The notes under the pieces were generated by a model. It was not told where the DNA came from. It ran no database searches and worked only from the letters and a program-made list of their open reading frames with translations. Positions 1-41,394 of a DNA stretch of 41,394 nt are shown here, one piece after another; positions within the stretch are counted from its first letter, which is position 1, and each line of letters opens with the position of its first letter. The translations under genes were made by a program, and so were the position numbers. The stretch is from a virus: positions 1 through 41,394 of IMG/VR virus record IMGVR_UViG_3300037054_000114, one strand, 5' to 3'.

Positions 1-120
1 GGCAATGGCCGTGGCCTGAATACCGCCCGGCGGGGGCGGATCAATGACCAGAACCGGGGGCACAAGGAAGCCCGAACCAGCCTGCGTCACGGTCGGGGCA
101 GCTACGCTGCCACCAATGAT
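1..120. repeat. Direct terminal repeat, left copy (identical to 41275..41394)
   Basis: All 120 nt at 1..120 match 41275..41394 when read base by base. The repeat lies inside a minus-strand ORF, so it is best explained as the overlap of a circular assembly. Confidence 0.95.
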
Positions 121-498
121 GGCATAGCCAAGTGCGGTCGGGTAGCCGGTGGTGTTGGAAGCCGCGAAAGCAATGGATACGCCCGTTGCCGCGGAACCAA
201 TACCGTTGGTCATGCCCGAGCCGGCCGTCAATGTGTTGCCGCTGACCACACCAGTGATGTTGTGGCAACGGAAATTGAAGCCATCGCAGTTGATAAAGCC
301 GCCGGTCGAGGCCGCCTGGAAGGTCGCCCAAGTTTGCTCAATCGGGTCCCAACGCTCGATGGTGCAACTGGCATCCGTCAACACGACATACTGGCCGGGC
401 GGGAAGTACCACACGCCACCAGAGCCGAGACAGACCTTGTTGGTGCTCTCGGAAACCTGACCGAGAGGAAGGGGAAATGCGCCGCCTATGCGAGCCAT
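1..498 (-). CDS. N-terminal part (166 codons) of a wrap-around virion structural protein with G-x-G-Y repeat modules; continues at 41274..40864 (about 302 aa in total)
   Basis: ATG at 498..496 follows GAGGA, 7 nt after the capsid gene stop. My translation (MARIGGAFPLPLGQVSE...) stays open to position 1 and is in frame with ORF 40864..41364 through the terminal repeat. The ORF track misses it because it runs off the window edge. Confidence 0.8.
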   Translation of the reverse strand, partial: MARIGGAFPLPLGQVSESTNKVCLGSGGVWYFPPGQYVVLTDASCTIERWDPIEQTWATFQAASTGGFINCDGFNFRCHNITGVVSGNTLTAGSGMTNGIGSAATGVSIAFAASNTTGYPTALGYAIIGGSVAAPTVTQAGSGFLVPPVLVIDPPPPGGIQATAIA

Positions 499-505
499 GG
501 TGTCC

Positions 506-1516
506 TCAGATGTTCAAGTACGCGAGGCCGTCGAACTTCCCGTGAGCCTTGCACTTCACGTCCACGAGTTCGAGCAGCGAAAGGATGGCGCCGATGTAGC
601 CGAGCTGGTTGTTCGGGAGAGTAGATTCGAACCCAGTGAAAGAGAATGCGGCTCTCTCATGCAGGTACAGCGACAGATAGTTGGTATTGATGAGGTACAG
701 CACGCCCTCTGGGCAGTACGGGTCGGCATAGAACGGCACGCCGGCCACATCCAAGGCCCGGAACAGGCTGGATGCCTTTTCGTCGGCACCGAAAGCATTG
801 CCCGGGGTGATGTTGTAGCGTTCCTGCGACGTGAAATCCTGCGCCAGCAACGTCCAAGTGCCGAATCCCATGACGCCAATGGACGGCATTTCGCCGGTGG
901 TCTTGGAAACCTGCGAAATATATTGGAGCATCAGGTTCCGGGTCGGCGTGACGTTGCCGTTGCCGTGAACGTAGGTCGATTTCCAGAACGTGTTGGTGTT
1001 GCGGTTGATGCCGCCGTAGGTCGCCGAGAACGTGCCGTCGTCAATTGCGGCCGGCAACCCGATAAGCTGCTGGGTATTGGCGACGTTGTTGTAGAGGGAG
1101 TTGGCGAAAGTATCGATTGTGACGTTGGTGGAGTCGTTCATGCGCGCTTCGATCAGCGGCACCACCGAATAATCGAGCTGCACCAGCCCTTCCATACCCA
1201 GAAATGGGATGGTCGAGACGAAAGCCTTGAGGTCAAATTCGGCGTCCTGAATGCCGGGCATCACACCAGGCTGTTCGAAGCTGCCCGAGTAATCCACCCA
1301 CTGGCCGGACACCATCGGAGTGCCCTGGACCGGCGCCGTGATGGGCGACAGACCGCCCGTGGCGACTTGTGCCGAGGCGAGAAGGGCCGAAATCAGCGGG
1401 GCCGATTTCCAGATTTGCACGTATACTTTGTTCATGAACGCCCGCCTAACAACAGCGGACAATTCTGAGGCTATAGCGCCACTTGCTGGCACAATCCCTT
1501 GGCCGAAGATCGGCAT
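506..1516 (-). CDS. Major capsid protein (HK97-fold type, podovirus-like)
   Basis: 336 aa ORF directly downstream of a scaffold-like gene in a terminase-portal-scaffold-capsid order. High third-position GC. The 326 aa plus-strand ORF opposite it looks like an antisense artefact. Confidence 0.8.
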   Translation of the reverse strand: MPIFGQGIVPASGAIASELSAVVRRAFMNKVYVQIWKSAPLISALLASAQVATGGLSPITAPVQGTPMVSGQWVDYSGSFEQPGVMPGIQDAEFDLKAFVSTIPFLGMEGLVQLDYSVVPLIEARMNDSTNVTIDTFANSLYNNVANTQQLIGLPAAIDDGTFSATYGGINRNTNTFWKSTYVHGNGNVTPTRNLMLQYISQVSKTTGEMPSIGVMGFGTWTLLAQDFTSQERYNITPGNAFGADEKASSLFRALDVAGVPFYADPYCPEGVLYLINTNYLSLYLHERAAFSFTGFESTLPNNQLGYIGAILSLLELVDVKCKAHGKFDGLAYLNI

Positions 1517-1547
1517 TTTGTCAATCCTTTCAACGACTTAGCGGGAT

Positions 1548-2093
1548 TTAGGCCCGCCTTCTGCGAAACTCGTCAATCACCGCATACGCATTATTGCGCG
1601 CGGCCTTGTTCGGGTCTTTCGAATACTCGGCAAACGCCGGCAATTCCCACGTCGCGCCCGGCGGGGTTTCGCCGCTGGGCTTTTGATTGGCCGGCGGCGG
1701 GTTGAGCGCGGCATACAGAATGCGGCCGTCCTCGTAGTCGCTGATGCCCTTCTTTTGCATCAGGTCCTCGATTTTCTTGACCGTATCCTCATCGTATTTC
1801 GGAGCCGAACCATCATCGCTACCGGCCAGCAGCCGTTGCCGGTCGCGGTTCAGCTTCTCGACAATAGCGTTCTGCTGGTCTTGGATTCGGCTCTGCTCAA
1901 ATTCGGACTTGAACGCCTCGAATTTGTCCTCGACTTCCACATCGGCAAAGGCCGCGGCGTGAGCCGAATCAGGCTTGGCTTCGCGCACGATCTTGGCGAA
2001 TGCCTTGCGGGTCTTTTTGTCGTGCGACAGATCGAGTGCGAGCCGCGCCAAATCCTGCGCGACGTTCGGATCAATCGGCTTGGGGGCGTCCAT
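1548..2093 (-). CDS. Scaffolding-like protein
   Basis: 181 aa, highly charged and apparently helical (many K/E/D/R/Q), immediately upstream of the capsid gene. Confidence 0.55.
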   Translation of the reverse strand: MDAPKPIDPNVAQDLARLALDLSHDKKTRKAFAKIVREAKPDSAHAAAFADVEVEDKFEAFKSEFEQSRIQDQQNAIVEKLNRDRQRLLAGSDDGSAPKYDEDTVKKIEDLMQKKGISDYEDGRILYAALNPPPANQKPSGETPPGATWELPAFAEYSKDPNKAARNNAYAVIDEFRRRRA

Positions 2094-2302
2094 CAGATTG
2101 GCTTGCCGCGCTGAGCAGACGGGCCGCCGCGCTCAAGGCCCATGCCGCCGATCTTGTTGCGCTTGCCGGTCGGATCGGTGAGCTTTTGTTCGGACGTGAA
2201 GCCGCCAAGCACACTGTACGTGGGCGGATTGCGGAAAATCCCGTTTTCCATCTTGCGCGTGCGCGCGGGAGCGGATGCTTTCGGGCGAAGAAAATCGGTC
2301 AT
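2093..2302 (-). CDS. Hypothetical protein (69 aa)
   Basis: ATGA start/stop overlap with the upstream gene and a 1-nt overlap with the scaffold gene start. High third-position GC. Confidence 0.6.
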   Translation of the reverse strand: MTDFLRPKASAPARTRKMENGIFRNPPTYSVLGGFTSEQKLTDPTGKRNKIGGMGLERGGPSAQRGKPI

Positions 2303-2748
2303 GCTGCCTCCATTTCCGGACCGGGCATTGACATACCGGGCGGGGGTTCGTTGGTTGGTTTGATGCCGGGCGGGGGAGCGGCTGACATACCCCCGCCTTT
2401 CTGCGCATTCATCGCCATGTTGGCGATACCGGCAGGGACCATGTTGGAACCTTCGGCCTTACCAAATATCGGGGTAAGCGCGCGATAGGCGTTGATGAGG
2501 GCCTGTTGTTCTTTTGAGCCGACCGTGAACGCCAGCGCCGCATGTAACAGCGTTGGCATGGCGACTTTGACGGATTGCATTGCCGCGGCTTGATTGCCAG
2601 CGCCGCCGCCGGGTGAAAGCATCGGCGAAGCGCCTGGGCCGCCTGGCCCCCCGGCCGGCGATTTGGGCAAACCGGGAGGTGCAGCACCGGCACCGGGAGG
2701 TGCACCAGGAGCGGCAGGCGGCGGTGGTTGGTCCATTCCCATCGGCAT
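2299..2748 (-). CDS. Pro/Gly/Ala-rich low-complexity protein with a short helical core
   Basis: ORF 2299..2757 begins at a TTG; the first ATG is at 2748 (MPMGMDQPPPPAAPGAPPG...). It lies between the portal and scaffold genes. Confidence 0.6.
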   Translation of the reverse strand: MPMGMDQPPPPAAPGAPPGAGAAPPGLPKSPAGGPGGPGASPMLSPGGGAGNQAAAMQSVKVAMPTLLHAALAFTVGSKEQQALINAYRALTPIFGKAEGSNMVPAGIANMAMNAQKGGGMSAAPPPGIKPTNEPPPGMSMPGPEMEAA

Positions 2749-2804
2749 AGGATTCAATTCATAGGACTAAAAGCCGTTGGGCGTCAACTAGGCGAAAAGC
2801 AATT

Positions 2805-2830
2805 GGCCCCGGCAGTGCGGTGCCGAGGCC
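2805..2830 (-). terminator. GC-rich hairpin followed by a T-rich tract on the minus strand (possible intrinsic terminator or attenuator)
   Basis: ggccccggca / tgccgaggcc form a 10-bp stem with one mismatch and a 6-nt loop. On the minus strand it is followed by AATTGCTTTTCG. Confidence 0.3.
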
Positions 2831-2861
2831 AAAAGGTTCGTGCGAGTTGAGGTTTGTACGC

Positions 2862-2912
2862 TTACCGGCGCGACTTGCGACGGCCGCGCTTGTGACTTTT
2901 ACGTCTCCGCAT
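2862..2912 (-). CDS. Candidate 16-aa arginine-rich mini-ORF (MRRRKSHKRGRRKSRR)
   Basis: ATG at 2912 is preceded by GGAAGGAG with a 7-nt spacer; TAA stop at 2864..2862. Too short to judge from codon statistics. Confidence 0.3.
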   Translation of the reverse strand: MRRRKSHKRGRRKSRR

Positions 2913-3025
2913 AATGAGGCTCCTTCCAGTTATGGTTGGCGGGCGCCAACACAGCGACTATCGCCGTATCCCGCCCATGAGTGCCTAACCCTGTAAATGT
3001 GCGCGCGGGATTTTGGTTTGTCAAA

Positions 3026-3220
3026 TCAGCGTGGCGGCCAATTACCAGTTTCCTTGGCGCGGTCTTTGAGCCTATCCGCCATGTCGGCAAGATTGTCGGT
3101 CATGCGGTCATAAGCGCGGTCGGCGGTCGCGTCATATGCCTCGGCATCAGTTGCGTCCTGATGCATTGCCAAATATTCCTCAATCAATTGTTCATGCGCC
3201 GCGATAAATAGTTCCTTCAT
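3026..3220 (-). CDS. Small acidic hypothetical protein (64 aa)
   Basis: ORF 3026..3238. The internal ATG at 3220 (MKELFIAAHEQ...) is preceded by GAGGG. Confidence 0.6.
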   Translation of the reverse strand: MKELFIAAHEQLIEEYLAMHQDATDAEAYDATADRAYDRMTDNLADMADRLKDRAKETGNWPPR

Positions 3221-3262
3221 TGTTCCGCCCTCGTTCACGTTGCTACGTCAGAATTGGACGTA

Positions 3263-5026
3263 TCACGGATGTGCGTGTCCGTTCTTTTTCGGCTTCTCGC
3301 CTTCCGGCGGCATTCCCATCTGCGCACGCTTGGCCGCGGCTTCGGCGGCTTGTTTCTTGCGAGCGCGCAACGAGTGGATGAGGTTGTTCTTGTTGGGCGG
3401 GTTCATCATCCGCAGGAATGCTTCCTCGTCAATCGCCTGCGCCTTCTTGAGTAGCGTTGCCAACTCCCTACTGTCGTCGGCAAACAACGGGCTGTGGCTA
3501 TGTCCGGCAACGGACAGAGAGTAATCCGACGATAGGTTATGGTAGAAAAATTCATCCCCCGGCTTGCCGTCCTCTTTCGGGTCCGGCTTTATCGGATTGT
3601 CGTTGTTCCGCATATTTAGTTTCATCACTAAATCGCCCATGCGGACTAATGGCGCCTCCAACTTGGTTGCGGTCTTTTTGATGCGGCCGGTGCCGGTGGT
3701 GAGCAATTGCTTGGCGTGGCCGGTCGAGCGAACATCCTTGGTGCCCTTGCCTTCCGCAGTGGCTGTCAGCCCTGACGCCTCCAACATCAACCCGGCAATT
3801 TGCTGGTAATCCGCAAAAATGTCCGGCGGCATTTGCGGGGCCAGTTCCTTGATGGCCGCCTGCGGCAACTGATCCATCACCCACGTATCGGCCCCGCCAA
3901 AGGCCTCCATCTTATCCTCGGTCATGCCAAGGAAGCCACTACCGACGCGGGGCGGGTAAGCCTGCTTTTCGAGGATGTCGTGTATCTGGTCCAGCCGTTC
4001 ATTCGACCATTGCTGCAACGGGATCAACGATTCGATGTGTGCCTTGCCCCAGAAATACTTGTAGATGCTGTAGGGCGTGATTTGGACGTAAGGGTGATCT
4101 TTGGGGAAGAACGGATTGCATTGCGTGTTGTAGAACTGCTCCTGATCCTTGCTCGGAACCCTGTACCCCTTGGCCTTTTTCAGGACTTCGATGGTTTTTT
4201 TGGAGTCGGAGAGGATGATTCCGGGATCAACGGCGAAAAATACTCGGTAGTCCTCGCATACGTCGTCCCACACCGTAAGTTCGTGGAAAGCGACCAGCGG
4301 ACGATTGATTTTGGCCACGTAGCTAGGCCTTGCGACATAGCTGGGATTGACCGATCCGGTGACGTTTCCACTTAAATTCTCCCCTGACGTGGACGCAATA
4401 ATCATCCGCGTAACCATTTCGGGAAATGGCGACTCGAATGGGGTATTGACCACGCTCAACTGGTCGATTTTGTTGGCCAGCCCAGCCCGAATCAGCCGCT
4501 GGCAGGCATTGTCATAGTCGATGTAGTAGGTGTGGACGAACGCAGGCTGGCTTTCCAGGTCGGTGATTTCCTCGGCAAATACCCCGAACTCCCACGGCAT
4601 GACCATGGTGAAAGTTTCTTCCTCTTTCACGTCGGACCAGCCCATTTTGCCGACAACGGTATCCATCACCGTTGACCATTTCAGCGCCTCGCCAAAGAAA
4701 TCAAACAGACCGGCATCGCGAAAATCGTTGTTGAAGGCGTCCTGCGCGGCCATAAACTGTTTCACTTCAGCATCACTAGCGTTAGCGGGTGCAGAAAGTG
4801 AAAATTCAGCATGGTCCGGCGAGTAGAGAAACGAGCAGACCAAATCGAGATGCGATTCGATTCGGTTGTAGATGATGTCGCTATCGCCGCTTGTGCCGTA
4901 CAGGAAGAATTGCCGGCGGCGGTCGTACAGGGCTTTGCGTTCTTCTTTCGAGTCGAGACACGTCGATAGCACCCAATTTAGGTACTCATCTTTGAGACTT
5001 GAGCTTTCAGGAATGATCATGAACAT
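3263..5026 (-). CDS. Portal protein
   Basis: About 590-600 aa ORF downstream of the large terminase and upstream of scaffold and capsid, with a basic C-terminal tail. An alternative GTG start at 5068 overlaps the upstream stop (GTGA). Confidence 0.8.
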   Translation of the reverse strand: MFMIIPESSSLKDEYLNWVLSTCLDSKEERKALYDRRRQFFLYGTSGDSDIIYNRIESHLDLVCSFLYSPDHAEFSLSAPANASDAEVKQFMAAQDAFNNDFRDAGLFDFFGEALKWSTVMDTVVGKMGWSDVKEEETFTMVMPWEFGVFAEEITDLESQPAFVHTYYIDYDNACQRLIRAGLANKIDQLSVVNTPFESPFPEMVTRMIIASTSGENLSGNVTGSVNPSYVARPSYVAKINRPLVAFHELTVWDDVCEDYRVFFAVDPGIILSDSKKTIEVLKKAKGYRVPSKDQEQFYNTQCNPFFPKDHPYVQITPYSIYKYFWGKAHIESLIPLQQWSNERLDQIHDILEKQAYPPRVGSGFLGMTEDKMEAFGGADTWVMDQLPQAAIKELAPQMPPDIFADYQQIAGLMLEASGLTATAEGKGTKDVRSTGHAKQLLTTGTGRIKKTATKLEAPLVRMGDLVMKLNMRNNDNPIKPDPKEDGKPGDEFFYHNLSSDYSLSVAGHSHSPLFADDSRELATLLKKAQAIDEEAFLRMMNPPNKNNLIHSLRARKKQAAEAAAKRAQMGMPPEGEKPKKNGHAHP

Positions 5027-5064
5027 GCTTATCCGGTTTAGACACACAGCCCTACATCTTGTGG

Positions 5065-5433
5065 TCACGTAGCGGGCCGCTCGTCGCCGTCGGCAACCTG
5101 CTCTTCCGAAATCTCGAAAGTTGCTTTGGCCGGGTGGGGCAAATAGAACGACTTTTCGCCGCTGCCGCCGTTGTAGTTGCCCTCGACTGTCACAGGGTCG
5201 TGGCCGATTTGCTTCACGGTTGCGCGATATTTTCCGTTGACGTGAACCTTTACGGAGGTGGTCATGGGTTTTTCCTTGTTGATCGTGAAAAACGGCTGCC
5301 GGTGCCGTTCAATTGGCGGAATTTGCCAGTCCGGCTCTGGCTCGCGGTAATCAGGATCAGGACCGAAGCGCCGCTTGCCTGCCTCAGTCTCTACGTCGGG
5401 GTCGCTGGCGATCTTTCGCCGCAAATCATTCAT
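5065..5433 (-). CDS. Hypothetical protein (122 aa)
   Basis: Coupled by a 4-nt overlap to the upstream gene. Sits between the terminase and portal genes. Confidence 0.65.
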   Translation of the reverse strand: MNDLRRKIASDPDVETEAGKRRFGPDPDYREPEPDWQIPPIERHRQPFFTINKEKPMTTSVKVHVNGKYRATVKQIGHDPVTVEGNYNGGSGEKSFYLPHPAKATFEISEEQVADGDERPAT

Positions 5434-5906
5434 CGTAGTGGCCTATGAGTATATTCAATCGCGGTGTTGGAATGCACCCCCGGCACGGAACGGGAGTGGG
5501 GCAACGCATTACCTGTGCCCACCCGCGCCTTGAAATTCACATTGGTTGTGGATGGCAGACATGTGGCCACTGGCCGGCCGTTCTGGTCCCGCACGATAGG
5601 TGAGGTAAAGCCCGGCCCAAACTGCATATTCGGCACGTTGCGGCCGGGGTTGGGTGGGGTCGGCAGCTTGGGCATTGCACGCTCGCCACGCTGCGCGGAG
5701 TTCACGTCGGTCATCTTGAACACGTCCACTAGGTGCCGCAGCTCGGCATCGGCCGCCTTGGCCGTACCCGCGACGTGCCCGCCACCGGGTATCCACTGCA
5801 CGCGAATGCACTTACAGCCGGGACAGCTAGGATTTCTTTCCCATGCGTCGAAGGTTTGCAGGCAGTTGCCGTTGAGACATTGCCAGGATCGGATAACGCC
5901 GCTCAT
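5430..5906 (-). CDS. Hypothetical protein with an N-terminal Cys-rich zinc-ribbon-like segment (158 aa)
   Basis: N-terminus is ...WQCLNGNC...CPGCKC.... 4-nt overlaps at both ends. Confidence 0.65.
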   Translation of the reverse strand: MSGVIRSWQCLNGNCLQTFDAWERNPSCPGCKCIRVQWIPGGGHVAGTAKAADAELRHLVDVFKMTDVNSAQRGERAMPKLPTPPNPGRNVPNMQFGPGFTSPIVRDQNGRPVATCLPSTTNVNFKARVGTGNALPHSRSVPGVHSNTAIEYTHRPLR

Positions 5907-6214
5907 TGAAATGGCCCATAATATTCGTGAAACCCGCGGATTTTGCGCCAGAACTCAATCGGGCGATCATCCGAGTACACCGCCAACTCGTACTCCCCCG
6001 GCTCCATATTCTCAAGTTTTATGGGCCTAATCTCGATAGTGTGCTGCTCTACAGAACCGGCCGCAGGCACCGGCTCAAGATTTTTGTGGTCCCAAATCGG
6101 AGTGGAAGGGACGAAAGACAAAACCTCGAAATGAGTCTTGGCACCCGCGGGCACGTCAATGTAGCCAAAAATCTTCGTGGGCTGACAGCAACAGCGAACG
6201 GGATAGGTCGTCAT
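5903..6214 (-). CDS. Hypothetical protein (103 aa)
   Basis: 4-nt overlaps with both neighbours, in the terminase-portal interval. Confidence 0.65.
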   Translation of the reverse strand: MTTYPVRCCCQPTKIFGYIDVPAGAKTHFEVLSFVPSTPIWDHKNLEPVPAAGSVEQHTIEIRPIKLENMEPGEYELAVYSDDRPIEFWRKIRGFHEYYGPFQ

Positions 6215-8100
6215 GCAGGCACCTTGATGTTCTGCTTGCGCAGGAAATTCACAATTAGCCTATCCACCGGCTCAGTTCCACCCCTTTGATCTATCTCGGC
6301 CGACCGGGCCAGGGTCAGCCCCATGGCCTTGAGCATCGGCAAGGCATAAAGATTATAGCCCTGATAGGCCAGGGCCGCGGCCATAACGCGATCATCCTTG
6401 GACCGGCCCTCGCCGCCAATCTGGCCTTCGTCGTTGACGATGCGGCGCATTTCTTCGATCAACGGCACGGAACGCGGGATGATGCGGCCAAGTTCTATTC
6501 CGTCCTTAAACTGATTCATCATACGCTGTTTTAATTCGTGTGTGGTTTTCCATTGGTAGGCCAGGGAGCTGCCACCCGGAGTATCCATGCGGCGATAAAA
6601 GAAATGCCGCATATTTCCCAAGATATTGCGAATGCCGAATGCGTCGTCCTGTGGCCGCATTTCGGCTGACAATTTCTGTATCTTTTGCAATTCGTCAAAC
6701 ACAGCCTGTCCCGGTCCAGTAATTTCAAGAACAGGCTGTATCCACGTCAAACCGTAGTAACCGGCCAGATGTGCCAATATCCAAGCATTCTGATAGGTGG
6801 ACGGCTCGGGCGAACAATACTCGACAACTTGCACCATACAGTCGGAGTAACAGCGCCAGCCCGACATAACCGAACGGTCGGCTTCGTCCGACGAACCGTA
6901 AGCCGGATCATCGCCCATAACGTAATAGCCAAATCGCGATGCTTCCTCCCACACCCGCAAAGGACTTCTAGGGTCCCTCGTCTGCTGCAATTTAGTTTCT
7001 TCCCACTTGTGCGTGAGCTTGTAGCGGTAGGTCAGGAACGGATGTTTTTTGGCTTCTCGGATACAGTTGGTAAGAGCTTCCGCAGTGAAGAACTGTGAAC
7101 CTGTCGCCTGAAAAGCGTCCTGGTCGGTCCATGGGTATTCCTGGTCCATCAGGGATTGGTCGTTGATCTTTTCGCTTTCAAGGTGCCAGCGATACCAAGC
7201 TATTTGTTGAAGGCTAATTTCAAACCCATAAACTTCACGTACCTCGCGGACCCGTTTGCGTTCGAGGGGAGCAAGCGACGATGAGATACCGTCCGGCATG
7301 TACTTGGTGAAGAACGGATGGTCCAATGGGAATTGGTTCCGCTCATCGCGCCACCAGCCGATAAATATAGCGGCCTTCGTCGGGTCTTTTTTGGCAAGGT
7401 CCCATGCTTCTTCGTAATGATTGAAGCCGTTGGCAGTAGATTCGTAAATCTGTAGCCGGTGGGGGTAGAGAGAACTCGTTTGGCTCCGAAATTCCGCCAA
7501 ATCGTCATCATTGCCATAGAATGCCACCTCCGTTGCATGAACGAAATTCGCACTACCAGACCGGCCCAAGCCACCCTTGCGGCCGCTCGATGTGCCGGCA
7601 ATCAGGTAGCGGAACTTACTAGCATTCTTAAGTATGAGAAGATTTCTGTTATGCCGAACGTAATTGACTTTATGGGTCTTAGGAGTTTCTGCAAAAAATA
7701 CTTCAATGGCTGACCTGAAATCGTCACGTGAACCTTCCTCGTGCGTAATGAACACCCCGAGGAGTCCCTTATGCTCAAAGGCCCAAAATAAATCCAGAGC
7801 GAGTAGGAAGGTGGATATTCCGGCCTGTCTGTTTTTGAGGACGTAGAATACCGTGATGCCATTGTCCAACCCCTTGCATATCTCGTCCAGCAAATAGACC
7901 TGACTGCCCAGCAACCGGAACGGCACCAGCCCGTAGTCCTTGGACTGCACCTTGAGCTGCTTCAAAAACGCAATGAACTTGGCCCGCGGGAATGGCGCAA
8001 CCGCGCTACTGCGCAGCTCGAACTTCTCAATCTCGTCCGGCGGTGGTTCCGATTTGAGAGGGACGTGGGCGGCGTCAGGCATCGAGAACACCACGGGCAA
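6211..8100 (-). CDS. terL: Terminase large subunit
   Basis: 629 aa with a Walker-A-like LKNRQAGIST, a Walker-B-like FVHATEVAF, an ESTANG coupling motif and a C-terminal acidic nuclease-like region (GDDPAYGSSDEADRS). Confidence 0.9.
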   Translation of the reverse strand: MPVVFSMPDAAHVPLKSEPPPDEIEKFELRSSAVAPFPRAKFIAFLKQLKVQSKDYGLVPFRLLGSQVYLLDEICKGLDNGITVFYVLKNRQAGISTFLLALDLFWAFEHKGLLGVFITHEEGSRDDFRSAIEVFFAETPKTHKVNYVRHNRNLLILKNASKFRYLIAGTSSGRKGGLGRSGSANFVHATEVAFYGNDDDLAEFRSQTSSLYPHRLQIYESTANGFNHYEEAWDLAKKDPTKAAIFIGWWRDERNQFPLDHPFFTKYMPDGISSSLAPLERKRVREVREVYGFEISLQQIAWYRWHLESEKINDQSLMDQEYPWTDQDAFQATGSQFFTAEALTNCIREAKKHPFLTYRYKLTHKWEETKLQQTRDPRSPLRVWEEASRFGYYVMGDDPAYGSSDEADRSVMSGWRCYSDCMVQVVEYCSPEPSTYQNAWILAHLAGYYGLTWIQPVLEITGPGQAVFDELQKIQKLSAEMRPQDDAFGIRNILGNMRHFFYRRMDTPGGSSLAYQWKTTHELKQRMMNQFKDGIELGRIIPRSVPLIEEMRRIVNDEGQIGGEGRSKDDRVMAAALAYQGYNLYALPMLKAMGLTLARSAEIDQRGGTEPVDRLIVNFLRKQNIKVPA

Positions 8101-8299
8101 TATCGCCGATGCCTTTCAGACAGTGGCGCCCCATGCTCGCGCTGAAAGCATCCAGCGTCATGCCGTTGGCCGTCAGTAATTTATGGGCACGATGGCTTTC
8201 TTCGGCAGACGGTTCGTGAAAAATATCAGTTGGGTAGGCATCAGCCCACTGCACAATGCGCTGTAGGGCGTCTTCCAAATCCTCGCACCGCTCGCACAT
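8075..8299 (-). CDS. Hypothetical protein (74 aa)
   Basis: ORF 8075..8329. The ATG at 8299 (MCERCEDLED...) is preceded by GGAGG. Overlaps the terL start. Confidence 0.6.
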   Translation of the reverse strand: MCERCEDLEDALQRIVQWADAYPTDIFHEPSAEESHRAHKLLTANGMTLDAFSASMGRHCLKGIGDIARGVLDA

Positions 8300-8335
8300 T
8301 GCAGCCTCCGAACAAATCAGTAGAGGCAACCTATG

Positions 8336-8452
8336 TCAGCAGCAACAGCCGTACAATCCCGTTCCCGGCCATATCCACGCGCTGATTTCAGTGAGCATGA
8401 CCGCGGCAATCAACCCGCTGGCAATAACGTAGCCCAGCAACAGGCGGCTCAT
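8336..8452 (-). CDS. Candidate 38-aa single-pass membrane peptide (MSRLLLGYVIASGLIAAVMLTEISAWIWPGTGLYGCCC)
   Basis: ATGA overlap with the stop of the 81-aa membrane protein upstream. Below the ORF-track size cutoff. Confidence 0.35.
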   Translation of the reverse strand: MSRLLLGYVIASGLIAAVMLTEISAWIWPGTGLYGCCC

Positions 8453-8694
8453 CCCATGCCGTGCAGAAGGCCGCCGGGGCCGCTCAGAATGCAGCTAAAA
8501 AGCATGAAGATGATTTTCACCGCCATGATCGCAACAATGGCCCACAGGATGATGTTGATGATGCCGGTGATGAGTGGGCTGCCAATCCAACCCAGCAAAA
8601 TCGGCATGACAAGCCGAATGACGGCGATAACCGCAAATACGATGATGAGCCAAATGCAGAGCGTTTCAGCCCAGGCGAGAGAAAAGCACATCAC
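8449..8694 (-). CDS. Small multi-pass membrane protein (81 aa)
   Basis: Almost entirely hydrophobic, with about three helix-length segments. 4-nt overlap with the upstream gene. Confidence 0.6.
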   Translation of the reverse strand: MMCFSLAWAETLCIWLIIVFAVIAVIRLVMPILLGWIGSPLITGIINIILWAIVAIMAVKIIFMLFSCILSGPGGLLHGMG

Positions 8695-9086
8695 AGCCCC
8701 GTGGGGTTAGGCACGGGCGGCACAGGACCCGGGGCCGCTGGTGCAGGTGTGGCTGGAGAAGGGCCAGTATTGAAAACATCGAACCTGACCGGCTGACCAG
8801 GCGGTGGCACAATCGCAGCCTCGGCCTTCTTCTCGGCCTTGAGTTCCGCCTCCAACTTGGTCGGCGCCACCACAGACCACGTTGCCGCCTTGAACGTAAT
8901 CGCCGGCACGCGGCTGGCGTGGCCCGAGGCCACATCAATCAGCAAATACTCGGCATCCAGCGGCTTATGCTCCACCCGGTAGCGTCGAGCCGGCTGGTCC
9001 TTCACAATGGCCGGGATCAAACTCCCAGCCGGAATAACCGAAAATTCAATCACATCGCCGTCGTCGGGAAGGGTCTGGTCGGGCAT
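8691..9086 (-). CDS. Hypothetical protein with a Pro-rich C-terminus (131 aa)
   Basis: ORF 8691..9104 starts at a TTG. The first ATG at 9086 is preceded by AAGGA. Confidence 0.6.
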   Translation of the reverse strand: MPDQTLPDDGDVIEFSVIPAGSLIPAIVKDQPARRYRVEHKPLDAEYLLIDVASGHASRVPAITFKAATWSVVAPTKLEAELKAEKKAEAAIVPPPGQPVRFDVFNTGPSPATPAPAAPGPVPPVPNPTGL

Positions 9087-9122
9087 GGGCGTCAATCCTT
9101 GCAAGGGTCCACTGTGGCAACA

Positions 9123-9662
9123 CTACGGCGACGGCAAAGGTTCCGCAACGGGTAATGTTGGGAAGTTCAGGCAAGCAAACTCGCCGTGGTATTTGCGAGC
9201 CGCGACATCATAGGCAACTGCCGCAGAAGCCTCATCCGGGTAGAACCCAAGGTAAATCTTCTTGCGGTCAACCGTTACTATAGCCCGCCACGGCCGGCCC
9301 TTAATCGGCTTCCCGTGTCTAGTTATGTGCCGGGAAACACCCTTAAACCGCGACGTTCCGCGGCCAGTTGGCTGCTGGTTCTTTGAATTTTGCCCCTGCG
9401 TGGCAAGCCGCAGATTGGTCGAGCGACGATTATCAAGAGTATCGCCGCTCTCGTGGTCAACCGTACACGGCGGTTCCTGCATAAGTAACCGAGCCAAGTA
9501 GATTTTTTTCTTCCACTTACGGCCGCCAATTTGCGCGTAAACACGAGGCTTTTTGGTTTTCCGGCCCTGCAAACAGACCATCCAAGTAAATTGGCCGACT
9601 ATTGCCAGGTCCTCGTCGTCAACCTGCACGTCATGTCCGGTTTTGGTGCGGAAAACAGCCAT
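9123..9662 (-). CDS. HNH (HNH_3-type) endonuclease fused to an AP2-type DNA-binding domain; homing-endonuclease-like
   Basis: VDHESGDTLDNRRSTNLRLATQGQN matches the HNH_3 signature. FKGVS...GRPWRAIV...KIYLGFYPDEASAAVAYDVAARKYHGEFACLNF matches AP2. An alternative start lies at 9692. Confidence 0.8.
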   Translation of the reverse strand: MAVFRTKTGHDVQVDDEDLAIVGQFTWMVCLQGRKTKKPRVYAQIGGRKWKKKIYLARLLMQEPPCTVDHESGDTLDNRRSTNLRLATQGQNSKNQQPTGRGTSRFKGVSRHITRHGKPIKGRPWRAIVTVDRKKIYLGFYPDEASAAVAYDVAARKYHGEFACLNFPTLPVAEPLPSP

Positions 9663-10007
9663 AACAAAACGTGTACTACATACATTTGGCAATGTCCACC
9701 CCTAGTCAAGCCATTGACCTAAAAATCTTTTTGGGGGGAACCGAGGATGGGGAGCACCGATTCCTAACTCAGGCCCCATCGCGCCCGCGCCAGCTCCAGC
9801 GCGCTGGGCCGGGGCGGTCACCAACCGGTCCGCAACCGGTTGGTCTGGGCACGTAACCCATTGGTATTGCTAGGGTCAGCTATAGACCACACTCGATTTG
9901 GCAGCACATTGGCAGCAATCAGCACGGTCCACAGCCACACCAGGCGCCAGAAATGCCCGTAGAATGGCCCTCAGTGGGGCTGTAGTGGCTCAGGGTGAGC
10001 GACGGTT

Positions 10008-10205
10008 CTAGTACGCCTTACATGTCCCACGTTGGATAGCAGCCACCACAGCCGACGCTACGGCCGCTGACACGGTTCCTGTATTGATTGCACGATACAG
10101 CGTCTTACGGGTTACCCCAGCAGCAGCAGCCACCCTATTGATGCTCGGCGGCCGGTCAAACCGTAGCTTGCGCAGCTCGGTTATTGCCTGTTGCTCGATT
10201 GTCAT
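10008..10205 (-). CDS. Small helix-turn-helix DNA-binding protein (65 aa)
   Basis: INRVAAAAGVTRKTLYRAINTG resembles a resolvase/Hin-type HTH. Confidence 0.6.
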   Translation of the reverse strand: MTIEQQAITELRKLRFDRPPSINRVAAAAGVTRKTLYRAINTGTVSAAVASAVVAAIQRGTCKAY

Positions 10206-10516
10206 GTCAGGGAAAACCTTACACGGCTCAAGGTCCTACTCCGCTCTCACTTCGTTTCACGATAGGCTCAGTGTCCCTAGCGGAATGAAGATAGAGCAAA
10301 GCGGCTTAGCATTGAAGGGGTCTTGATGCGAGATGGACTGCGGCTTGCCGGCCCCTTAACCTTGCCGGGCTGAACCATCGGTTTCTTTACCGATCCACTC
10401 CGCTCGCAATACAGACTGTGATTAAGACCGCGCGACTTAGACACATGCAAAATTGCCGTGTCAATGGGGTAGTTAAGCATTTGATATTGTTTATGCGGCA
10501 AGAACTGAATGTCAAT

Positions 10517-10795
10517 TCAAGGAATGAATCTCAGTTCACTCGCCGCATTGCGAATCTTGATATTCAACTCGCGTTGCCTGGCGAGTAGCTTTTTGAACCT
10601 GCCGAAGCTCATATCGCGTGGCTTGCGGGCAATGATGATTTCCCCGCGACGTGGTAGGCCTGCACGCTCGGCTATTCTCGACACGGCGCTTTCGGTTAAT
10701 CCAAATGCCGCGGCCGTGGACATCAGCTTAATGCCAGCCCGATATTCCTCAATAACGGCAAGCCTCTCATCTGGGGTCAGGTTTTTCCGTCTCAT
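10517..10795 (-). CDS. Helix-turn-helix protein (92 aa); regulator, or possibly a small-terminase-like DNA-recognition protein
   Basis: LTPDERLAVIEEYRAGIKLMSTAAAFGLTESAVSRIAERAG is an HTH segment. It is the first gene of the long minus-strand operon. The function is a guess. Confidence 0.6.
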   Translation of the reverse strand: MRRKNLTPDERLAVIEEYRAGIKLMSTAAAFGLTESAVSRIAERAGLPRRGEIIIARKPRDMSFGRFKKLLARQRELNIKIRNAASELRFIP

Positions 10796-10804
10796 GGCAC
10801 AGCC

Positions 10805-10816
10805 TTGTCAATTGAC
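10805..10816. promoter_or_regulatory. Perfect 12-bp palindrome TGTCAATTGACA in a divergent control region
   Basis: Read directly. It contains TTGACA on both strands and lies 10 nt upstream of the ATG at 10795. Further promoter-like elements: TTGACT-17-AATAGT on the minus strand, and TTGACA (10881..10886)-16-TAGGTT on the plus strand. Confidence 0.35.
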
Positions 10817-10959
10817 ATTGCTATACTATTGGCTTTGTTCCCGGTTTAGTCAACTATTATCCACATCCTCTCAACTAGCACTTGACACCATATGGGACTG
10901 TGATAGGTTGTGAATGCAAGCCGGGTTGGCGCTCGGCTCTAACAGCGAAGGAACATCAG

Positions 10960-11355
10960 ATGACCATTACCGAATTTGTCACGTCGCTCGGTGCCACGAT
11001 GACCGTGAAGCCGATCGACAGTAATCCGAACATGCCCGATGCCGACGTGGCGATGTCGCATTACGCTTGCCTGATCCGGGTCGGCAAATCCCGGCTTACC
11101 GTGCCGTTCTCAATGGGCTCGGGTCTGTCCGGTGAGCCGCAGATCGGCGACGTGCTCGATTGCATGGCCTCAGACGCCAGCACGATTGAGAACGCGCGTT
11201 CGTTTGAAGCGTGGTGCGCCGAGCTCGGCTATGACGAAGATAGCCGCAAGGCCGAGCGCACATTCAAGATTTGCCAGCGTCAGGCCGTGAAGCTCAAGCG
11301 CCTATTGAGCCAATCGGCTTACGACACGCTGCTCTGGAACACGGAGCGCGCGTGA
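10960..11355 (+). CDS. Hypothetical phage protein (131 aa)
   Basis: ORF 10882..11355. The ATG at 10960 is preceded by GAAGGA. The sequence looks like a real protein (…FEAWCAELGYDEDSRKAERTFKIC…). Confidence 0.7.
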   Translation: MTITEFVTSLGATMTVKPIDSNPNMPDADVAMSHYACLIRVGKSRLTVPFSMGSGLSGEPQIGDVLDCMASDASTIENARSFEAWCAELGYDEDSRKAERTFKICQRQAVKLKRLLSQSAYDTLLWNTERA

Positions 11356-11356
11356 C

Positions 11357-11596
11357 ATGCCCACACACTCAATCGACTATCTCAACGCCAGGCGAGCACG
11401 GTTAGCCGCGTCTGGCGGCACAAACTACGCTCGCACGGTCAATCCGGTTGATATCCGCGCACGCGATGCCGAAATGGATGCCGGCGAGTTGCTGCACGAA
11501 CAAGTGCGGCTGGTGTTCGCCGATTTCCGGGCATGGTTTGCCGAAAGCACCAATGCACTGCGCCAGGGCAATATCGCCGATGGACTGCCCAAATGA
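11357..11596 (+). CDS. Hypothetical protein (79 aa)
   Basis: Starts 1 nt after the upstream stop. Confidence 0.6.
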   Translation: MPTHSIDYLNARRARLAASGGTNYARTVNPVDIRARDAEMDAGELLHEQVRLVFADFRAWFAESTNALRQGNIADGLPK

Positions 11597-11807
11597 TGCC
11601 ACACGGTGTCAGTTCACGGACAGGGGCGATTGTGCGGCTAAAGCTGATAATGCCTGCGTATGTGGAAAGCCGCAGCCTTACTCACGGGGATGTGAGGCAC
11701 GCTACATTCCGGGCGCAACATGTCAAAGGCCAAACTGCGGTTGCGATTGAATCCGCCGTGATGTGGCCGGCCCAGCCCCTTCGCGGGCATGGCCTGCACA
11801 GCGGTAG

Positions 11808-11837
11808 ACCCGGGGCGGGCGCCAGACTGCCCCGGGT
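11808..11837. terminator. 9-bp GC-rich hairpin between convergent genes (weak terminator candidate)
   Basis: acccggggc / gccccgggt with a 12-nt loop. There is no clear U-tract on either strand. Confidence 0.2.
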
Positions 11838-11841
11838 CGCA

Positions 11842-12051
11842 CTACTGCACCGTCACAGCCGCGTCCGGCACAACCCCATGCTCAATCGCATCATCCACCA
11901 GCAAATCCACCACCATCGACCGGCATATCGCATCGCAGCTCGGCTCACTACCCGGATCGCCGCTGGCGTGCTTCGCGTGTGTCCGTATATGCGCGGCCAG
12001 GCGCAGCAGCAGACTGGCCGCGGGGTCGGGGAGGTCGAAGGTTATGCGCAT
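11842..12051 (-). CDS. Small protein with a ribbon-helix-helix/antitoxin-like N-terminus (69 aa)
   Basis: The N-terminus MRITFDLPDPAASLLLRLAAHIR resembles RHH/VapB-type openings. The ATG abuts the palindrome GGGATT-A-AATCCC (12052..12064). Confidence 0.5.
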   Translation of the reverse strand: MRITFDLPDPAASLLLRLAAHIRTHAKHASGDPGSEPSCDAICRSMVVDLLVDDAIEHGVVPDAAVTVQ

Positions 12052-12180
12052 GGGATTAAATCCCTATTCCGAATCGGATGTGTACAAAACTAGGCTGTCG
12101 TTGACAATGTTCAATTAGCAATTTAGGGATTTGCACACCTACCGCGCGCCTCGGTGGCATTCAGGGGCAGGAGAAGGCAA

Positions 12181-12489
12181 GTGATAAACCATCCCAACCG
12201 CAGCAAGAAAAATGTCGAACGGGCCGTGCTGGTGACAACCTCTCACCGCGGCGTGTTTTTCGGCTATGCAACTGAGACTGACGGCGCGACAATCAAGCTC
12301 CGCGCTGCACGAAACTGCATCTATTGGTCGGCCGACGTTAAGGGCTTCCTCGGTCTTGCATCAACTGGCCCAACTAAAACCTGCAAGATCGGACCAGCCG
12401 CCAACATCGACGTTCGCGATATTACTTGCGTTGCGGAATGTCTGCCGCAGGCCGTCGCAGCGTGGGAGGCAGCGCCGTGGACGCGATAA
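12181..12489 (+). CDS. Conserved-looking hypothetical phage protein (102 aa)
   Basis: GTG at 12181 is preceded by AGGAGAAGG (VINHPNRSKKNVERAVLVTTSHRGVFFGY...). Confidence 0.7.
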   Translation: MINHPNRSKKNVERAVLVTTSHRGVFFGYATETDGATIKLRAARNCIYWSADVKGFLGLASTGPTKTCKIGPAANIDVRDITCVAECLPQAVAAWEAAPWTR

Positions 12490-13079
12490 TTCTTAGAGGC
12501 AACGCACCTTACGGCTACGGCTCCGGCTACGGCTCCGACTACGGCTACGGCTACGGCTCCGGCTACGGCGACGGCTACGGCTCCGGCGACGGCTACGGCT
12601 CCGGCGACGGCTACGGCGACGGCTCCGGCTACGGCTCCGGCTCCGGCTCCGGCTACGGCTCCGGCTCCGGCTACGGCGACGGCTACGGCTCCGACTACGG
12701 CTCCGGCTACGGCTCCGACTACGGCTCCGGAGAGTATTGGCTGTCCGCCGTCGACTATCTCGTGGTGAAGTGGCCCGAGAGTATCCAAAAGAGATTTGCC
12801 GAGATTCTCGCGCTTGGGGTAACCATCGCGTTCTGGCGATCAGACAAGAATGCTCTACCGGCAAATGGTGGCAAGAAGATCGAACCCGCAGCGCCGGGCG
12901 TTATTCACACCGCGCCCGGCCCGCTCAATCTCTGCCATGCCGGCACATTGCACGCCACGCTATTACCGCCGAAATGGAAAGGCGAGCGATGGTGGGTTGT
13001 GGCCTTGCACGGCGAGGTTATTGGCGACGAGGAAAAATATGGCTGCCTCAAACGCGAAATCATTGCCGAGGCTTTATGA
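12477..13079 (+). CDS. Gly/Tyr/Ser/Asp repeat protein with a globular C-terminal domain
   Basis: GTG at 12477 overlaps the upstream stop; an alternative ATG lies at 12438. About 72 aa of GYGSGYGDG-type repeats are followed by ...LCHAGTLHATLLPPKWKGERWWVVALHGEVIGDEEKYGCLKREII. Confidence 0.75.
   Translation: MDAIILRGNAPYGYGSGYGSDYGYGYGSGYGDGYGSGDGYGSGDGYGDGSGYGSGSGSGYGSGSGYGDGYGSDYGSGYGSDYGSGEYWLSAVDYLVVKWPESIQKRFAEILALGVTIAFWRSDKNALPANGGKKIEPAAPGVIHTAPGPLNLCHAGTLHATLLPPKWKGERWWVVALHGEVIGDEEKYGCLKREIIAEAL
12510..12730. repeat. Hexanucleotide-based tandem repeat (GGC followed by TAC, TCC or GAC)
   Basis: Read directly. It encodes the GY/GS/GD repeat and generates long spurious ORFs on the opposite strand (RSRSRS and AGAVAG frames). 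Confidence 0.9.
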
Positions 13080-13294
13080 ACAGCTGCCCTACATGCGGCC
13101 GGGAATACCCGCCCAAGATCGTTGTGCGCGGCATTATCCGGCAACGGATCGTGAATGCTTTGGCCGCGGCACCGGATGGCCTGAGCCATGCACGCATACG
13201 GACCCATAGGCGACATGCCCAAACATCACGACTACCTGTTCCTAGCCGAGATAGGCCGGCGCCTGACCGCCAAACGGCAGGATATGGGGTTTAG
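13076..13294 (+). CDS. Small protein with an N-terminal CxxC segment (MNSCPTCGREYPPK...); the 3' end is uncertain
   Basis: ATGA overlap with the upstream stop. Third-position GC is high for about the first 35 codons and then collapses, while the +1 frame (the XRE gene) carries the coding signal. Confidence 0.4.
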   Translation: MNSCPTCGREYPPKIVVRGIIRQRIVNALAAAPDGLSHARIRTHRRHAQTSRLPVPSRDRPAPDRQTAGYGV

Positions 13295-13463
13295 CCAACA
13301 GGCGGTCGCGGACGCGTCCGGGCTTACGCCCCAGATGCTGTCGCGGTATGAAATGGGCTTGGCAGACCCGCCGCTGTCCACGCTGATCCGCATTACCGCC
13401 GCGTTGCAAATGTCGCCTATGGCGTTGCTGATGCAGGCGGCAGTACTTTCGGAGCAGGACTAA
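13215..13463 (+). CDS. XRE/Cro-CI-type helix-turn-helix regulator
   Basis: LAEIGRRLTAKRQDMGFSQQAVADASGLTPQMLSRYEMG is a classic HTH_3 pattern. An alternative start lies at 13188. Confidence 0.8.
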   Translation: MPKHHDYLFLAEIGRRLTAKRQDMGFSQQAVADASGLTPQMLSRYEMGLADPPLSTLIRITAALQMSPMALLMQAAVLSEQD

Positions 13464-13576
13464 TGGACCCCCGGCACCCGCTCTACGACCCCAAATGCCG
13501 GCACCTGTCCAACTGGGCAACGCTGGTTGAGTTCGTGCGGTGGTATTTGCCGCGGCTGCGAGGTCGGCTGCGATGA
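13463..13576 (+). CDS. Candidate small protein (37 aa)
   Basis: TAATG overlap upstream and ATGA overlap downstream. High third-position GC. Confidence 0.4.
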   Translation: MDPRHPLYDPKCRHLSNWATLVEFVRWYLPRLRGRLR

Positions 13577-13788
13577 AAACCTGCATCACATGCAGCCACT
13601 ACCTGCACAGCCTGACCAAAGCTGGCGACATCAACATTATTGAACATCGTTGCGCTGTCAAACAGTTAGACCCGGTTACTGGCACCGAGGGTGAGCCGGA
13701 ATGCCTATGGGCGCGCACCTGGCCGCACCATTGCGGCTGGGAAGGCAGATACTGGAAAGTTAAAACATTACCTGGCTTGGGAGGTTAG
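13573..13788 (+). CDS. Small Cys-rich protein (71 aa, MKTCITCSHY...)
   Basis: ORF 13540..13788. The ATG at 13573 overlaps the upstream stop. Confidence 0.6.
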   Translation: MKTCITCSHYLHSLTKAGDINIIEHRCAVKQLDPVTGTEGEPECLWARTWPHHCGWEGRYWKVKTLPGLGG

Positions 13789-13790
13789 AT

Positions 13791-14003
13791 ATGAGCGATA
13801 CCCCGTTGAACGCACAGCAGATTCAGCAAATACAAAACGCAGCCGAGCGTCGGATTGCGGAATACATACGCGACACTCAACTGCGAAAATGGGCGATAGA
13901 ACAGGCAATTACACGGTTTCCCGGTCAAGATGATTTAATAACCCGCGCCAGCCAGATATTCGATTTTGTCGCGCAACCGTTTAACTTGGACATCAAGCCA
14001 TGA
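13791..14003 (+). CDS. Hypothetical protein (70 aa)
   Basis: Starts 2 nt after the upstream stop. Confidence 0.65.
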   Translation: MSDTPLNAQQIQQIQNAAERRIAEYIRDTQLRKWAIEQAITRFPGQDDLITRASQIFDFVAQPFNLDIKP

Positions 14004-14161
14004 TTACCGTCATCGCCTGCACCATCGGTGCAATAGCCCTGTGCTGCCTTGGCGTGGTCTGCTGGTGCGGTTGGCGTGGGGCAGACGATGATATGGCCGC
14101 CGACCGGGCCGGATCATGGATGGTCAATTATGACCCGCGGGGACGTAAGCGGCGGCGTTAG
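14000..14161 (+). CDS. Candidate 53-aa membrane protein with a Cys-rich TM segment and a basic tail
   Basis: ATGA overlap with the upstream stop (MITVIACTIGAIALCCLGVVCWCGW...RGRKRRR). Its stop overlaps the stop of the convergent gene. Confidence 0.45.
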   Translation: MITVIACTIGAIALCCLGVVCWCGWRGADDDMAADRAGSWMVNYDPRGRKRRR

Positions 14162-14757
14162 CGCAGTTGCTGCCACGAATCCTTGTCGGCTGCCGGCAGA
14201 TTGTCCCATGCCTCGTCCCCGACTGCGGCGCGCAACTCGTCTACGCTCGGTGGCTTCCAAGCGTTGCGTCGCTCGGCGCCCAGCCCCCATCCACCTTGCC
14301 CGTCGCCGTACTTGGCTTTGAGTTCGTCGTAGGTTAGGCGCCGAGTGGCGTCATGAGCGGCGTTGGTCTCGCGCTCCCGCAGCTGGGCTGCAACTCTCCC
14401 CTCACGCTCGACGGCCCGCGCCAACGGCTCGGTCTTGCGCTCGCACCACGCCACGAGGTCCGCAACGGTCGGGAGAAACTTGCAATCCCGCGTGATGCCG
14501 TTGACACGATCCGCACACGCGGTAGCCGTCTGCCGCGGATAGCTCACCACCACCGCCGCCAGAGCGCCCAGATAGCCCTTGCCGGCGTCGCGGCCGCCGT
14601 TCGGGTAGGCATCAACGATCCGCACCGCGGCTTCAATGCCTTCCGGCATCGTCATGTGGTCGCTGAGAGCTCGCTGTAAGCTCGAACTCTCGCGCGTGTT
14701 CGGCCATTCGGCGCCCGAGGTCGCCAAGGCTTTCCCCTGGCCGTCGATCAAATTCAT
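14158..14757 (-). CDS. Hypothetical protein (199 aa), possibly the C-terminal part of a replication-associated protein
   Basis: The ATG at 14757 is preceded by GGAGG. Third-position GC is clearly higher in this frame than in the overlapping tail of the upstream ORF. Confidence 0.65.
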   Translation of the reverse strand: MNLIDGQGKALATSGAEWPNTRESSSLQRALSDHMTMPEGIEAAVRIVDAYPNGGRDAGKGYLGALAAVVVSYPRQTATACADRVNGITRDCKFLPTVADLVAWCERKTEPLARAVEREGRVAAQLRERETNAAHDATRRLTYDELKAKYGDGQGGWGLGAERRNAWKPPSVDELRAAVGDEAWDNLPAADKDSWQQLR

Positions 14758-15319
14758 TGCCGCCTCCATTTTTTTGCTTTCCTGTTAATAACTGCCGCAC
14801 GCGATTACGCCACGTCGCCGACCAGTTGAGTTTGCAGCCGCGCTGACCCGGAACGGCAATCCAGTAGTCCACAAACTCAACCCAATGCTGGGTTGCCGCG
14901 TGACCGTCAAAGCCGGCGGCTAACGCAAACTCGAATGCTTCCGCAGGCATTGTCGCGCCCGGCTCCATCCGCGTGCCCTTCCGCAGAGAGGCTTGCTCCC
15001 TCTTAACCTTCCTTACTTCCGTAGAAGGGCTTTCCAAAACAGAAGAAAGGGAGGGAGTAAGACTACAGTGATTTTTAGAGTCGGCCGATTCGTCGGCAGA
15101 CGAAAATTGCTCACCGGACATCGTTTGCTTTCCGGTTTTACGTTGTAAACGCTTGGCTTTTTGGTATTTCAGATCACGATCGCGTCGTGTGTCTGCCGAT
15201 TCGTCGGCAGATATCTGCCGACTCTGAGCGACGGACACTAGCGCCCCCGAAACACGGCCAACGAGTTCCGGGGCGGTGCCCGCCCGGATCAAATCGGCAA
15301 TTAAACTATCGTCGGTCAT
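14633..15319 (-). CDS. Hypothetical protein (228 aa ORF); candidate replication-initiation-type protein containing iteron-like palindromes
   Basis: Follows the VRR-NUC gene in the Cro-like operon. The last 45 or so codons overlap the next gene and look non-coding. The replication role is inferred only from position and the internal DNA repeats. Confidence 0.55.
   Translation of the reverse strand: MTDDSLIADLIRAGTAPELVGRVSGALVSVAQSRQISADESADTRRDRDLKYQKAKRLQRKTGKQTMSGEQFSSADESADSKNHCSLTPSLSSVLESPSTEVRKVKREQASLRKGTRMEPGATMPAEAFEFALAAGFDGHAATQHWVEFVDYWIAVPGQRGCKLNWSATWRNRVRQLLTGKQKNGGGNEFDRRPGESLGDLGRRMAEHAREFELTASSQRPHDDAGRH
15081..15222. repeat. Iteron-like repeats: the 17-mer GCCGATTCGTCGGCAGA twice, plus a third half-site
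   Basis: Copies at 15084..15100 and 15195..15211. Copy B is a perfect 8-4-8 hairpin palindrome (TCTGCCGA TTCG TCGGCAGA, 15192..15211). A further TCTGCCGA lies at 15214..15221. Confidence 0.4.
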
Positions 15320-15408
15320 GCCCTGTCACGGGGGCTAGAGGAAAGGGGGCCGGTAAGCCCTGTGACGAAGGCAATGGTAGCGAGCCACTGTCCCGGCTGG
15401 TTTGCAGA

Positions 15409-15804
15409 TTAGCGTATCAGTCCCCAAGATGTCAAAATCATCAACGCCCGGTCGAGGCTATCCGTCCATGCCGCATAACCGCCCGCGGCGTTCACGTCGT
15501 CCATGAAGTTGTGCTGCTCATCCGTGGGCCGGCCGCCGGTGCTTTTGAGTTCAAGGACAAACATGATTCCATCCGGCCGCAGGAATACCAGGTCGGATAC
15601 ACCCGCGCGCAGACCCATCTTTTTCGCGCGGATGGCAGATAATGGGACGCCTGATTTTGTGACCTTGCCACCCATCTTGGATGAGTTTGGAACGTAGAAA
15701 TAAACCAGCCCCAGCACCTTTCGCAGCTCGATATGCTGCACGAGGGCCATTTGGAATTGATCTTCCTCGTATCGGTTTTTCTTGCGGGCGAGCGTGGGTG
15801 TCAT
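15409..15804 (-). CDS. VRR-NUC domain nuclease (PD-(D/E)XK fold)
   Basis: EEDQFQMALVQHI...GVSDLVFLRPDGIMFVLELKSTGGRPTDEQHNFMDDVNAAGGYAAW fits the VRR-NUC pattern. Confidence 0.8.
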   Translation of the reverse strand: MTPTLARKKNRYEEDQFQMALVQHIELRKVLGLVYFYVPNSSKMGGKVTKSGVPLSAIRAKKMGLRAGVSDLVFLRPDGIMFVLELKSTGGRPTDEQHNFMDDVNAAGGYAAWTDSLDRALMILTSWGLIR

Positions 15805-15998
15805 TTCCGCTCCGCAAACTCAAATGCCATCCCGGCTAGTTTCTCGGTGATAAATTGCTGTGCATAACTTGTGCGGGGCGGCCCGGTCTTTTCCCAATTG
15901 TAGATGGTGGGCCGTGATACTCCGAACCGGGCAGCAAACTTGGCGTGGCTTTCGCCCATCCTTTTCCGCGTTTGCTGAATTTGTTTTGCGGTTATCAT
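15801..15998 (-). CDS. Cro-like/XRE-type helix-turn-helix protein (65 aa)
   Basis: ATG at 15998 (MITAKQIQQTRKRMGESHAKFAARFGVSRPTIYNWEKTG). First gene of a minus-strand operon that diverges from the plus-strand early block. Confidence 0.75.
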   Translation of the reverse strand: MITAKQIQQTRKRMGESHAKFAARFGVSRPTIYNWEKTGPPRTSYAQQFITEKLAGMAFEFAERK

Positions 15999-16005
15999 TT
16001 GACAG

Positions 16006-16037
16006 CTATTGACACGGTGCGGCGTTGCTGTCAATAG
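16006..16037. promoter_or_regulatory. Inverted repeat CTATTGACA-N14-TGTCAATAG in the 47-bp divergent intergenic region (operator and back-to-back promoters)
   Basis: Read directly. Each arm carries a consensus TTGACA, one per strand. Both flanking ATGs (15998 and 16046) lie 7-8 nt from the arms and have no Shine-Dalgarno sequence. Confidence 0.5.
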
Positions 16038-16045
16038 TGTCAACT

Positions 16046-16156
16046 ATGAACAACACGGCAAACCATATCGGCGACATCCCACTGGCGCTAATCATCATTG
16101 GGCTAGCCGCGTGGGCCGTGTGCATCATCATCAAAAGGCAAGCCAATGAGCCGTGA
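16046..16156 (+). CDS. Candidate 36-aa membrane peptide (MNNTANHIGDIPLALIIIGLAAWAVCIIIKRQANEP)
   Basis: First ATG after the control region. Overlaps the start of the next ORF. Confidence 0.35.
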   Translation: MNNTANHIGDIPLALIIIGLAAWAVCIIIKRQANEP

Positions 16157-16406
16157 CGAGTTTTTGGCAATCGAGGTCGCCCGCTACATCGGCCTCGGCA
16201 TGGACCTGCAAGCCGCCCGCAGCTTGGCTAATGCCGATTGGGGATGGGCCGACGGTCGAACATACGACATGCGCGTGGCCGAGGCGCGGGAGCGGCTAAA
16301 GGCACGCCGGCGGCAGCGACGACTTGAGCCGACTGTGGACGATCTGTTGGACGATGAGTTCCAATGGGACCGGCACAGCCCGGAGAATCAGCGATGGCAT
16401 GAATGA
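16146..16406 (+). CDS. Hypothetical protein (86 aa)
   Basis: ORF with a 4-nt overlap to the next gene. Confidence 0.6.
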   Translation: MSRDEFLAIEVARYIGLGMDLQAARSLANADWGWADGRTYDMRVAEARERLKARRRQRRLEPTVDDLLDDEFQWDRHSPENQRWHE

Positions 16407-16675
16407 CCGATTATCCAGCGGACTACCCTGTTCACCCGGACTACCCTGTTCACAAACTCTGCAACGCTATTCACCAGCGCACGAATCTTTACGAGGCCGA
16501 CATTAAACATTGGTTGCGCGATTTGGCCGAGCTGAAAGAACAAGGATTTTCGCCCGAGACTACCCCAATGTTACAGCTGTTTGCCGATACCGGGATTTTG
16601 CGGCAATTGGCTAATGCGTTGGACGAACAACGAAAACAACTCACACAACCGGAGCCGCTAAATGAAAATATCTGA
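16403..16675 (+). CDS. Hypothetical protein (90 aa) with a duplicated DYPVH motif
   Basis: ATGA overlap upstream. An 18-bp tandem duplication at 16419..16454 encodes the repeated motif. Confidence 0.6.
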   Translation: MTDYPADYPVHPDYPVHKLCNAIHQRTNLYEADIKHWLRDLAELKEQGFSPETTPMLQLFADTGILRQLANALDEQRKQLTQPEPLNENI

Positions 16676-17036
16676 TGCCTTCCCGCGTGAATTTCTTGCT
16701 GCACCCGACATCGGCAACAACGAGATTCGTGTGCTCATAAGCCATGTCGAAATGCGTGACGTGGGTGACGACCACAAGCCTGTCGTGTTTTTCCAGAACA
16801 AGAAGAAGGGGATGGTCCTTAATCTTGTAAACGCGAAGGCCATCGAACAATACTGCGGCGATGAAATGGACCTTTGGGCTGGCAAGGAGATTATCCTGTT
16901 CACAATGCCGGTCACATTCAATGGCCGCACAGCACCGGCTATTCGTGTCCGCGTGCCGATGCCGACCGAGCGATCCATTGGACCGGGAGCGCCTGCTGCG
17001 CCGGCAAAGCAAAGCGAGGACCCGGCTGACTTTTGA
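16662..17036 (+). CDS. Hypothetical conserved-looking phage protein (124 aa)
   Basis: MKISDAFPREFLAAPDIG...KPVVFFQNKKKGMVLNLVNAKAI...W.GKEIILF resembles a recurrent phage early-protein pattern. The function is unknown. Confidence 0.65.
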   Translation: MKISDAFPREFLAAPDIGNNEIRVLISHVEMRDVGDDHKPVVFFQNKKKGMVLNLVNAKAIEQYCGDEMDLWAGKEIILFTMPVTFNGRTAPAIRVRVPMPTERSIGPGAPAAPAKQSEDPADF

Positions 17037-17157
17037 TCCGCGTGTCACTCCGCGGATTGGACCGGGCCGGCTCCTGCCACAACACAGCCCCTCACACGCC
17101 CCGGCAGGGGCCGGCAAGGTCAAGCGGCGATAGACGACAGGTTAACAGGGGAAAACC

Positions 17158-17460
17158 ATGACCCATGATGAAGAAAACGACCGCAATGAAGCGTGGCTTC
17201 GTTCGGTCCTGGATGGTCTGACGGCATCCAATTCGTCAGCGGAGGCGATAGCACAGAAGCTATATGCCTTCACTCATGGTGGAGCGGTAGCGGCGCTGCC
17301 GGCCTCCGTGTTGCGGTTTGAAACTCTGCTCAATGAACCAACAGAGTTTGAGGATCAAACCCGCGTGCGCGAGTACCGGCACCAGATGTGGCCGCGTTGG
17401 CAGGAAGTCGTGACCGACGTCCGGCGGCTGACAACAAGTATGTCGGGAAATGAACGATGA
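17158..17460 (+). CDS. Hypothetical protein (100 aa)
   Basis: ATG preceded by GGGGAAAACC. 4-nt overlap with the next gene. Confidence 0.6.
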   Translation: MTHDEENDRNEAWLRSVLDGLTASNSSAEAIAQKLYAFTHGGAVAALPASVLRFETLLNEPTEFEDQTRVREYRHQMWPRWQEVVTDVRRLTTSMSGNER

Positions 17461-17789
17461 TCGAGCACACACTTGGACCTTGGGAATTTATTGAGGATGA
17501 CGGGCGCCAGGTTGACGATTGCCTTGGGCCTTATACGATTTGCGACCCGGCGCGCAATGATCTTGCATCCGTCTATAGCCGCGAAAATGCGACGGTGGCT
17601 ATATCTCGCCGTTGCGCTGTCGCTAATGCTCGCCTAATTGCCGCCGCGCCAGACTTGCTCGCCGCGCTTCAAGATGCGCTCTTGTGCATGGAATCTGGCA
17701 ACAAGATCAAAAATCCAGATTGGGACGGATCGGCCACCCCGGAATCTTCTATTGGCAAAGCCCGCGCGGCTATCGCAAAAGCAAGTTGA
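17457..17789 (+). CDS. Hypothetical phage protein (110 aa)
   Basis: Contains GPW...NARLIAAAPDLLAAL, a motif common in small phage early proteins. Confidence 0.65.
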   Translation: MIEHTLGPWEFIEDDGRQVDDCLGPYTICDPARNDLASVYSRENATVAISRRCAVANARLIAAAPDLLAALQDALLCMESGNKIKNPDWDGSATPESSIGKARAAIAKAS

Positions 17790-17801
17790 TACGGAATTAA
17801 C

Positions 17802-17978
17802 ATGGATTTTTTCAAACGACTTTGGTGCGCCCTTCGCGGCCATCCCTATCCGACACAGACGGATCGGGGTGCCTACCAAGATTGGCTTGATGGTCGCGAT
17901 CCATTTGCTCCGCTATCGTATTGTTCCAATTGTGGGGCAGAAATTAAAAGCCGAAAGCACGGCGCGGGTTGGGGGTAG
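17802..17978 (+). CDS. Candidate 58-aa protein (MDFFKRLWCALRGHPYP...YCSNCGAEI), DUF1660-like pattern
   Basis: Found by manual translation; it is below the ORF-track cutoff. The pattern C.L.GH....C..CG resembles small prophage proteins. Confidence 0.45.
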   Translation: MDFFKRLWCALRGHPYPTQTDRGAYQDWLDGRDPFAPLSYCSNCGAEIKSRKHGAGWG

Positions 17979-17979
17979 C

Positions 17980-18189
17980 ATGGAAAATCGAGACACATTG
18001 CTGGTCGCCTATGGCTATCTCTGGCTGTTCCAGGGCGACGCCGAGGCCGACAACAACGCTCGCTTTGCCTTTGAGGCTCGGCGGCAACTGTTGTCGCTCT
18101 TAACCAAAGAGGACCGACTGATCGAACGGCTGCGATCTGGCGAGGGAATCTCGCTTAGCATTCTGTCGCCCAAGGTTGAAACAGAATGA
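17980..18189 (+). CDS. Hypothetical protein (69 aa)
   Basis: Internal ATG of ORF 17638..18189, 1 nt after the previous stop (MENRDTLLVAYGYLWLFQGD...). Confidence 0.55.
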   Translation: MENRDTLLVAYGYLWLFQGDAEADNNARFAFEARRQLLSLLTKEDRLIERLRSGEGISLSILSPKVETE

Positions 18190-18422
18190 CGCGAGGATAT
18201 TACCGCAAGCACGAAGTGAATGGCGCTGGCTGGACCAAATGGATTCCAGCCGCGCGGCGTCACAAAATCCGGTGCTGCGACTGTGGGCTAGTTCATCAAT
18301 TTGTTTTCCATGTGAACAAGCACGGGGTCATCCACTTCAAGGCGCGGCGCTTGGCTGGCGAGACAAAAAAAGCGCGGCGCAAAAGCCGACTAACTTCTGC
18401 AATGTCGGGAAATGCGACATGA
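18186..18422 (+). CDS. Hypothetical basic protein with a CC..C motif (78 aa)
   Basis: 4-nt overlaps on both sides. Confidence 0.6.
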   Translation: MTRGYYRKHEVNGAGWTKWIPAARRHKIRCCDCGLVHQFVFHVNKHGVIHFKARRLAGETKKARRKSRLTSAMSGNAT

Positions 18423-18646
18423 GCGATAAATTATATGGTCCTTGCCAATGGTGCGGCGCGCTGGCCGGTGCGCCCTGCGTGACCCGTAGTGGGAAAATAT
18501 ATGTCTACGTTCACACTTGCCGCAAAGGTTCATTGATTGGCGAGCCGCCGGGGTTTTCAGCTCTCTATCCTGTGGAAGAGAGTGGGCCCGGCGGTGACGT
18601 TGGGCTAGACGGCGGCTCACCTATCAATGAAACAGCCGACGAGTAA
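18419..18646 (+). CDS. Small zinc-finger-like protein (75 aa)
   Basis: ATGA overlap upstream. Contains GPCQWCGALAGAPC...H.C. Confidence 0.6.
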   Translation: MSDKLYGPCQWCGALAGAPCVTRSGKIYVYVHTCRKGSLIGEPPGFSALYPVEESGPGGDVGLDGGSPINETADE

Positions 18647-18657
18647 CGGAGGTGAAA

Positions 18658-18771
18658 ATGGCTTGGTATGTATTGGCGTTGTGTCTCAGCTTTTGGGCTG
18701 GCGCGATTGTTGGGACCACCAACGAGCGGTGCCGATGGTTTCGCAGGCCCGTACAAAAGCCGACATACTGA
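18658..18771 (+). CDS. Candidate 37-aa membrane peptide
   Basis: Strong RBS (GGAGGTGAAAATG). Sequence MAWYVLALCLSFWAGAIVGTT.... Confidence 0.4.
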   Translation: MAWYVLALCLSFWAGAIVGTTNERCRWFRRPVQKPTY

Positions 18772-18896
18772 GGTTTTCACGGAATGACCCTTCCCTACCC
18801 GCCACCCTTCCAAGACCTCAAGACGCTCGCAGCGCATTGCTGCCTGAGAAATTCAAAGAGGACAACGCGCAATGTCCGCAGTAACACGGGGATAGC

Positions 18897-18977
18897 ATGA
18901 CAATGCAAATCATCTGCTTCGTGATCGGCATGTGGGTGGGTGGGTTGCTTGTCTATTTTTCACCGCTCACGAAATAG
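18897..18977 (+). CDS. Candidate 26-aa membrane peptide
   Basis: MTMQIICFVIGMWVGGLLVYFSPLTK, preceded by GGGGA. Very short. Confidence 0.25.
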   Translation: MTMQIICFVIGMWVGGLLVYFSPLTK

Positions 18978-19007
18978 CACGGGGCCAGTTGTGACAAGAT
19001 TAGCAGG

Positions 19008-19169
19008 CTACTTCATGGCTCTTTCCCGACGCTTTAACTCCCGCTCGACGGCCTTCCGGATGAGGTCGGCCCGCTTTTCGCCGTCCCCGAGGGCCGCGTC
19101 TATGCGCTCCATGGTCCCAGCCGGCAAACGGGCCGGAATTTGCTCGAAATTGACCTGTTTTCTGCCCAT
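19008..19169 (-). CDS. Ribbon-helix-helix (CopG/Arc-type) regulator, 53 aa
   Basis: Manual translation gives MGRKQVNFEQIPARLPAGTMERIDAALGDGEKRADLIRKAVERELKRRERAMK. The ORF-track entry 19000..19194 is in a different frame and looks spurious. Confidence 0.7.
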   Translation of the reverse strand: MGRKQVNFEQIPARLPAGTMERIDAALGDGEKRADLIRKAVERELKRRERAMK

Positions 19170-19184
19170 AGGGCCAGAATATAC

Positions 19185-19225
19185 ATGATATCACCTATTG
19201 ACAAGGGCAAAATAGGTGATATCAT
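19185..19225. promoter_or_regulatory. Perfect 14-bp inverted repeat ATGATATCACCTAT-N13-ATAGGTGATATCAT overlapping a TTGACA-16-TATCAT promoter
   Basis: Read directly. Each arm contains the 8-bp palindrome TGATATCA, with centres 31 bp apart. TTGACA is at 19198..19203 and TATCAT at 19220..19225. It lies between the RHH gene and the plus-strand gene at 19251. Confidence 0.6.
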
Positions 19226-19250
19226 CTACCCATCAAAACGGGAGACGGAC

Positions 19251-19469
19251 ATGACCAAGAATCAGCCAATCACCTACACCTTCACCAAGGGCATTTTCAC
19301 CATTTCCGTCCATGCCCAGAAGGGCCTCATTCGCGAATCCATCCGCAACTCGGATGGTCGCGAACTTTCATATCAAGCCTTTCGCAGTTCATGCGCGTCT
19401 AATCGCGATCTCGTTACCTCTTACGCGGAGGGCCGCTTGGCAGACCTTGCGCGGAGCACCCACGTATGA
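19251..19469 (+). CDS. Hypothetical protein (72 aa)
   Basis: ATG at 19251 preceded by GGGAG. First gene downstream of the operator/promoter. Confidence 0.6.
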   Translation: MTKNQPITYTFTKGIFTISVHAQKGLIRESIRNSDGRELSYQAFRSSCASNRDLVTSYAEGRLADLARSTHV

Positions 19470-19633
19470 GCACAGATGATATGCACCTAAATCGCGCCGT
19501 CATCTGCGAGGGTTGCGCGTGGGCAGGCATCAATGGCGAACTTATTGCCAAGGACAAACTGCGCTGCCCTAGATGCGATGGCGATCAAATTCACTACGTG
19601 GGAGTAGTTGATGCGCCGCCCGGCGTGCAGTAG
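19466..19633 (+). CDS. Candidate zinc-ribbon protein (55 aa)
   Basis: ATGA overlap upstream. Contains CEGC...CPRC. Confidence 0.5.
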   Translation: MSTDDMHLNRAVICEGCAWAGINGELIAKDKLRCPRCDGDQIHYVGVVDAPPGVQ

Positions 19634-19660
19634 CCGATTCATAGAGTGGGAACAAGGAAG

Positions 19661-19948
19661 ATGCGCGACAGCATTGCAGAGGCGCTAAAGCCTTTTGGAT
19701 ACGAGTGGCTAGTTTCGGCGACAGGCATCTCTGGTCCAGGTAGTCTTATAGTCGTATTCGCGGGGCCGGGCGACTTTTACACGGCCTGTCTGACTCGCGA
19801 CGATAAGGTCGTTTGGGTCATGACCTGCGGGGGCCAAGAGGTTGATTCCAACAGCGACCGCGCCAACGAGCTTCATGACGCATCGCGTGATCTTTACAAA
19901 AACAGTCTAGCAGGACCACATGGCAAATCTAGCAAAGCACTGGTCTAA
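19661..19948 (+). CDS. Hypothetical protein (95 aa)
   Basis: ATG at 19661 preceded by AAGGAAG. The ORF-track start at 19646 is a GTG. Confidence 0.6.
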   Translation: MRDSIAEALKPFGYEWLVSATGISGPGSLIVVFAGPGDFYTACLTRDDKVVWVMTCGGQEVDSNSDRANELHDASRDLYKNSLAGPHGKSSKALV

Positions 19949-20144
19949 ATGGGAGCCGCAGGATTGCCGCGATGCGGTCGCGATGCTGCAAGCACAGCAA
20001 GCGATCTTGGATCGGCTGCACAACCAAACGGCATTCGGCGATTGCGTCTATCAATTTGCCGGGTGCTTGGATCAGGCGGCCGCTTATGTTCTCGCCGACC
20101 ACATTCGGGGATGGTTGTTCGGCGAAGAAGAAATCCCCGAGTAA
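19920..20144 (+). CDS. Hypothetical protein (74 aa)
   Basis: ORF on the early-gene strand, overlapping the end of the previous gene. Confidence 0.55.
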   Translation: MANLAKHWSKWEPQDCRDAVAMLQAQQAILDRLHNQTAFGDCVYQFAGCLDQAAAYVLADHIRGWLFGEEEIPE

Positions 20145-20156
20145 CAGGACGTGAAC

Positions 20157-20339
20157 ATGAAACTTGAAATCGGGAAAAAGTACCGCAGCCGCAATGGCGA
20201 GGTCCACGGTCCTTTGAAGGTCACGGCGAGCCACCCGGATCGCTTCACCGACGAAATGGGTAACTGGTATGGCCCAGACGGTCATTATTGGGCACAGCGC
20301 CCAGACTGCCCGTTTAGCCTCATTGAAGAAGCCGACTAG
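20157..20339 (+). CDS. Hypothetical protein (60 aa)
   Basis: ATG at 20157 preceded by AGGA. Confidence 0.55.
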   Translation: MKLEIGKKYRSRNGEVHGPLKVTASHPDRFTDEMGNWYGPDGHYWAQRPDCPFSLIEEAD

Positions 20340-20345
20340 CCGCCG

Positions 20346-20531
20346 ATGACGCAAATTTCCGACGATAAATTTATGGAGATTGTCGAGTGCATGTTGGCGC
20401 GCGGCGGCGAATGGAAGGTATCAATGTCGAAGGACGGATTCCATCTGACCTATGAAGGCGAGACACATCGCATTTCCGAAAAGCACGCCGAGGTCATGTT
20501 CCAGACAATCCCGAGAAAATGCACAAGCTGA
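20346..20531 (+). CDS. Hypothetical protein (61 aa)
   Basis: ORF in series with its neighbours. Confidence 0.55.
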   Translation: MTQISDDKFMEIVECMLARGGEWKVSMSKDGFHLTYEGETHRISEKHAEVMFQTIPRKCTS

Positions 20532-20562
20532 GTAGCCGCCGATGAACCGCTAGGAGAAAACG

Positions 20563-20805
20563 ATGGCCGGAATTATCAAGTTATGGCTGCGGGAGCCACG
20601 GCGAGCTTGGAAGAACGATGGAGGCCCTATTCCCTATGGGATGCGCAGCCGCGTGAAGCGGCGCGGGATCAAGAGCCACACTGTTACCATCGACAATCCG
20701 CTACAGCGCGTGCGGCGTGGTCATTGGGTCGTATTTGCCGGGAGCCAGCCATATAGTTTTTCGCCGGCCGAAATGCGCCACCTGTATAGCCGCGTTCCGC
20801 TGTAG
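20563..20805 (+). CDS. Hypothetical basic protein (80 aa)
   Basis: Preceded by TAGGAGAAAACG. Confidence 0.55.
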   Translation: MAGIIKLWLREPRRAWKNDGGPIPYGMRSRVKRRGIKSHTVTIDNPLQRVRRGHWVVFAGSQPYSFSPAEMRHLYSRVPL

Positions 20806-20841
20806 CCGGTTAACCCCGTCCCTAACCGCCAGGAGATCGAC

Positions 20842-21036
20842 ATGCTCAATCTGCCCGACTTCGACGCGATGTACTGCGATATGGCCAAGAGCGCCAAGAT
20901 TGACCGCTGCCATGTCCTCTGCCGGAAGTGTGGCGCGACGCAGTTTGTTGATGGCGCCAGGGCGCTCCGCGAGGGCTGGCCGAAGTGCTGCGGTGAGACG
21001 ATGATGCTCGGCGCCTGCGCCGAGAAAAAAAGTTAA
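20842..21036 (+). CDS. Small zinc-ribbon-like protein (64 aa)
   Basis: Preceded by AGGAGATCGAC. Contains CRKCG...KCCG. Confidence 0.6.
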   Translation: MLNLPDFDAMYCDMAKSAKIDRCHVLCRKCGATQFVDGARALREGWPKCCGETMMLGACAEKKS

Positions 21037-21054
21037 TCAGTAGGAACTCGTCAC

Positions 21055-21171
21055 ATGACCAAGACACAAAAATTTCTCTTTGCCGTGTTTGTGTTTTTGC
21101 CGTGCATCGTGCTCGCGGGGATACCCTGCGGCATGGTGCTTGAGTCCATAGAAATCGCTTTAGGGCACTGA
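21055..21171 (+). CDS. Candidate 38-aa membrane peptide
   Basis: MTKTQKFLFAVFVFLPCIVLAGIPCGMVLESIEIALGH, found by manual translation. Confidence 0.3.
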   Translation: MTKTQKFLFAVFVFLPCIVLAGIPCGMVLESIEIALGH

Positions 21172-21194
21172 TAAGCGATTAGCAGGAGACTGAT

Positions 21195-21425
21195 ATGCTT
21201 ACGGTTTATGTTCTCTCGATGTACACTTGCGTCACCGTCAACGATTTCTCTGGCTCGCTCATGAGCAAAAGCTGTAACTGGCATCCCAATGGTGCCCTCT
21301 ATGCGACCGAGGATGCGTGCAAAAACGCGGGCAAGAGCCAGGTAGGTCATCCGTTCTACAGCGACATTGCCGATGGCGCGGTTCACGAGGACTATCGATG
21401 CTACGCCCAAAGCGTCACACAGTAA
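21195..21425 (+). CDS. Hypothetical Cys-containing protein (76 aa)
   Basis: Preceded by AGCAGGAGACTGAT. The 132-aa minus-strand ORF opposite looks spurious. Confidence 0.55.
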   Translation: MLTVYVLSMYTCVTVNDFSGSLMSKSCNWHPNGALYATEDACKNAGKSQVGHPFYSDIADGAVHEDYRCYAQSVTQ

Positions 21426-21832
21426 TGGCCAATATGCAGGGAACCGCAATGCTCAATCCTGATGGACTAATCAAACGAGGATTTGCGGACTTCCCAAACC
21501 AATTTCGGCGCGACTTGGCCGACGAGGGTTTTCAGATTATCGAGCCAGATGGTGCTACATTCCCGTCGTTCTCTTTGCACAACTGGTTCATGGACAGCTT
21601 CCTGGCTCGCAAGGGCGAACGAATCTACGTGCCCCTCGTGCATGCCCGCAAACCGCAGCACGGCGCATTCAGTAAATTGGTACACGATATCGAGGTAAAT
21701 GCTGGCCTTGAAATGGCGGTTATCGCACCGCTAGGGTCAATGGTCGCTATACTGGGCAATTGGCTCTATGAACCCCGGCGCGAATTGATTTGCGGGAGCG
21801 TCGAGGACGTGTGGTACGCACAGCCGCGCTAA
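21425..21832 (+). CDS. Hypothetical protein (135 aa)
   Basis: TAATG overlap with the upstream stop. Internal start of ORF 21317..21832. Confidence 0.6.
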   Translation: MANMQGTAMLNPDGLIKRGFADFPNQFRRDLADEGFQIIEPDGATFPSFSLHNWFMDSFLARKGERIYVPLVHARKPQHGAFSKLVHDIEVNAGLEMAVIAPLGSMVAILGNWLYEPRRELICGSVEDVWYAQPR

Positions 21833-21868
21833 CAAGAGATATGTCGTAACAACCAAAGGAACCGGGAC

Positions 21869-22249
21869 ATGAGCGTTGAGGAAATCACGGCAGAGGAAAC
21901 TGGCAAGATTGCCGGTATTCTGGAAACCAAATGGGCGCAGACCTACGCGGACAAAACTCGGTTCAAGGCCGAGGCCGATTCGTTGCGGACTGCGTTGGAT
22001 GTTATGACCGCCGACCGTGACTATTGGCGGCACCGCGCGGAGGAAGCCGAACTTGAGCGGGACGAAGCGCGCGAATCCGAGGAATACATGCACCGGCAGT
22101 GGGAAAGCGTTGGTGCTGTTGCCAAGGAAACCTTGGAACACAGGAATACCCGCAGAAAGAAATCGCGGCCGCAACTCACCATAACGCCGACTGATGACAA
22201 GCCGCCAAGTGTGGTAGTGTTTAATCGGGGAACTAACCAGCAAGCCTAG
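21869..22249 (+). CDS. Hypothetical coiled-coil-like protein (126 aa)
   Basis: Preceded by AAAGGAA. Charged, heptad-like sequence. Last gene of the plus-strand block. Confidence 0.65.
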   Translation: MSVEEITAEETGKIAGILETKWAQTYADKTRFKAEADSLRTALDVMTADRDYWRHRAEEAELERDEARESEEYMHRQWESVGAVAKETLEHRNTRRKKSRPQLTITPTDDKPPSVVVFNRGTNQQA

Positions 22250-22337
22250 GTGTTGGACTAAAGCATAACGATACCGGCCTTGCAACGGCTGTGACCGCGA
22301 ATACGCCCGTCACGCCAGCAGCTGCGGCGGCTAAGGC

Positions 22338-22634
22338 TTAACGCTTGGTGCCGGCTGTCAGAGCTTTCAGGTCGGCTACACCCTGCGCGGTGTAATCAAC
22401 CTTATCTTCCAGCTTTGTCAGCCGGTTTGATACCGAATCCAGGCGCGTTTTAATATCGGCCAAATCAACCTGTAGCGTGGTCACGTTTGATCTTAGCGTC
22501 AACGCCCCCACGACAAACCCGCCTAGGAACACAACAATACTCAATATCGAGCCAACAGCGGCAATGACCGCGGCACTGGCGCGGAATGTCGTGCGGAAAC
22601 CGCCATTGGTAGATGTTCCAATATCCACCATCAT
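22338..22634 (-). CDS. Membrane-anchored coiled-coil protein (98 aa), i-spanin-like topology
   Basis: The ATG at 22634 overlaps the upstream stop (ATGA). An N-terminal TM segment is followed by a coiled-coil-like LQVDLADIKTRLDSVSNRLTKLEDKV. Last gene of the late operon. Confidence 0.55.
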   Translation of the reverse strand: MMVDIGTSTNGGFRTTFRASAAVIAAVGSILSIVVFLGGFVVGALTLRSNVTTLQVDLADIKTRLDSVSNRLTKLEDKVDYTAQGVADLKALTAGTKR

Positions 22635-22846
22635 GGCTGTGCCTCGCATTCAATGATGATTTTCTGTTCTTCCTTGGTAGCCGCGCGAAGGGCCGCCTCG
22701 TAACGATCCGGCGGCAGTCGCCTTACTACCGCGTTAATCTCGGCACAGTCCGGGGCCGACTGTGCCGGCCGGTGATGGTGTCGCACGGGCTGATGCCACG
22801 GCCACAAGAATGACTGCGCGGCCAGTATGAGAATGATCGCGCGCAT
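22631..22846 (-). CDS. Small exported protein (71 aa) with two Cys
   Basis: Hydrophobic N-terminus MRAIILILAAQS with no lipobox cysteine. Abuts the upstream stop. Confidence 0.5.
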   Translation of the reverse strand: MRAIILILAAQSFLWPWHQPVRHHHRPAQSAPDCAEINAVVRRLPPDRYEAALRAATKEEQKIIIECEAQP

Positions 22847-22927
22847 TTATGAATAAATCCAGCCCATCGCTTTGGCAAAGGCCGCCCCCAACAGCACAAT
22901 TAATATGATGGTGGGGGCGTGTTTCAT
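22847..22927 (-). CDS. Candidate 26-aa membrane peptide (MKHAPTIILIVLLGAAFAKAMGWIYS)
   Basis: TGATG overlap with the outer-membrane-protein stop. The longer 73-aa track ORF overlaps that gene and looks spurious upstream of this ATG. Confidence 0.3.
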   Translation of the reverse strand: MKHAPTIILIVLLGAAFAKAMGWIYS

Positions 22928-23733
22928 CAGAACCCGCGCAGAATAGAAATGCCCGTCAGATACGTGGTGCCCATGAGGGCGCCAGGTCCGGTTGTCAGCG
23001 GCGTACCGTTGGCCGCGAACACATTGTTCAGGGTCAAGCCCTTGGTGGCCCAGCTTACCGACGCCCACAGATCGATCCCGCCGCCGTTGGTCTTGCCATC
23101 GGCGCCCATCGTAGGGAAAAGGAAGCCGGTCTTGATGCCAGGCGCGACGCCAACCGTAACGCCATGCGCGGCGCCGAAATTACCGTTCATGCCGAACTCG
23201 CGGATGATGGCGCCAAAGTATTGCTTCGGAACACCGACCTGGATGTTGGCCGGCAACTGCGGCGTGAAGGTGGGGAAGTTGATCGTACCCTGCGACTGGA
23301 TCGCCGACATGATGTAGCTCACGACATCGGCACCGACATCGAACTCCTGCGTGGCTGCCCAGCGGCTTGCAATGCCGGCACTGTTGCCGGGCACCGAGAT
23401 CCCGCCCTGGATGTTCTGGTAGTCGGCATCGGCCTGGATTCTCCACCAATTGCCGAAGCCGAGCAGTGCGGTCGAGCCGTGCTGATAGCCGAGCACAACA
23501 TCAACACCGCCGCCATCGGCCGTAAGATTGGAACTCACAAGGCTGGTAGCAAACAGGTTGCTGCCAGACACGCTGGACTGAGCAACGCCGGCATAGGTGC
23601 CGACGCCCCAATAAAAGCCGGACGCTGCAGCGGTGAACGGAACGGGCGGAAGGGCCTTGACCGCCATATCGGCGGCCATAGCCGGCATTGCCAGCGCCGT
23701 GAGCGCCGTAGTGAGCAAAAGAAACTTGCGCAT
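22927..23733 (-). CDS. Outer-membrane beta-barrel protein (Omp25/Omp31/porin-family-like), 268 aa with a signal peptide
   Basis: ATG at 23733 preceded by AGGAG. Signal peptide MRKFLLLTTALTALAMPAMA-AD. Gly/aromatic-rich alternating strands and a C-terminal ...ILRGF ending in Phe. Confidence 0.75.
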   Translation of the reverse strand: MRKFLLLTTALTALAMPAMAADMAVKALPPVPFTAAASGFYWGVGTYAGVAQSSVSGSNLFATSLVSSNLTADGGGVDVVLGYQHGSTALLGFGNWWRIQADADYQNIQGGISVPGNSAGIASRWAATQEFDVGADVVSYIMSAIQSQGTINFPTFTPQLPANIQVGVPKQYFGAIIREFGMNGNFGAAHGVTVGVAPGIKTGFLFPTMGADGKTNGGGIDLWASVSWATKGLTLNNVFAANGTPLTTGPGALMGTTYLTGISILRGF

Positions 23734-23825
23734 GGGAATCTCCTGTTTGAGCCGATTGACCATGTGCAACTTACAACCGTTAGCCGTCATTGGGTGTTAC
23801 CCTAGCGCAACACATCCTCACAAAA

Positions 23826-24299
23826 TCACATCGGAATGGCCATTCTGGCACTGAGAATAAGCAACAAATCTCGCGGGTCAATAAGGTGAGCAGGCGCGGC
23901 AAGGGGCCATTGGAAGTAATTGCAGGCCCGTAACGCGAGCGCGATCAATGCCGAGCAAATAGCGTGATTCACCGCGTGGTGATGGGCCGGGATCAGGAAG
24001 CCAAGGATTGCCTCCCAATCGTAAGGCTCGCCAACGTGTTTATCGAGAAAGGCGTAGAACGCGGTCGCTTGGTCCTCGGTTGCCTCCAACGTAAGGAATA
24101 GTTCATGGCTGAATTTACCGGCATCGTAGTCCTTCTTGCGCTTTAGAACACCGCCAAAGAAGTGCGCACCGAGATAGAAGCCGTCTGGGGTGACGGCCTC
24201 GACGTGCGAGAATGTCCAAGGCATCGAAGTCTTTTCAAGCGCGGCAATTGCATCAGATGCCAAGCCAATACTGCGGACAAACCGGATAACAATTGGCAT
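23826..24299 (-). CDS. Putative cell-wall hydrolase of the permuted NlpC/P60 (YaeF/YiiX-like) type, 157 aa
   Basis: His precedes Cys (…FSHVEAV… then …NHAICSALIAL…), as in circularly permuted papain-like amidases. Sits in the lysis cassette. The functional call is tentative. Confidence 0.45.
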   Translation of the reverse strand: MPIVIRFVRSIGLASDAIAALEKTSMPWTFSHVEAVTPDGFYLGAHFFGGVLKRKKDYDAGKFSHELFLTLEATEDQATAFYAFLDKHVGEPYDWEAILGFLIPAHHHAVNHAICSALIALALRACNYFQWPLAAPAHLIDPRDLLLILSARMAIPM

Positions 24300-24301
24300 T
24301 G

Positions 24302-24625
24302 CTATTTTGTGCCCGTTGCCGCAGGTGGCCCGACAACCTTATCGCTGGCTGTTACGTCGGCAACGGCTTGGGTAGTTATGATATTTTTGACTTCGGGCAG
24401 CGATGCTGCGCTCGCCAGCCGGCTTTGTGTAGTCGCACCCATGCCGTTGAGCGTGGTCAGGAGTGCGGATGATAAGAACCCGATAATGCCGCACCACGCG
24501 GTGACAATCGGAATATAGGTCGCCGGGACCGCGTTCGTGAGAACGAGAGTGCCGCTACTGATCGCAATGGCAATCGTCCCTATAACGCCAATCCAGAAAC
24601 GTACTACCGGATCGATATGTGGCAT
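24302..24625 (-). CDS. Holin-like membrane protein (107 aa, two TM segments)
   Basis: ATG at 24625 preceded by AGGAGAAAACA. Has TM segments FWIGVIGTIAIAISSGTLVL and IPIVTAWCGIIGFLSSALLTTL plus a hydrophilic tail. Next to the endolysin. Confidence 0.55.
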   Translation of the reverse strand: MPHIDPVVRFWIGVIGTIAIAISSGTLVLTNAVPATYIPIVTAWCGIIGFLSSALLTTLNGMGATTQSRLASAASLPEVKNIITTQAVADVTASDKVVGPPAATGTK

Positions 24626-24639
24626 TGTTTTCTCCTGGG

Positions 24640-24723
24640 TCAGAATGAATCGGCAATTGCACAGAACAAACCGAACGCAACGGCGAGCAGCGGCCCTAGC
24701 ACAACTGCGGCGCGGATGGTCAT
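24640..24723 (-). CDS. Candidate 27-aa membrane peptide (MTIRAAVVLGPLLAVAFGLFCAIADSF)
   Basis: ATGA overlap with the endolysin stop. Third-position GC is compatible with coding. Confidence 0.3.
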   Translation of the reverse strand: MTIRAAVVLGPLLAVAFGLFCAIADSF

Positions 24724-25334
24724 GCCGGCCCCGGCTCAACTGGTTCAGCGGCTATTGCCCGCGTTACCGTGTCTGTAAATCCCTTCGCTATTTCCGGGTC
24801 CAATTCCTCTATTGCCCGCGCAATCTCAATACAGCCGAGCTGCCTGTCAAACGTGCCCCGCGACCATACACCGTCAGCCACGTACTTGCCGCCCTGATAA
24901 ATGGTGGTGCCGGACCATAGGTAACCGGATGGTCGGCCGTGATTGCGCGGGCCAAAGCCATTCCATTTTTCCCATTGCCAGCACGCCCATTCCCACGTCC
25001 ACTCGGCAACACCAACAATATGATCCAGAGTCAGGGCGTCTACAGCCCCTTTCTCCCACGAATCGAACGGGCCGCGCCCGTGCGGGACATGAACAGTTGG
25101 ATGACTAAGCGGGTCACCATTGCCAAGGTAGGTATTGAATGACGGTTGCTCCCGCTCGAATACCGGCATGACCCACAACGCGGGTACGCCCGACAATTGC
25201 TGCATGGTCAGGAATCGGGTGCGGTTGACCAGTAGTTGCTTGGCAACGGCTACGGCCTCGCTTGACCGGGTTGGTTGGGCCGCGGCCAAGTCTGCGGTGT
25301 ATTCGGATTTCAGTGCATCAAAACTGATGGTCAT
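24720..25334 (-). CDS. Endolysin candidate, COG5526-like lysozyme-family protein
   Basis: The pattern ...TYLGNGDPL...VPHGRGPF.SWEKGAVDAL...EKWNGFGPRNHGRPSGYLWSGT..Y.GGKYVADGVW matches my memory of alphaproteobacterial lysozyme-family proteins. Precedes the holin-like gene. Confidence 0.65.
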   Translation of the reverse strand: MTISFDALKSEYTADLAAAQPTRSSEAVAVAKQLLVNRTRFLTMQQLSGVPALWVMPVFEREQPSFNTYLGNGDPLSHPTVHVPHGRGPFDSWEKGAVDALTLDHIVGVAEWTWEWACWQWEKWNGFGPRNHGRPSGYLWSGTTIYQGGKYVADGVWSRGTFDRQLGCIEIARAIEELDPEIAKGFTDTVTRAIAAEPVEPGPA

Positions 25335-25349
25335 GTCACAATATCCCCG

Positions 25350-27785
25350 TTAGTTCGCACACGTCCAATACAGTACGTTGCTGCTCAGACTCGCATGGGT
25401 CACGACAAGTGTTGCGCCAAGCGTTGAGATTCCAACCGCTGCGCCAGTGCTCAGAGAGACATTGCATGAGTTGAACGTCGATCCGGTTGAGAACGTAATT
25501 GTACAGCCCGTCGCGGTCGTACCCTCTGTGACACGACCGGAGAAATCCGTTCCGGTTGCGGCGCTGGGCGACGTTCCGCAGGAGGAAATACCGGGTGTTC
25601 CGGGGTTACTTGCATAACCATGCGTAGCGACTGTGCTAGTGATAAGACTACCTGGAAGAACACTCGCCGAGGGATTATTAACAATAGAGTTTGTGCTGAC
25701 GGCAAAAGATGGTCCCGTTCCACTTCCACTGAACGTCGTACCGTTAGCTGTGATAACACCACCAGTCGATGCGGTAGTAAATGCTGTCGAAAATGCGGGA
25801 GTTCCACTTAGGGTGACCGTGCGACTTCCTGAACTAAAGATTTGTGCGGCTTGGATGGCCTGCCAATGTATGCTGGCACCTCCTGAAATTGTGTAGTTTG
25901 CTGTGATCGTAATAGTCGAACCAGCCGAAGCCCTAATCTGGACGCCCGCATTGGCTCCATACTCCATCGCCCCGGTGATGTTGAGAAACGAAGCGTTGAT
26001 GACGTTGATGCCATTACCGCCCGTTGTCGTAACGATCTTAAAGCCGCCCATCGTAAGCGCAGCACCATTGCTCATATCCAGAGCGTCGGCGCTGGTCGTT
26101 GAAATCAATACATTGGATGGCGTTGAAAGATCGCCTTGCAACGTGACGGTAGGATTGCCGTGAAACGGCCCATTCTGAGTGAGGTTGGCTGTATATGTGC
26201 CCGCCGCGACCGAGACCAAGATGGCCTGCTCGTTGCCATCCCAGGTATTGATGTAATTGAATGCGCCCTGTCTCGTAGCGCACGCGCCCGTAGTGGCGGC
26301 AAGGCAATCGTTTGCGTCGTTGCCGTTGGTGACATCGACAAAGACCGTTATCGCCGCGGTGAGTTTGTGCCGGTTAACATAGGATTGGATTGACCACGCG
26401 CCGTTAACAATTTGCACCGTGATCGTGTCAAGTGGCCAAAGGATATTGCTGGGGGCGGCGGCGACCGCACCGGGAAATCCTGAGAGAATTTGACCTCTTG
26501 TGCTGCTCGCGTTGTAGACTGCCAGAACGCAGTTTGTCACGAAACCAGCTACGGCCGGTAGTGTAATCGTCTTTTGCGCCCCGGTGGCATTGATCGTGTT
26601 GCCGCAATCGGTCGTAGGGATAGAGTAGTTGCCGGACTGCGTGTTGAGATTATTCTGCGGAACGCCAGACCCGGTGCAATTGCCCCAGATGTCTGCCGTC
26701 CCGCTGCCTCCCCCAGACTTGATGCACTGCCCTGCCGAGCCAAAACTGCTTGAAAGACCGACAGCGCCTGCCCCAGTAACTGCAAACCCGACTGAGTTAA
26801 GGAAGTTACCGCTGATCGTATAGGCAGAAAGATCAATACCTGTGGCGATAGTGTCCGTCGATCCGTCAGTGCAAATGACACAGCCGGTCGTGCCGAGCGG
26901 CGCAAATCCGTGGACGTTGTCCAGCAACAGAGCGGTTTTGAATTGTGCCGTGCCGGTGGCCGACCCTATTTCCACGGCCCCATAAAGGCTAGCGGGCGGG
27001 CTGCCGCTGCCACCGGCCACAATACTCCAACAAAAACCGTACCGCGCGCTTGCTCCACTCTCGATCTGACAATCCGCCTCACCAGCAGACATATCAAAAT
27101 AGTTGGTCGCGCCAGATAGTAAGTGGGCAAGCGGATTTATGCCGAAGCAATCGCCCGCTGCACCCGCGCCAGTGTTCGTTCCGCCCTCACTCGCGGAACT
27201 CAGACACCATGGGGTCATGGCTATATTATCTCTGACGGCAGACGGTGCTGATGCGATGGTGTGGGTTATTTCAGCAGACAGGGCGATCTTAGTCCCCTGA
27301 GAATTGGTCCCGCCGCTCGTCATCCCCACGCTAAACCCATAAGTATAAGGCGGATTGCCGGCGGTGACGTTGAGGCCGTCGAGAAGCGTACAAATGGAGT
27401 TGTAAGAATAACCCGGCTGCCCCTGGCCGGCACAGTTATTGGAAACCCCCGCAGTGCTGCTAGTGTTGTTGCCGGTCTGGTTGACTATCAATCCTTGAGT
27501 AATAGAGGCCGCAGGGGGATTGATTGTCAGTGGGCCGCCACTAAGCGTTTGTGCGCCAGTGATACCGTAGCCTGCAAGCGTTGTCGGTGTGCCGGTGATG
27601 TTCGCCCACGGGACAGTGCCACCAAAAGAACCATTACATTGAAAGCCAGCGTCTTTCAGTATCGTAACTGAATTGAAATACGCGCAATCCCCCGGCGTGA
27701 TCGGCCCAATGACCGTCACGGGCTGCGCATGTGCGGGCCATGCCGCCAGCACCAACAATATCAGCGCCAGATACAGCCGCTTCAT
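25350..27785 (-). CDS. Tail-fibre-like / beta-helix (pectin-lyase-fold-like) protein with a Sec signal peptide, 811 aa, about 20 Cys
   Basis: Signal peptide MKRLYLALILLVLAAWPAHA-QP. Fibre motif PWANITGTPTTLAGYGIT. Beta-helix cap-like NGNDANDCLAATTGACATRQGAF...VSVAAGTYTANL. My count gives 20 cysteines. Confidence 0.7.
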   Translation of the reverse strand: MKRLYLALILLVLAAWPAHAQPVTVIGPITPGDCAYFNSVTILKDAGFQCNGSFGGTVPWANITGTPTTLAGYGITGAQTLSGGPLTINPPAASITQGLIVNQTGNNTSSTAGVSNNCAGQGQPGYSYNSICTLLDGLNVTAGNPPYTYGFSVGMTSGGTNSQGTKIALSAEITHTIASAPSAVRDNIAMTPWCLSSASEGGTNTGAGAAGDCFGINPLAHLLSGATNYFDMSAGEADCQIESGASARYGFCWSIVAGGSGSPPASLYGAVEIGSATGTAQFKTALLLDNVHGFAPLGTTGCVICTDGSTDTIATGIDLSAYTISGNFLNSVGFAVTGAGAVGLSSSFGSAGQCIKSGGGSGTADIWGNCTGSGVPQNNLNTQSGNYSIPTTDCGNTINATGAQKTITLPAVAGFVTNCVLAVYNASSTRGQILSGFPGAVAAAPSNILWPLDTITVQIVNGAWSIQSYVNRHKLTAAITVFVDVTNGNDANDCLAATTGACATRQGAFNYINTWDGNEQAILVSVAAGTYTANLTQNGPFHGNPTVTLQGDLSTPSNVLISTTSADALDMSNGAALTMGGFKIVTTTGGNGINVINASFLNITGAMEYGANAGVQIRASAGSTITITANYTISGGASIHWQAIQAAQIFSSGSRTVTLSGTPAFSTAFTTASTGGVITANGTTFSGSGTGPSFAVSTNSIVNNPSASVLPGSLITSTVATHGYASNPGTPGISSCGTSPSAATGTDFSGRVTEGTTATGCTITFSTGSTFNSCNVSLSTGAAVGISTLGATLVVTHASLSSNVLYWTCAN

Positions 27786-27792
27786 TGCAATC

Positions 27793-28110
27793 TCACTGGG
27801 TAAATTCGAGAATCACGATGACGTTGGCCCCCGCCGAGGACGCAATGGCATTTGCCCCATTTGTCCAAGGTGGTGTGTTGGGCGGCCCAAACGTAACCCC
27901 TTGCAGGGGCTGCACCGCCACCGAACCAGCGCCATTCACAGCTGCATTAGTGCCGAGCGGCGCCACCCATAGCGTGACTGTGGCCGATGGATTGAAAAAG
28001 TACAGCCCGGCCCGCTGCAAATTGATGGCAGCCACATTTATGCTGGTATTGCTGACCGTGGTTGGTGTCAGCGCATTCGGACTTGGATAGGTGGTGCTGC
28101 CGGTGCCCAT
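27793..28110 (-). CDS. Small Ser/Thr/Ala/Asn-rich protein (105 aa), paralogue-like to 31148..31549; no signal peptide
   Basis: Abuts the upstream stop. The C-terminus ...TNGANAIASSAGANVIVILEFTQ resembles ...GNSWNAIAVSTTGSVSVFEW of the 133-aa protein. Confidence 0.6.
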   Translation of the reverse strand: MGTGSTTYPSPNALTPTTVSNTSINVAAINLQRAGLYFFNPSATVTLWVAPLGTNAAVNGAGSVAVQPLQGVTFGPPNTPPWTNGANAIASSAGANVIVILEFTQ

Positions 28111-28320
28111 TTATTTTTTCTCTTCCGGCTTGGCTGCCTTGGCTTCTTCAAGTTGCTTCTGCAAATCAGCTATCTGCTTCTGTTGCGCCTCGATAGTCTG
28201 CGCCCATTGATTGATGACGTTATCTATCTGAATTGCAGTTTGGCTTGGCGTTGGCTGTTGCGCGATTGCCGCCTCGACGCTGGCAAAAAACAACATTACA
28301 GTAAGGGTTTTTACGAGCAT
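28111..28320 (-). CDS. Small exported coiled-coil protein (69 aa)
   Basis: Signal peptide MLVKTLTVMLFFASVEAAIA-QQ, followed by Q/K/E-rich helical sequence. Confidence 0.55.
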   Translation of the reverse strand: MLVKTLTVMLFFASVEAAIAQQPTPSQTAIQIDNVINQWAQTIEAQQKQIADLQKQLEEAKAAKPEEKK

Positions 28321-29372
28321 GTTCCGCCCGTTCCCGTTGCTGCGGTGATGATGCCGTTCGTAATAGTGATGCTGGCAATGACAGTCAAAGCGCCGGAACA
28401 GGTCACGCCCTTTGTTCCGTTCGCGTAGTAAGCACCAGCGGCGTTAATTGTGCCTGTACCTTCGTTGCCGCCTGTGGGAGCCCCTATTTGCAAACTTGCA
28501 GAGAATGTCGTCGCCCCAGCGAATAGGTTTAAGCCAGAGCCGTTTTGTTGGATCGCATACGCCCCCGCGCTGGTCTGACTGTCGATAAGCAACCCAATCG
28601 GGGCGTTAGTAACCGTGTTGGTGCCGCTCGGCTTCTGATCCTGAATGTGGATGCCATAGGTATTCGTCCAGACCGACGATGCACCGCCCTTCGGCTGCTT
28701 GATCTGGATACCCTCTGCCGTGGTGATCGTGCCTCCGGTGTTGTTCGTGACCGCGACCTGGAGAGCCTGAGCGGCGGTGATCGTTCCGGTGGACTTGTTA
28801 AGAATATTACTAAAGGCGCCCTGCGCTACGGCTACTGTGCCTGTGCCATTGTGCAGTGCTGTAGAAGTGAAAGCAACGAGACCCGCCACGTTGGTCGAAA
28901 CCGTGCTTACAACGGCAGCGTCAGTTTCCAGCCCGACCATCGAGGCACTGGTATTTGTTCCGCTGTAGTTGAGGGCGAAGTATCCATTGAAGAACGGAAA
29001 CGTGGACGTGGTGACCGCATTTCTCTGAATTGCGAAAGTGATATTGCTGCTGCCGTAGGGCGTAAAAACTTCATCCGCACCGCTGACCAAGAACGGCCCG
29101 TTGCTGGAAAAGTTCGCAGTGCCCAGCGTCGCCCCGTTGAGCGCCGCCGATGTCGGCGTGATTGCGCCGAGGGTTAGGGTGATGGCCGGCGTCGTGGTGG
29201 GATTGGCCACGCTGCCAGAAATTCCGTTTGCGGTTGCGACGGAAACCGATGTGACGGTGCCAGAACCACCTCCACTAGATGCGCCGGGATTGTTAATCCC
29301 GCTGCCCATATCCTGCCCGAGTGCAGCACTAATCGCACCCAGCAACAGCAGCGTTGCAAGCCGGAATTTCAT
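28311..29372 (-). CDS. Tail-fibre-like protein with a Sec signal peptide (353 aa)
   Basis: The ATG at 29372 overlaps the upstream stop (ATGA). Signal peptide MKFRLATLLLLGAISAALG-QD. Fibre-type motif GTVTSVSVATANGISGSVANPTTTPAITLTLGAITPTS. Two C-terminal Cys. Confidence 0.7.
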   Translation of the reverse strand: MKFRLATLLLLGAISAALGQDMGSGINNPGASSGGGSGTVTSVSVATANGISGSVANPTTTPAITLTLGAITPTSAALNGATLGTANFSSNGPFLVSGADEVFTPYGSSNITFAIQRNAVTTSTFPFFNGYFALNYSGTNTSASMVGLETDAAVVSTVSTNVAGLVAFTSTALHNGTGTVAVAQGAFSNILNKSTGTITAAQALQVAVTNNTGGTITTAEGIQIKQPKGGASSVWTNTYGIHIQDQKPSGTNTVTNAPIGLLIDSQTSAGAYAIQQNGSGLNLFAGATTFSASLQIGAPTGGNEGTGTINAAGAYYANGTKGVTCSGALTVIASITITNGIITAATGTGGTCS

Positions 29373-29764
29373 TGTGTTTGCCATGCCGCGAAGGCGTGGG
29401 CGGTCGTGGCCCCAAGCACATATACTGCCTGTTTAGTCATATAGCTACCGGTGAATACCTGACTGCCGCACGCGGCCAATTCAAACGCGCCAAGGCTCGG
29501 CCCGGATGCCGATGTAGGTGCGGTGGTGGACGGCGGCAGGAAATACACGAACAGGCTTTCAGCCGTTACCGCCTGCGTTGTGGTGGAACAGTAGTTCTCA
29601 ATCCAAAGCGTAGTGCGGTTGCCGTTGGCCGCGAAAAGTACCTGCCATGTACCGCCCGCAGTAACGGACAGAACGGAAGCCGGTCCAATAGGCCCCACAG
29701 CCTGCGCCAAAACCGGCAACACAAAGCCGAGCAGAATGAAAGCCGCAATGCCAATCCTACGCAT
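29369..29764 (-). CDS. Small exported protein (131 aa), paralogue-like to 31148..31549
   Basis: ATG at 29764. Signal peptide MRRIGIAAFILLGFVLPVLAQA-VG. Two Cys. SVTAGGTWQVLFAANGNRTTLWIEN aligns with SVTSGTAVQIIGQNPGRKSIQICN. Confidence 0.6.
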   Translation of the reverse strand: MRRIGIAAFILLGFVLPVLAQAVGPIGPASVLSVTAGGTWQVLFAANGNRTTLWIENYCSTTTQAVTAESLFVYFLPPSTTAPTSASGPSLGAFELAACGSQVFTGSYMTKQAVYVLGATTAHAFAAWQTQ

Positions 29765-29766
29765 GG

Positions 29767-29988
29767 TCAATCCTTGATGAACCGCGAGGCCAACCCCGCT
29801 TTGCGACGCCGGGTGTCGTTGCTGACGCTGCCAATTGCTCCGGTGGTGGACGTTTCCCGCACCAGCGGACGCGGCAGCGCCGGCCCGAGCTTGGTATTTA
29901 GTTCCTTTTCAGCCCGGTAATGAAGCCGCGGGTCCATCGAGCCGCCCGGCATTGGCCGATCATTTAGATTGTAGCGTGCCATCTTCAT
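29767..29988 (-). CDS. Hypothetical basic protein (up to 73 aa; the start is uncertain)
   Basis: High third-position GC. The ATG at 29988 overlaps the stop of the Wzy_C ORF. An alternative ATG at 29952 lies after the stop of the alternative frame (29960). Confidence 0.5.
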   Translation of the reverse strand: MKMARYNLNDRPMPGGSMDPRLHYRAEKELNTKLGPALPRPLVRETSTTGAIGSVSNDTRRRKAGLASRFIKD

Positions 29989-31136
29989 TCCCCGCTATTG
30001 AGCGTTTGTAGGCGTATTCCCGAAACCGATAATCCAATGGCATGACCCGAACCGCTGTCATGAGCGACCACATAGCCTTGTCGTAGTTCGGCTCGCGCGA
30101 TCCCCGGGTTGCCAAAATTTCGGCGGTGAGTAGCGAGCCTGCGTACCACAGCCCTATCCCGAACAGCATAGCCGGCAGCCAGGGCCGCCAATGCCATTGT
30201 CGCCGGTAGGTGAGACGGGAAAGCAAAACAAGCCTCCACAGCGAATACAACCATGACCAACCGGGCCGAATTGAGCGGCCCCCGCAGCTCCCACATGAAC
30301 AGCGCCGCTAACCCTAGCCCAATCATGCCCAGTTCGTACACTAGCTCTAGTAGGTCATTGTGGGCGTGCATCACATGGCCGTCTAACTGCGGGGCGTGGT
30401 GCATGAAGCCGTAGGAGCCAATACCGGACCCCAGAAAGCCCAAGTCGTCCACTGATTCCTGCCAAATGTCGAACCGTTCCACAGTCGAGGCCGCACTATG
30501 GGTAGTCATCCCGTACCCAAACAGCACCATATCGGCCACCAGCAGCCCGCCAATGAGCCAGGATGGGCGCTTCCATAGAAGCGCCCCCAAACCAACCCCC
30601 AGCGCCAGCAGCGCCCCACGGGCGTCCGCAAGGGCAATGCAGGGGGCTACCAGGGCCGCCAACCACCATACCCGCTCGGCAATCAGCCAAATCAGGACCA
30701 GGGCCGCCGCTTCGGCCATGAAATTCTTGTTCAGGAATAGCCCGGATGGGATGTTTATGGTCGGCCAGTCGATCCAGCCGGCAAGCTGACCAACCGCCAC
30801 GACGGATGATATGGCCAACCCAACACCGCCGCCAATAAAAAGGGGCCGCAAAGACTGATTTTGCGACCCAAGGATGAAGCAGACTGCCGGGAGGCAAACG
30901 ATCTGCCACAACCCGTTTAGGCTAAAGAGGGGATACGGTGACCATGCCACCGACAGGACCGCCCAACCAAGCAGGGCGGCCCCAGCCATATGAGCGCCGG
31001 TCCATTGGATAGGTTTGTTCCGGTAGAGCAATAGGCCGCAGGAAACGATAGACAGCGCCGCCCATTTCGGGGTCATGGCCGGCGACCACAGCCACGGCCA
31101 GTAAGCCGCCGTTACGAGCAACCCCAGGGCGAACAT
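29985..31136 (-). CDS. O-antigen polymerase/ligase family (Wzy_C domain) polytopic membrane protein; the 3' end may continue in the +1 frame (ORF 29960..30250)
   Basis: About 10 hydrophobic segments and the signature ...ERFDIWQESVDDLGFLGSGIGSYGF....HVMHAHNDLLELVYELGMIGLGL. The last 58 or so codons look non-coding. Confidence 0.75.
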   Translation of the reverse strand: MFALGLLVTAAYWPWLWSPAMTPKWAALSIVSCGLLLYRNKPIQWTGAHMAGAALLGWAVLSVAWSPYPLFSLNGLWQIVCLPAVCFILGSQNQSLRPLFIGGGVGLAISSVVAVGQLAGWIDWPTINIPSGLFLNKNFMAEAAALVLIWLIAERVWWLAALVAPCIALADARGALLALGVGLGALLWKRPSWLIGGLLVADMVLFGYGMTTHSAASTVERFDIWQESVDDLGFLGSGIGSYGFMHHAPQLDGHVMHAHNDLLELVYELGMIGLGLAALFMWELRGPLNSARLVMVVFAVEACFAFPSHLPATMALAALAAGYAVRDRAVVRRLATHRRNFGNPGIARAELRQGYVVAHDSGSGHAIGLSVSGIRLQTLNSGE

Positions 31137-31147
31137 TCATTTACCTA

Positions 31148-31549
31148 CTACCATTCAAACACACTCACCGAACCAGTCGTGGACACCGCAATCGCATTCC
31201 ATGAATTGCCCACGGTGCTACCATTGGCGCCGCCTGCGAAAGTTGGCGCGGTAAAGCAGGTGGTCGTTCCCGATGACAACGCCGGCAGCTCATAGGCGCT
31301 GACGGTCGGCGACAGCGGCCCCGGCCAAATCCACTGCACTCCGGTCCCGATATTGCAAATCTGGATCGACTTGCGGCCGGGGTTTTGACCGATGATTTGC
31401 ACGGCCGTTCCACTGGTAACCGATGTGGTGGTTACGTTGGGCGTCAAATTGGTGGTCTGCGCCGTGGCGGTAAAGATGCCGGCAGCCATCCCAGCCGCGA
31501 GCAGCACGCCCGCGATGATGCCAAAGCCGAATTTCAGATATTGCCTCAT
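31148..31549 (-). CDS. Small exported or membrane-anchored protein (133 aa), founding member of the three paralogue-like genes
   Basis: N-terminus MRQYLKFGFGIIAGVLLAAGMAAGIFTATA-QT. Two Cys. Ser/Thr/Gly-rich beta-like sequence. Confidence 0.6.
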   Translation of the reverse strand: MRQYLKFGFGIIAGVLLAAGMAAGIFTATAQTTNLTPNVTTTSVTSGTAVQIIGQNPGRKSIQICNIGTGVQWIWPGPLSPTVSAYELPALSSGTTTCFTAPTFAGGANGSTVGNSWNAIAVSTTGSVSVFEW

Positions 31550-31552
31550 GGT

Positions 31553-31819
31553 TCACCCTTTCCGGTGGTACAAGGCCGCGAGAGGGCCTACGAAAACGAT
31601 TGAGAACGCCACGGCTGCATAAAGCCGCGCCTGTGTCGGATCGAAGATCGTGTAACCCCAAATCACCGCCCCGGTCAGGACGGCAATCATGAGCAGCGAC
31701 CGGGTGGCACATATTTTGGCCACCGTGCGCGCTGTTTCGATGAAGTTGGGGTTGATGTCGGATTCAGTTGGCCCCGGCGGCTGCACATCGGCAAACAGTT
31801 GACGGACTTCGGTGGTCAT
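31553..31819 (-). CDS. Two-TM membrane protein (88 aa)
   Basis: TM segments LLMIAVLTGAVIWGYTIF and LYAAVAFSIVFVGPLAALY. 4-nt overlap upstream. Confidence 0.6.
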   Translation of the reverse strand: MTTEVRQLFADVQPPGPTESDINPNFIETARTVAKICATRSLLMIAVLTGAVIWGYTIFDPTQARLYAAVAFSIVFVGPLAALYHRKG

Positions 31820-32010
31820 GAATCGAAAAACCCCTTCTGATCGCCGTCGCTGATTTTGTGCCGAATTGCCAAGAGCTTCGCGCCAGCCGTGATAGCGGCT
31901 ACCCGCTCACCGGCCGTCGCAGTTGCGTCTTTCAAAACTGCCTTCACGCCACCCTCAAGAATGCCCAAGAACTTTTCCGATTCGTCGGGCGGTTTAGCCT
32001 TTGCGGCCAT
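31816..32010 (-). CDS. Hypothetical protein (64 aa)
   Basis: ORF coupled to the downstream membrane protein. Confidence 0.55.
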   Translation of the reverse strand: MAAKAKPPDESEKFLGILEGGVKAVLKDATATAGERVAAITAGAKLLAIRHKISDGDQKGFFDS

Positions 32011-32022
32011 GTGACAATATTC

Positions 32023-33366
32023 CTAGTTTCCGGGCTGGGCAAGGGCGCTTGCCGCACCGGGCACAAGGGCGGGGGTGGCCGCGGTCAGCGCACGCGATGC
32101 CATGCCCGGCGGTTGCTTTTCAATCTCTGCCGTGGCCGCGCGCCCAAGCGGCGATTCGCTACGGATGATGTTTTCCAGTTCGGTAATCTGCCGCCGGGTC
32201 AGGTAGGTACCAAGATATTTCGCAATGGTAGCCGGGATAGCCACGGCAGCCGCAGCCCCAGGACCTCCACCCAAGTAAGCCATGCCAGATGCAATACCCG
32301 ATACGGGACCAGATGGAGCAAACTTGCCAGCAAACCGGGCACCATTGGTCAGCCAAGTACCTTCGACAATATCTTCCATCTGTTTTTTTGCTTCGGGAGA
32401 ATACCCCCGTGATTTATTATCGTTATCGAGAATTTCACGAATGCGCTGCCGCATGGCGTTCTGCGTATTAGCGCCGACACCAGACGTAGCCGCACGATGG
32501 CTACCAATTTCCATGGCAGACTGCACTTGATCCAATTCGGCATAGGATCGCCAGCTAGAACGCGCATGTTCGAGCATAGCCTGAGTAAATTTGGCATCAC
32601 CGCTGACTATCTCGCCGGGTGGCAAATTCTCAATGTAGCTGTCAATAGCATCGCGAACGTGTTGCGCGGCTGCATAATCGGAACCCAAGTCGGGTGTGAT
32701 TTCACCAAGCCGTTGACGCACACCAAGAATGCCGGAAATATCGCCACCACTCTTTTGCAATTGTTCAAGCCCCTTGAATGTTCGCGGGGCCACGGTGTCC
32801 GTAATTAGCCGCTGATCCAATCCGGCCCGTGTTGCCGAGACAAGACCATTAAGAGACCCCTCGGACGCAATCAGTCGAGCATCCTCAACGGCCTTATATG
32901 ATGCCTGGGCCGACTTTTTGATCGCATCAGTAGCGGGCAATGCTGCCCGAATCTGTTTTGCCTGTGAGGCCGCATTAACAACACCGCCGGCAATTTCTGC
33001 CGCCTCTGGTGCCGCTGTCATTCCTAATGACGCGGCCGGCAACACCTTGGCTGGATCTTGCACGTCTTGTGAGTATTTAGCCGGGTCTGTCAGGGCCTCT
33101 TTTGTGAGCGTGGCGCCAGCCGTTAATCCCTCATCTACCCCACTAATAACACCCCGCACCGCGCGCTCAGGCCATGTCTGGTAACGCTCGCCGGTCAGAC
33201 CCAGCAGTTTATCAGCAACGCCACGTTCTTGTGGCTGTTCGGGCTGTGACTGCTGCGGCAGCGACTTGGCAATTTCATCAACAGTCGAGTTTTGCTGTTC
33301 GGGCGCGAGTTTCATAAACTCATCGCCGACCGTAACCTGTTGTCCGTTGACGGTCAGCTTGGGCAT
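32023..33366 (-). CDS. Internal virion / ejection-protein-like helical protein (447 aa)
   Basis: The ATG at 33366 overlaps the upstream stop (TAATG). Ala/Gln-rich helical sequence. The position corresponds to podovirus core proteins. Confidence 0.5.
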   Translation of the reverse strand: MPKLTVNGQQVTVGDEFMKLAPEQQNSTVDEIAKSLPQQSQPEQPQERGVADKLLGLTGERYQTWPERAVRGVISGVDEGLTAGATLTKEALTDPAKYSQDVQDPAKVLPAASLGMTAAPEAAEIAGGVVNAASQAKQIRAALPATDAIKKSAQASYKAVEDARLIASEGSLNGLVSATRAGLDQRLITDTVAPRTFKGLEQLQKSGGDISGILGVRQRLGEITPDLGSDYAAAQHVRDAIDSYIENLPPGEIVSGDAKFTQAMLEHARSSWRSYAELDQVQSAMEIGSHRAATSGVGANTQNAMRQRIREILDNDNKSRGYSPEAKKQMEDIVEGTWLTNGARFAGKFAPSGPVSGIASGMAYLGGGPGAAAAVAIPATIAKYLGTYLTRRQITELENIIRSESPLGRAATAEIEKQPPGMASRALTAATPALVPGAASALAQPGN

Positions 33367-34868
33367 TAGGGCTGTACACTCCAAGTGACGCCGGTTGATG
33401 TAGTGTTTTGACCCCCGGCAGCGCCCTCTGACGCTTGCCCGAAATAGTTTTCAAGAAGAGCCTTCTTTGCCATCCCCGGCGCCTTTTCAACCGCGTCAAC
33501 TTCCTTACGGAGCTGCGCAATGCCCGCACGATAGGCTTGCGGAGAATCGGCGGTATCAAGAACGGTATGCGCCCGCGACTGAGCGGCGACCGTGTTGGCG
33601 CCGTTGCGCGACATGGTAGCACCGTAGGCCGTAACTGCCGACTCGTTGGCGTCGATGAATTGACGGTAGGCTGGATCGCTCATCAACTGTTTACCGCCCA
33701 AAATAATCTTGTTCATCGGCACAAATTTGCCGCGCGGCACGGCATCCGATGCCTGCACAGCCAACTGGAAGGTCTGATCGGCCTCAGCCACAGACACCTC
33801 GATTTGCCCCGCCCGCGTACCCGCCGCGCGGGCGGCAGACTGACCACCCTGAAAGTTTGCAGCCCCGGCAGCCAACTCATCAGGTGACGGCGGACGGCCA
33901 TGCTGGCGCTGGAAATCCTGAGTAAATGATTGCGCCCACATTGCTGGCAATGAACGTGGCGTGCCCGATACCTTGGGCAACGGCTGCGTATCCTTAGCTG
34001 GGTCATTCAGTTTCAAGCCAAGAGATTCAGCCGCGGCCTTTATTTTCAGCCACTCGGTCGGCTTGTCTTGCATTATACGCTGCGCAAGTTCTGGATTGCC
34101 GTTCAACTCATCAACCTTTGATGATACTTCGGCAGCCTGCTCTTTGCGCACCCCGCTTAACTGCCCAAACGCGCCCTGTAGCCGCTGATTGGCTTGGCCC
34201 ATCTTATCAACCGCCTGAGCCACGCCATTGAAATTGCCGGACTTGGCAAGGTCGGTAATGACGCTGTTCTGGAATTGGCTGCCCGCAATGGTCAGCCCCT
34301 GCGTCATTTCTTCAATATTGGATTTCCGGTTATTGAGGATTTCGTGGTACTTCTCCAATTCCATATTGTTATTCTCAATAGTTTTTTTGGTGTTCTGCTC
34401 CCATTGCTTTGACGCTTCCTCGTAAGCCTGCAAATTGCCGGCCTGCCAGCCCTTGAGCGCACCGGCAAACGCATTGAGCGACGCAGTGCCACCCTGTCGC
34501 GTCCAGCGACCCGCAACCGCGCCCAAGACCGCAGCCGCACTAGCAAATTCCATAGAGTATTTGTGATAGTCCTGCGGGTTTGGCGCATCCTTGATTTTCT
34601 CGAATTGGGCCGTTCGCTCCTGCGGGTTGCTCAGTGTTTTGTCGAGCTTGTCCAGAAACGGCTTTTGCGCCGTGGCAATACCCGCCTCGTACTTGCCGAT
34701 TTCAGTCTGGTCCGGTTGGGCAAGTGCCGACTGCGGCTTGAGTGCGGACGCGCCCGCACTGGACGGATCGGCCTGTGCCTCTGCCGGCGTATCCGCGGGC
34801 GGATTGGTATTGCGGCCGCTTGTCTTGTCGCGGGTTTCGCCAGTGCTATCAACGTATGTTTCTGTCAT
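33366..34868 (-). CDS. Internal virion / ejection-protein-like helical protein (500 aa)
   Basis: Long helical Q/A/K/E-rich sequence. 1-nt overlap with the upstream stop. Confidence 0.5.
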   Translation of the reverse strand: MTETYVDSTGETRDKTSGRNTNPPADTPAEAQADPSSAGASALKPQSALAQPDQTEIGKYEAGIATAQKPFLDKLDKTLSNPQERTAQFEKIKDAPNPQDYHKYSMEFASAAAVLGAVAGRWTRQGGTASLNAFAGALKGWQAGNLQAYEEASKQWEQNTKKTIENNNMELEKYHEILNNRKSNIEEMTQGLTIAGSQFQNSVITDLAKSGNFNGVAQAVDKMGQANQRLQGAFGQLSGVRKEQAAEVSSKVDELNGNPELAQRIMQDKPTEWLKIKAAAESLGLKLNDPAKDTQPLPKVSGTPRSLPAMWAQSFTQDFQRQHGRPPSPDELAAGAANFQGGQSAARAAGTRAGQIEVSVAEADQTFQLAVQASDAVPRGKFVPMNKIILGGKQLMSDPAYRQFIDANESAVTAYGATMSRNGANTVAAQSRAHTVLDTADSPQAYRAGIAQLRKEVDAVEKAPGMAKKALLENYFGQASEGAAGGQNTTSTGVTWSVQP

Positions 34869-35530
34869 TACACCCCCGCCACCGCGGCCTTCATGGCGCC
34901 GCCACCGAGGATTTGCGCAATTGAACTAAATGCGCCGGTCAATGCCGTACTATAATCCTTGTCCTGCTGTAGCTGGGCCTGACCAGCGGCAATCAACGCC
35001 TGATTGGCCGCACTCTCAAACCCCAGCGCCTGCCCGGACAATCCCATGCCGGCCTGTGTCTCTCCCAAACCGAGCGCGATTGTGCTTTGAATCTCCTTTT
35101 GCGCCATGGCATTTACCATTTCATCGTTGTGCGCCTGGGAACTAATAGCACTCGTATCCTGATTTGCATTTCGCCCCATGCCGGCATAGGTCTGCGCTGT
35201 CTGGTTTTTCAAACCTTGGCTATACAGGTTCAATTCCGACTGCTGAGGGCTGGTCAGTTGCCCGTTCTGGGCCATGCGTAGCGCGTCCGCACCTTGGCCG
35301 GTCAATTGCTGGCCTTGACCAAACAACTGTGCCCCCTGCCCCTCCATTGTAGCCGCGTTGCCCGTCACCTGACTAAATTCGCCCGGCAACGGCGATTCGC
35401 CTTGGCCTAATATCGAGCCGAGGCCGATAGCTCCAACGCCTAGTGCACCCAATCCGAGAGCACTGGAGCCGCTAAGGCCGCCACTGCTGGAGCTGCTGCC
35501 AGTGTCTAACCCGGTTGTTGGATCGGCCAT
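34868..35530 (-). CDS. Gly/Gln/Ser-rich internal-virion-like protein (220 aa)
   Basis: N-terminal Gly/Ser-rich and hydrophobic GLGALGVGAIGLG segment, then Q-rich repeats. Coupled on both sides. Confidence 0.5.
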   Translation of the reverse strand: MADPTTGLDTGSSSSSGGLSGSSALGLGALGVGAIGLGSILGQGESPLPGEFSQVTGNAATMEGQGAQLFGQGQQLTGQGADALRMAQNGQLTSPQQSELNLYSQGLKNQTAQTYAGMGRNANQDTSAISSQAHNDEMVNAMAQKEIQSTIALGLGETQAGMGLSGQALGFESAANQALIAAGQAQLQQDKDYSTALTGAFSSIAQILGGGAMKAAVAGV

Positions 35531-35928
35531 CAGAAACCTGTCTTGCCATTGTTGCCGAATTGACTACCCACCCCGGCTGCCGGTGCAGGGTCGGGCTGCT
35601 GATTCTGTGGCTGGCCAAAGCTACTGCCGCCGCCCGGCGCCAATGGGCTTGCAAGCGGGCTTGGCTGCGGCGGCTGCTGTTGCGGTCCCGTCACCGGCTG
35701 CACGTTGTTGCCGCCGCCCGGCGCGGTTACTCCCGGTGGGGCTTGAGCCGCGCCCGTCACCGGCTGGGTCATGTTCAAGCCCGTGCCGGCGCCGCCCGGT
35801 GCGGGTGGGGCGCCGGGTGGTTGCTGCGCAGGCTGTTGGGCATCAGGACCGAACAGCCCGCCTTGGGCATTCGCGTCTGGCAGTTGGAAATTGAGCCCAA
35901 ATTGGTCGAGGAAGTTTCCAAACATCAC
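35530..35928 (-). CDS. Gln/Pro/Gly-rich low-complexity protein (132 aa)
   Basis: MMFGNFLDQFGLNFQLPD..., then PQQ/PGG-rich sequence. The plus-strand ORFs opposite are compositional artefacts. Confidence 0.55.
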   Translation of the reverse strand: MMFGNFLDQFGLNFQLPDANAQGGLFGPDAQQPAQQPPGAPPAPGGAGTGLNMTQPVTGAAQAPPGVTAPGGGNNVQPVTGPQQQPPQPSPLASPLAPGGGSSFGQPQNQQPDPAPAAGVGSQFGNNGKTGF

Positions 35929-36275
35929 ACAATCCCTAGCGCCTGCCGTATCTGGGCGTGCGTTGTAGCATGATAGCCCAGAAAATTATAGAAGTCGTCC
36001 TGCTTGCTCAGGTCATAGTCGCTGAAATCCGTGGCCGTAATGCCAAGGATACCACCCAACTGGTCATGGGCTTTCTGGTGCGAATCCGCAATTGACCGCT
36101 GCGCATTGCCGCTGGTCAGGAATTGCAGGAAATCATAGTTTGGAATCAACACCGCCGGCACTTGCTGGGCCAATACCTCGACAAACTGTTGGTGTTCGCG
36201 ATGGTGTGAGTCGTCCCATTGCCCTAAACCCGGACCATCATTAAAAGTGCATTGATCTGGCTGGAACTGCGGCAT
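35925..36275 (-). CDS. Hypothetical virion-module protein (116 aa)
   Basis: ATG at 36275, 2 nt after the 832-aa gene stop. His-rich (DDSHHREHQQF...). Confidence 0.6.
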   Translation of the reverse strand: MPQFQPDQCTFNDGPGLGQWDDSHHREHQQFVEVLAQQVPAVLIPNYDFLQFLTSGNAQRSIADSHQKAHDQLGGILGITATDFSDYDLSKQDDFYNFLGYHATTHAQIRQALGIV

Positions 36276-36277
36276 TG

Positions 36278-38776
36278 CTATGCGCCCTTCCACAATGATT
36301 TCTCTTGATACTCGCAAAGTAGGTTCGTCATAGTCATTCCGGCAAATGTTCCGCTGACGGTTAGCCCAAGATACACACCCGAACCACCAATGGCATTGTT
36401 GCTGGCGTCGTTGGAACCACCCGTCACATGGAAGCCGGCTGTTATCGCAAGATTGTAATTATTGCTCGCGTTTTCGGTATCGACCGACATTGTGACGTTG
36501 TTGGAACCAAACGCTTGATTATAGGAAAAGCCGGCTCGGATAACCGCCTTGCCCTGCACGGCATTGCCATGGTGCGTCAATGCCGTCTGGATTTTCCAAT
36601 TGATGGCTGCGGTACGCGCCACCAGTTGCGTCACATCCGGCCCGGAGCTGCCATAGAGCGAGTTTTGTCCCGTGGCGAGCGATGCCGACGTGGCAATGGC
36701 AGTCAGTGAGCTGCCCTGTTGCAACACCCACCACCGCTTGCCGTCGAATGTCAGCATGATCGAGCGCGTGGTAGATAGCGGGTCTTTGTACCGGACCAGA
36801 AACACCGCGTTGTGAATGGCGTTGATGTCGGCCAAGGCCCCTTGCGGCACCTGGGTAAAGTCAACCAGCTTCCAAATGCCGTCCATATCGCCGGACAGTT
36901 TTTGCACGCTACTGCCGAACACACCGTAAATGCCGTTGGTGTTGGCAAACATGAACACACGATTGTAGCTGATGCAGGATTTTGGGTAGATTGTGCCCTG
37001 GTCAGATGACAGCGTGAGGATCGTGAACAGCGTTACGTCGCCGGCCTGATTGAGCGAGATATTGCCAATCTGCTTCACCGACTGGTCGCCCATGATGAAC
37101 AGATAATTATTGTACGCGCGTAGTGCGGTTATGGCGTGGATCAAATCGGCATCGGAAATGATAAGCGTACCCGAGGCATCGGCCGCGTCAAAATCATCAT
37201 AGCCGACGTTGCCATAGCTTGCACCCGTGCCGGTCCAAGTCAGCAAGTTGCCGCCGCCTAGCCACACCCGGCCCTGGAACACGGCCAGCGTTGTAAAGGC
37301 ATCGCCGACGATGGTGCTGTTGATGAACGGCCAGACGTGGGCAATGGCGGTTGCGCCCGTGCCTGAACCGATAAGAACCGATGGCGTCAGGTCGTAACCC
37401 GAGCCTTGCGAAGCGATGGTGGCAAGAATTGTCGGATTTGCCGAAAATGTCGCACCAACAACAGCTATGGTTGGCGCGGTAACGTAGTTCGATCCGCCGG
37501 CCGTTATGAAAACGGAAATAACACCAACAGCAGTGGCGCCTGTGTTGTCGGTGTAGTTGCCGATTGTCGCGGTCCCGGTCGCACCCGAGCCGCCACCGCC
37601 CGTGAAACTCAGCGCAAACGTACCGGGAGTGGATGAAATACCCTGAAAGGCAATAGCCAAGGCAGTCACGGCAGAGGCATTGAGCGCAATAGTATTGACC
37701 ACGCCGCCAGATATTGTCGTGGTGGCCACTGCACCCGAGCCGTTGCCGTCGCTGGGGGTGATGATGGCCGCGGGCGGGGCCGAATACAGCGTGCCTCCCG
37801 TGTCGAGAACAATCGTCGCGACACTTTCAGTTCCAAGTGTTGCTCCAATAACGGGGGCCGGCCCGCCTGTAGTAACGAGAAAGAAAGTCGGCGGCGACGT
37901 GTAGCCCGACCCTGGCGATGTAAGAACAACTGCCGAAATGTATCGGCCCGAGCCACCAAGCGACGAGACAACACAATACCCTCGCGCGCCCGTGCCACCA
38001 CCGCCTGTGGAAGTCAAAGTATGAATGCCAACCCCGGCCGGGCCGGTGAAAGTACCCGGATTGATAATTTGCAGCGAAGCGACAGGCGAACCCGTCATGG
38101 TCACATGCGCAGTAGCACCCGAGCCGGGGCTGGTGCCAATCACCACAGTCAGTACATCGGTGACCTGATAGCCGTGGCCGGGATTGTCCAAGATGATTTG
38201 AATGATGGAGCCGTTCTGCACCACCGCATGAGCCGTGGCGCCCGAGCCGCTGCCGCCCGTGATGGTGATTGAAGGCGCGGCACCATAGCCGCTGCCACCG
38301 TTCGTGACAGTGATGTTTGGCGATACCCCGCCCTGACCCACAAAAATCGTGCCGTCGAATGTCGAATAACCGGCCTTGGAATCGGCAATCAGCAACCGCG
38401 ATGCCTGCCATGTCGTTACGTCAGGCTGTGCACTAAATGTGCCGTCCGGGGCAAACTGCCCTACCGCACCCGTTGCGATATTGAAAAGATACCCAGCGCC
38501 AACCGTCGTGAACGCCACGAAATAATCCACGCCGAGTAGTGCGGCGTAAAACATCGTTGAAATGTTTTCGCCAATTGTCGCGAGCGCAGCCGCGGCCGGT
38601 GCCGGAACAGCCGTGAGATTATTGCCGGCAATCGGTTGCAGGTTTTCCAGCCACGCAAGTTCCTTTTCCGACAACGATTGCCGGATGGATTGCGTGTTCA
38701 TCTTCTCGAAGTTCTCGTAAACGATGAACTTCGTCTGATCGCGTTGATCGCCGCCTGGCTGCGGAAGGCCGGCCAT
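36278..38776 (-). CDS. Large tail protein (832 aa), nozzle/tail-tubular-B-like position, with an inserted array of G-x-G-Y repeat modules
   Basis: Second gene after the Gp49-like protein, and the largest virion-module ORF. Residues about 150-470 hold 5-6 modules such as VTNGGSGYGAAPSITITGGSGSGATAHAV. The functional name rests on position only. Confidence 0.5.
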   Translation of the reverse strand: MAGLPQPGGDQRDQTKFIVYENFEKMNTQSIRQSLSEKELAWLENLQPIAGNNLTAVPAPAAAALATIGENISTMFYAALLGVDYFVAFTTVGAGYLFNIATGAVGQFAPDGTFSAQPDVTTWQASRLLIADSKAGYSTFDGTIFVGQGGVSPNITVTNGGSGYGAAPSITITGGSGSGATAHAVVQNGSIIQIILDNPGHGYQVTDVLTVVIGTSPGSGATAHVTMTGSPVASLQIINPGTFTGPAGVGIHTLTSTGGGGTGARGYCVVSSLGGSGRYISAVVLTSPGSGYTSPPTFFLVTTGGPAPVIGATLGTESVATIVLDTGGTLYSAPPAAIITPSDGNGSGAVATTTISGGVVNTIALNASAVTALAIAFQGISSTPGTFALSFTGGGGSGATGTATIGNYTDNTGATAVGVISVFITAGGSNYVTAPTIAVVGATFSANPTILATIASQGSGYDLTPSVLIGSGTGATAIAHVWPFINSTIVGDAFTTLAVFQGRVWLGGGNLLTWTGTGASYGNVGYDDFDAADASGTLIISDADLIHAITALRAYNNYLFIMGDQSVKQIGNISLNQAGDVTLFTILTLSSDQGTIYPKSCISYNRVFMFANTNGIYGVFGSSVQKLSGDMDGIWKLVDFTQVPQGALADINAIHNAVFLVRYKDPLSTTRSIMLTFDGKRWWVLQQGSSLTAIATSASLATGQNSLYGSSGPDVTQLVARTAAINWKIQTALTHHGNAVQGKAVIRAGFSYNQAFGSNNVTMSVDTENASNNYNLAITAGFHVTGGSNDASNNAIGGSGVYLGLTVSGTFAGMTMTNLLCEYQEKSLWKGA

Positions 38777-38778
38777 GG

Positions 38779-39753
38779 CTACCTCGATACGCGGCGCTGG
38801 AATGTCTTGTTGTACGGGTTCGGTATTCGCACCGGACCTTGGCCGTAAATGATCTTGGGCACACGGGCCGAATAGAGTTTCAGGTAGTATTCAGCCTGAT
38901 TGAAGTTCTGCAATTTGTTCAAGCAGTAGTGCGCCGCGTAGTACTTCACCGCGTCGGTGAATGGCGGCAAAATTTGAACCTCGTAATCGGTCGTGTTCAC
39001 TAACGGAATTGGCGTCTGCAACACGTCCCATTCGGTCTGGTATGCCTGGTCCGGCGGCGGTTGAATAACAACTGTGCTGGTGGACGGGTGAATCGTCCAA
39101 ACCATGCCGCGCTGGTAGAAGCCGAGCTGAGAGCGCATGTAGGCTTGGTACAGCGTGAAGCCACGAAATCGCAGCATGTACCGCTGGTTACCCCAGATGT
39201 ACGAAATGGAAACGACATTGAACACATTGTTGAACATCACCGTGCGAGCAGTGGCTCCACTACCCCCACCCGAATCAGTAATAGTGATAGCCGGTAGCGC
39301 AGCACCCGAAATAAGCGGGATAACCGGCGTGTACCCAGTGCCCCATTGGGTGACGTTGATGGATGTAATGACACCATTCGCAATAACCGGGACTGCAAGG
39401 GCTGTTGTACCGCCCGCAGGAGCCGCGGGGAATGTCACGGTCGTTGCCGCTGTGTAGTTGGCACCACCTGCGGTAACCGTCGCACCAACAATCTGCCCGT
39501 TAAGCACACTGCCGGGAGCGCCGGTCATCGGGTAGACTTCCTGCTGGGCAATTGTGCTGACGGGATTATAAGCGCCGGGATTGGCCACACCATTTGGCGC
39601 GGTCAAATAAGCAGTTCGGCAGCATTGAAAATCAAGCGCGGTAACTTCACGCGCATTGTTGATGGCGTTTATCAGTTCGGCTTGACTGAAATCCGCATTG
39701 GTCTGGTCATGCAGCAGGAATTGAAGCTGCGTGATGTAATCGGAGAGTTGCAT
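38779..39753 (-). CDS. Virion protein (324 aa), adaptor/tail-tubular-A-like position, with G-x-G-Y repeat modules
   Basis: Contains VTAGGANYTAATTVTFPAAPAGGTTALAV and TQWGTGYTPVIPL...ITITDSGGGSGATARTV. 2 nt upstream of the 832-aa gene. Confidence 0.5.
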   Translation of the reverse strand: MQLSDYITQLQFLLHDQTNADFSQAELINAINNAREVTALDFQCCRTAYLTAPNGVANPGAYNPVSTIAQQEVYPMTGAPGSVLNGQIVGATVTAGGANYTAATTVTFPAAPAGGTTALAVPVIANGVITSINVTQWGTGYTPVIPLISGAALPAITITDSGGGSGATARTVMFNNVFNVVSISYIWGNQRYMLRFRGFTLYQAYMRSQLGFYQRGMVWTIHPSTSTVVIQPPPDQAYQTEWDVLQTPIPLVNTTDYEVQILPPFTDAVKYYAAHYCLNKLQNFNQAEYYLKLYSARVPKIIYGQGPVRIPNPYNKTFQRRVSR

Positions 39754-39756
39754 TCA

Positions 39757-40062
39757 TCACGCGGCAGCCGCCAACTTTGACCGCAGCAAATAACCCTCAA
39801 GCGCCCAAATTTTGCTGCGGGCATTGTCGCGTGCGATCTTGCGGCCGATCCCTTCATCAAAGTTTTCAGGCGAAGCCGCGGCACTTTCCCCAATCACATG
39901 AAACCCGTTGCGCAGAGTGAGCGCACAAACAGTAAGACTTGTGTTTGGGAAAACGTAATAGGCTTCCTTGGCGATTTGAGCGTCAATGTGCGCCGGGTTG
40001 AGCCGCGGTGCATTGAGTCCCTTGTCCTGAATTTCTTTCTCGATAGCCTGTTCGTCACGCAT
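39757..40062 (-). CDS. Gp49-like phage protein (Phage_gp49_66 family pattern)
   Basis: ...LTVCALTLRNGFHVIGESAAASPENFDEGIGRKIARDNARSKIWALEGYLLRSKL matches the remembered family pattern. Confidence 0.7.
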   Translation of the reverse strand: MRDEQAIEKEIQDKGLNAPRLNPAHIDAQIAKEAYYVFPNTSLTVCALTLRNGFHVIGESAAASPENFDEGIGRKIARDNARSKIWALEGYLLRSKLAAAA

Positions 40063-40097
40063 GGCATTCTTCCTCTTCGGGTTGCCAAAGTTAAGTT

Positions 40098-40535
40098 TTA
40101 ACCCCCCACCTGACTGCGCGCTTTTGTCACACGCGGCACGTCCCGCATAAGGCCCTCGGTAGGGACATCCTGTTCGGCCGGCACCGGCACTTTCGGGTCC
40201 GGGTCGGTGGCCGGCACCAGCTTGAACGCAATGGCCTCGATCTTGAGCTTGTCGAAATACTCCTGCGCCAGCGTCTTGTTGGTTTCGGCATTCTGCTGCA
40301 CATGCTTGGGCGTATTCCAGCCCTGCCGGCGGCAGATATAGCGGAACATGGTTTCCGGATCCACATCGGGATGGTAGCCGAGAATGTGCGCGGCCATGTC
40401 CAGCGGCAGGTTGTCGGACTGCCCCGGCATAAGTCTAAACGGCACGCCATCGGCCATATCGGTAAATGGCGTCTCAAGGCCGTTCGTGACCTTCACATAG
40501 CGGACGCGCTGCTGTGCGAGTTCGGCTGGGTTCAC
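40098..40535 (-). CDS. Hypothetical virion-module protein (145 aa)
   Basis: 4-nt overlap with the upstream gene. Confidence 0.6.
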   Translation of the reverse strand: MNPAELAQQRVRYVKVTNGLETPFTDMADGVPFRLMPGQSDNLPLDMAAHILGYHPDVDPETMFRYICRRQGWNTPKHVQQNAETNKTLAQEYFDKLKIEAIAFKLVPATDPDPKVPVPAEQDVPTEGLMRDVPRVTKARSQVGG

Positions 40536-40852
40536 GGCGTTATCGGAGTCGTGGTTGCGGGGTTTGTGCCGAAAATGCCCGTAGAGGGCGCCGGGGTTAC
40601 CGGGATTACAGCCGGCTTGGGCGGCGCTACCGGCGGCGGCGCGGCACTCGGAACCGCACCAATCGGCAGCGGCGTCGAGCCAGCAACAACCGCAGCATGT
40701 AACACATCGGCAAAGGTCAGCGGACGCAACTTGCCGTCCATGAGCTGATACACCTTGGTCTTGGTGACGATGTAGACGTTGCCGTTTTTCAGTTCCGTCA
40801 CCGACAAAATCTCTGCCGGCGCGGTAGTTACATCAACTGTAGAGGTTGCCAT
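40532..40852 (-). CDS. Hypothetical protein with a Pro/Ala-rich C-terminus (106 aa)
   Basis: ORF 11 nt downstream of the wrap-around gene. Confidence 0.6.
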   Translation of the reverse strand: MATSTVDVTTAPAEILSVTELKNGNVYIVTKTKVYQLMDGKLRPLTFADVLHAAVVAGSTPLPIGAVPSAAPPPVAPPKPAVIPVTPAPSTGIFGTNPATTTPITP

Positions 40853-40863
40853 TGCGATTTTCC

Positions 40864-41394
40864 TTATTGTACGCGCGGCTGGATAAGACAGGTCGAATTG
40901 GCGTTGGAAGTAACGGCCACAAGAGCCGTTGACGCCACACCACCCGCACCACCCGTAAATGTCACGGCCGGGGCCGAGGTATAACCACCGCCAGACTGAT
41001 ACATATGGATGCCAAGGAGCGTGCCCGAACCAGTGAGCGCAATCGACGTGAGCTGTGCGCCCGTGGCCGACGTGTTCTGATTGCCCGACAAGGCATTACC
41101 CGGATAGACAAGACCCGGAGCCGGAACAGCACCAGCGGCGACGCCGCCTGACGGGCCGCCCTGGTAGATCGGCGTCTGCGGCACGATCCAGAAATTCGGG
41201 GTGGCCGCATAGCCAGCACCGGCATTAACCATCGTGACCGACGCAATGCCCGACGAACCGGCTGCGGTCATCACGGCAATGGCCGTGGCCTGAATACCGC
41301 CCGGCGGGGGCGGATCAATGACCAGAACCGGGGGCACAAGGAAGCCCGAACCAGCCTGCGTCACGGTCGGGGCAGCTACGCTGCCACCAATGAT
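40864..41394 (-). CDS. C-terminal part of the wrap-around structural protein (same gene as 1..498)
   Basis: The frame is open from 41394 down to the stop at 40864. The track's start at 41364 is only an in-frame GTG. Contains the modules VNAGAGYAATPNFWIVP and QSGGGYTSAPAVTFTGGAGG. Confidence 0.8.
   Translation of the reverse strand: MIGGSVAAPTVTQAGSGFLVPPVLVIDPPPPGGIQATAIAVMTAAGSSGIASVTMVNAGAGYAATPNFWIVPQTPIYQGGPSGGVAAGAVPAPGLVYPGNALSGNQNTSATGAQLTSIALTGSGTLLGIHMYQSGGGYTSAPAVTFTGGAGGVASTALVAVTSNANSTCLIQPRVQ
41275..41394. repeat. Direct terminal repeat, right copy (identical to 1..120)
   Basis: Base-by-base identity with 1..120. Confidence 0.95.

Follow-up and report, generated by a model that had tools for sequence, protein, structure and literature searches.

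Where do the host-recognition proteins of a short-tailed phage mature, if the genes occupying its tail-fiber slot encode proteins that carry signal peptides? This question is raised by positions 25350 to 31549 of a soil virus genome, for which the first-pass annotation proposed a cluster of Sec-exported, cysteine-paired proteins at the place where tail fibers are normally encoded. The window, by which we mean the whole stretch of DNA analyzed (41,394 nucleotides), is a complete circular podovirus-like genome of approximately 41.3 kb, metagenomic in origin, with a 120-nt terminal overlap. The phage is an uncultured, short-tailed virus from soil, and its host is probably a soil alphaproteobacterium; no cultured relatives were found, nor were any relatives found among the GTDB representative genomes, and all of the data are metagenomic.

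The eight open reading frames originally described are all present, on the minus strand (as are all the features given with coordinates below), and they do reside at the tail-fiber position: the genes for an 811-aa and a 353-aa protein are the only fiber/spike-like genes of the complete genome, with no fiber-like ORF of at least 300 aa found elsewhere in it. To these, a ninth conserved small ORF (29960–30169) has to be added. The genes are tightly packed, with gaps of -10 to +15 nt, and the junctions previously taken as signs of translational coupling are indeed there (an ATGA overlap at three and TAAATG at one), with no excess of promoter-like or terminator-like sites in the module. The upstream border, in all the lineage members examined, is a gene for an 88-aa protein with two hydrophobic segments (31553–31819). 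Directly downstream of the 811-aa gene is a gene for a 204-aa protein (24720–25334), the probable start of the lysis genes. The lysis cassette proposed here has no Pfam or PHROG match in the window, family searches with the 204-aa protein included, and its assignment is deduced from synteny: in a related contig, L001, a holin-like protein follows the homolog of the 204-aa protein, and in other relatives the place of this gene is taken by Glyco_hydro_108, by a weak Phage_holin_10 match, or by spanin-like genes.

As to the signal peptides, these are heuristic predictions by a simple n/h/c-region rule of our own, which flags 5 of the 8 module proteins versus 1 of the 25 other late-gene products in the window (Fisher p = 0.0013), and the five N-termini quoted in the first-pass annotation are all in place. 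In the 811-aa protein (25350–27785), the predicted Sec (signal peptidase I) signal peptide is MKRLYLALILLVLAAWPAHA (27726–27785), of n/h/c-region architecture, with cleavage before Q21. Comparison with related phages reveals that the hydrophobic N-terminus is maintained as a character, a signal-peptide-like N-terminus being predicted for 42 of the 47 homologs of this protein, 37 of these with Q at +1, while the sequence itself drifts (MKRLSLALLLLVLAVWPVCA, MQRMALIFAVWIFGVGAALA, MKWLASVLFALFIAGAVQA, and others) ahead of a conserved mature start, Q-x-VTVIGP. The same type of N-terminus is found on the unrelated small companion proteins and on an outer-membrane-protein-like protein, whose gene is located near the module in three lineages. 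Chimeras are also found, in which a signal peptide stands ahead of a canonical tailspike N-terminus (P0003 and a 667-aa protein of L005).

Behind its signal peptide, the 811-aa protein consists of a conserved N-module with a C34-C50 pair, a tail-fiber repeat, a variable middle part, a beta-sandwich, a right-handed beta-helix, and a C-terminal sandwich. The repeat motif PWANITGTPTTLAGYGIT (residues 59–76; 27558–27611), previously recognized as a fiber motif, is common to hundreds of fiber-like proteins: a search with residues 21–110 retrieved 662 proteins, with matches centered on PWANITGTPTTLAGYGIT in up to 17 copies per protein, and one protein with a repeat of this type matches the Pfam family PTR (PF12789). 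In the AF2 model, residues ~380–720 (25626–26648), including the cysteine pairs 394/419 and 494/502, form the beta-sandwich and a right-handed parallel beta-helix with pLDDT mostly 80–97, the N-terminal half of the model being of low confidence. The best Foldseek matches of this model in PDB, all weak (E ~1e-3), are phage tailspikes (6c72, 4ru5) and pectin methylesterases, and the search also brings up RbmB, a secreted glycan-active beta-helix. Similarity to annotated tail fibers is direct (tblastn E 4e-16), and the sandwich/beta-helix domain is shared with the tail fiber of MW202785, which has no signal peptide. Some relatives possess a Peptidase_S74 domain. Across the family, conservation of the N-terminal ~35–60 residues goes together with swapping of the C-termini, a pattern typical of receptor-binding proteins, and no recognizable particle-binding domain was found behind the signal peptide of the 811-aa protein. 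Judging from the model, we propose a beta-helix tailspike-type protein that may bind or degrade polysaccharide. It resembles podovirus tailspikes and fibers (P22 gp9, Acinetobacter phage Fri1 gp49, Pseudomonas phi297 gp61, and the annotated fibers of Acidovorax phages and of MW202785) in its beta-helix core behind a small beta-sandwich, in direct sequence similarity to annotated tail fibers, in its position as the last structural gene before lysis, and in combining a conserved N-terminus with swapped C-terminal specificity domains. However, the known podovirus tailspikes have no signal peptide, are poor in cysteine, and fold in the cytoplasm, whereas the proteins in question have a Sec-type signal peptide and up to 26 cysteines in co-varying pairs.

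The cysteine counts given originally for the five exported proteins are exact (2, 2, 2, 0, and 20, the last for the 811-aa protein). In 38 of the 42 signal-peptide homologs of the latter, the number of cysteines in the mature part is even (binomial p = 3e-8); three pairs (394/419, 494/502, 774/809) never vary, two others (354/370, 736/761) are gained or lost jointly, and in L020 both C34 and C50 are gone. Homologs without a signal peptide possess 1–5 cysteines and have a different residue at each aligned cysteine position. Over 7 loci, an even count characterizes 18 of 20 exported versus 19 of 53 non-exported proteins (p = 3e-5). The conserved signal-peptide character, the co-varying cysteine pairs, and the restriction of cysteines at the aligned positions to signal-peptide homologs bear out the core of the original idea, and Sec export and disulfide bonding of the tail-fiber-slot proteins are, as predictions, well supported; we infer that the proteins are indeed exported, cleaved, and disulfide-bonded. 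Cysteine pairs alone do not establish periplasmic folding, since disulfides also arise in virions whose proteins are not exported, Agrobacterium phage Milano being an example. This phage infects an alphaproteobacterium, the probable host group here too; its virion is cross-linked by disulfides, and its extracellular stability relies on many of them (PMC10811340), but these link sheath and baseplate proteins, while here the cysteines are confined to proteins with signal peptides. We take the Milano sheath and baseplate proteins to be assembled in the cytoplasm; the text of that paper is silent on cytoplasm or export.

The conserved core of the module is a pair, the gene for a 105-aa jelly-roll protein without a signal peptide (27793–28110), better conserved than any other gene of the module, and the signal-peptide fiber gene that directly follows. 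In all 16 of the 16 same-lineage contigs, a jelly-roll gene (102–106 aa, no signal peptide) precedes an ORF possessing a signal peptide and the motif VTVIGP.TPG.C. A search with the 105-aa protein found 174 clusters, and none of the 120 listed, at 71–100% identity, has a signal peptide; its AF2 model (pLDDT 87) is an 8-strand sandwich, matching many small uncharacterized phage proteins in BFVD (Foldseek, TM ~0.7). Late-operon placement of signal-peptide fibers recurs in at least five different phage lineages, and all the contexts examined are phage late operons and none cellular, the sole exception being a degraded locus, L009. In two contigs of other lineages, L002 and L004, canonical fibers without a signal peptide are also encoded, and the exported proteins of such phages could therefore be accessory.

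Around this core, the exported companions are more variable. A 69-aa protein without cysteines (28111–28320) has the signal peptide MLVKTLTVMLFFASVEAAIA followed by QQ and a coiled-coil-like segment, its family matches being weak and to coiled coils only; an analogous gene, for an 83-aa coiled-coil protein with a signal peptide, follows the signal-peptide fiber gene in L016. The 353-aa protein (28311–29372) is a short fiber-like protein with the signal peptide MKFRLATLLLLGAISAALG followed by QD, a Gly-rich linker, and two C-terminal cysteines; it would be 357 aa from the upstream ATG, and a database protein at 98% identity has 353 aa and begins with MKFRL. The previously noted motif GTVTSV...PAITLTLG occupies residues 38–69 of this protein, as part of a widespread module, GSGTVTSVSV..PAITLTLG (29166–29261), that is found in hundreds of fiber-like proteins; of the 120 proteins listed with this module, roughly one in four or five has a signal peptide, the others being ordinary fibers without one. 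A 131-aa exported protein (29369–29764) with two cysteines and the signal peptide MRRIGIAAFILLGFVLPVLA followed by QA has homologs in L019 and L022, and shares its signal peptide, with a different body, with a 323-aa protein of L001. The 73-aa protein encoded next (29767–29988), basic and hydrophilic, is conserved in L001, L019, and L022, and family searches with it gave no match. The 133-aa protein (31148–31549), with homologs in L001 and L019, has two cysteines and a long Gly/Ala-rich N-terminal hydrophobic segment, either a signal peptide or a signal anchor (...FTATA followed by QT), and its body is a distant paralog of the 105-aa jelly-roll (27% identity over 102 aa, 28% in a second alignment). 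The notion of a cluster thus holds for a group of Sec-exported, cysteine-paired genes in the tail-fiber slot but not for one functional unit, as the middle exported genes vary between contigs and a Wzy_C gene located among them is separable.

Receptor-binding proteins are usually the last to be added to a tailed-phage particle, and they are assembled independently. Because of this, and because the proteins in question are the sole fiber/spike-like proteins of the genome, we tentatively favor interpreting the locus as a host-recognition module whose exported fibers join virions at lysis. The 811-aa and the 353-aa proteins and several of the small companions would be made with cleavable Sec signal peptides, cross the inner membrane and be cleaved, mostly leaving an N-terminal Gln, and local disulfides formed in the oxidizing periplasm would stabilize the mature proteins. 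These fibers, as the presumed receptor-binding proteins of the phage, would dock onto particles assembled in the cytoplasm only once holin and endolysin have merged the compartments, and docking may employ the conserved N-terminal module and the 105-aa jelly-roll protein. The conserved pattern of secretion signals and paired cysteines suggests that the phage builds the bulk of its particle in the cytoplasm and that its host-recognition proteins mature elsewhere. Counting against the lysis-docking interpretation, particles put together in the cytoplasm could encounter periplasmic fibers at lysis only, and a nozzle-like 832-aa protein encoded elsewhere in the genome contains Ig-like repeats with a possible host-binding role. 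Nor is any tailed phage known to export a virion protein via Sec; a literature search found none, and no paper describing signal-peptide phage fibers of this kind.

The same evidence for export and disulfides would be expected of proteins that never join a virion, acting instead as enzymes, free in the periplasm or released, by which the receptor is destroyed, masked, or mimicked, which we regard as possible but on the unlikely side. Late in infection, such proteins, in concert with the inserted Wzy_C or acyltransferase, would strip away or block the surface-polysaccharide receptor of the producing cell, keeping progeny from being trapped on debris and preventing superinfection. No topological problem of joining the virion arises in this case, the beta-helix fold is common to secreted glycan-active enzymes (pectin methylesterases, RbmB), polysaccharide-modifying genes adjoin the fibers (Wzy_C in the window, L001, L022, L024, and L016, Acyl_transf_3 in L011), and L002 and L004 also possess the canonical fibers. 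A cellular example of an exported tailspike-like glycanase is WceF of Pantoea stewartii, which has a Tat signal, is exported folded, and is encoded in a bacterial polysaccharide-synthesis cluster (PMC7949094). WceF and Vibrio RbmB, both glycanases from exopolysaccharide clusters of cells, are similar to the proteins in question in that a trimeric or beta-helix fold of tailspike type is made with an export signal and acts on surface polysaccharide outside the cytoplasm, while WceF differs in its Tat export as a folded protein and in its location in a bacterial cluster and not in a phage, and a disulfide-rich pattern is not reported for it. However, a complete genome would then be left without any fiber or spike, the signal-peptide fiber and the 105-aa protein paired with it are conserved throughout the lineage, and the conserved N-module with swapped C-termini is classic for a virion receptor-binding protein. 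The companion expected for a receptor-matching decoy, a paralog that has the same specificity domain and lacks the signal peptide, is absent, and no match to known defense or exclusion families was found.

Less probable still is the display of the fibers, anchored via the conserved N-module, on infected or lysogenic cells or on vesicles, changing host adhesion or surface in the manner of the MAT (mosaic adhesive trimer) fibers of Bdellovibrio bacteriovorus, in which a signal peptide and a conserved N-module are followed by a phage-fiber-like shaft and swappable tips (PMC10769870). The likeness is in the signal peptide directly ahead of the N-module and the fiber shaft, sometimes with S74; in addition, ~11% of the generic proteins with the same fiber repeat have a signal peptide and resemble cellular surface proteins, and the outer-membrane-protein-like gene is nearby in three lineages. 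But the MAT fibers are encoded on the chromosome of a predatory bacterium, which displays them on its own cells, and their N-module is ~130 residues long versus about 35–60 here, while the signal-peptide fibers belong to phage late operons, the degraded L009 locus excepted, with no encoded means of crossing the outer membrane. Expression in a lysogen is unsupported, because neither an integrase in the complete genome nor an independent promoter was found. It is very improbable that the hydrophobic N-termini are not export signals at all and serve in trimerization or tail docking of cytoplasmic proteins, with the cysteines oxidized after release, as in Milano. Such a route of assembly would be conventional, virion disulfides without export do exist (PMC10811340), and the signal peptides rest on the n/h/c-region rule. 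However, the full n/h/c-region architecture with A-x-A then Q is present in 37 of 42 homologs, the N-terminal sequence drifts while the mature start is conserved, as expected of a signal peptide and not of a binding interface, similar N-termini are found on the unrelated companions and the outer-membrane-protein-like protein, and homologous domains in fibers lacking such N-termini have none of the cysteines.

As to the membrane protein located among these genes, its assignment to the Wzy_C family is correct (PF04932, E 6.7e-8, 32.9 bits versus a cutoff of 31.7). This is a polytopic protein of 383 aa (29985–31136), O-antigen polymerase/ligase-like, with at least six hydrophobic segments. It is a separable insertion: homologs are found only in L001, L022, L024, and the unrelated L016, about 4 of 16 relatives have the gene, L019 lacks it with the flanking genes kept, and in L011 an Acyl_transf_3 gene stands in its place. 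The ninth ORF (29960–30169; 69 aa, beginning MLFGIGLWYAGSLLTAEIL), whose product has a hydrophobic N-terminus, overlaps the 3' end of the Wzy_C ORF in a different frame. In seroconversion modules, wzy-type polymerases, small inhibitor peptides, and acyltransferases adjoin the tailspike gene, and Wzy_C with its small overlapping ORF may likewise be a surface-polysaccharide (O-antigen) conversion insert beside a receptor-binding gene. The likeness to seroconverting temperate podoviruses (Salmonella epsilon15, Pseudomonas D3, Shigella Sf6, P22) is in the O-antigen-modifying genes beside the tailspike gene, Wzy_C plus the small ORF in the window and Acyl_transf_3 in L011. In contrast to these phages, neither an integrase nor other proof of lysogeny is found in the genome, the insert is placed among exported fiber-like genes, and the Wzy_C activity is putative. 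An additional role, compatible with any of the above interpretations but quite improbable, is that of a PglL/PilO-type O-oligosaccharyltransferase glycosylating, in the periplasm, the exported Ser/Thr/Ala/Pro-rich proteins encoded alongside it. PF04932 does include protein O-oligosaccharyltransferases, and a Wzy_C gene is located among such exported proteins in two unrelated lineages (the window and L016). However, most relatives maintain the exported fibers without Wzy_C, no match to PglL-specific families was found, polymerase, ligase, and O-oligosaccharyltransferase are inseparable by sequence alone, and seroconversion is the simpler precedent for a phage wzy beside a tailspike. The ninth ORF was also detected by tblastn in L001, L022, and the divergent L024 (45% identity), and in L024 stop codons interrupt the Wzy frame where the ninth ORF is kept.

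Among the late-gene products of this phage are fibre/tailspike homologues, placed in the receptor-binding slot, that possess conserved signal-peptide-type N-termini and export-linked cysteine pairs, a feature that is real, conserved and beyond chance. For these tail-fibre/tailspike proteins, with a predicted export signal and putative export-linked disulfides, the fold and the slot are those of known proteins, and the export signal and the cysteine pairs set them apart. The first 120 nt of the window are identical to nt 41275-41394 when the ends of the whole contig are compared, and because of this terminal overlap the genome is complete and circular (~41.27-41.3 kb), the window being the entire metagenome contig. 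Its gene order is a podovirus-type layout, with the cluster occupying the fibre slot. A 629-aa ORF at the terminase position (no family match) and a portal (weak match, E 3e-6), both on the - strand, are accompanied by the major capsid protein (506-1516; phrog_9953), after which come, all on the - strand, small head-tail genes, a 324-aa protein and an 832-aa nozzle-like protein with Ig-like repeats (36278-38776), three Gly/Ala/Gln-rich, Cys-free proteins of internal/ejection-like appearance (220, 500, and 453 aa), two small proteins just before the cluster (one of 64 aa, which is conserved, and one of 88 aa, which has two hydrophobic segments), and, after the cluster, the presumed lysis genes and an exported, outer-membrane-protein-like gene. 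The 324-aa and 832-aa proteins are read as adaptor and nozzle. In the latter, a long run of Gly-rich Ig-like repeats (GGSGY..P.V.I.GG.GSGA.A), possibly an auxiliary adhesion surface, lies between the N-terminal domain and a C-terminal region whose beta-propeller-like match (PF13360) is weak and below cutoff. The 453-aa protein (32023-33384, - strand) matches phrog_21712, 'major head protein' (E 1e-23), a label that is probably misleading, as position and composition suggest an internal/ejection protein.

The eight ORFs that the first-pass annotation had placed between 25350 and 31549 on the - strand are all present, encoding proteins of 133 aa (31148-31549), 383 aa (29985-31136; Wzy_C, Pfam PF04932), 73 aa (29767-29988), 131 aa (29369-29764), 353 aa (28311-29372), 69 aa (28111-28320), 105 aa (27793-28110), and 811 aa (25350-27785). 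A manual gene list was used, as a crude GC3-based caller misses Ser/Thr/Gly-rich fibre genes. The list of eight was accurate but incomplete, a ninth conserved ORF of 69 aa (29960-30169) overlapping the 3' end of the Wzy_C gene in another frame. The tight spacing behind the proposed translational coupling is there (gaps between -10 and +15 nt; ATGA overlaps in three cases, TAAATG in one), and promoter-like or terminator-like sites in the region do not exceed shuffled expectation. As to the lysis cassette expected downstream, no family match for it was found in the window, and it is deduced from relatives in which Glyco_hydro_108, a weak Phage_holin_10 match, or spanin-like genes occupy the corresponding place. 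Searches of the cluster proteins against Pfam, PHROGs, NCBIfam, and PADLOC returned almost nothing, PDB sequence searches were empty, and PADLOC defence/exclusion models gave no meaningful match among ten proteins of the region.

The identity of the 811-aa and 353-aa proteins as fibre/tailspike homologues is based on sequence matches and on modelling. The AF2 model of the 811-aa protein (mean pLDDT 67, with residues ~380-720 mostly at 80-97) predicts a small beta-sandwich followed by a right-handed beta-helix and a C-terminal sandwich, and the suggested structural check by Foldseek against PDB did return a beta-helix/fibre fold, the top matches being phage tailspikes (Fri1 gp49, phi297 gp61, and the fibres of Agrobacterium phage 7-7-1) along with pectin methylesterases, at weak E values of ~1e-3. 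Residues 454-713 match annotated tail fibres by tblastn (MW202785, E 4e-16; Acidovorax phage AP1, 4e-10), and residues 59-76 represent a PTR-like repeat present in up to 17 copies per protein in hundreds of fibre-like proteins. Directly after the signal peptide, the 811-aa protein possesses a conserved module of ~30 residues with one Cys pair, resembling fibre shaft repeats. The 353-aa protein comprises a signal peptide, a Gly linker, and the widespread module GSGTVTSVSV..PAITLTLG; approximately a fifth to a quarter of 120 listed proteins with this module have a signal-peptide start. The canonical tailspike N-terminal motif is found right after a full signal peptide in one homologue of the 811-aa protein (P0003) and after an N-terminal hydrophobic segment in a 667-aa protein of a related contig (L005), and some of the signal-peptide relatives possess the S74 intramolecular chaperone domain typical of fibres. 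The position in the late operon, after the internal/ejection proteins and before lysis, is shared with eight other contigs (L001, L004, L005, L010, L011, L013, L014, and L015). In the complete genome, no fibre-like ORF of at least 300 aa was found outside the cluster.

As to the signal peptides, all five N-termini originally quoted are there. They were called by a rule-based scan of n-, h- and c-regions, requiring a positively charged n-region, an uncharged hydrophobic h-region of ~7-15 residues, and small residues at -3 and -1. It flags five of the eight products of the cluster; elsewhere among the late genes of the window, it flags 1 of 25 products (Fisher p = 0.0013). Comparison with relatives, suggested at the outset as a check, finds the hydrophobic N-termini retained both among database homologues of the 811-aa protein, 42 of 47 of which satisfy the same rules, and in all 16 contigs of the lineage. 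Of the 42, 37 have Gln at +1, and in one of the five homologues without such a start (P0042) the start is mis-called and the signal peptide is internal. The lineage was delineated with the 105-aa protein, usable as a marker because it is strongly conserved, and the marker-bearing contigs include L001, L010, L011, L013, L014, and ten IMG/VR contigs, the degraded L009 being an exception. In 16/16 of them, the ORF after the 105-aa gene encodes an N-terminal signal peptide and, behind it, the motif 'Q-x-VTVIGP.TPG(D/N)C..F.S.T..KD.G..C'. The signal-peptide sequences of the 16 lineage members diverge widely (MKRLYLALILLVLAAWPAHA, MQRMALIFAVWIFGVGAALA, and MKWLASVLFALFIAGAVQA among others) and the mature start is kept; at the sequence level, such drift next to a conserved mature start is how real signal peptides evolve. 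No lipobox (L-[AS]-[GA]-C) is present in the five window N-termini, and the A-Q-C or A-Q-G-C found in several homologues is no lipobox either. The MRRIGI N-terminus of the 131-aa protein contains RR and does not conform to the Tat consensus S/T-R-R-x-F-L-K, and in the 133-aa protein the h-region is rich in Gly/Ala and longer than usual, so that the N-terminus of this protein may be a signal anchor rather than a signal peptide. No in-frame ATG or Shine-Dalgarno-preceded GTG that could start a signal-peptide-less isoform of the 811-aa protein exists near the cleavage site. At least four other types of phage encode signal-peptide homologues within a virion module: L002/L003, where the gene stands between those for the capsid and the SU10-type adaptor; L004 and L015, where it is the last before a GH108 endolysin; L005, where it comes after a 2,224-aa internal protein; and L016. 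Among generic proteins with the PTR-like fibre repeat, just 16 of 147 have signal-peptide-like starts. A further fibre-like gene, located upstream of the internal-protein genes of L014 (1-1661), encodes a protein whose hydrophobic start resembles a signal peptide (...GVICVICGAIYALA|QSS) and which includes a Peptidase_S74 domain, and signal-peptide fibres are therefore not confined to one slot.

The cysteine counts reported earlier for the exported proteins (2, 2, 2, 0, and 20) are exact, and four lines of sequence evidence tie the cysteines to the signal peptide, and by extension to export. Of the 42 homologues of the 811-aa protein that have a signal peptide, 38 show an even Cys count in the mature part (binomial p = 3e-8, kinship ignored), and across seven loci an even count is found for 18/20 exported versus 19/53 non-exported proteins (Fisher p = 3e-5). 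When the 811-aa protein is aligned with its close homologues, the pairs 394/419, 494/502, and 774/809 are invariant, and the pairs 354/370 and 736/761 are each kept or missing as a pair; C34 and C50 are lost together in L020. C302-x-x-C305 is retained in homologues bearing a signal peptide. Homologues without a signal peptide (P0019, P0037, P0045, P0047, and the annotated tail fibre of MW202785) possess 1-5 Cys, with a non-Cys residue at every aligned Cys position. Virion disulfides without export are known from Agrobacterium phage Milano (PMC10811340); unlike in that phage, the cysteines here are confined to signal-peptide-bearing proteins.

The region had been described as one functional cluster, and this view does not hold, as three layers are apparent: a conserved frame, variable exported genes, and polysaccharide-modifying inserts. 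The frame consists of the 64-aa and 88-aa genes upstream and of the 105-aa gene and the signal-peptide fibre downstream. For the 105-aa protein, 174 clusters were found, and the 120 listed are 71-100% identical, with a signal peptide in none of these. Its AF2 model (pLDDT 87) is an 8-strand jelly-roll, a shape it shares with many small, uncharacterised proteins from phages, and despite this confident model, assigning a function from the fold was rejected, as the jelly-roll matches too many things. The 133-aa protein is, by sequence, a distant exported or anchored paralogue of the 105-aa protein. In L001, a 125-aa Cys-containing ORF resembling an HNH/AP2-type homing endonuclease (9627-10004) lies between the 105-aa and the signal-peptide fibre genes. 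The variable layer comprises one to five more exported proteins (131, 353, and 69 aa in the window; 144-1,155 aa in other contigs), with recombination joints often directly after a common signal peptide; one example is MRRIGI..., which starts the 131-aa protein of the window and a 323-aa protein of L001. The third layer is represented by the Wzy_C protein, which is polytopic (at least six hydrophobic segments) and just above the cutoff for its family (32.9 bits versus a gathering cutoff of 31.7; E 6.7e-8, residues 159-276), and searches with it against NCBIfam, PHROG, and PDB sequences gave no match telling polymerase, ligase, and protein O-glycosylation apart. It is encoded in the window, L001, L022, and L024, and independently in L016, and is missing elsewhere, including L019, where both flanking genes are kept. 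The idea of a three-gene cassette formed with the 133-aa and 73-aa genes was rejected on this ground, and only Wzy_C with the overlapping ORF is considered the insert, because L019 retains the flanks without it. The overlapping ORF (29960-30169, - strand) encodes a 69-aa product with a hydrophobic N-terminus (MLFGIGLWYAGSLLTAEILATRGSREPNYDKAMW...RVMPLDYRFRE...), with conserved counterparts in L001, L022, and L024, the last of these divergent (45% identity). Since the ORF persists in L024, where stop codons interrupt the Wzy frame, conserved coding sequence probably does not extend over the final ~50 residues of the annotated Wzy_C. The small product might act on the polymerase as a partner or as an inhibitor peptide. 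In L011, which has no Wzy_C, an O-antigen acetyltransferase-like gene (Acyl_transf_3; 5715-6638, opposite strand) adjoins the signal-peptide fibre, which fits interchangeable inserts for surface-polysaccharide conversion at this site.

From these data, Sec translocation of the fibre proteins, followed by cleavage and by disulfide bonding in the periplasm, appears very probable. That the N-termini are something other than export signals is contradicted by the link between cysteines and signal peptides, and we give this idea next to no credence. What the exported proteins do is a matter of greater doubt. It may be, with a likelihood that we would place slightly short of even, that they are the receptor-binding proteins, attaching to particles assembled in the cytoplasm when holin and endolysin merge the compartments. 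The fibres would cross the inner membrane via Sec, be cleaved, and fold and be disulfide-bonded in the periplasm; heads and tails would meanwhile be put together in the cytoplasm; a holin lesion or lysis would then bring the compartments together and allow the fibres to join the particles, where the 105-aa jelly-roll, itself without a signal peptide, may be what they dock onto. This reading is favoured because the complete genome encodes no other fibre, because the pair that the lineage conserves is the fibre with its 105-aa partner, and because tailspikes and fibres form an independent assembly branch; the fibres of T4 and the tailspikes of P22, for example, can be added last, even in vitro. 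Its extension, a two-compartment virion assembly across whole lineages of tailed phages of diderm bacteria with the 105-aa protein as the dock, is somewhat more tentative still.

Alternatively, the exported proteins could destroy or mask receptors and never join the virion. Such a role avoids the topology problem and fits the adjoining polysaccharide genes, and yet it leaves the phage without a fibre, and we consider it unlikely, if deserving of attention. Display at the cell surface, in the manner of the MAT fibres of Bdellovibrio, which combine a signal peptide, a conserved N-module, and a variable tip (PMC10769870) as the proteins here do, is improbable; MAT fibres are products of cellular genes. 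An additional proposal, that Wzy_C acts as an O-oligosaccharyltransferase for the exported proteins, is even less probable. Late attachment of the exported fibres would, if correct, depart from the accepted picture of tailed phages, whose particles are taken to assemble wholly in the cytoplasm. To our knowledge, filamentous phages are the only textbook phages with Sec-routed virion proteins, and in the open-access literature no report of Sec-exported tail fibres or tailspikes in tailed phages was found. Compared with known tailspikes and fibres, the fold, the genome position, and the modularity are alike, and the signal peptide and Cys pairs differ. In seroconverting podoviruses of the epsilon15/D3 type, wzy or acyltransferase genes adjoin the tailspike gene, and the Wzy_C and Acyl_transf_3 inserts beside the fibre fit such modules, although no lysogeny genes were found in the window. 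A small inhibitor peptide also belongs to modules of this type, and the overlapping 69-aa ORF is no more than a candidate for that part. Another comparison is with WceF, an exported tailspike-like glycanase, which differs in being cellular, Tat-dependent, and encoded within a polysaccharide-synthesis cluster (PMC7949094).

A widespread uncultured podovirus lineage thus presents, as its sole candidate receptor-binding proteins, proteins with Sec signal peptides and export-linked Cys pairs, with homologues in at least four other lineages. If these are virion parts, the last assembly step must happen at or after lysis, with a bearing on burst kinetics, on selection for lysis timing, and on the definition of a 'complete' intracellular particle. 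If they are not, these phages have no recognisable fibres and invest heavily in exported fibre-like enzymes, a way of remodelling the cell envelope late in infection that would be new. In practical terms, a signal peptide is no ground for annotation pipelines to drop a fibre candidate, for such receptor-binding proteins or depolymerases to fold, expression in the periplasm (DsbA-dependent) may be required, and the link between cysteines and signal peptides provides a simple genomic marker for further cases.

Megablast with half of the genome found no cultured relative, so there is no virion proteomics to borrow. With the portal, tblastn matched nothing beyond two metagenomic 'Manatee Spring' genomes (~31% identity), the 353-, 105-, and 133-aa proteins had no tblastn match among 50,697 phage records, and a scan of GTDB representative genomes with the 811-aa family found no relative. 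No integrase-sized ORF or integrase match is present in the complete genome, the sole regulator found being HTH_3; as there is no separate promoter signal for expression in a lysogen either, the genome shows no sign of a temperate lifestyle. In L009, a 105-aa homologue and fibre-like ORFs lie beside bacterial genes (GcpE, DeoR, and an ABC transporter) where a contig of 78 kb ends (5400-12169); the ORF after the 105-aa gene has no signal peptide and the locus is degraded. A prophage remnant, a domesticated fragment, and a chimeric assembly are all conceivable, and the locus is treated here as a remnant or assembly chimera. In L014, Acb2/Tad1-hairpin and Tad2-like anti-defence genes (11880-12622) are found right 3' of the signal-peptide fibre and a 410-aa membrane protein. 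A soil alphaproteobacterium is the probable host, a weak assignment because it is based only on N-terminal matches of the outer-membrane-protein-like gene, the matches in GTDB genomes being to uncultured Alphaproteobacteria MAGs. This exported, outer-membrane beta-barrel-like protein, for which there is no Pfam match, has its gene immediately behind the presumed lysis genes in three lineages of phages (window 22927-23733, - strand; L001 12787-13485; L005 15234-16046), and possesses a signal peptide (MRKFLLLTTALTALAMPAMA|ADM.VKA.P) and a C-terminus ending in ...ILRGF.
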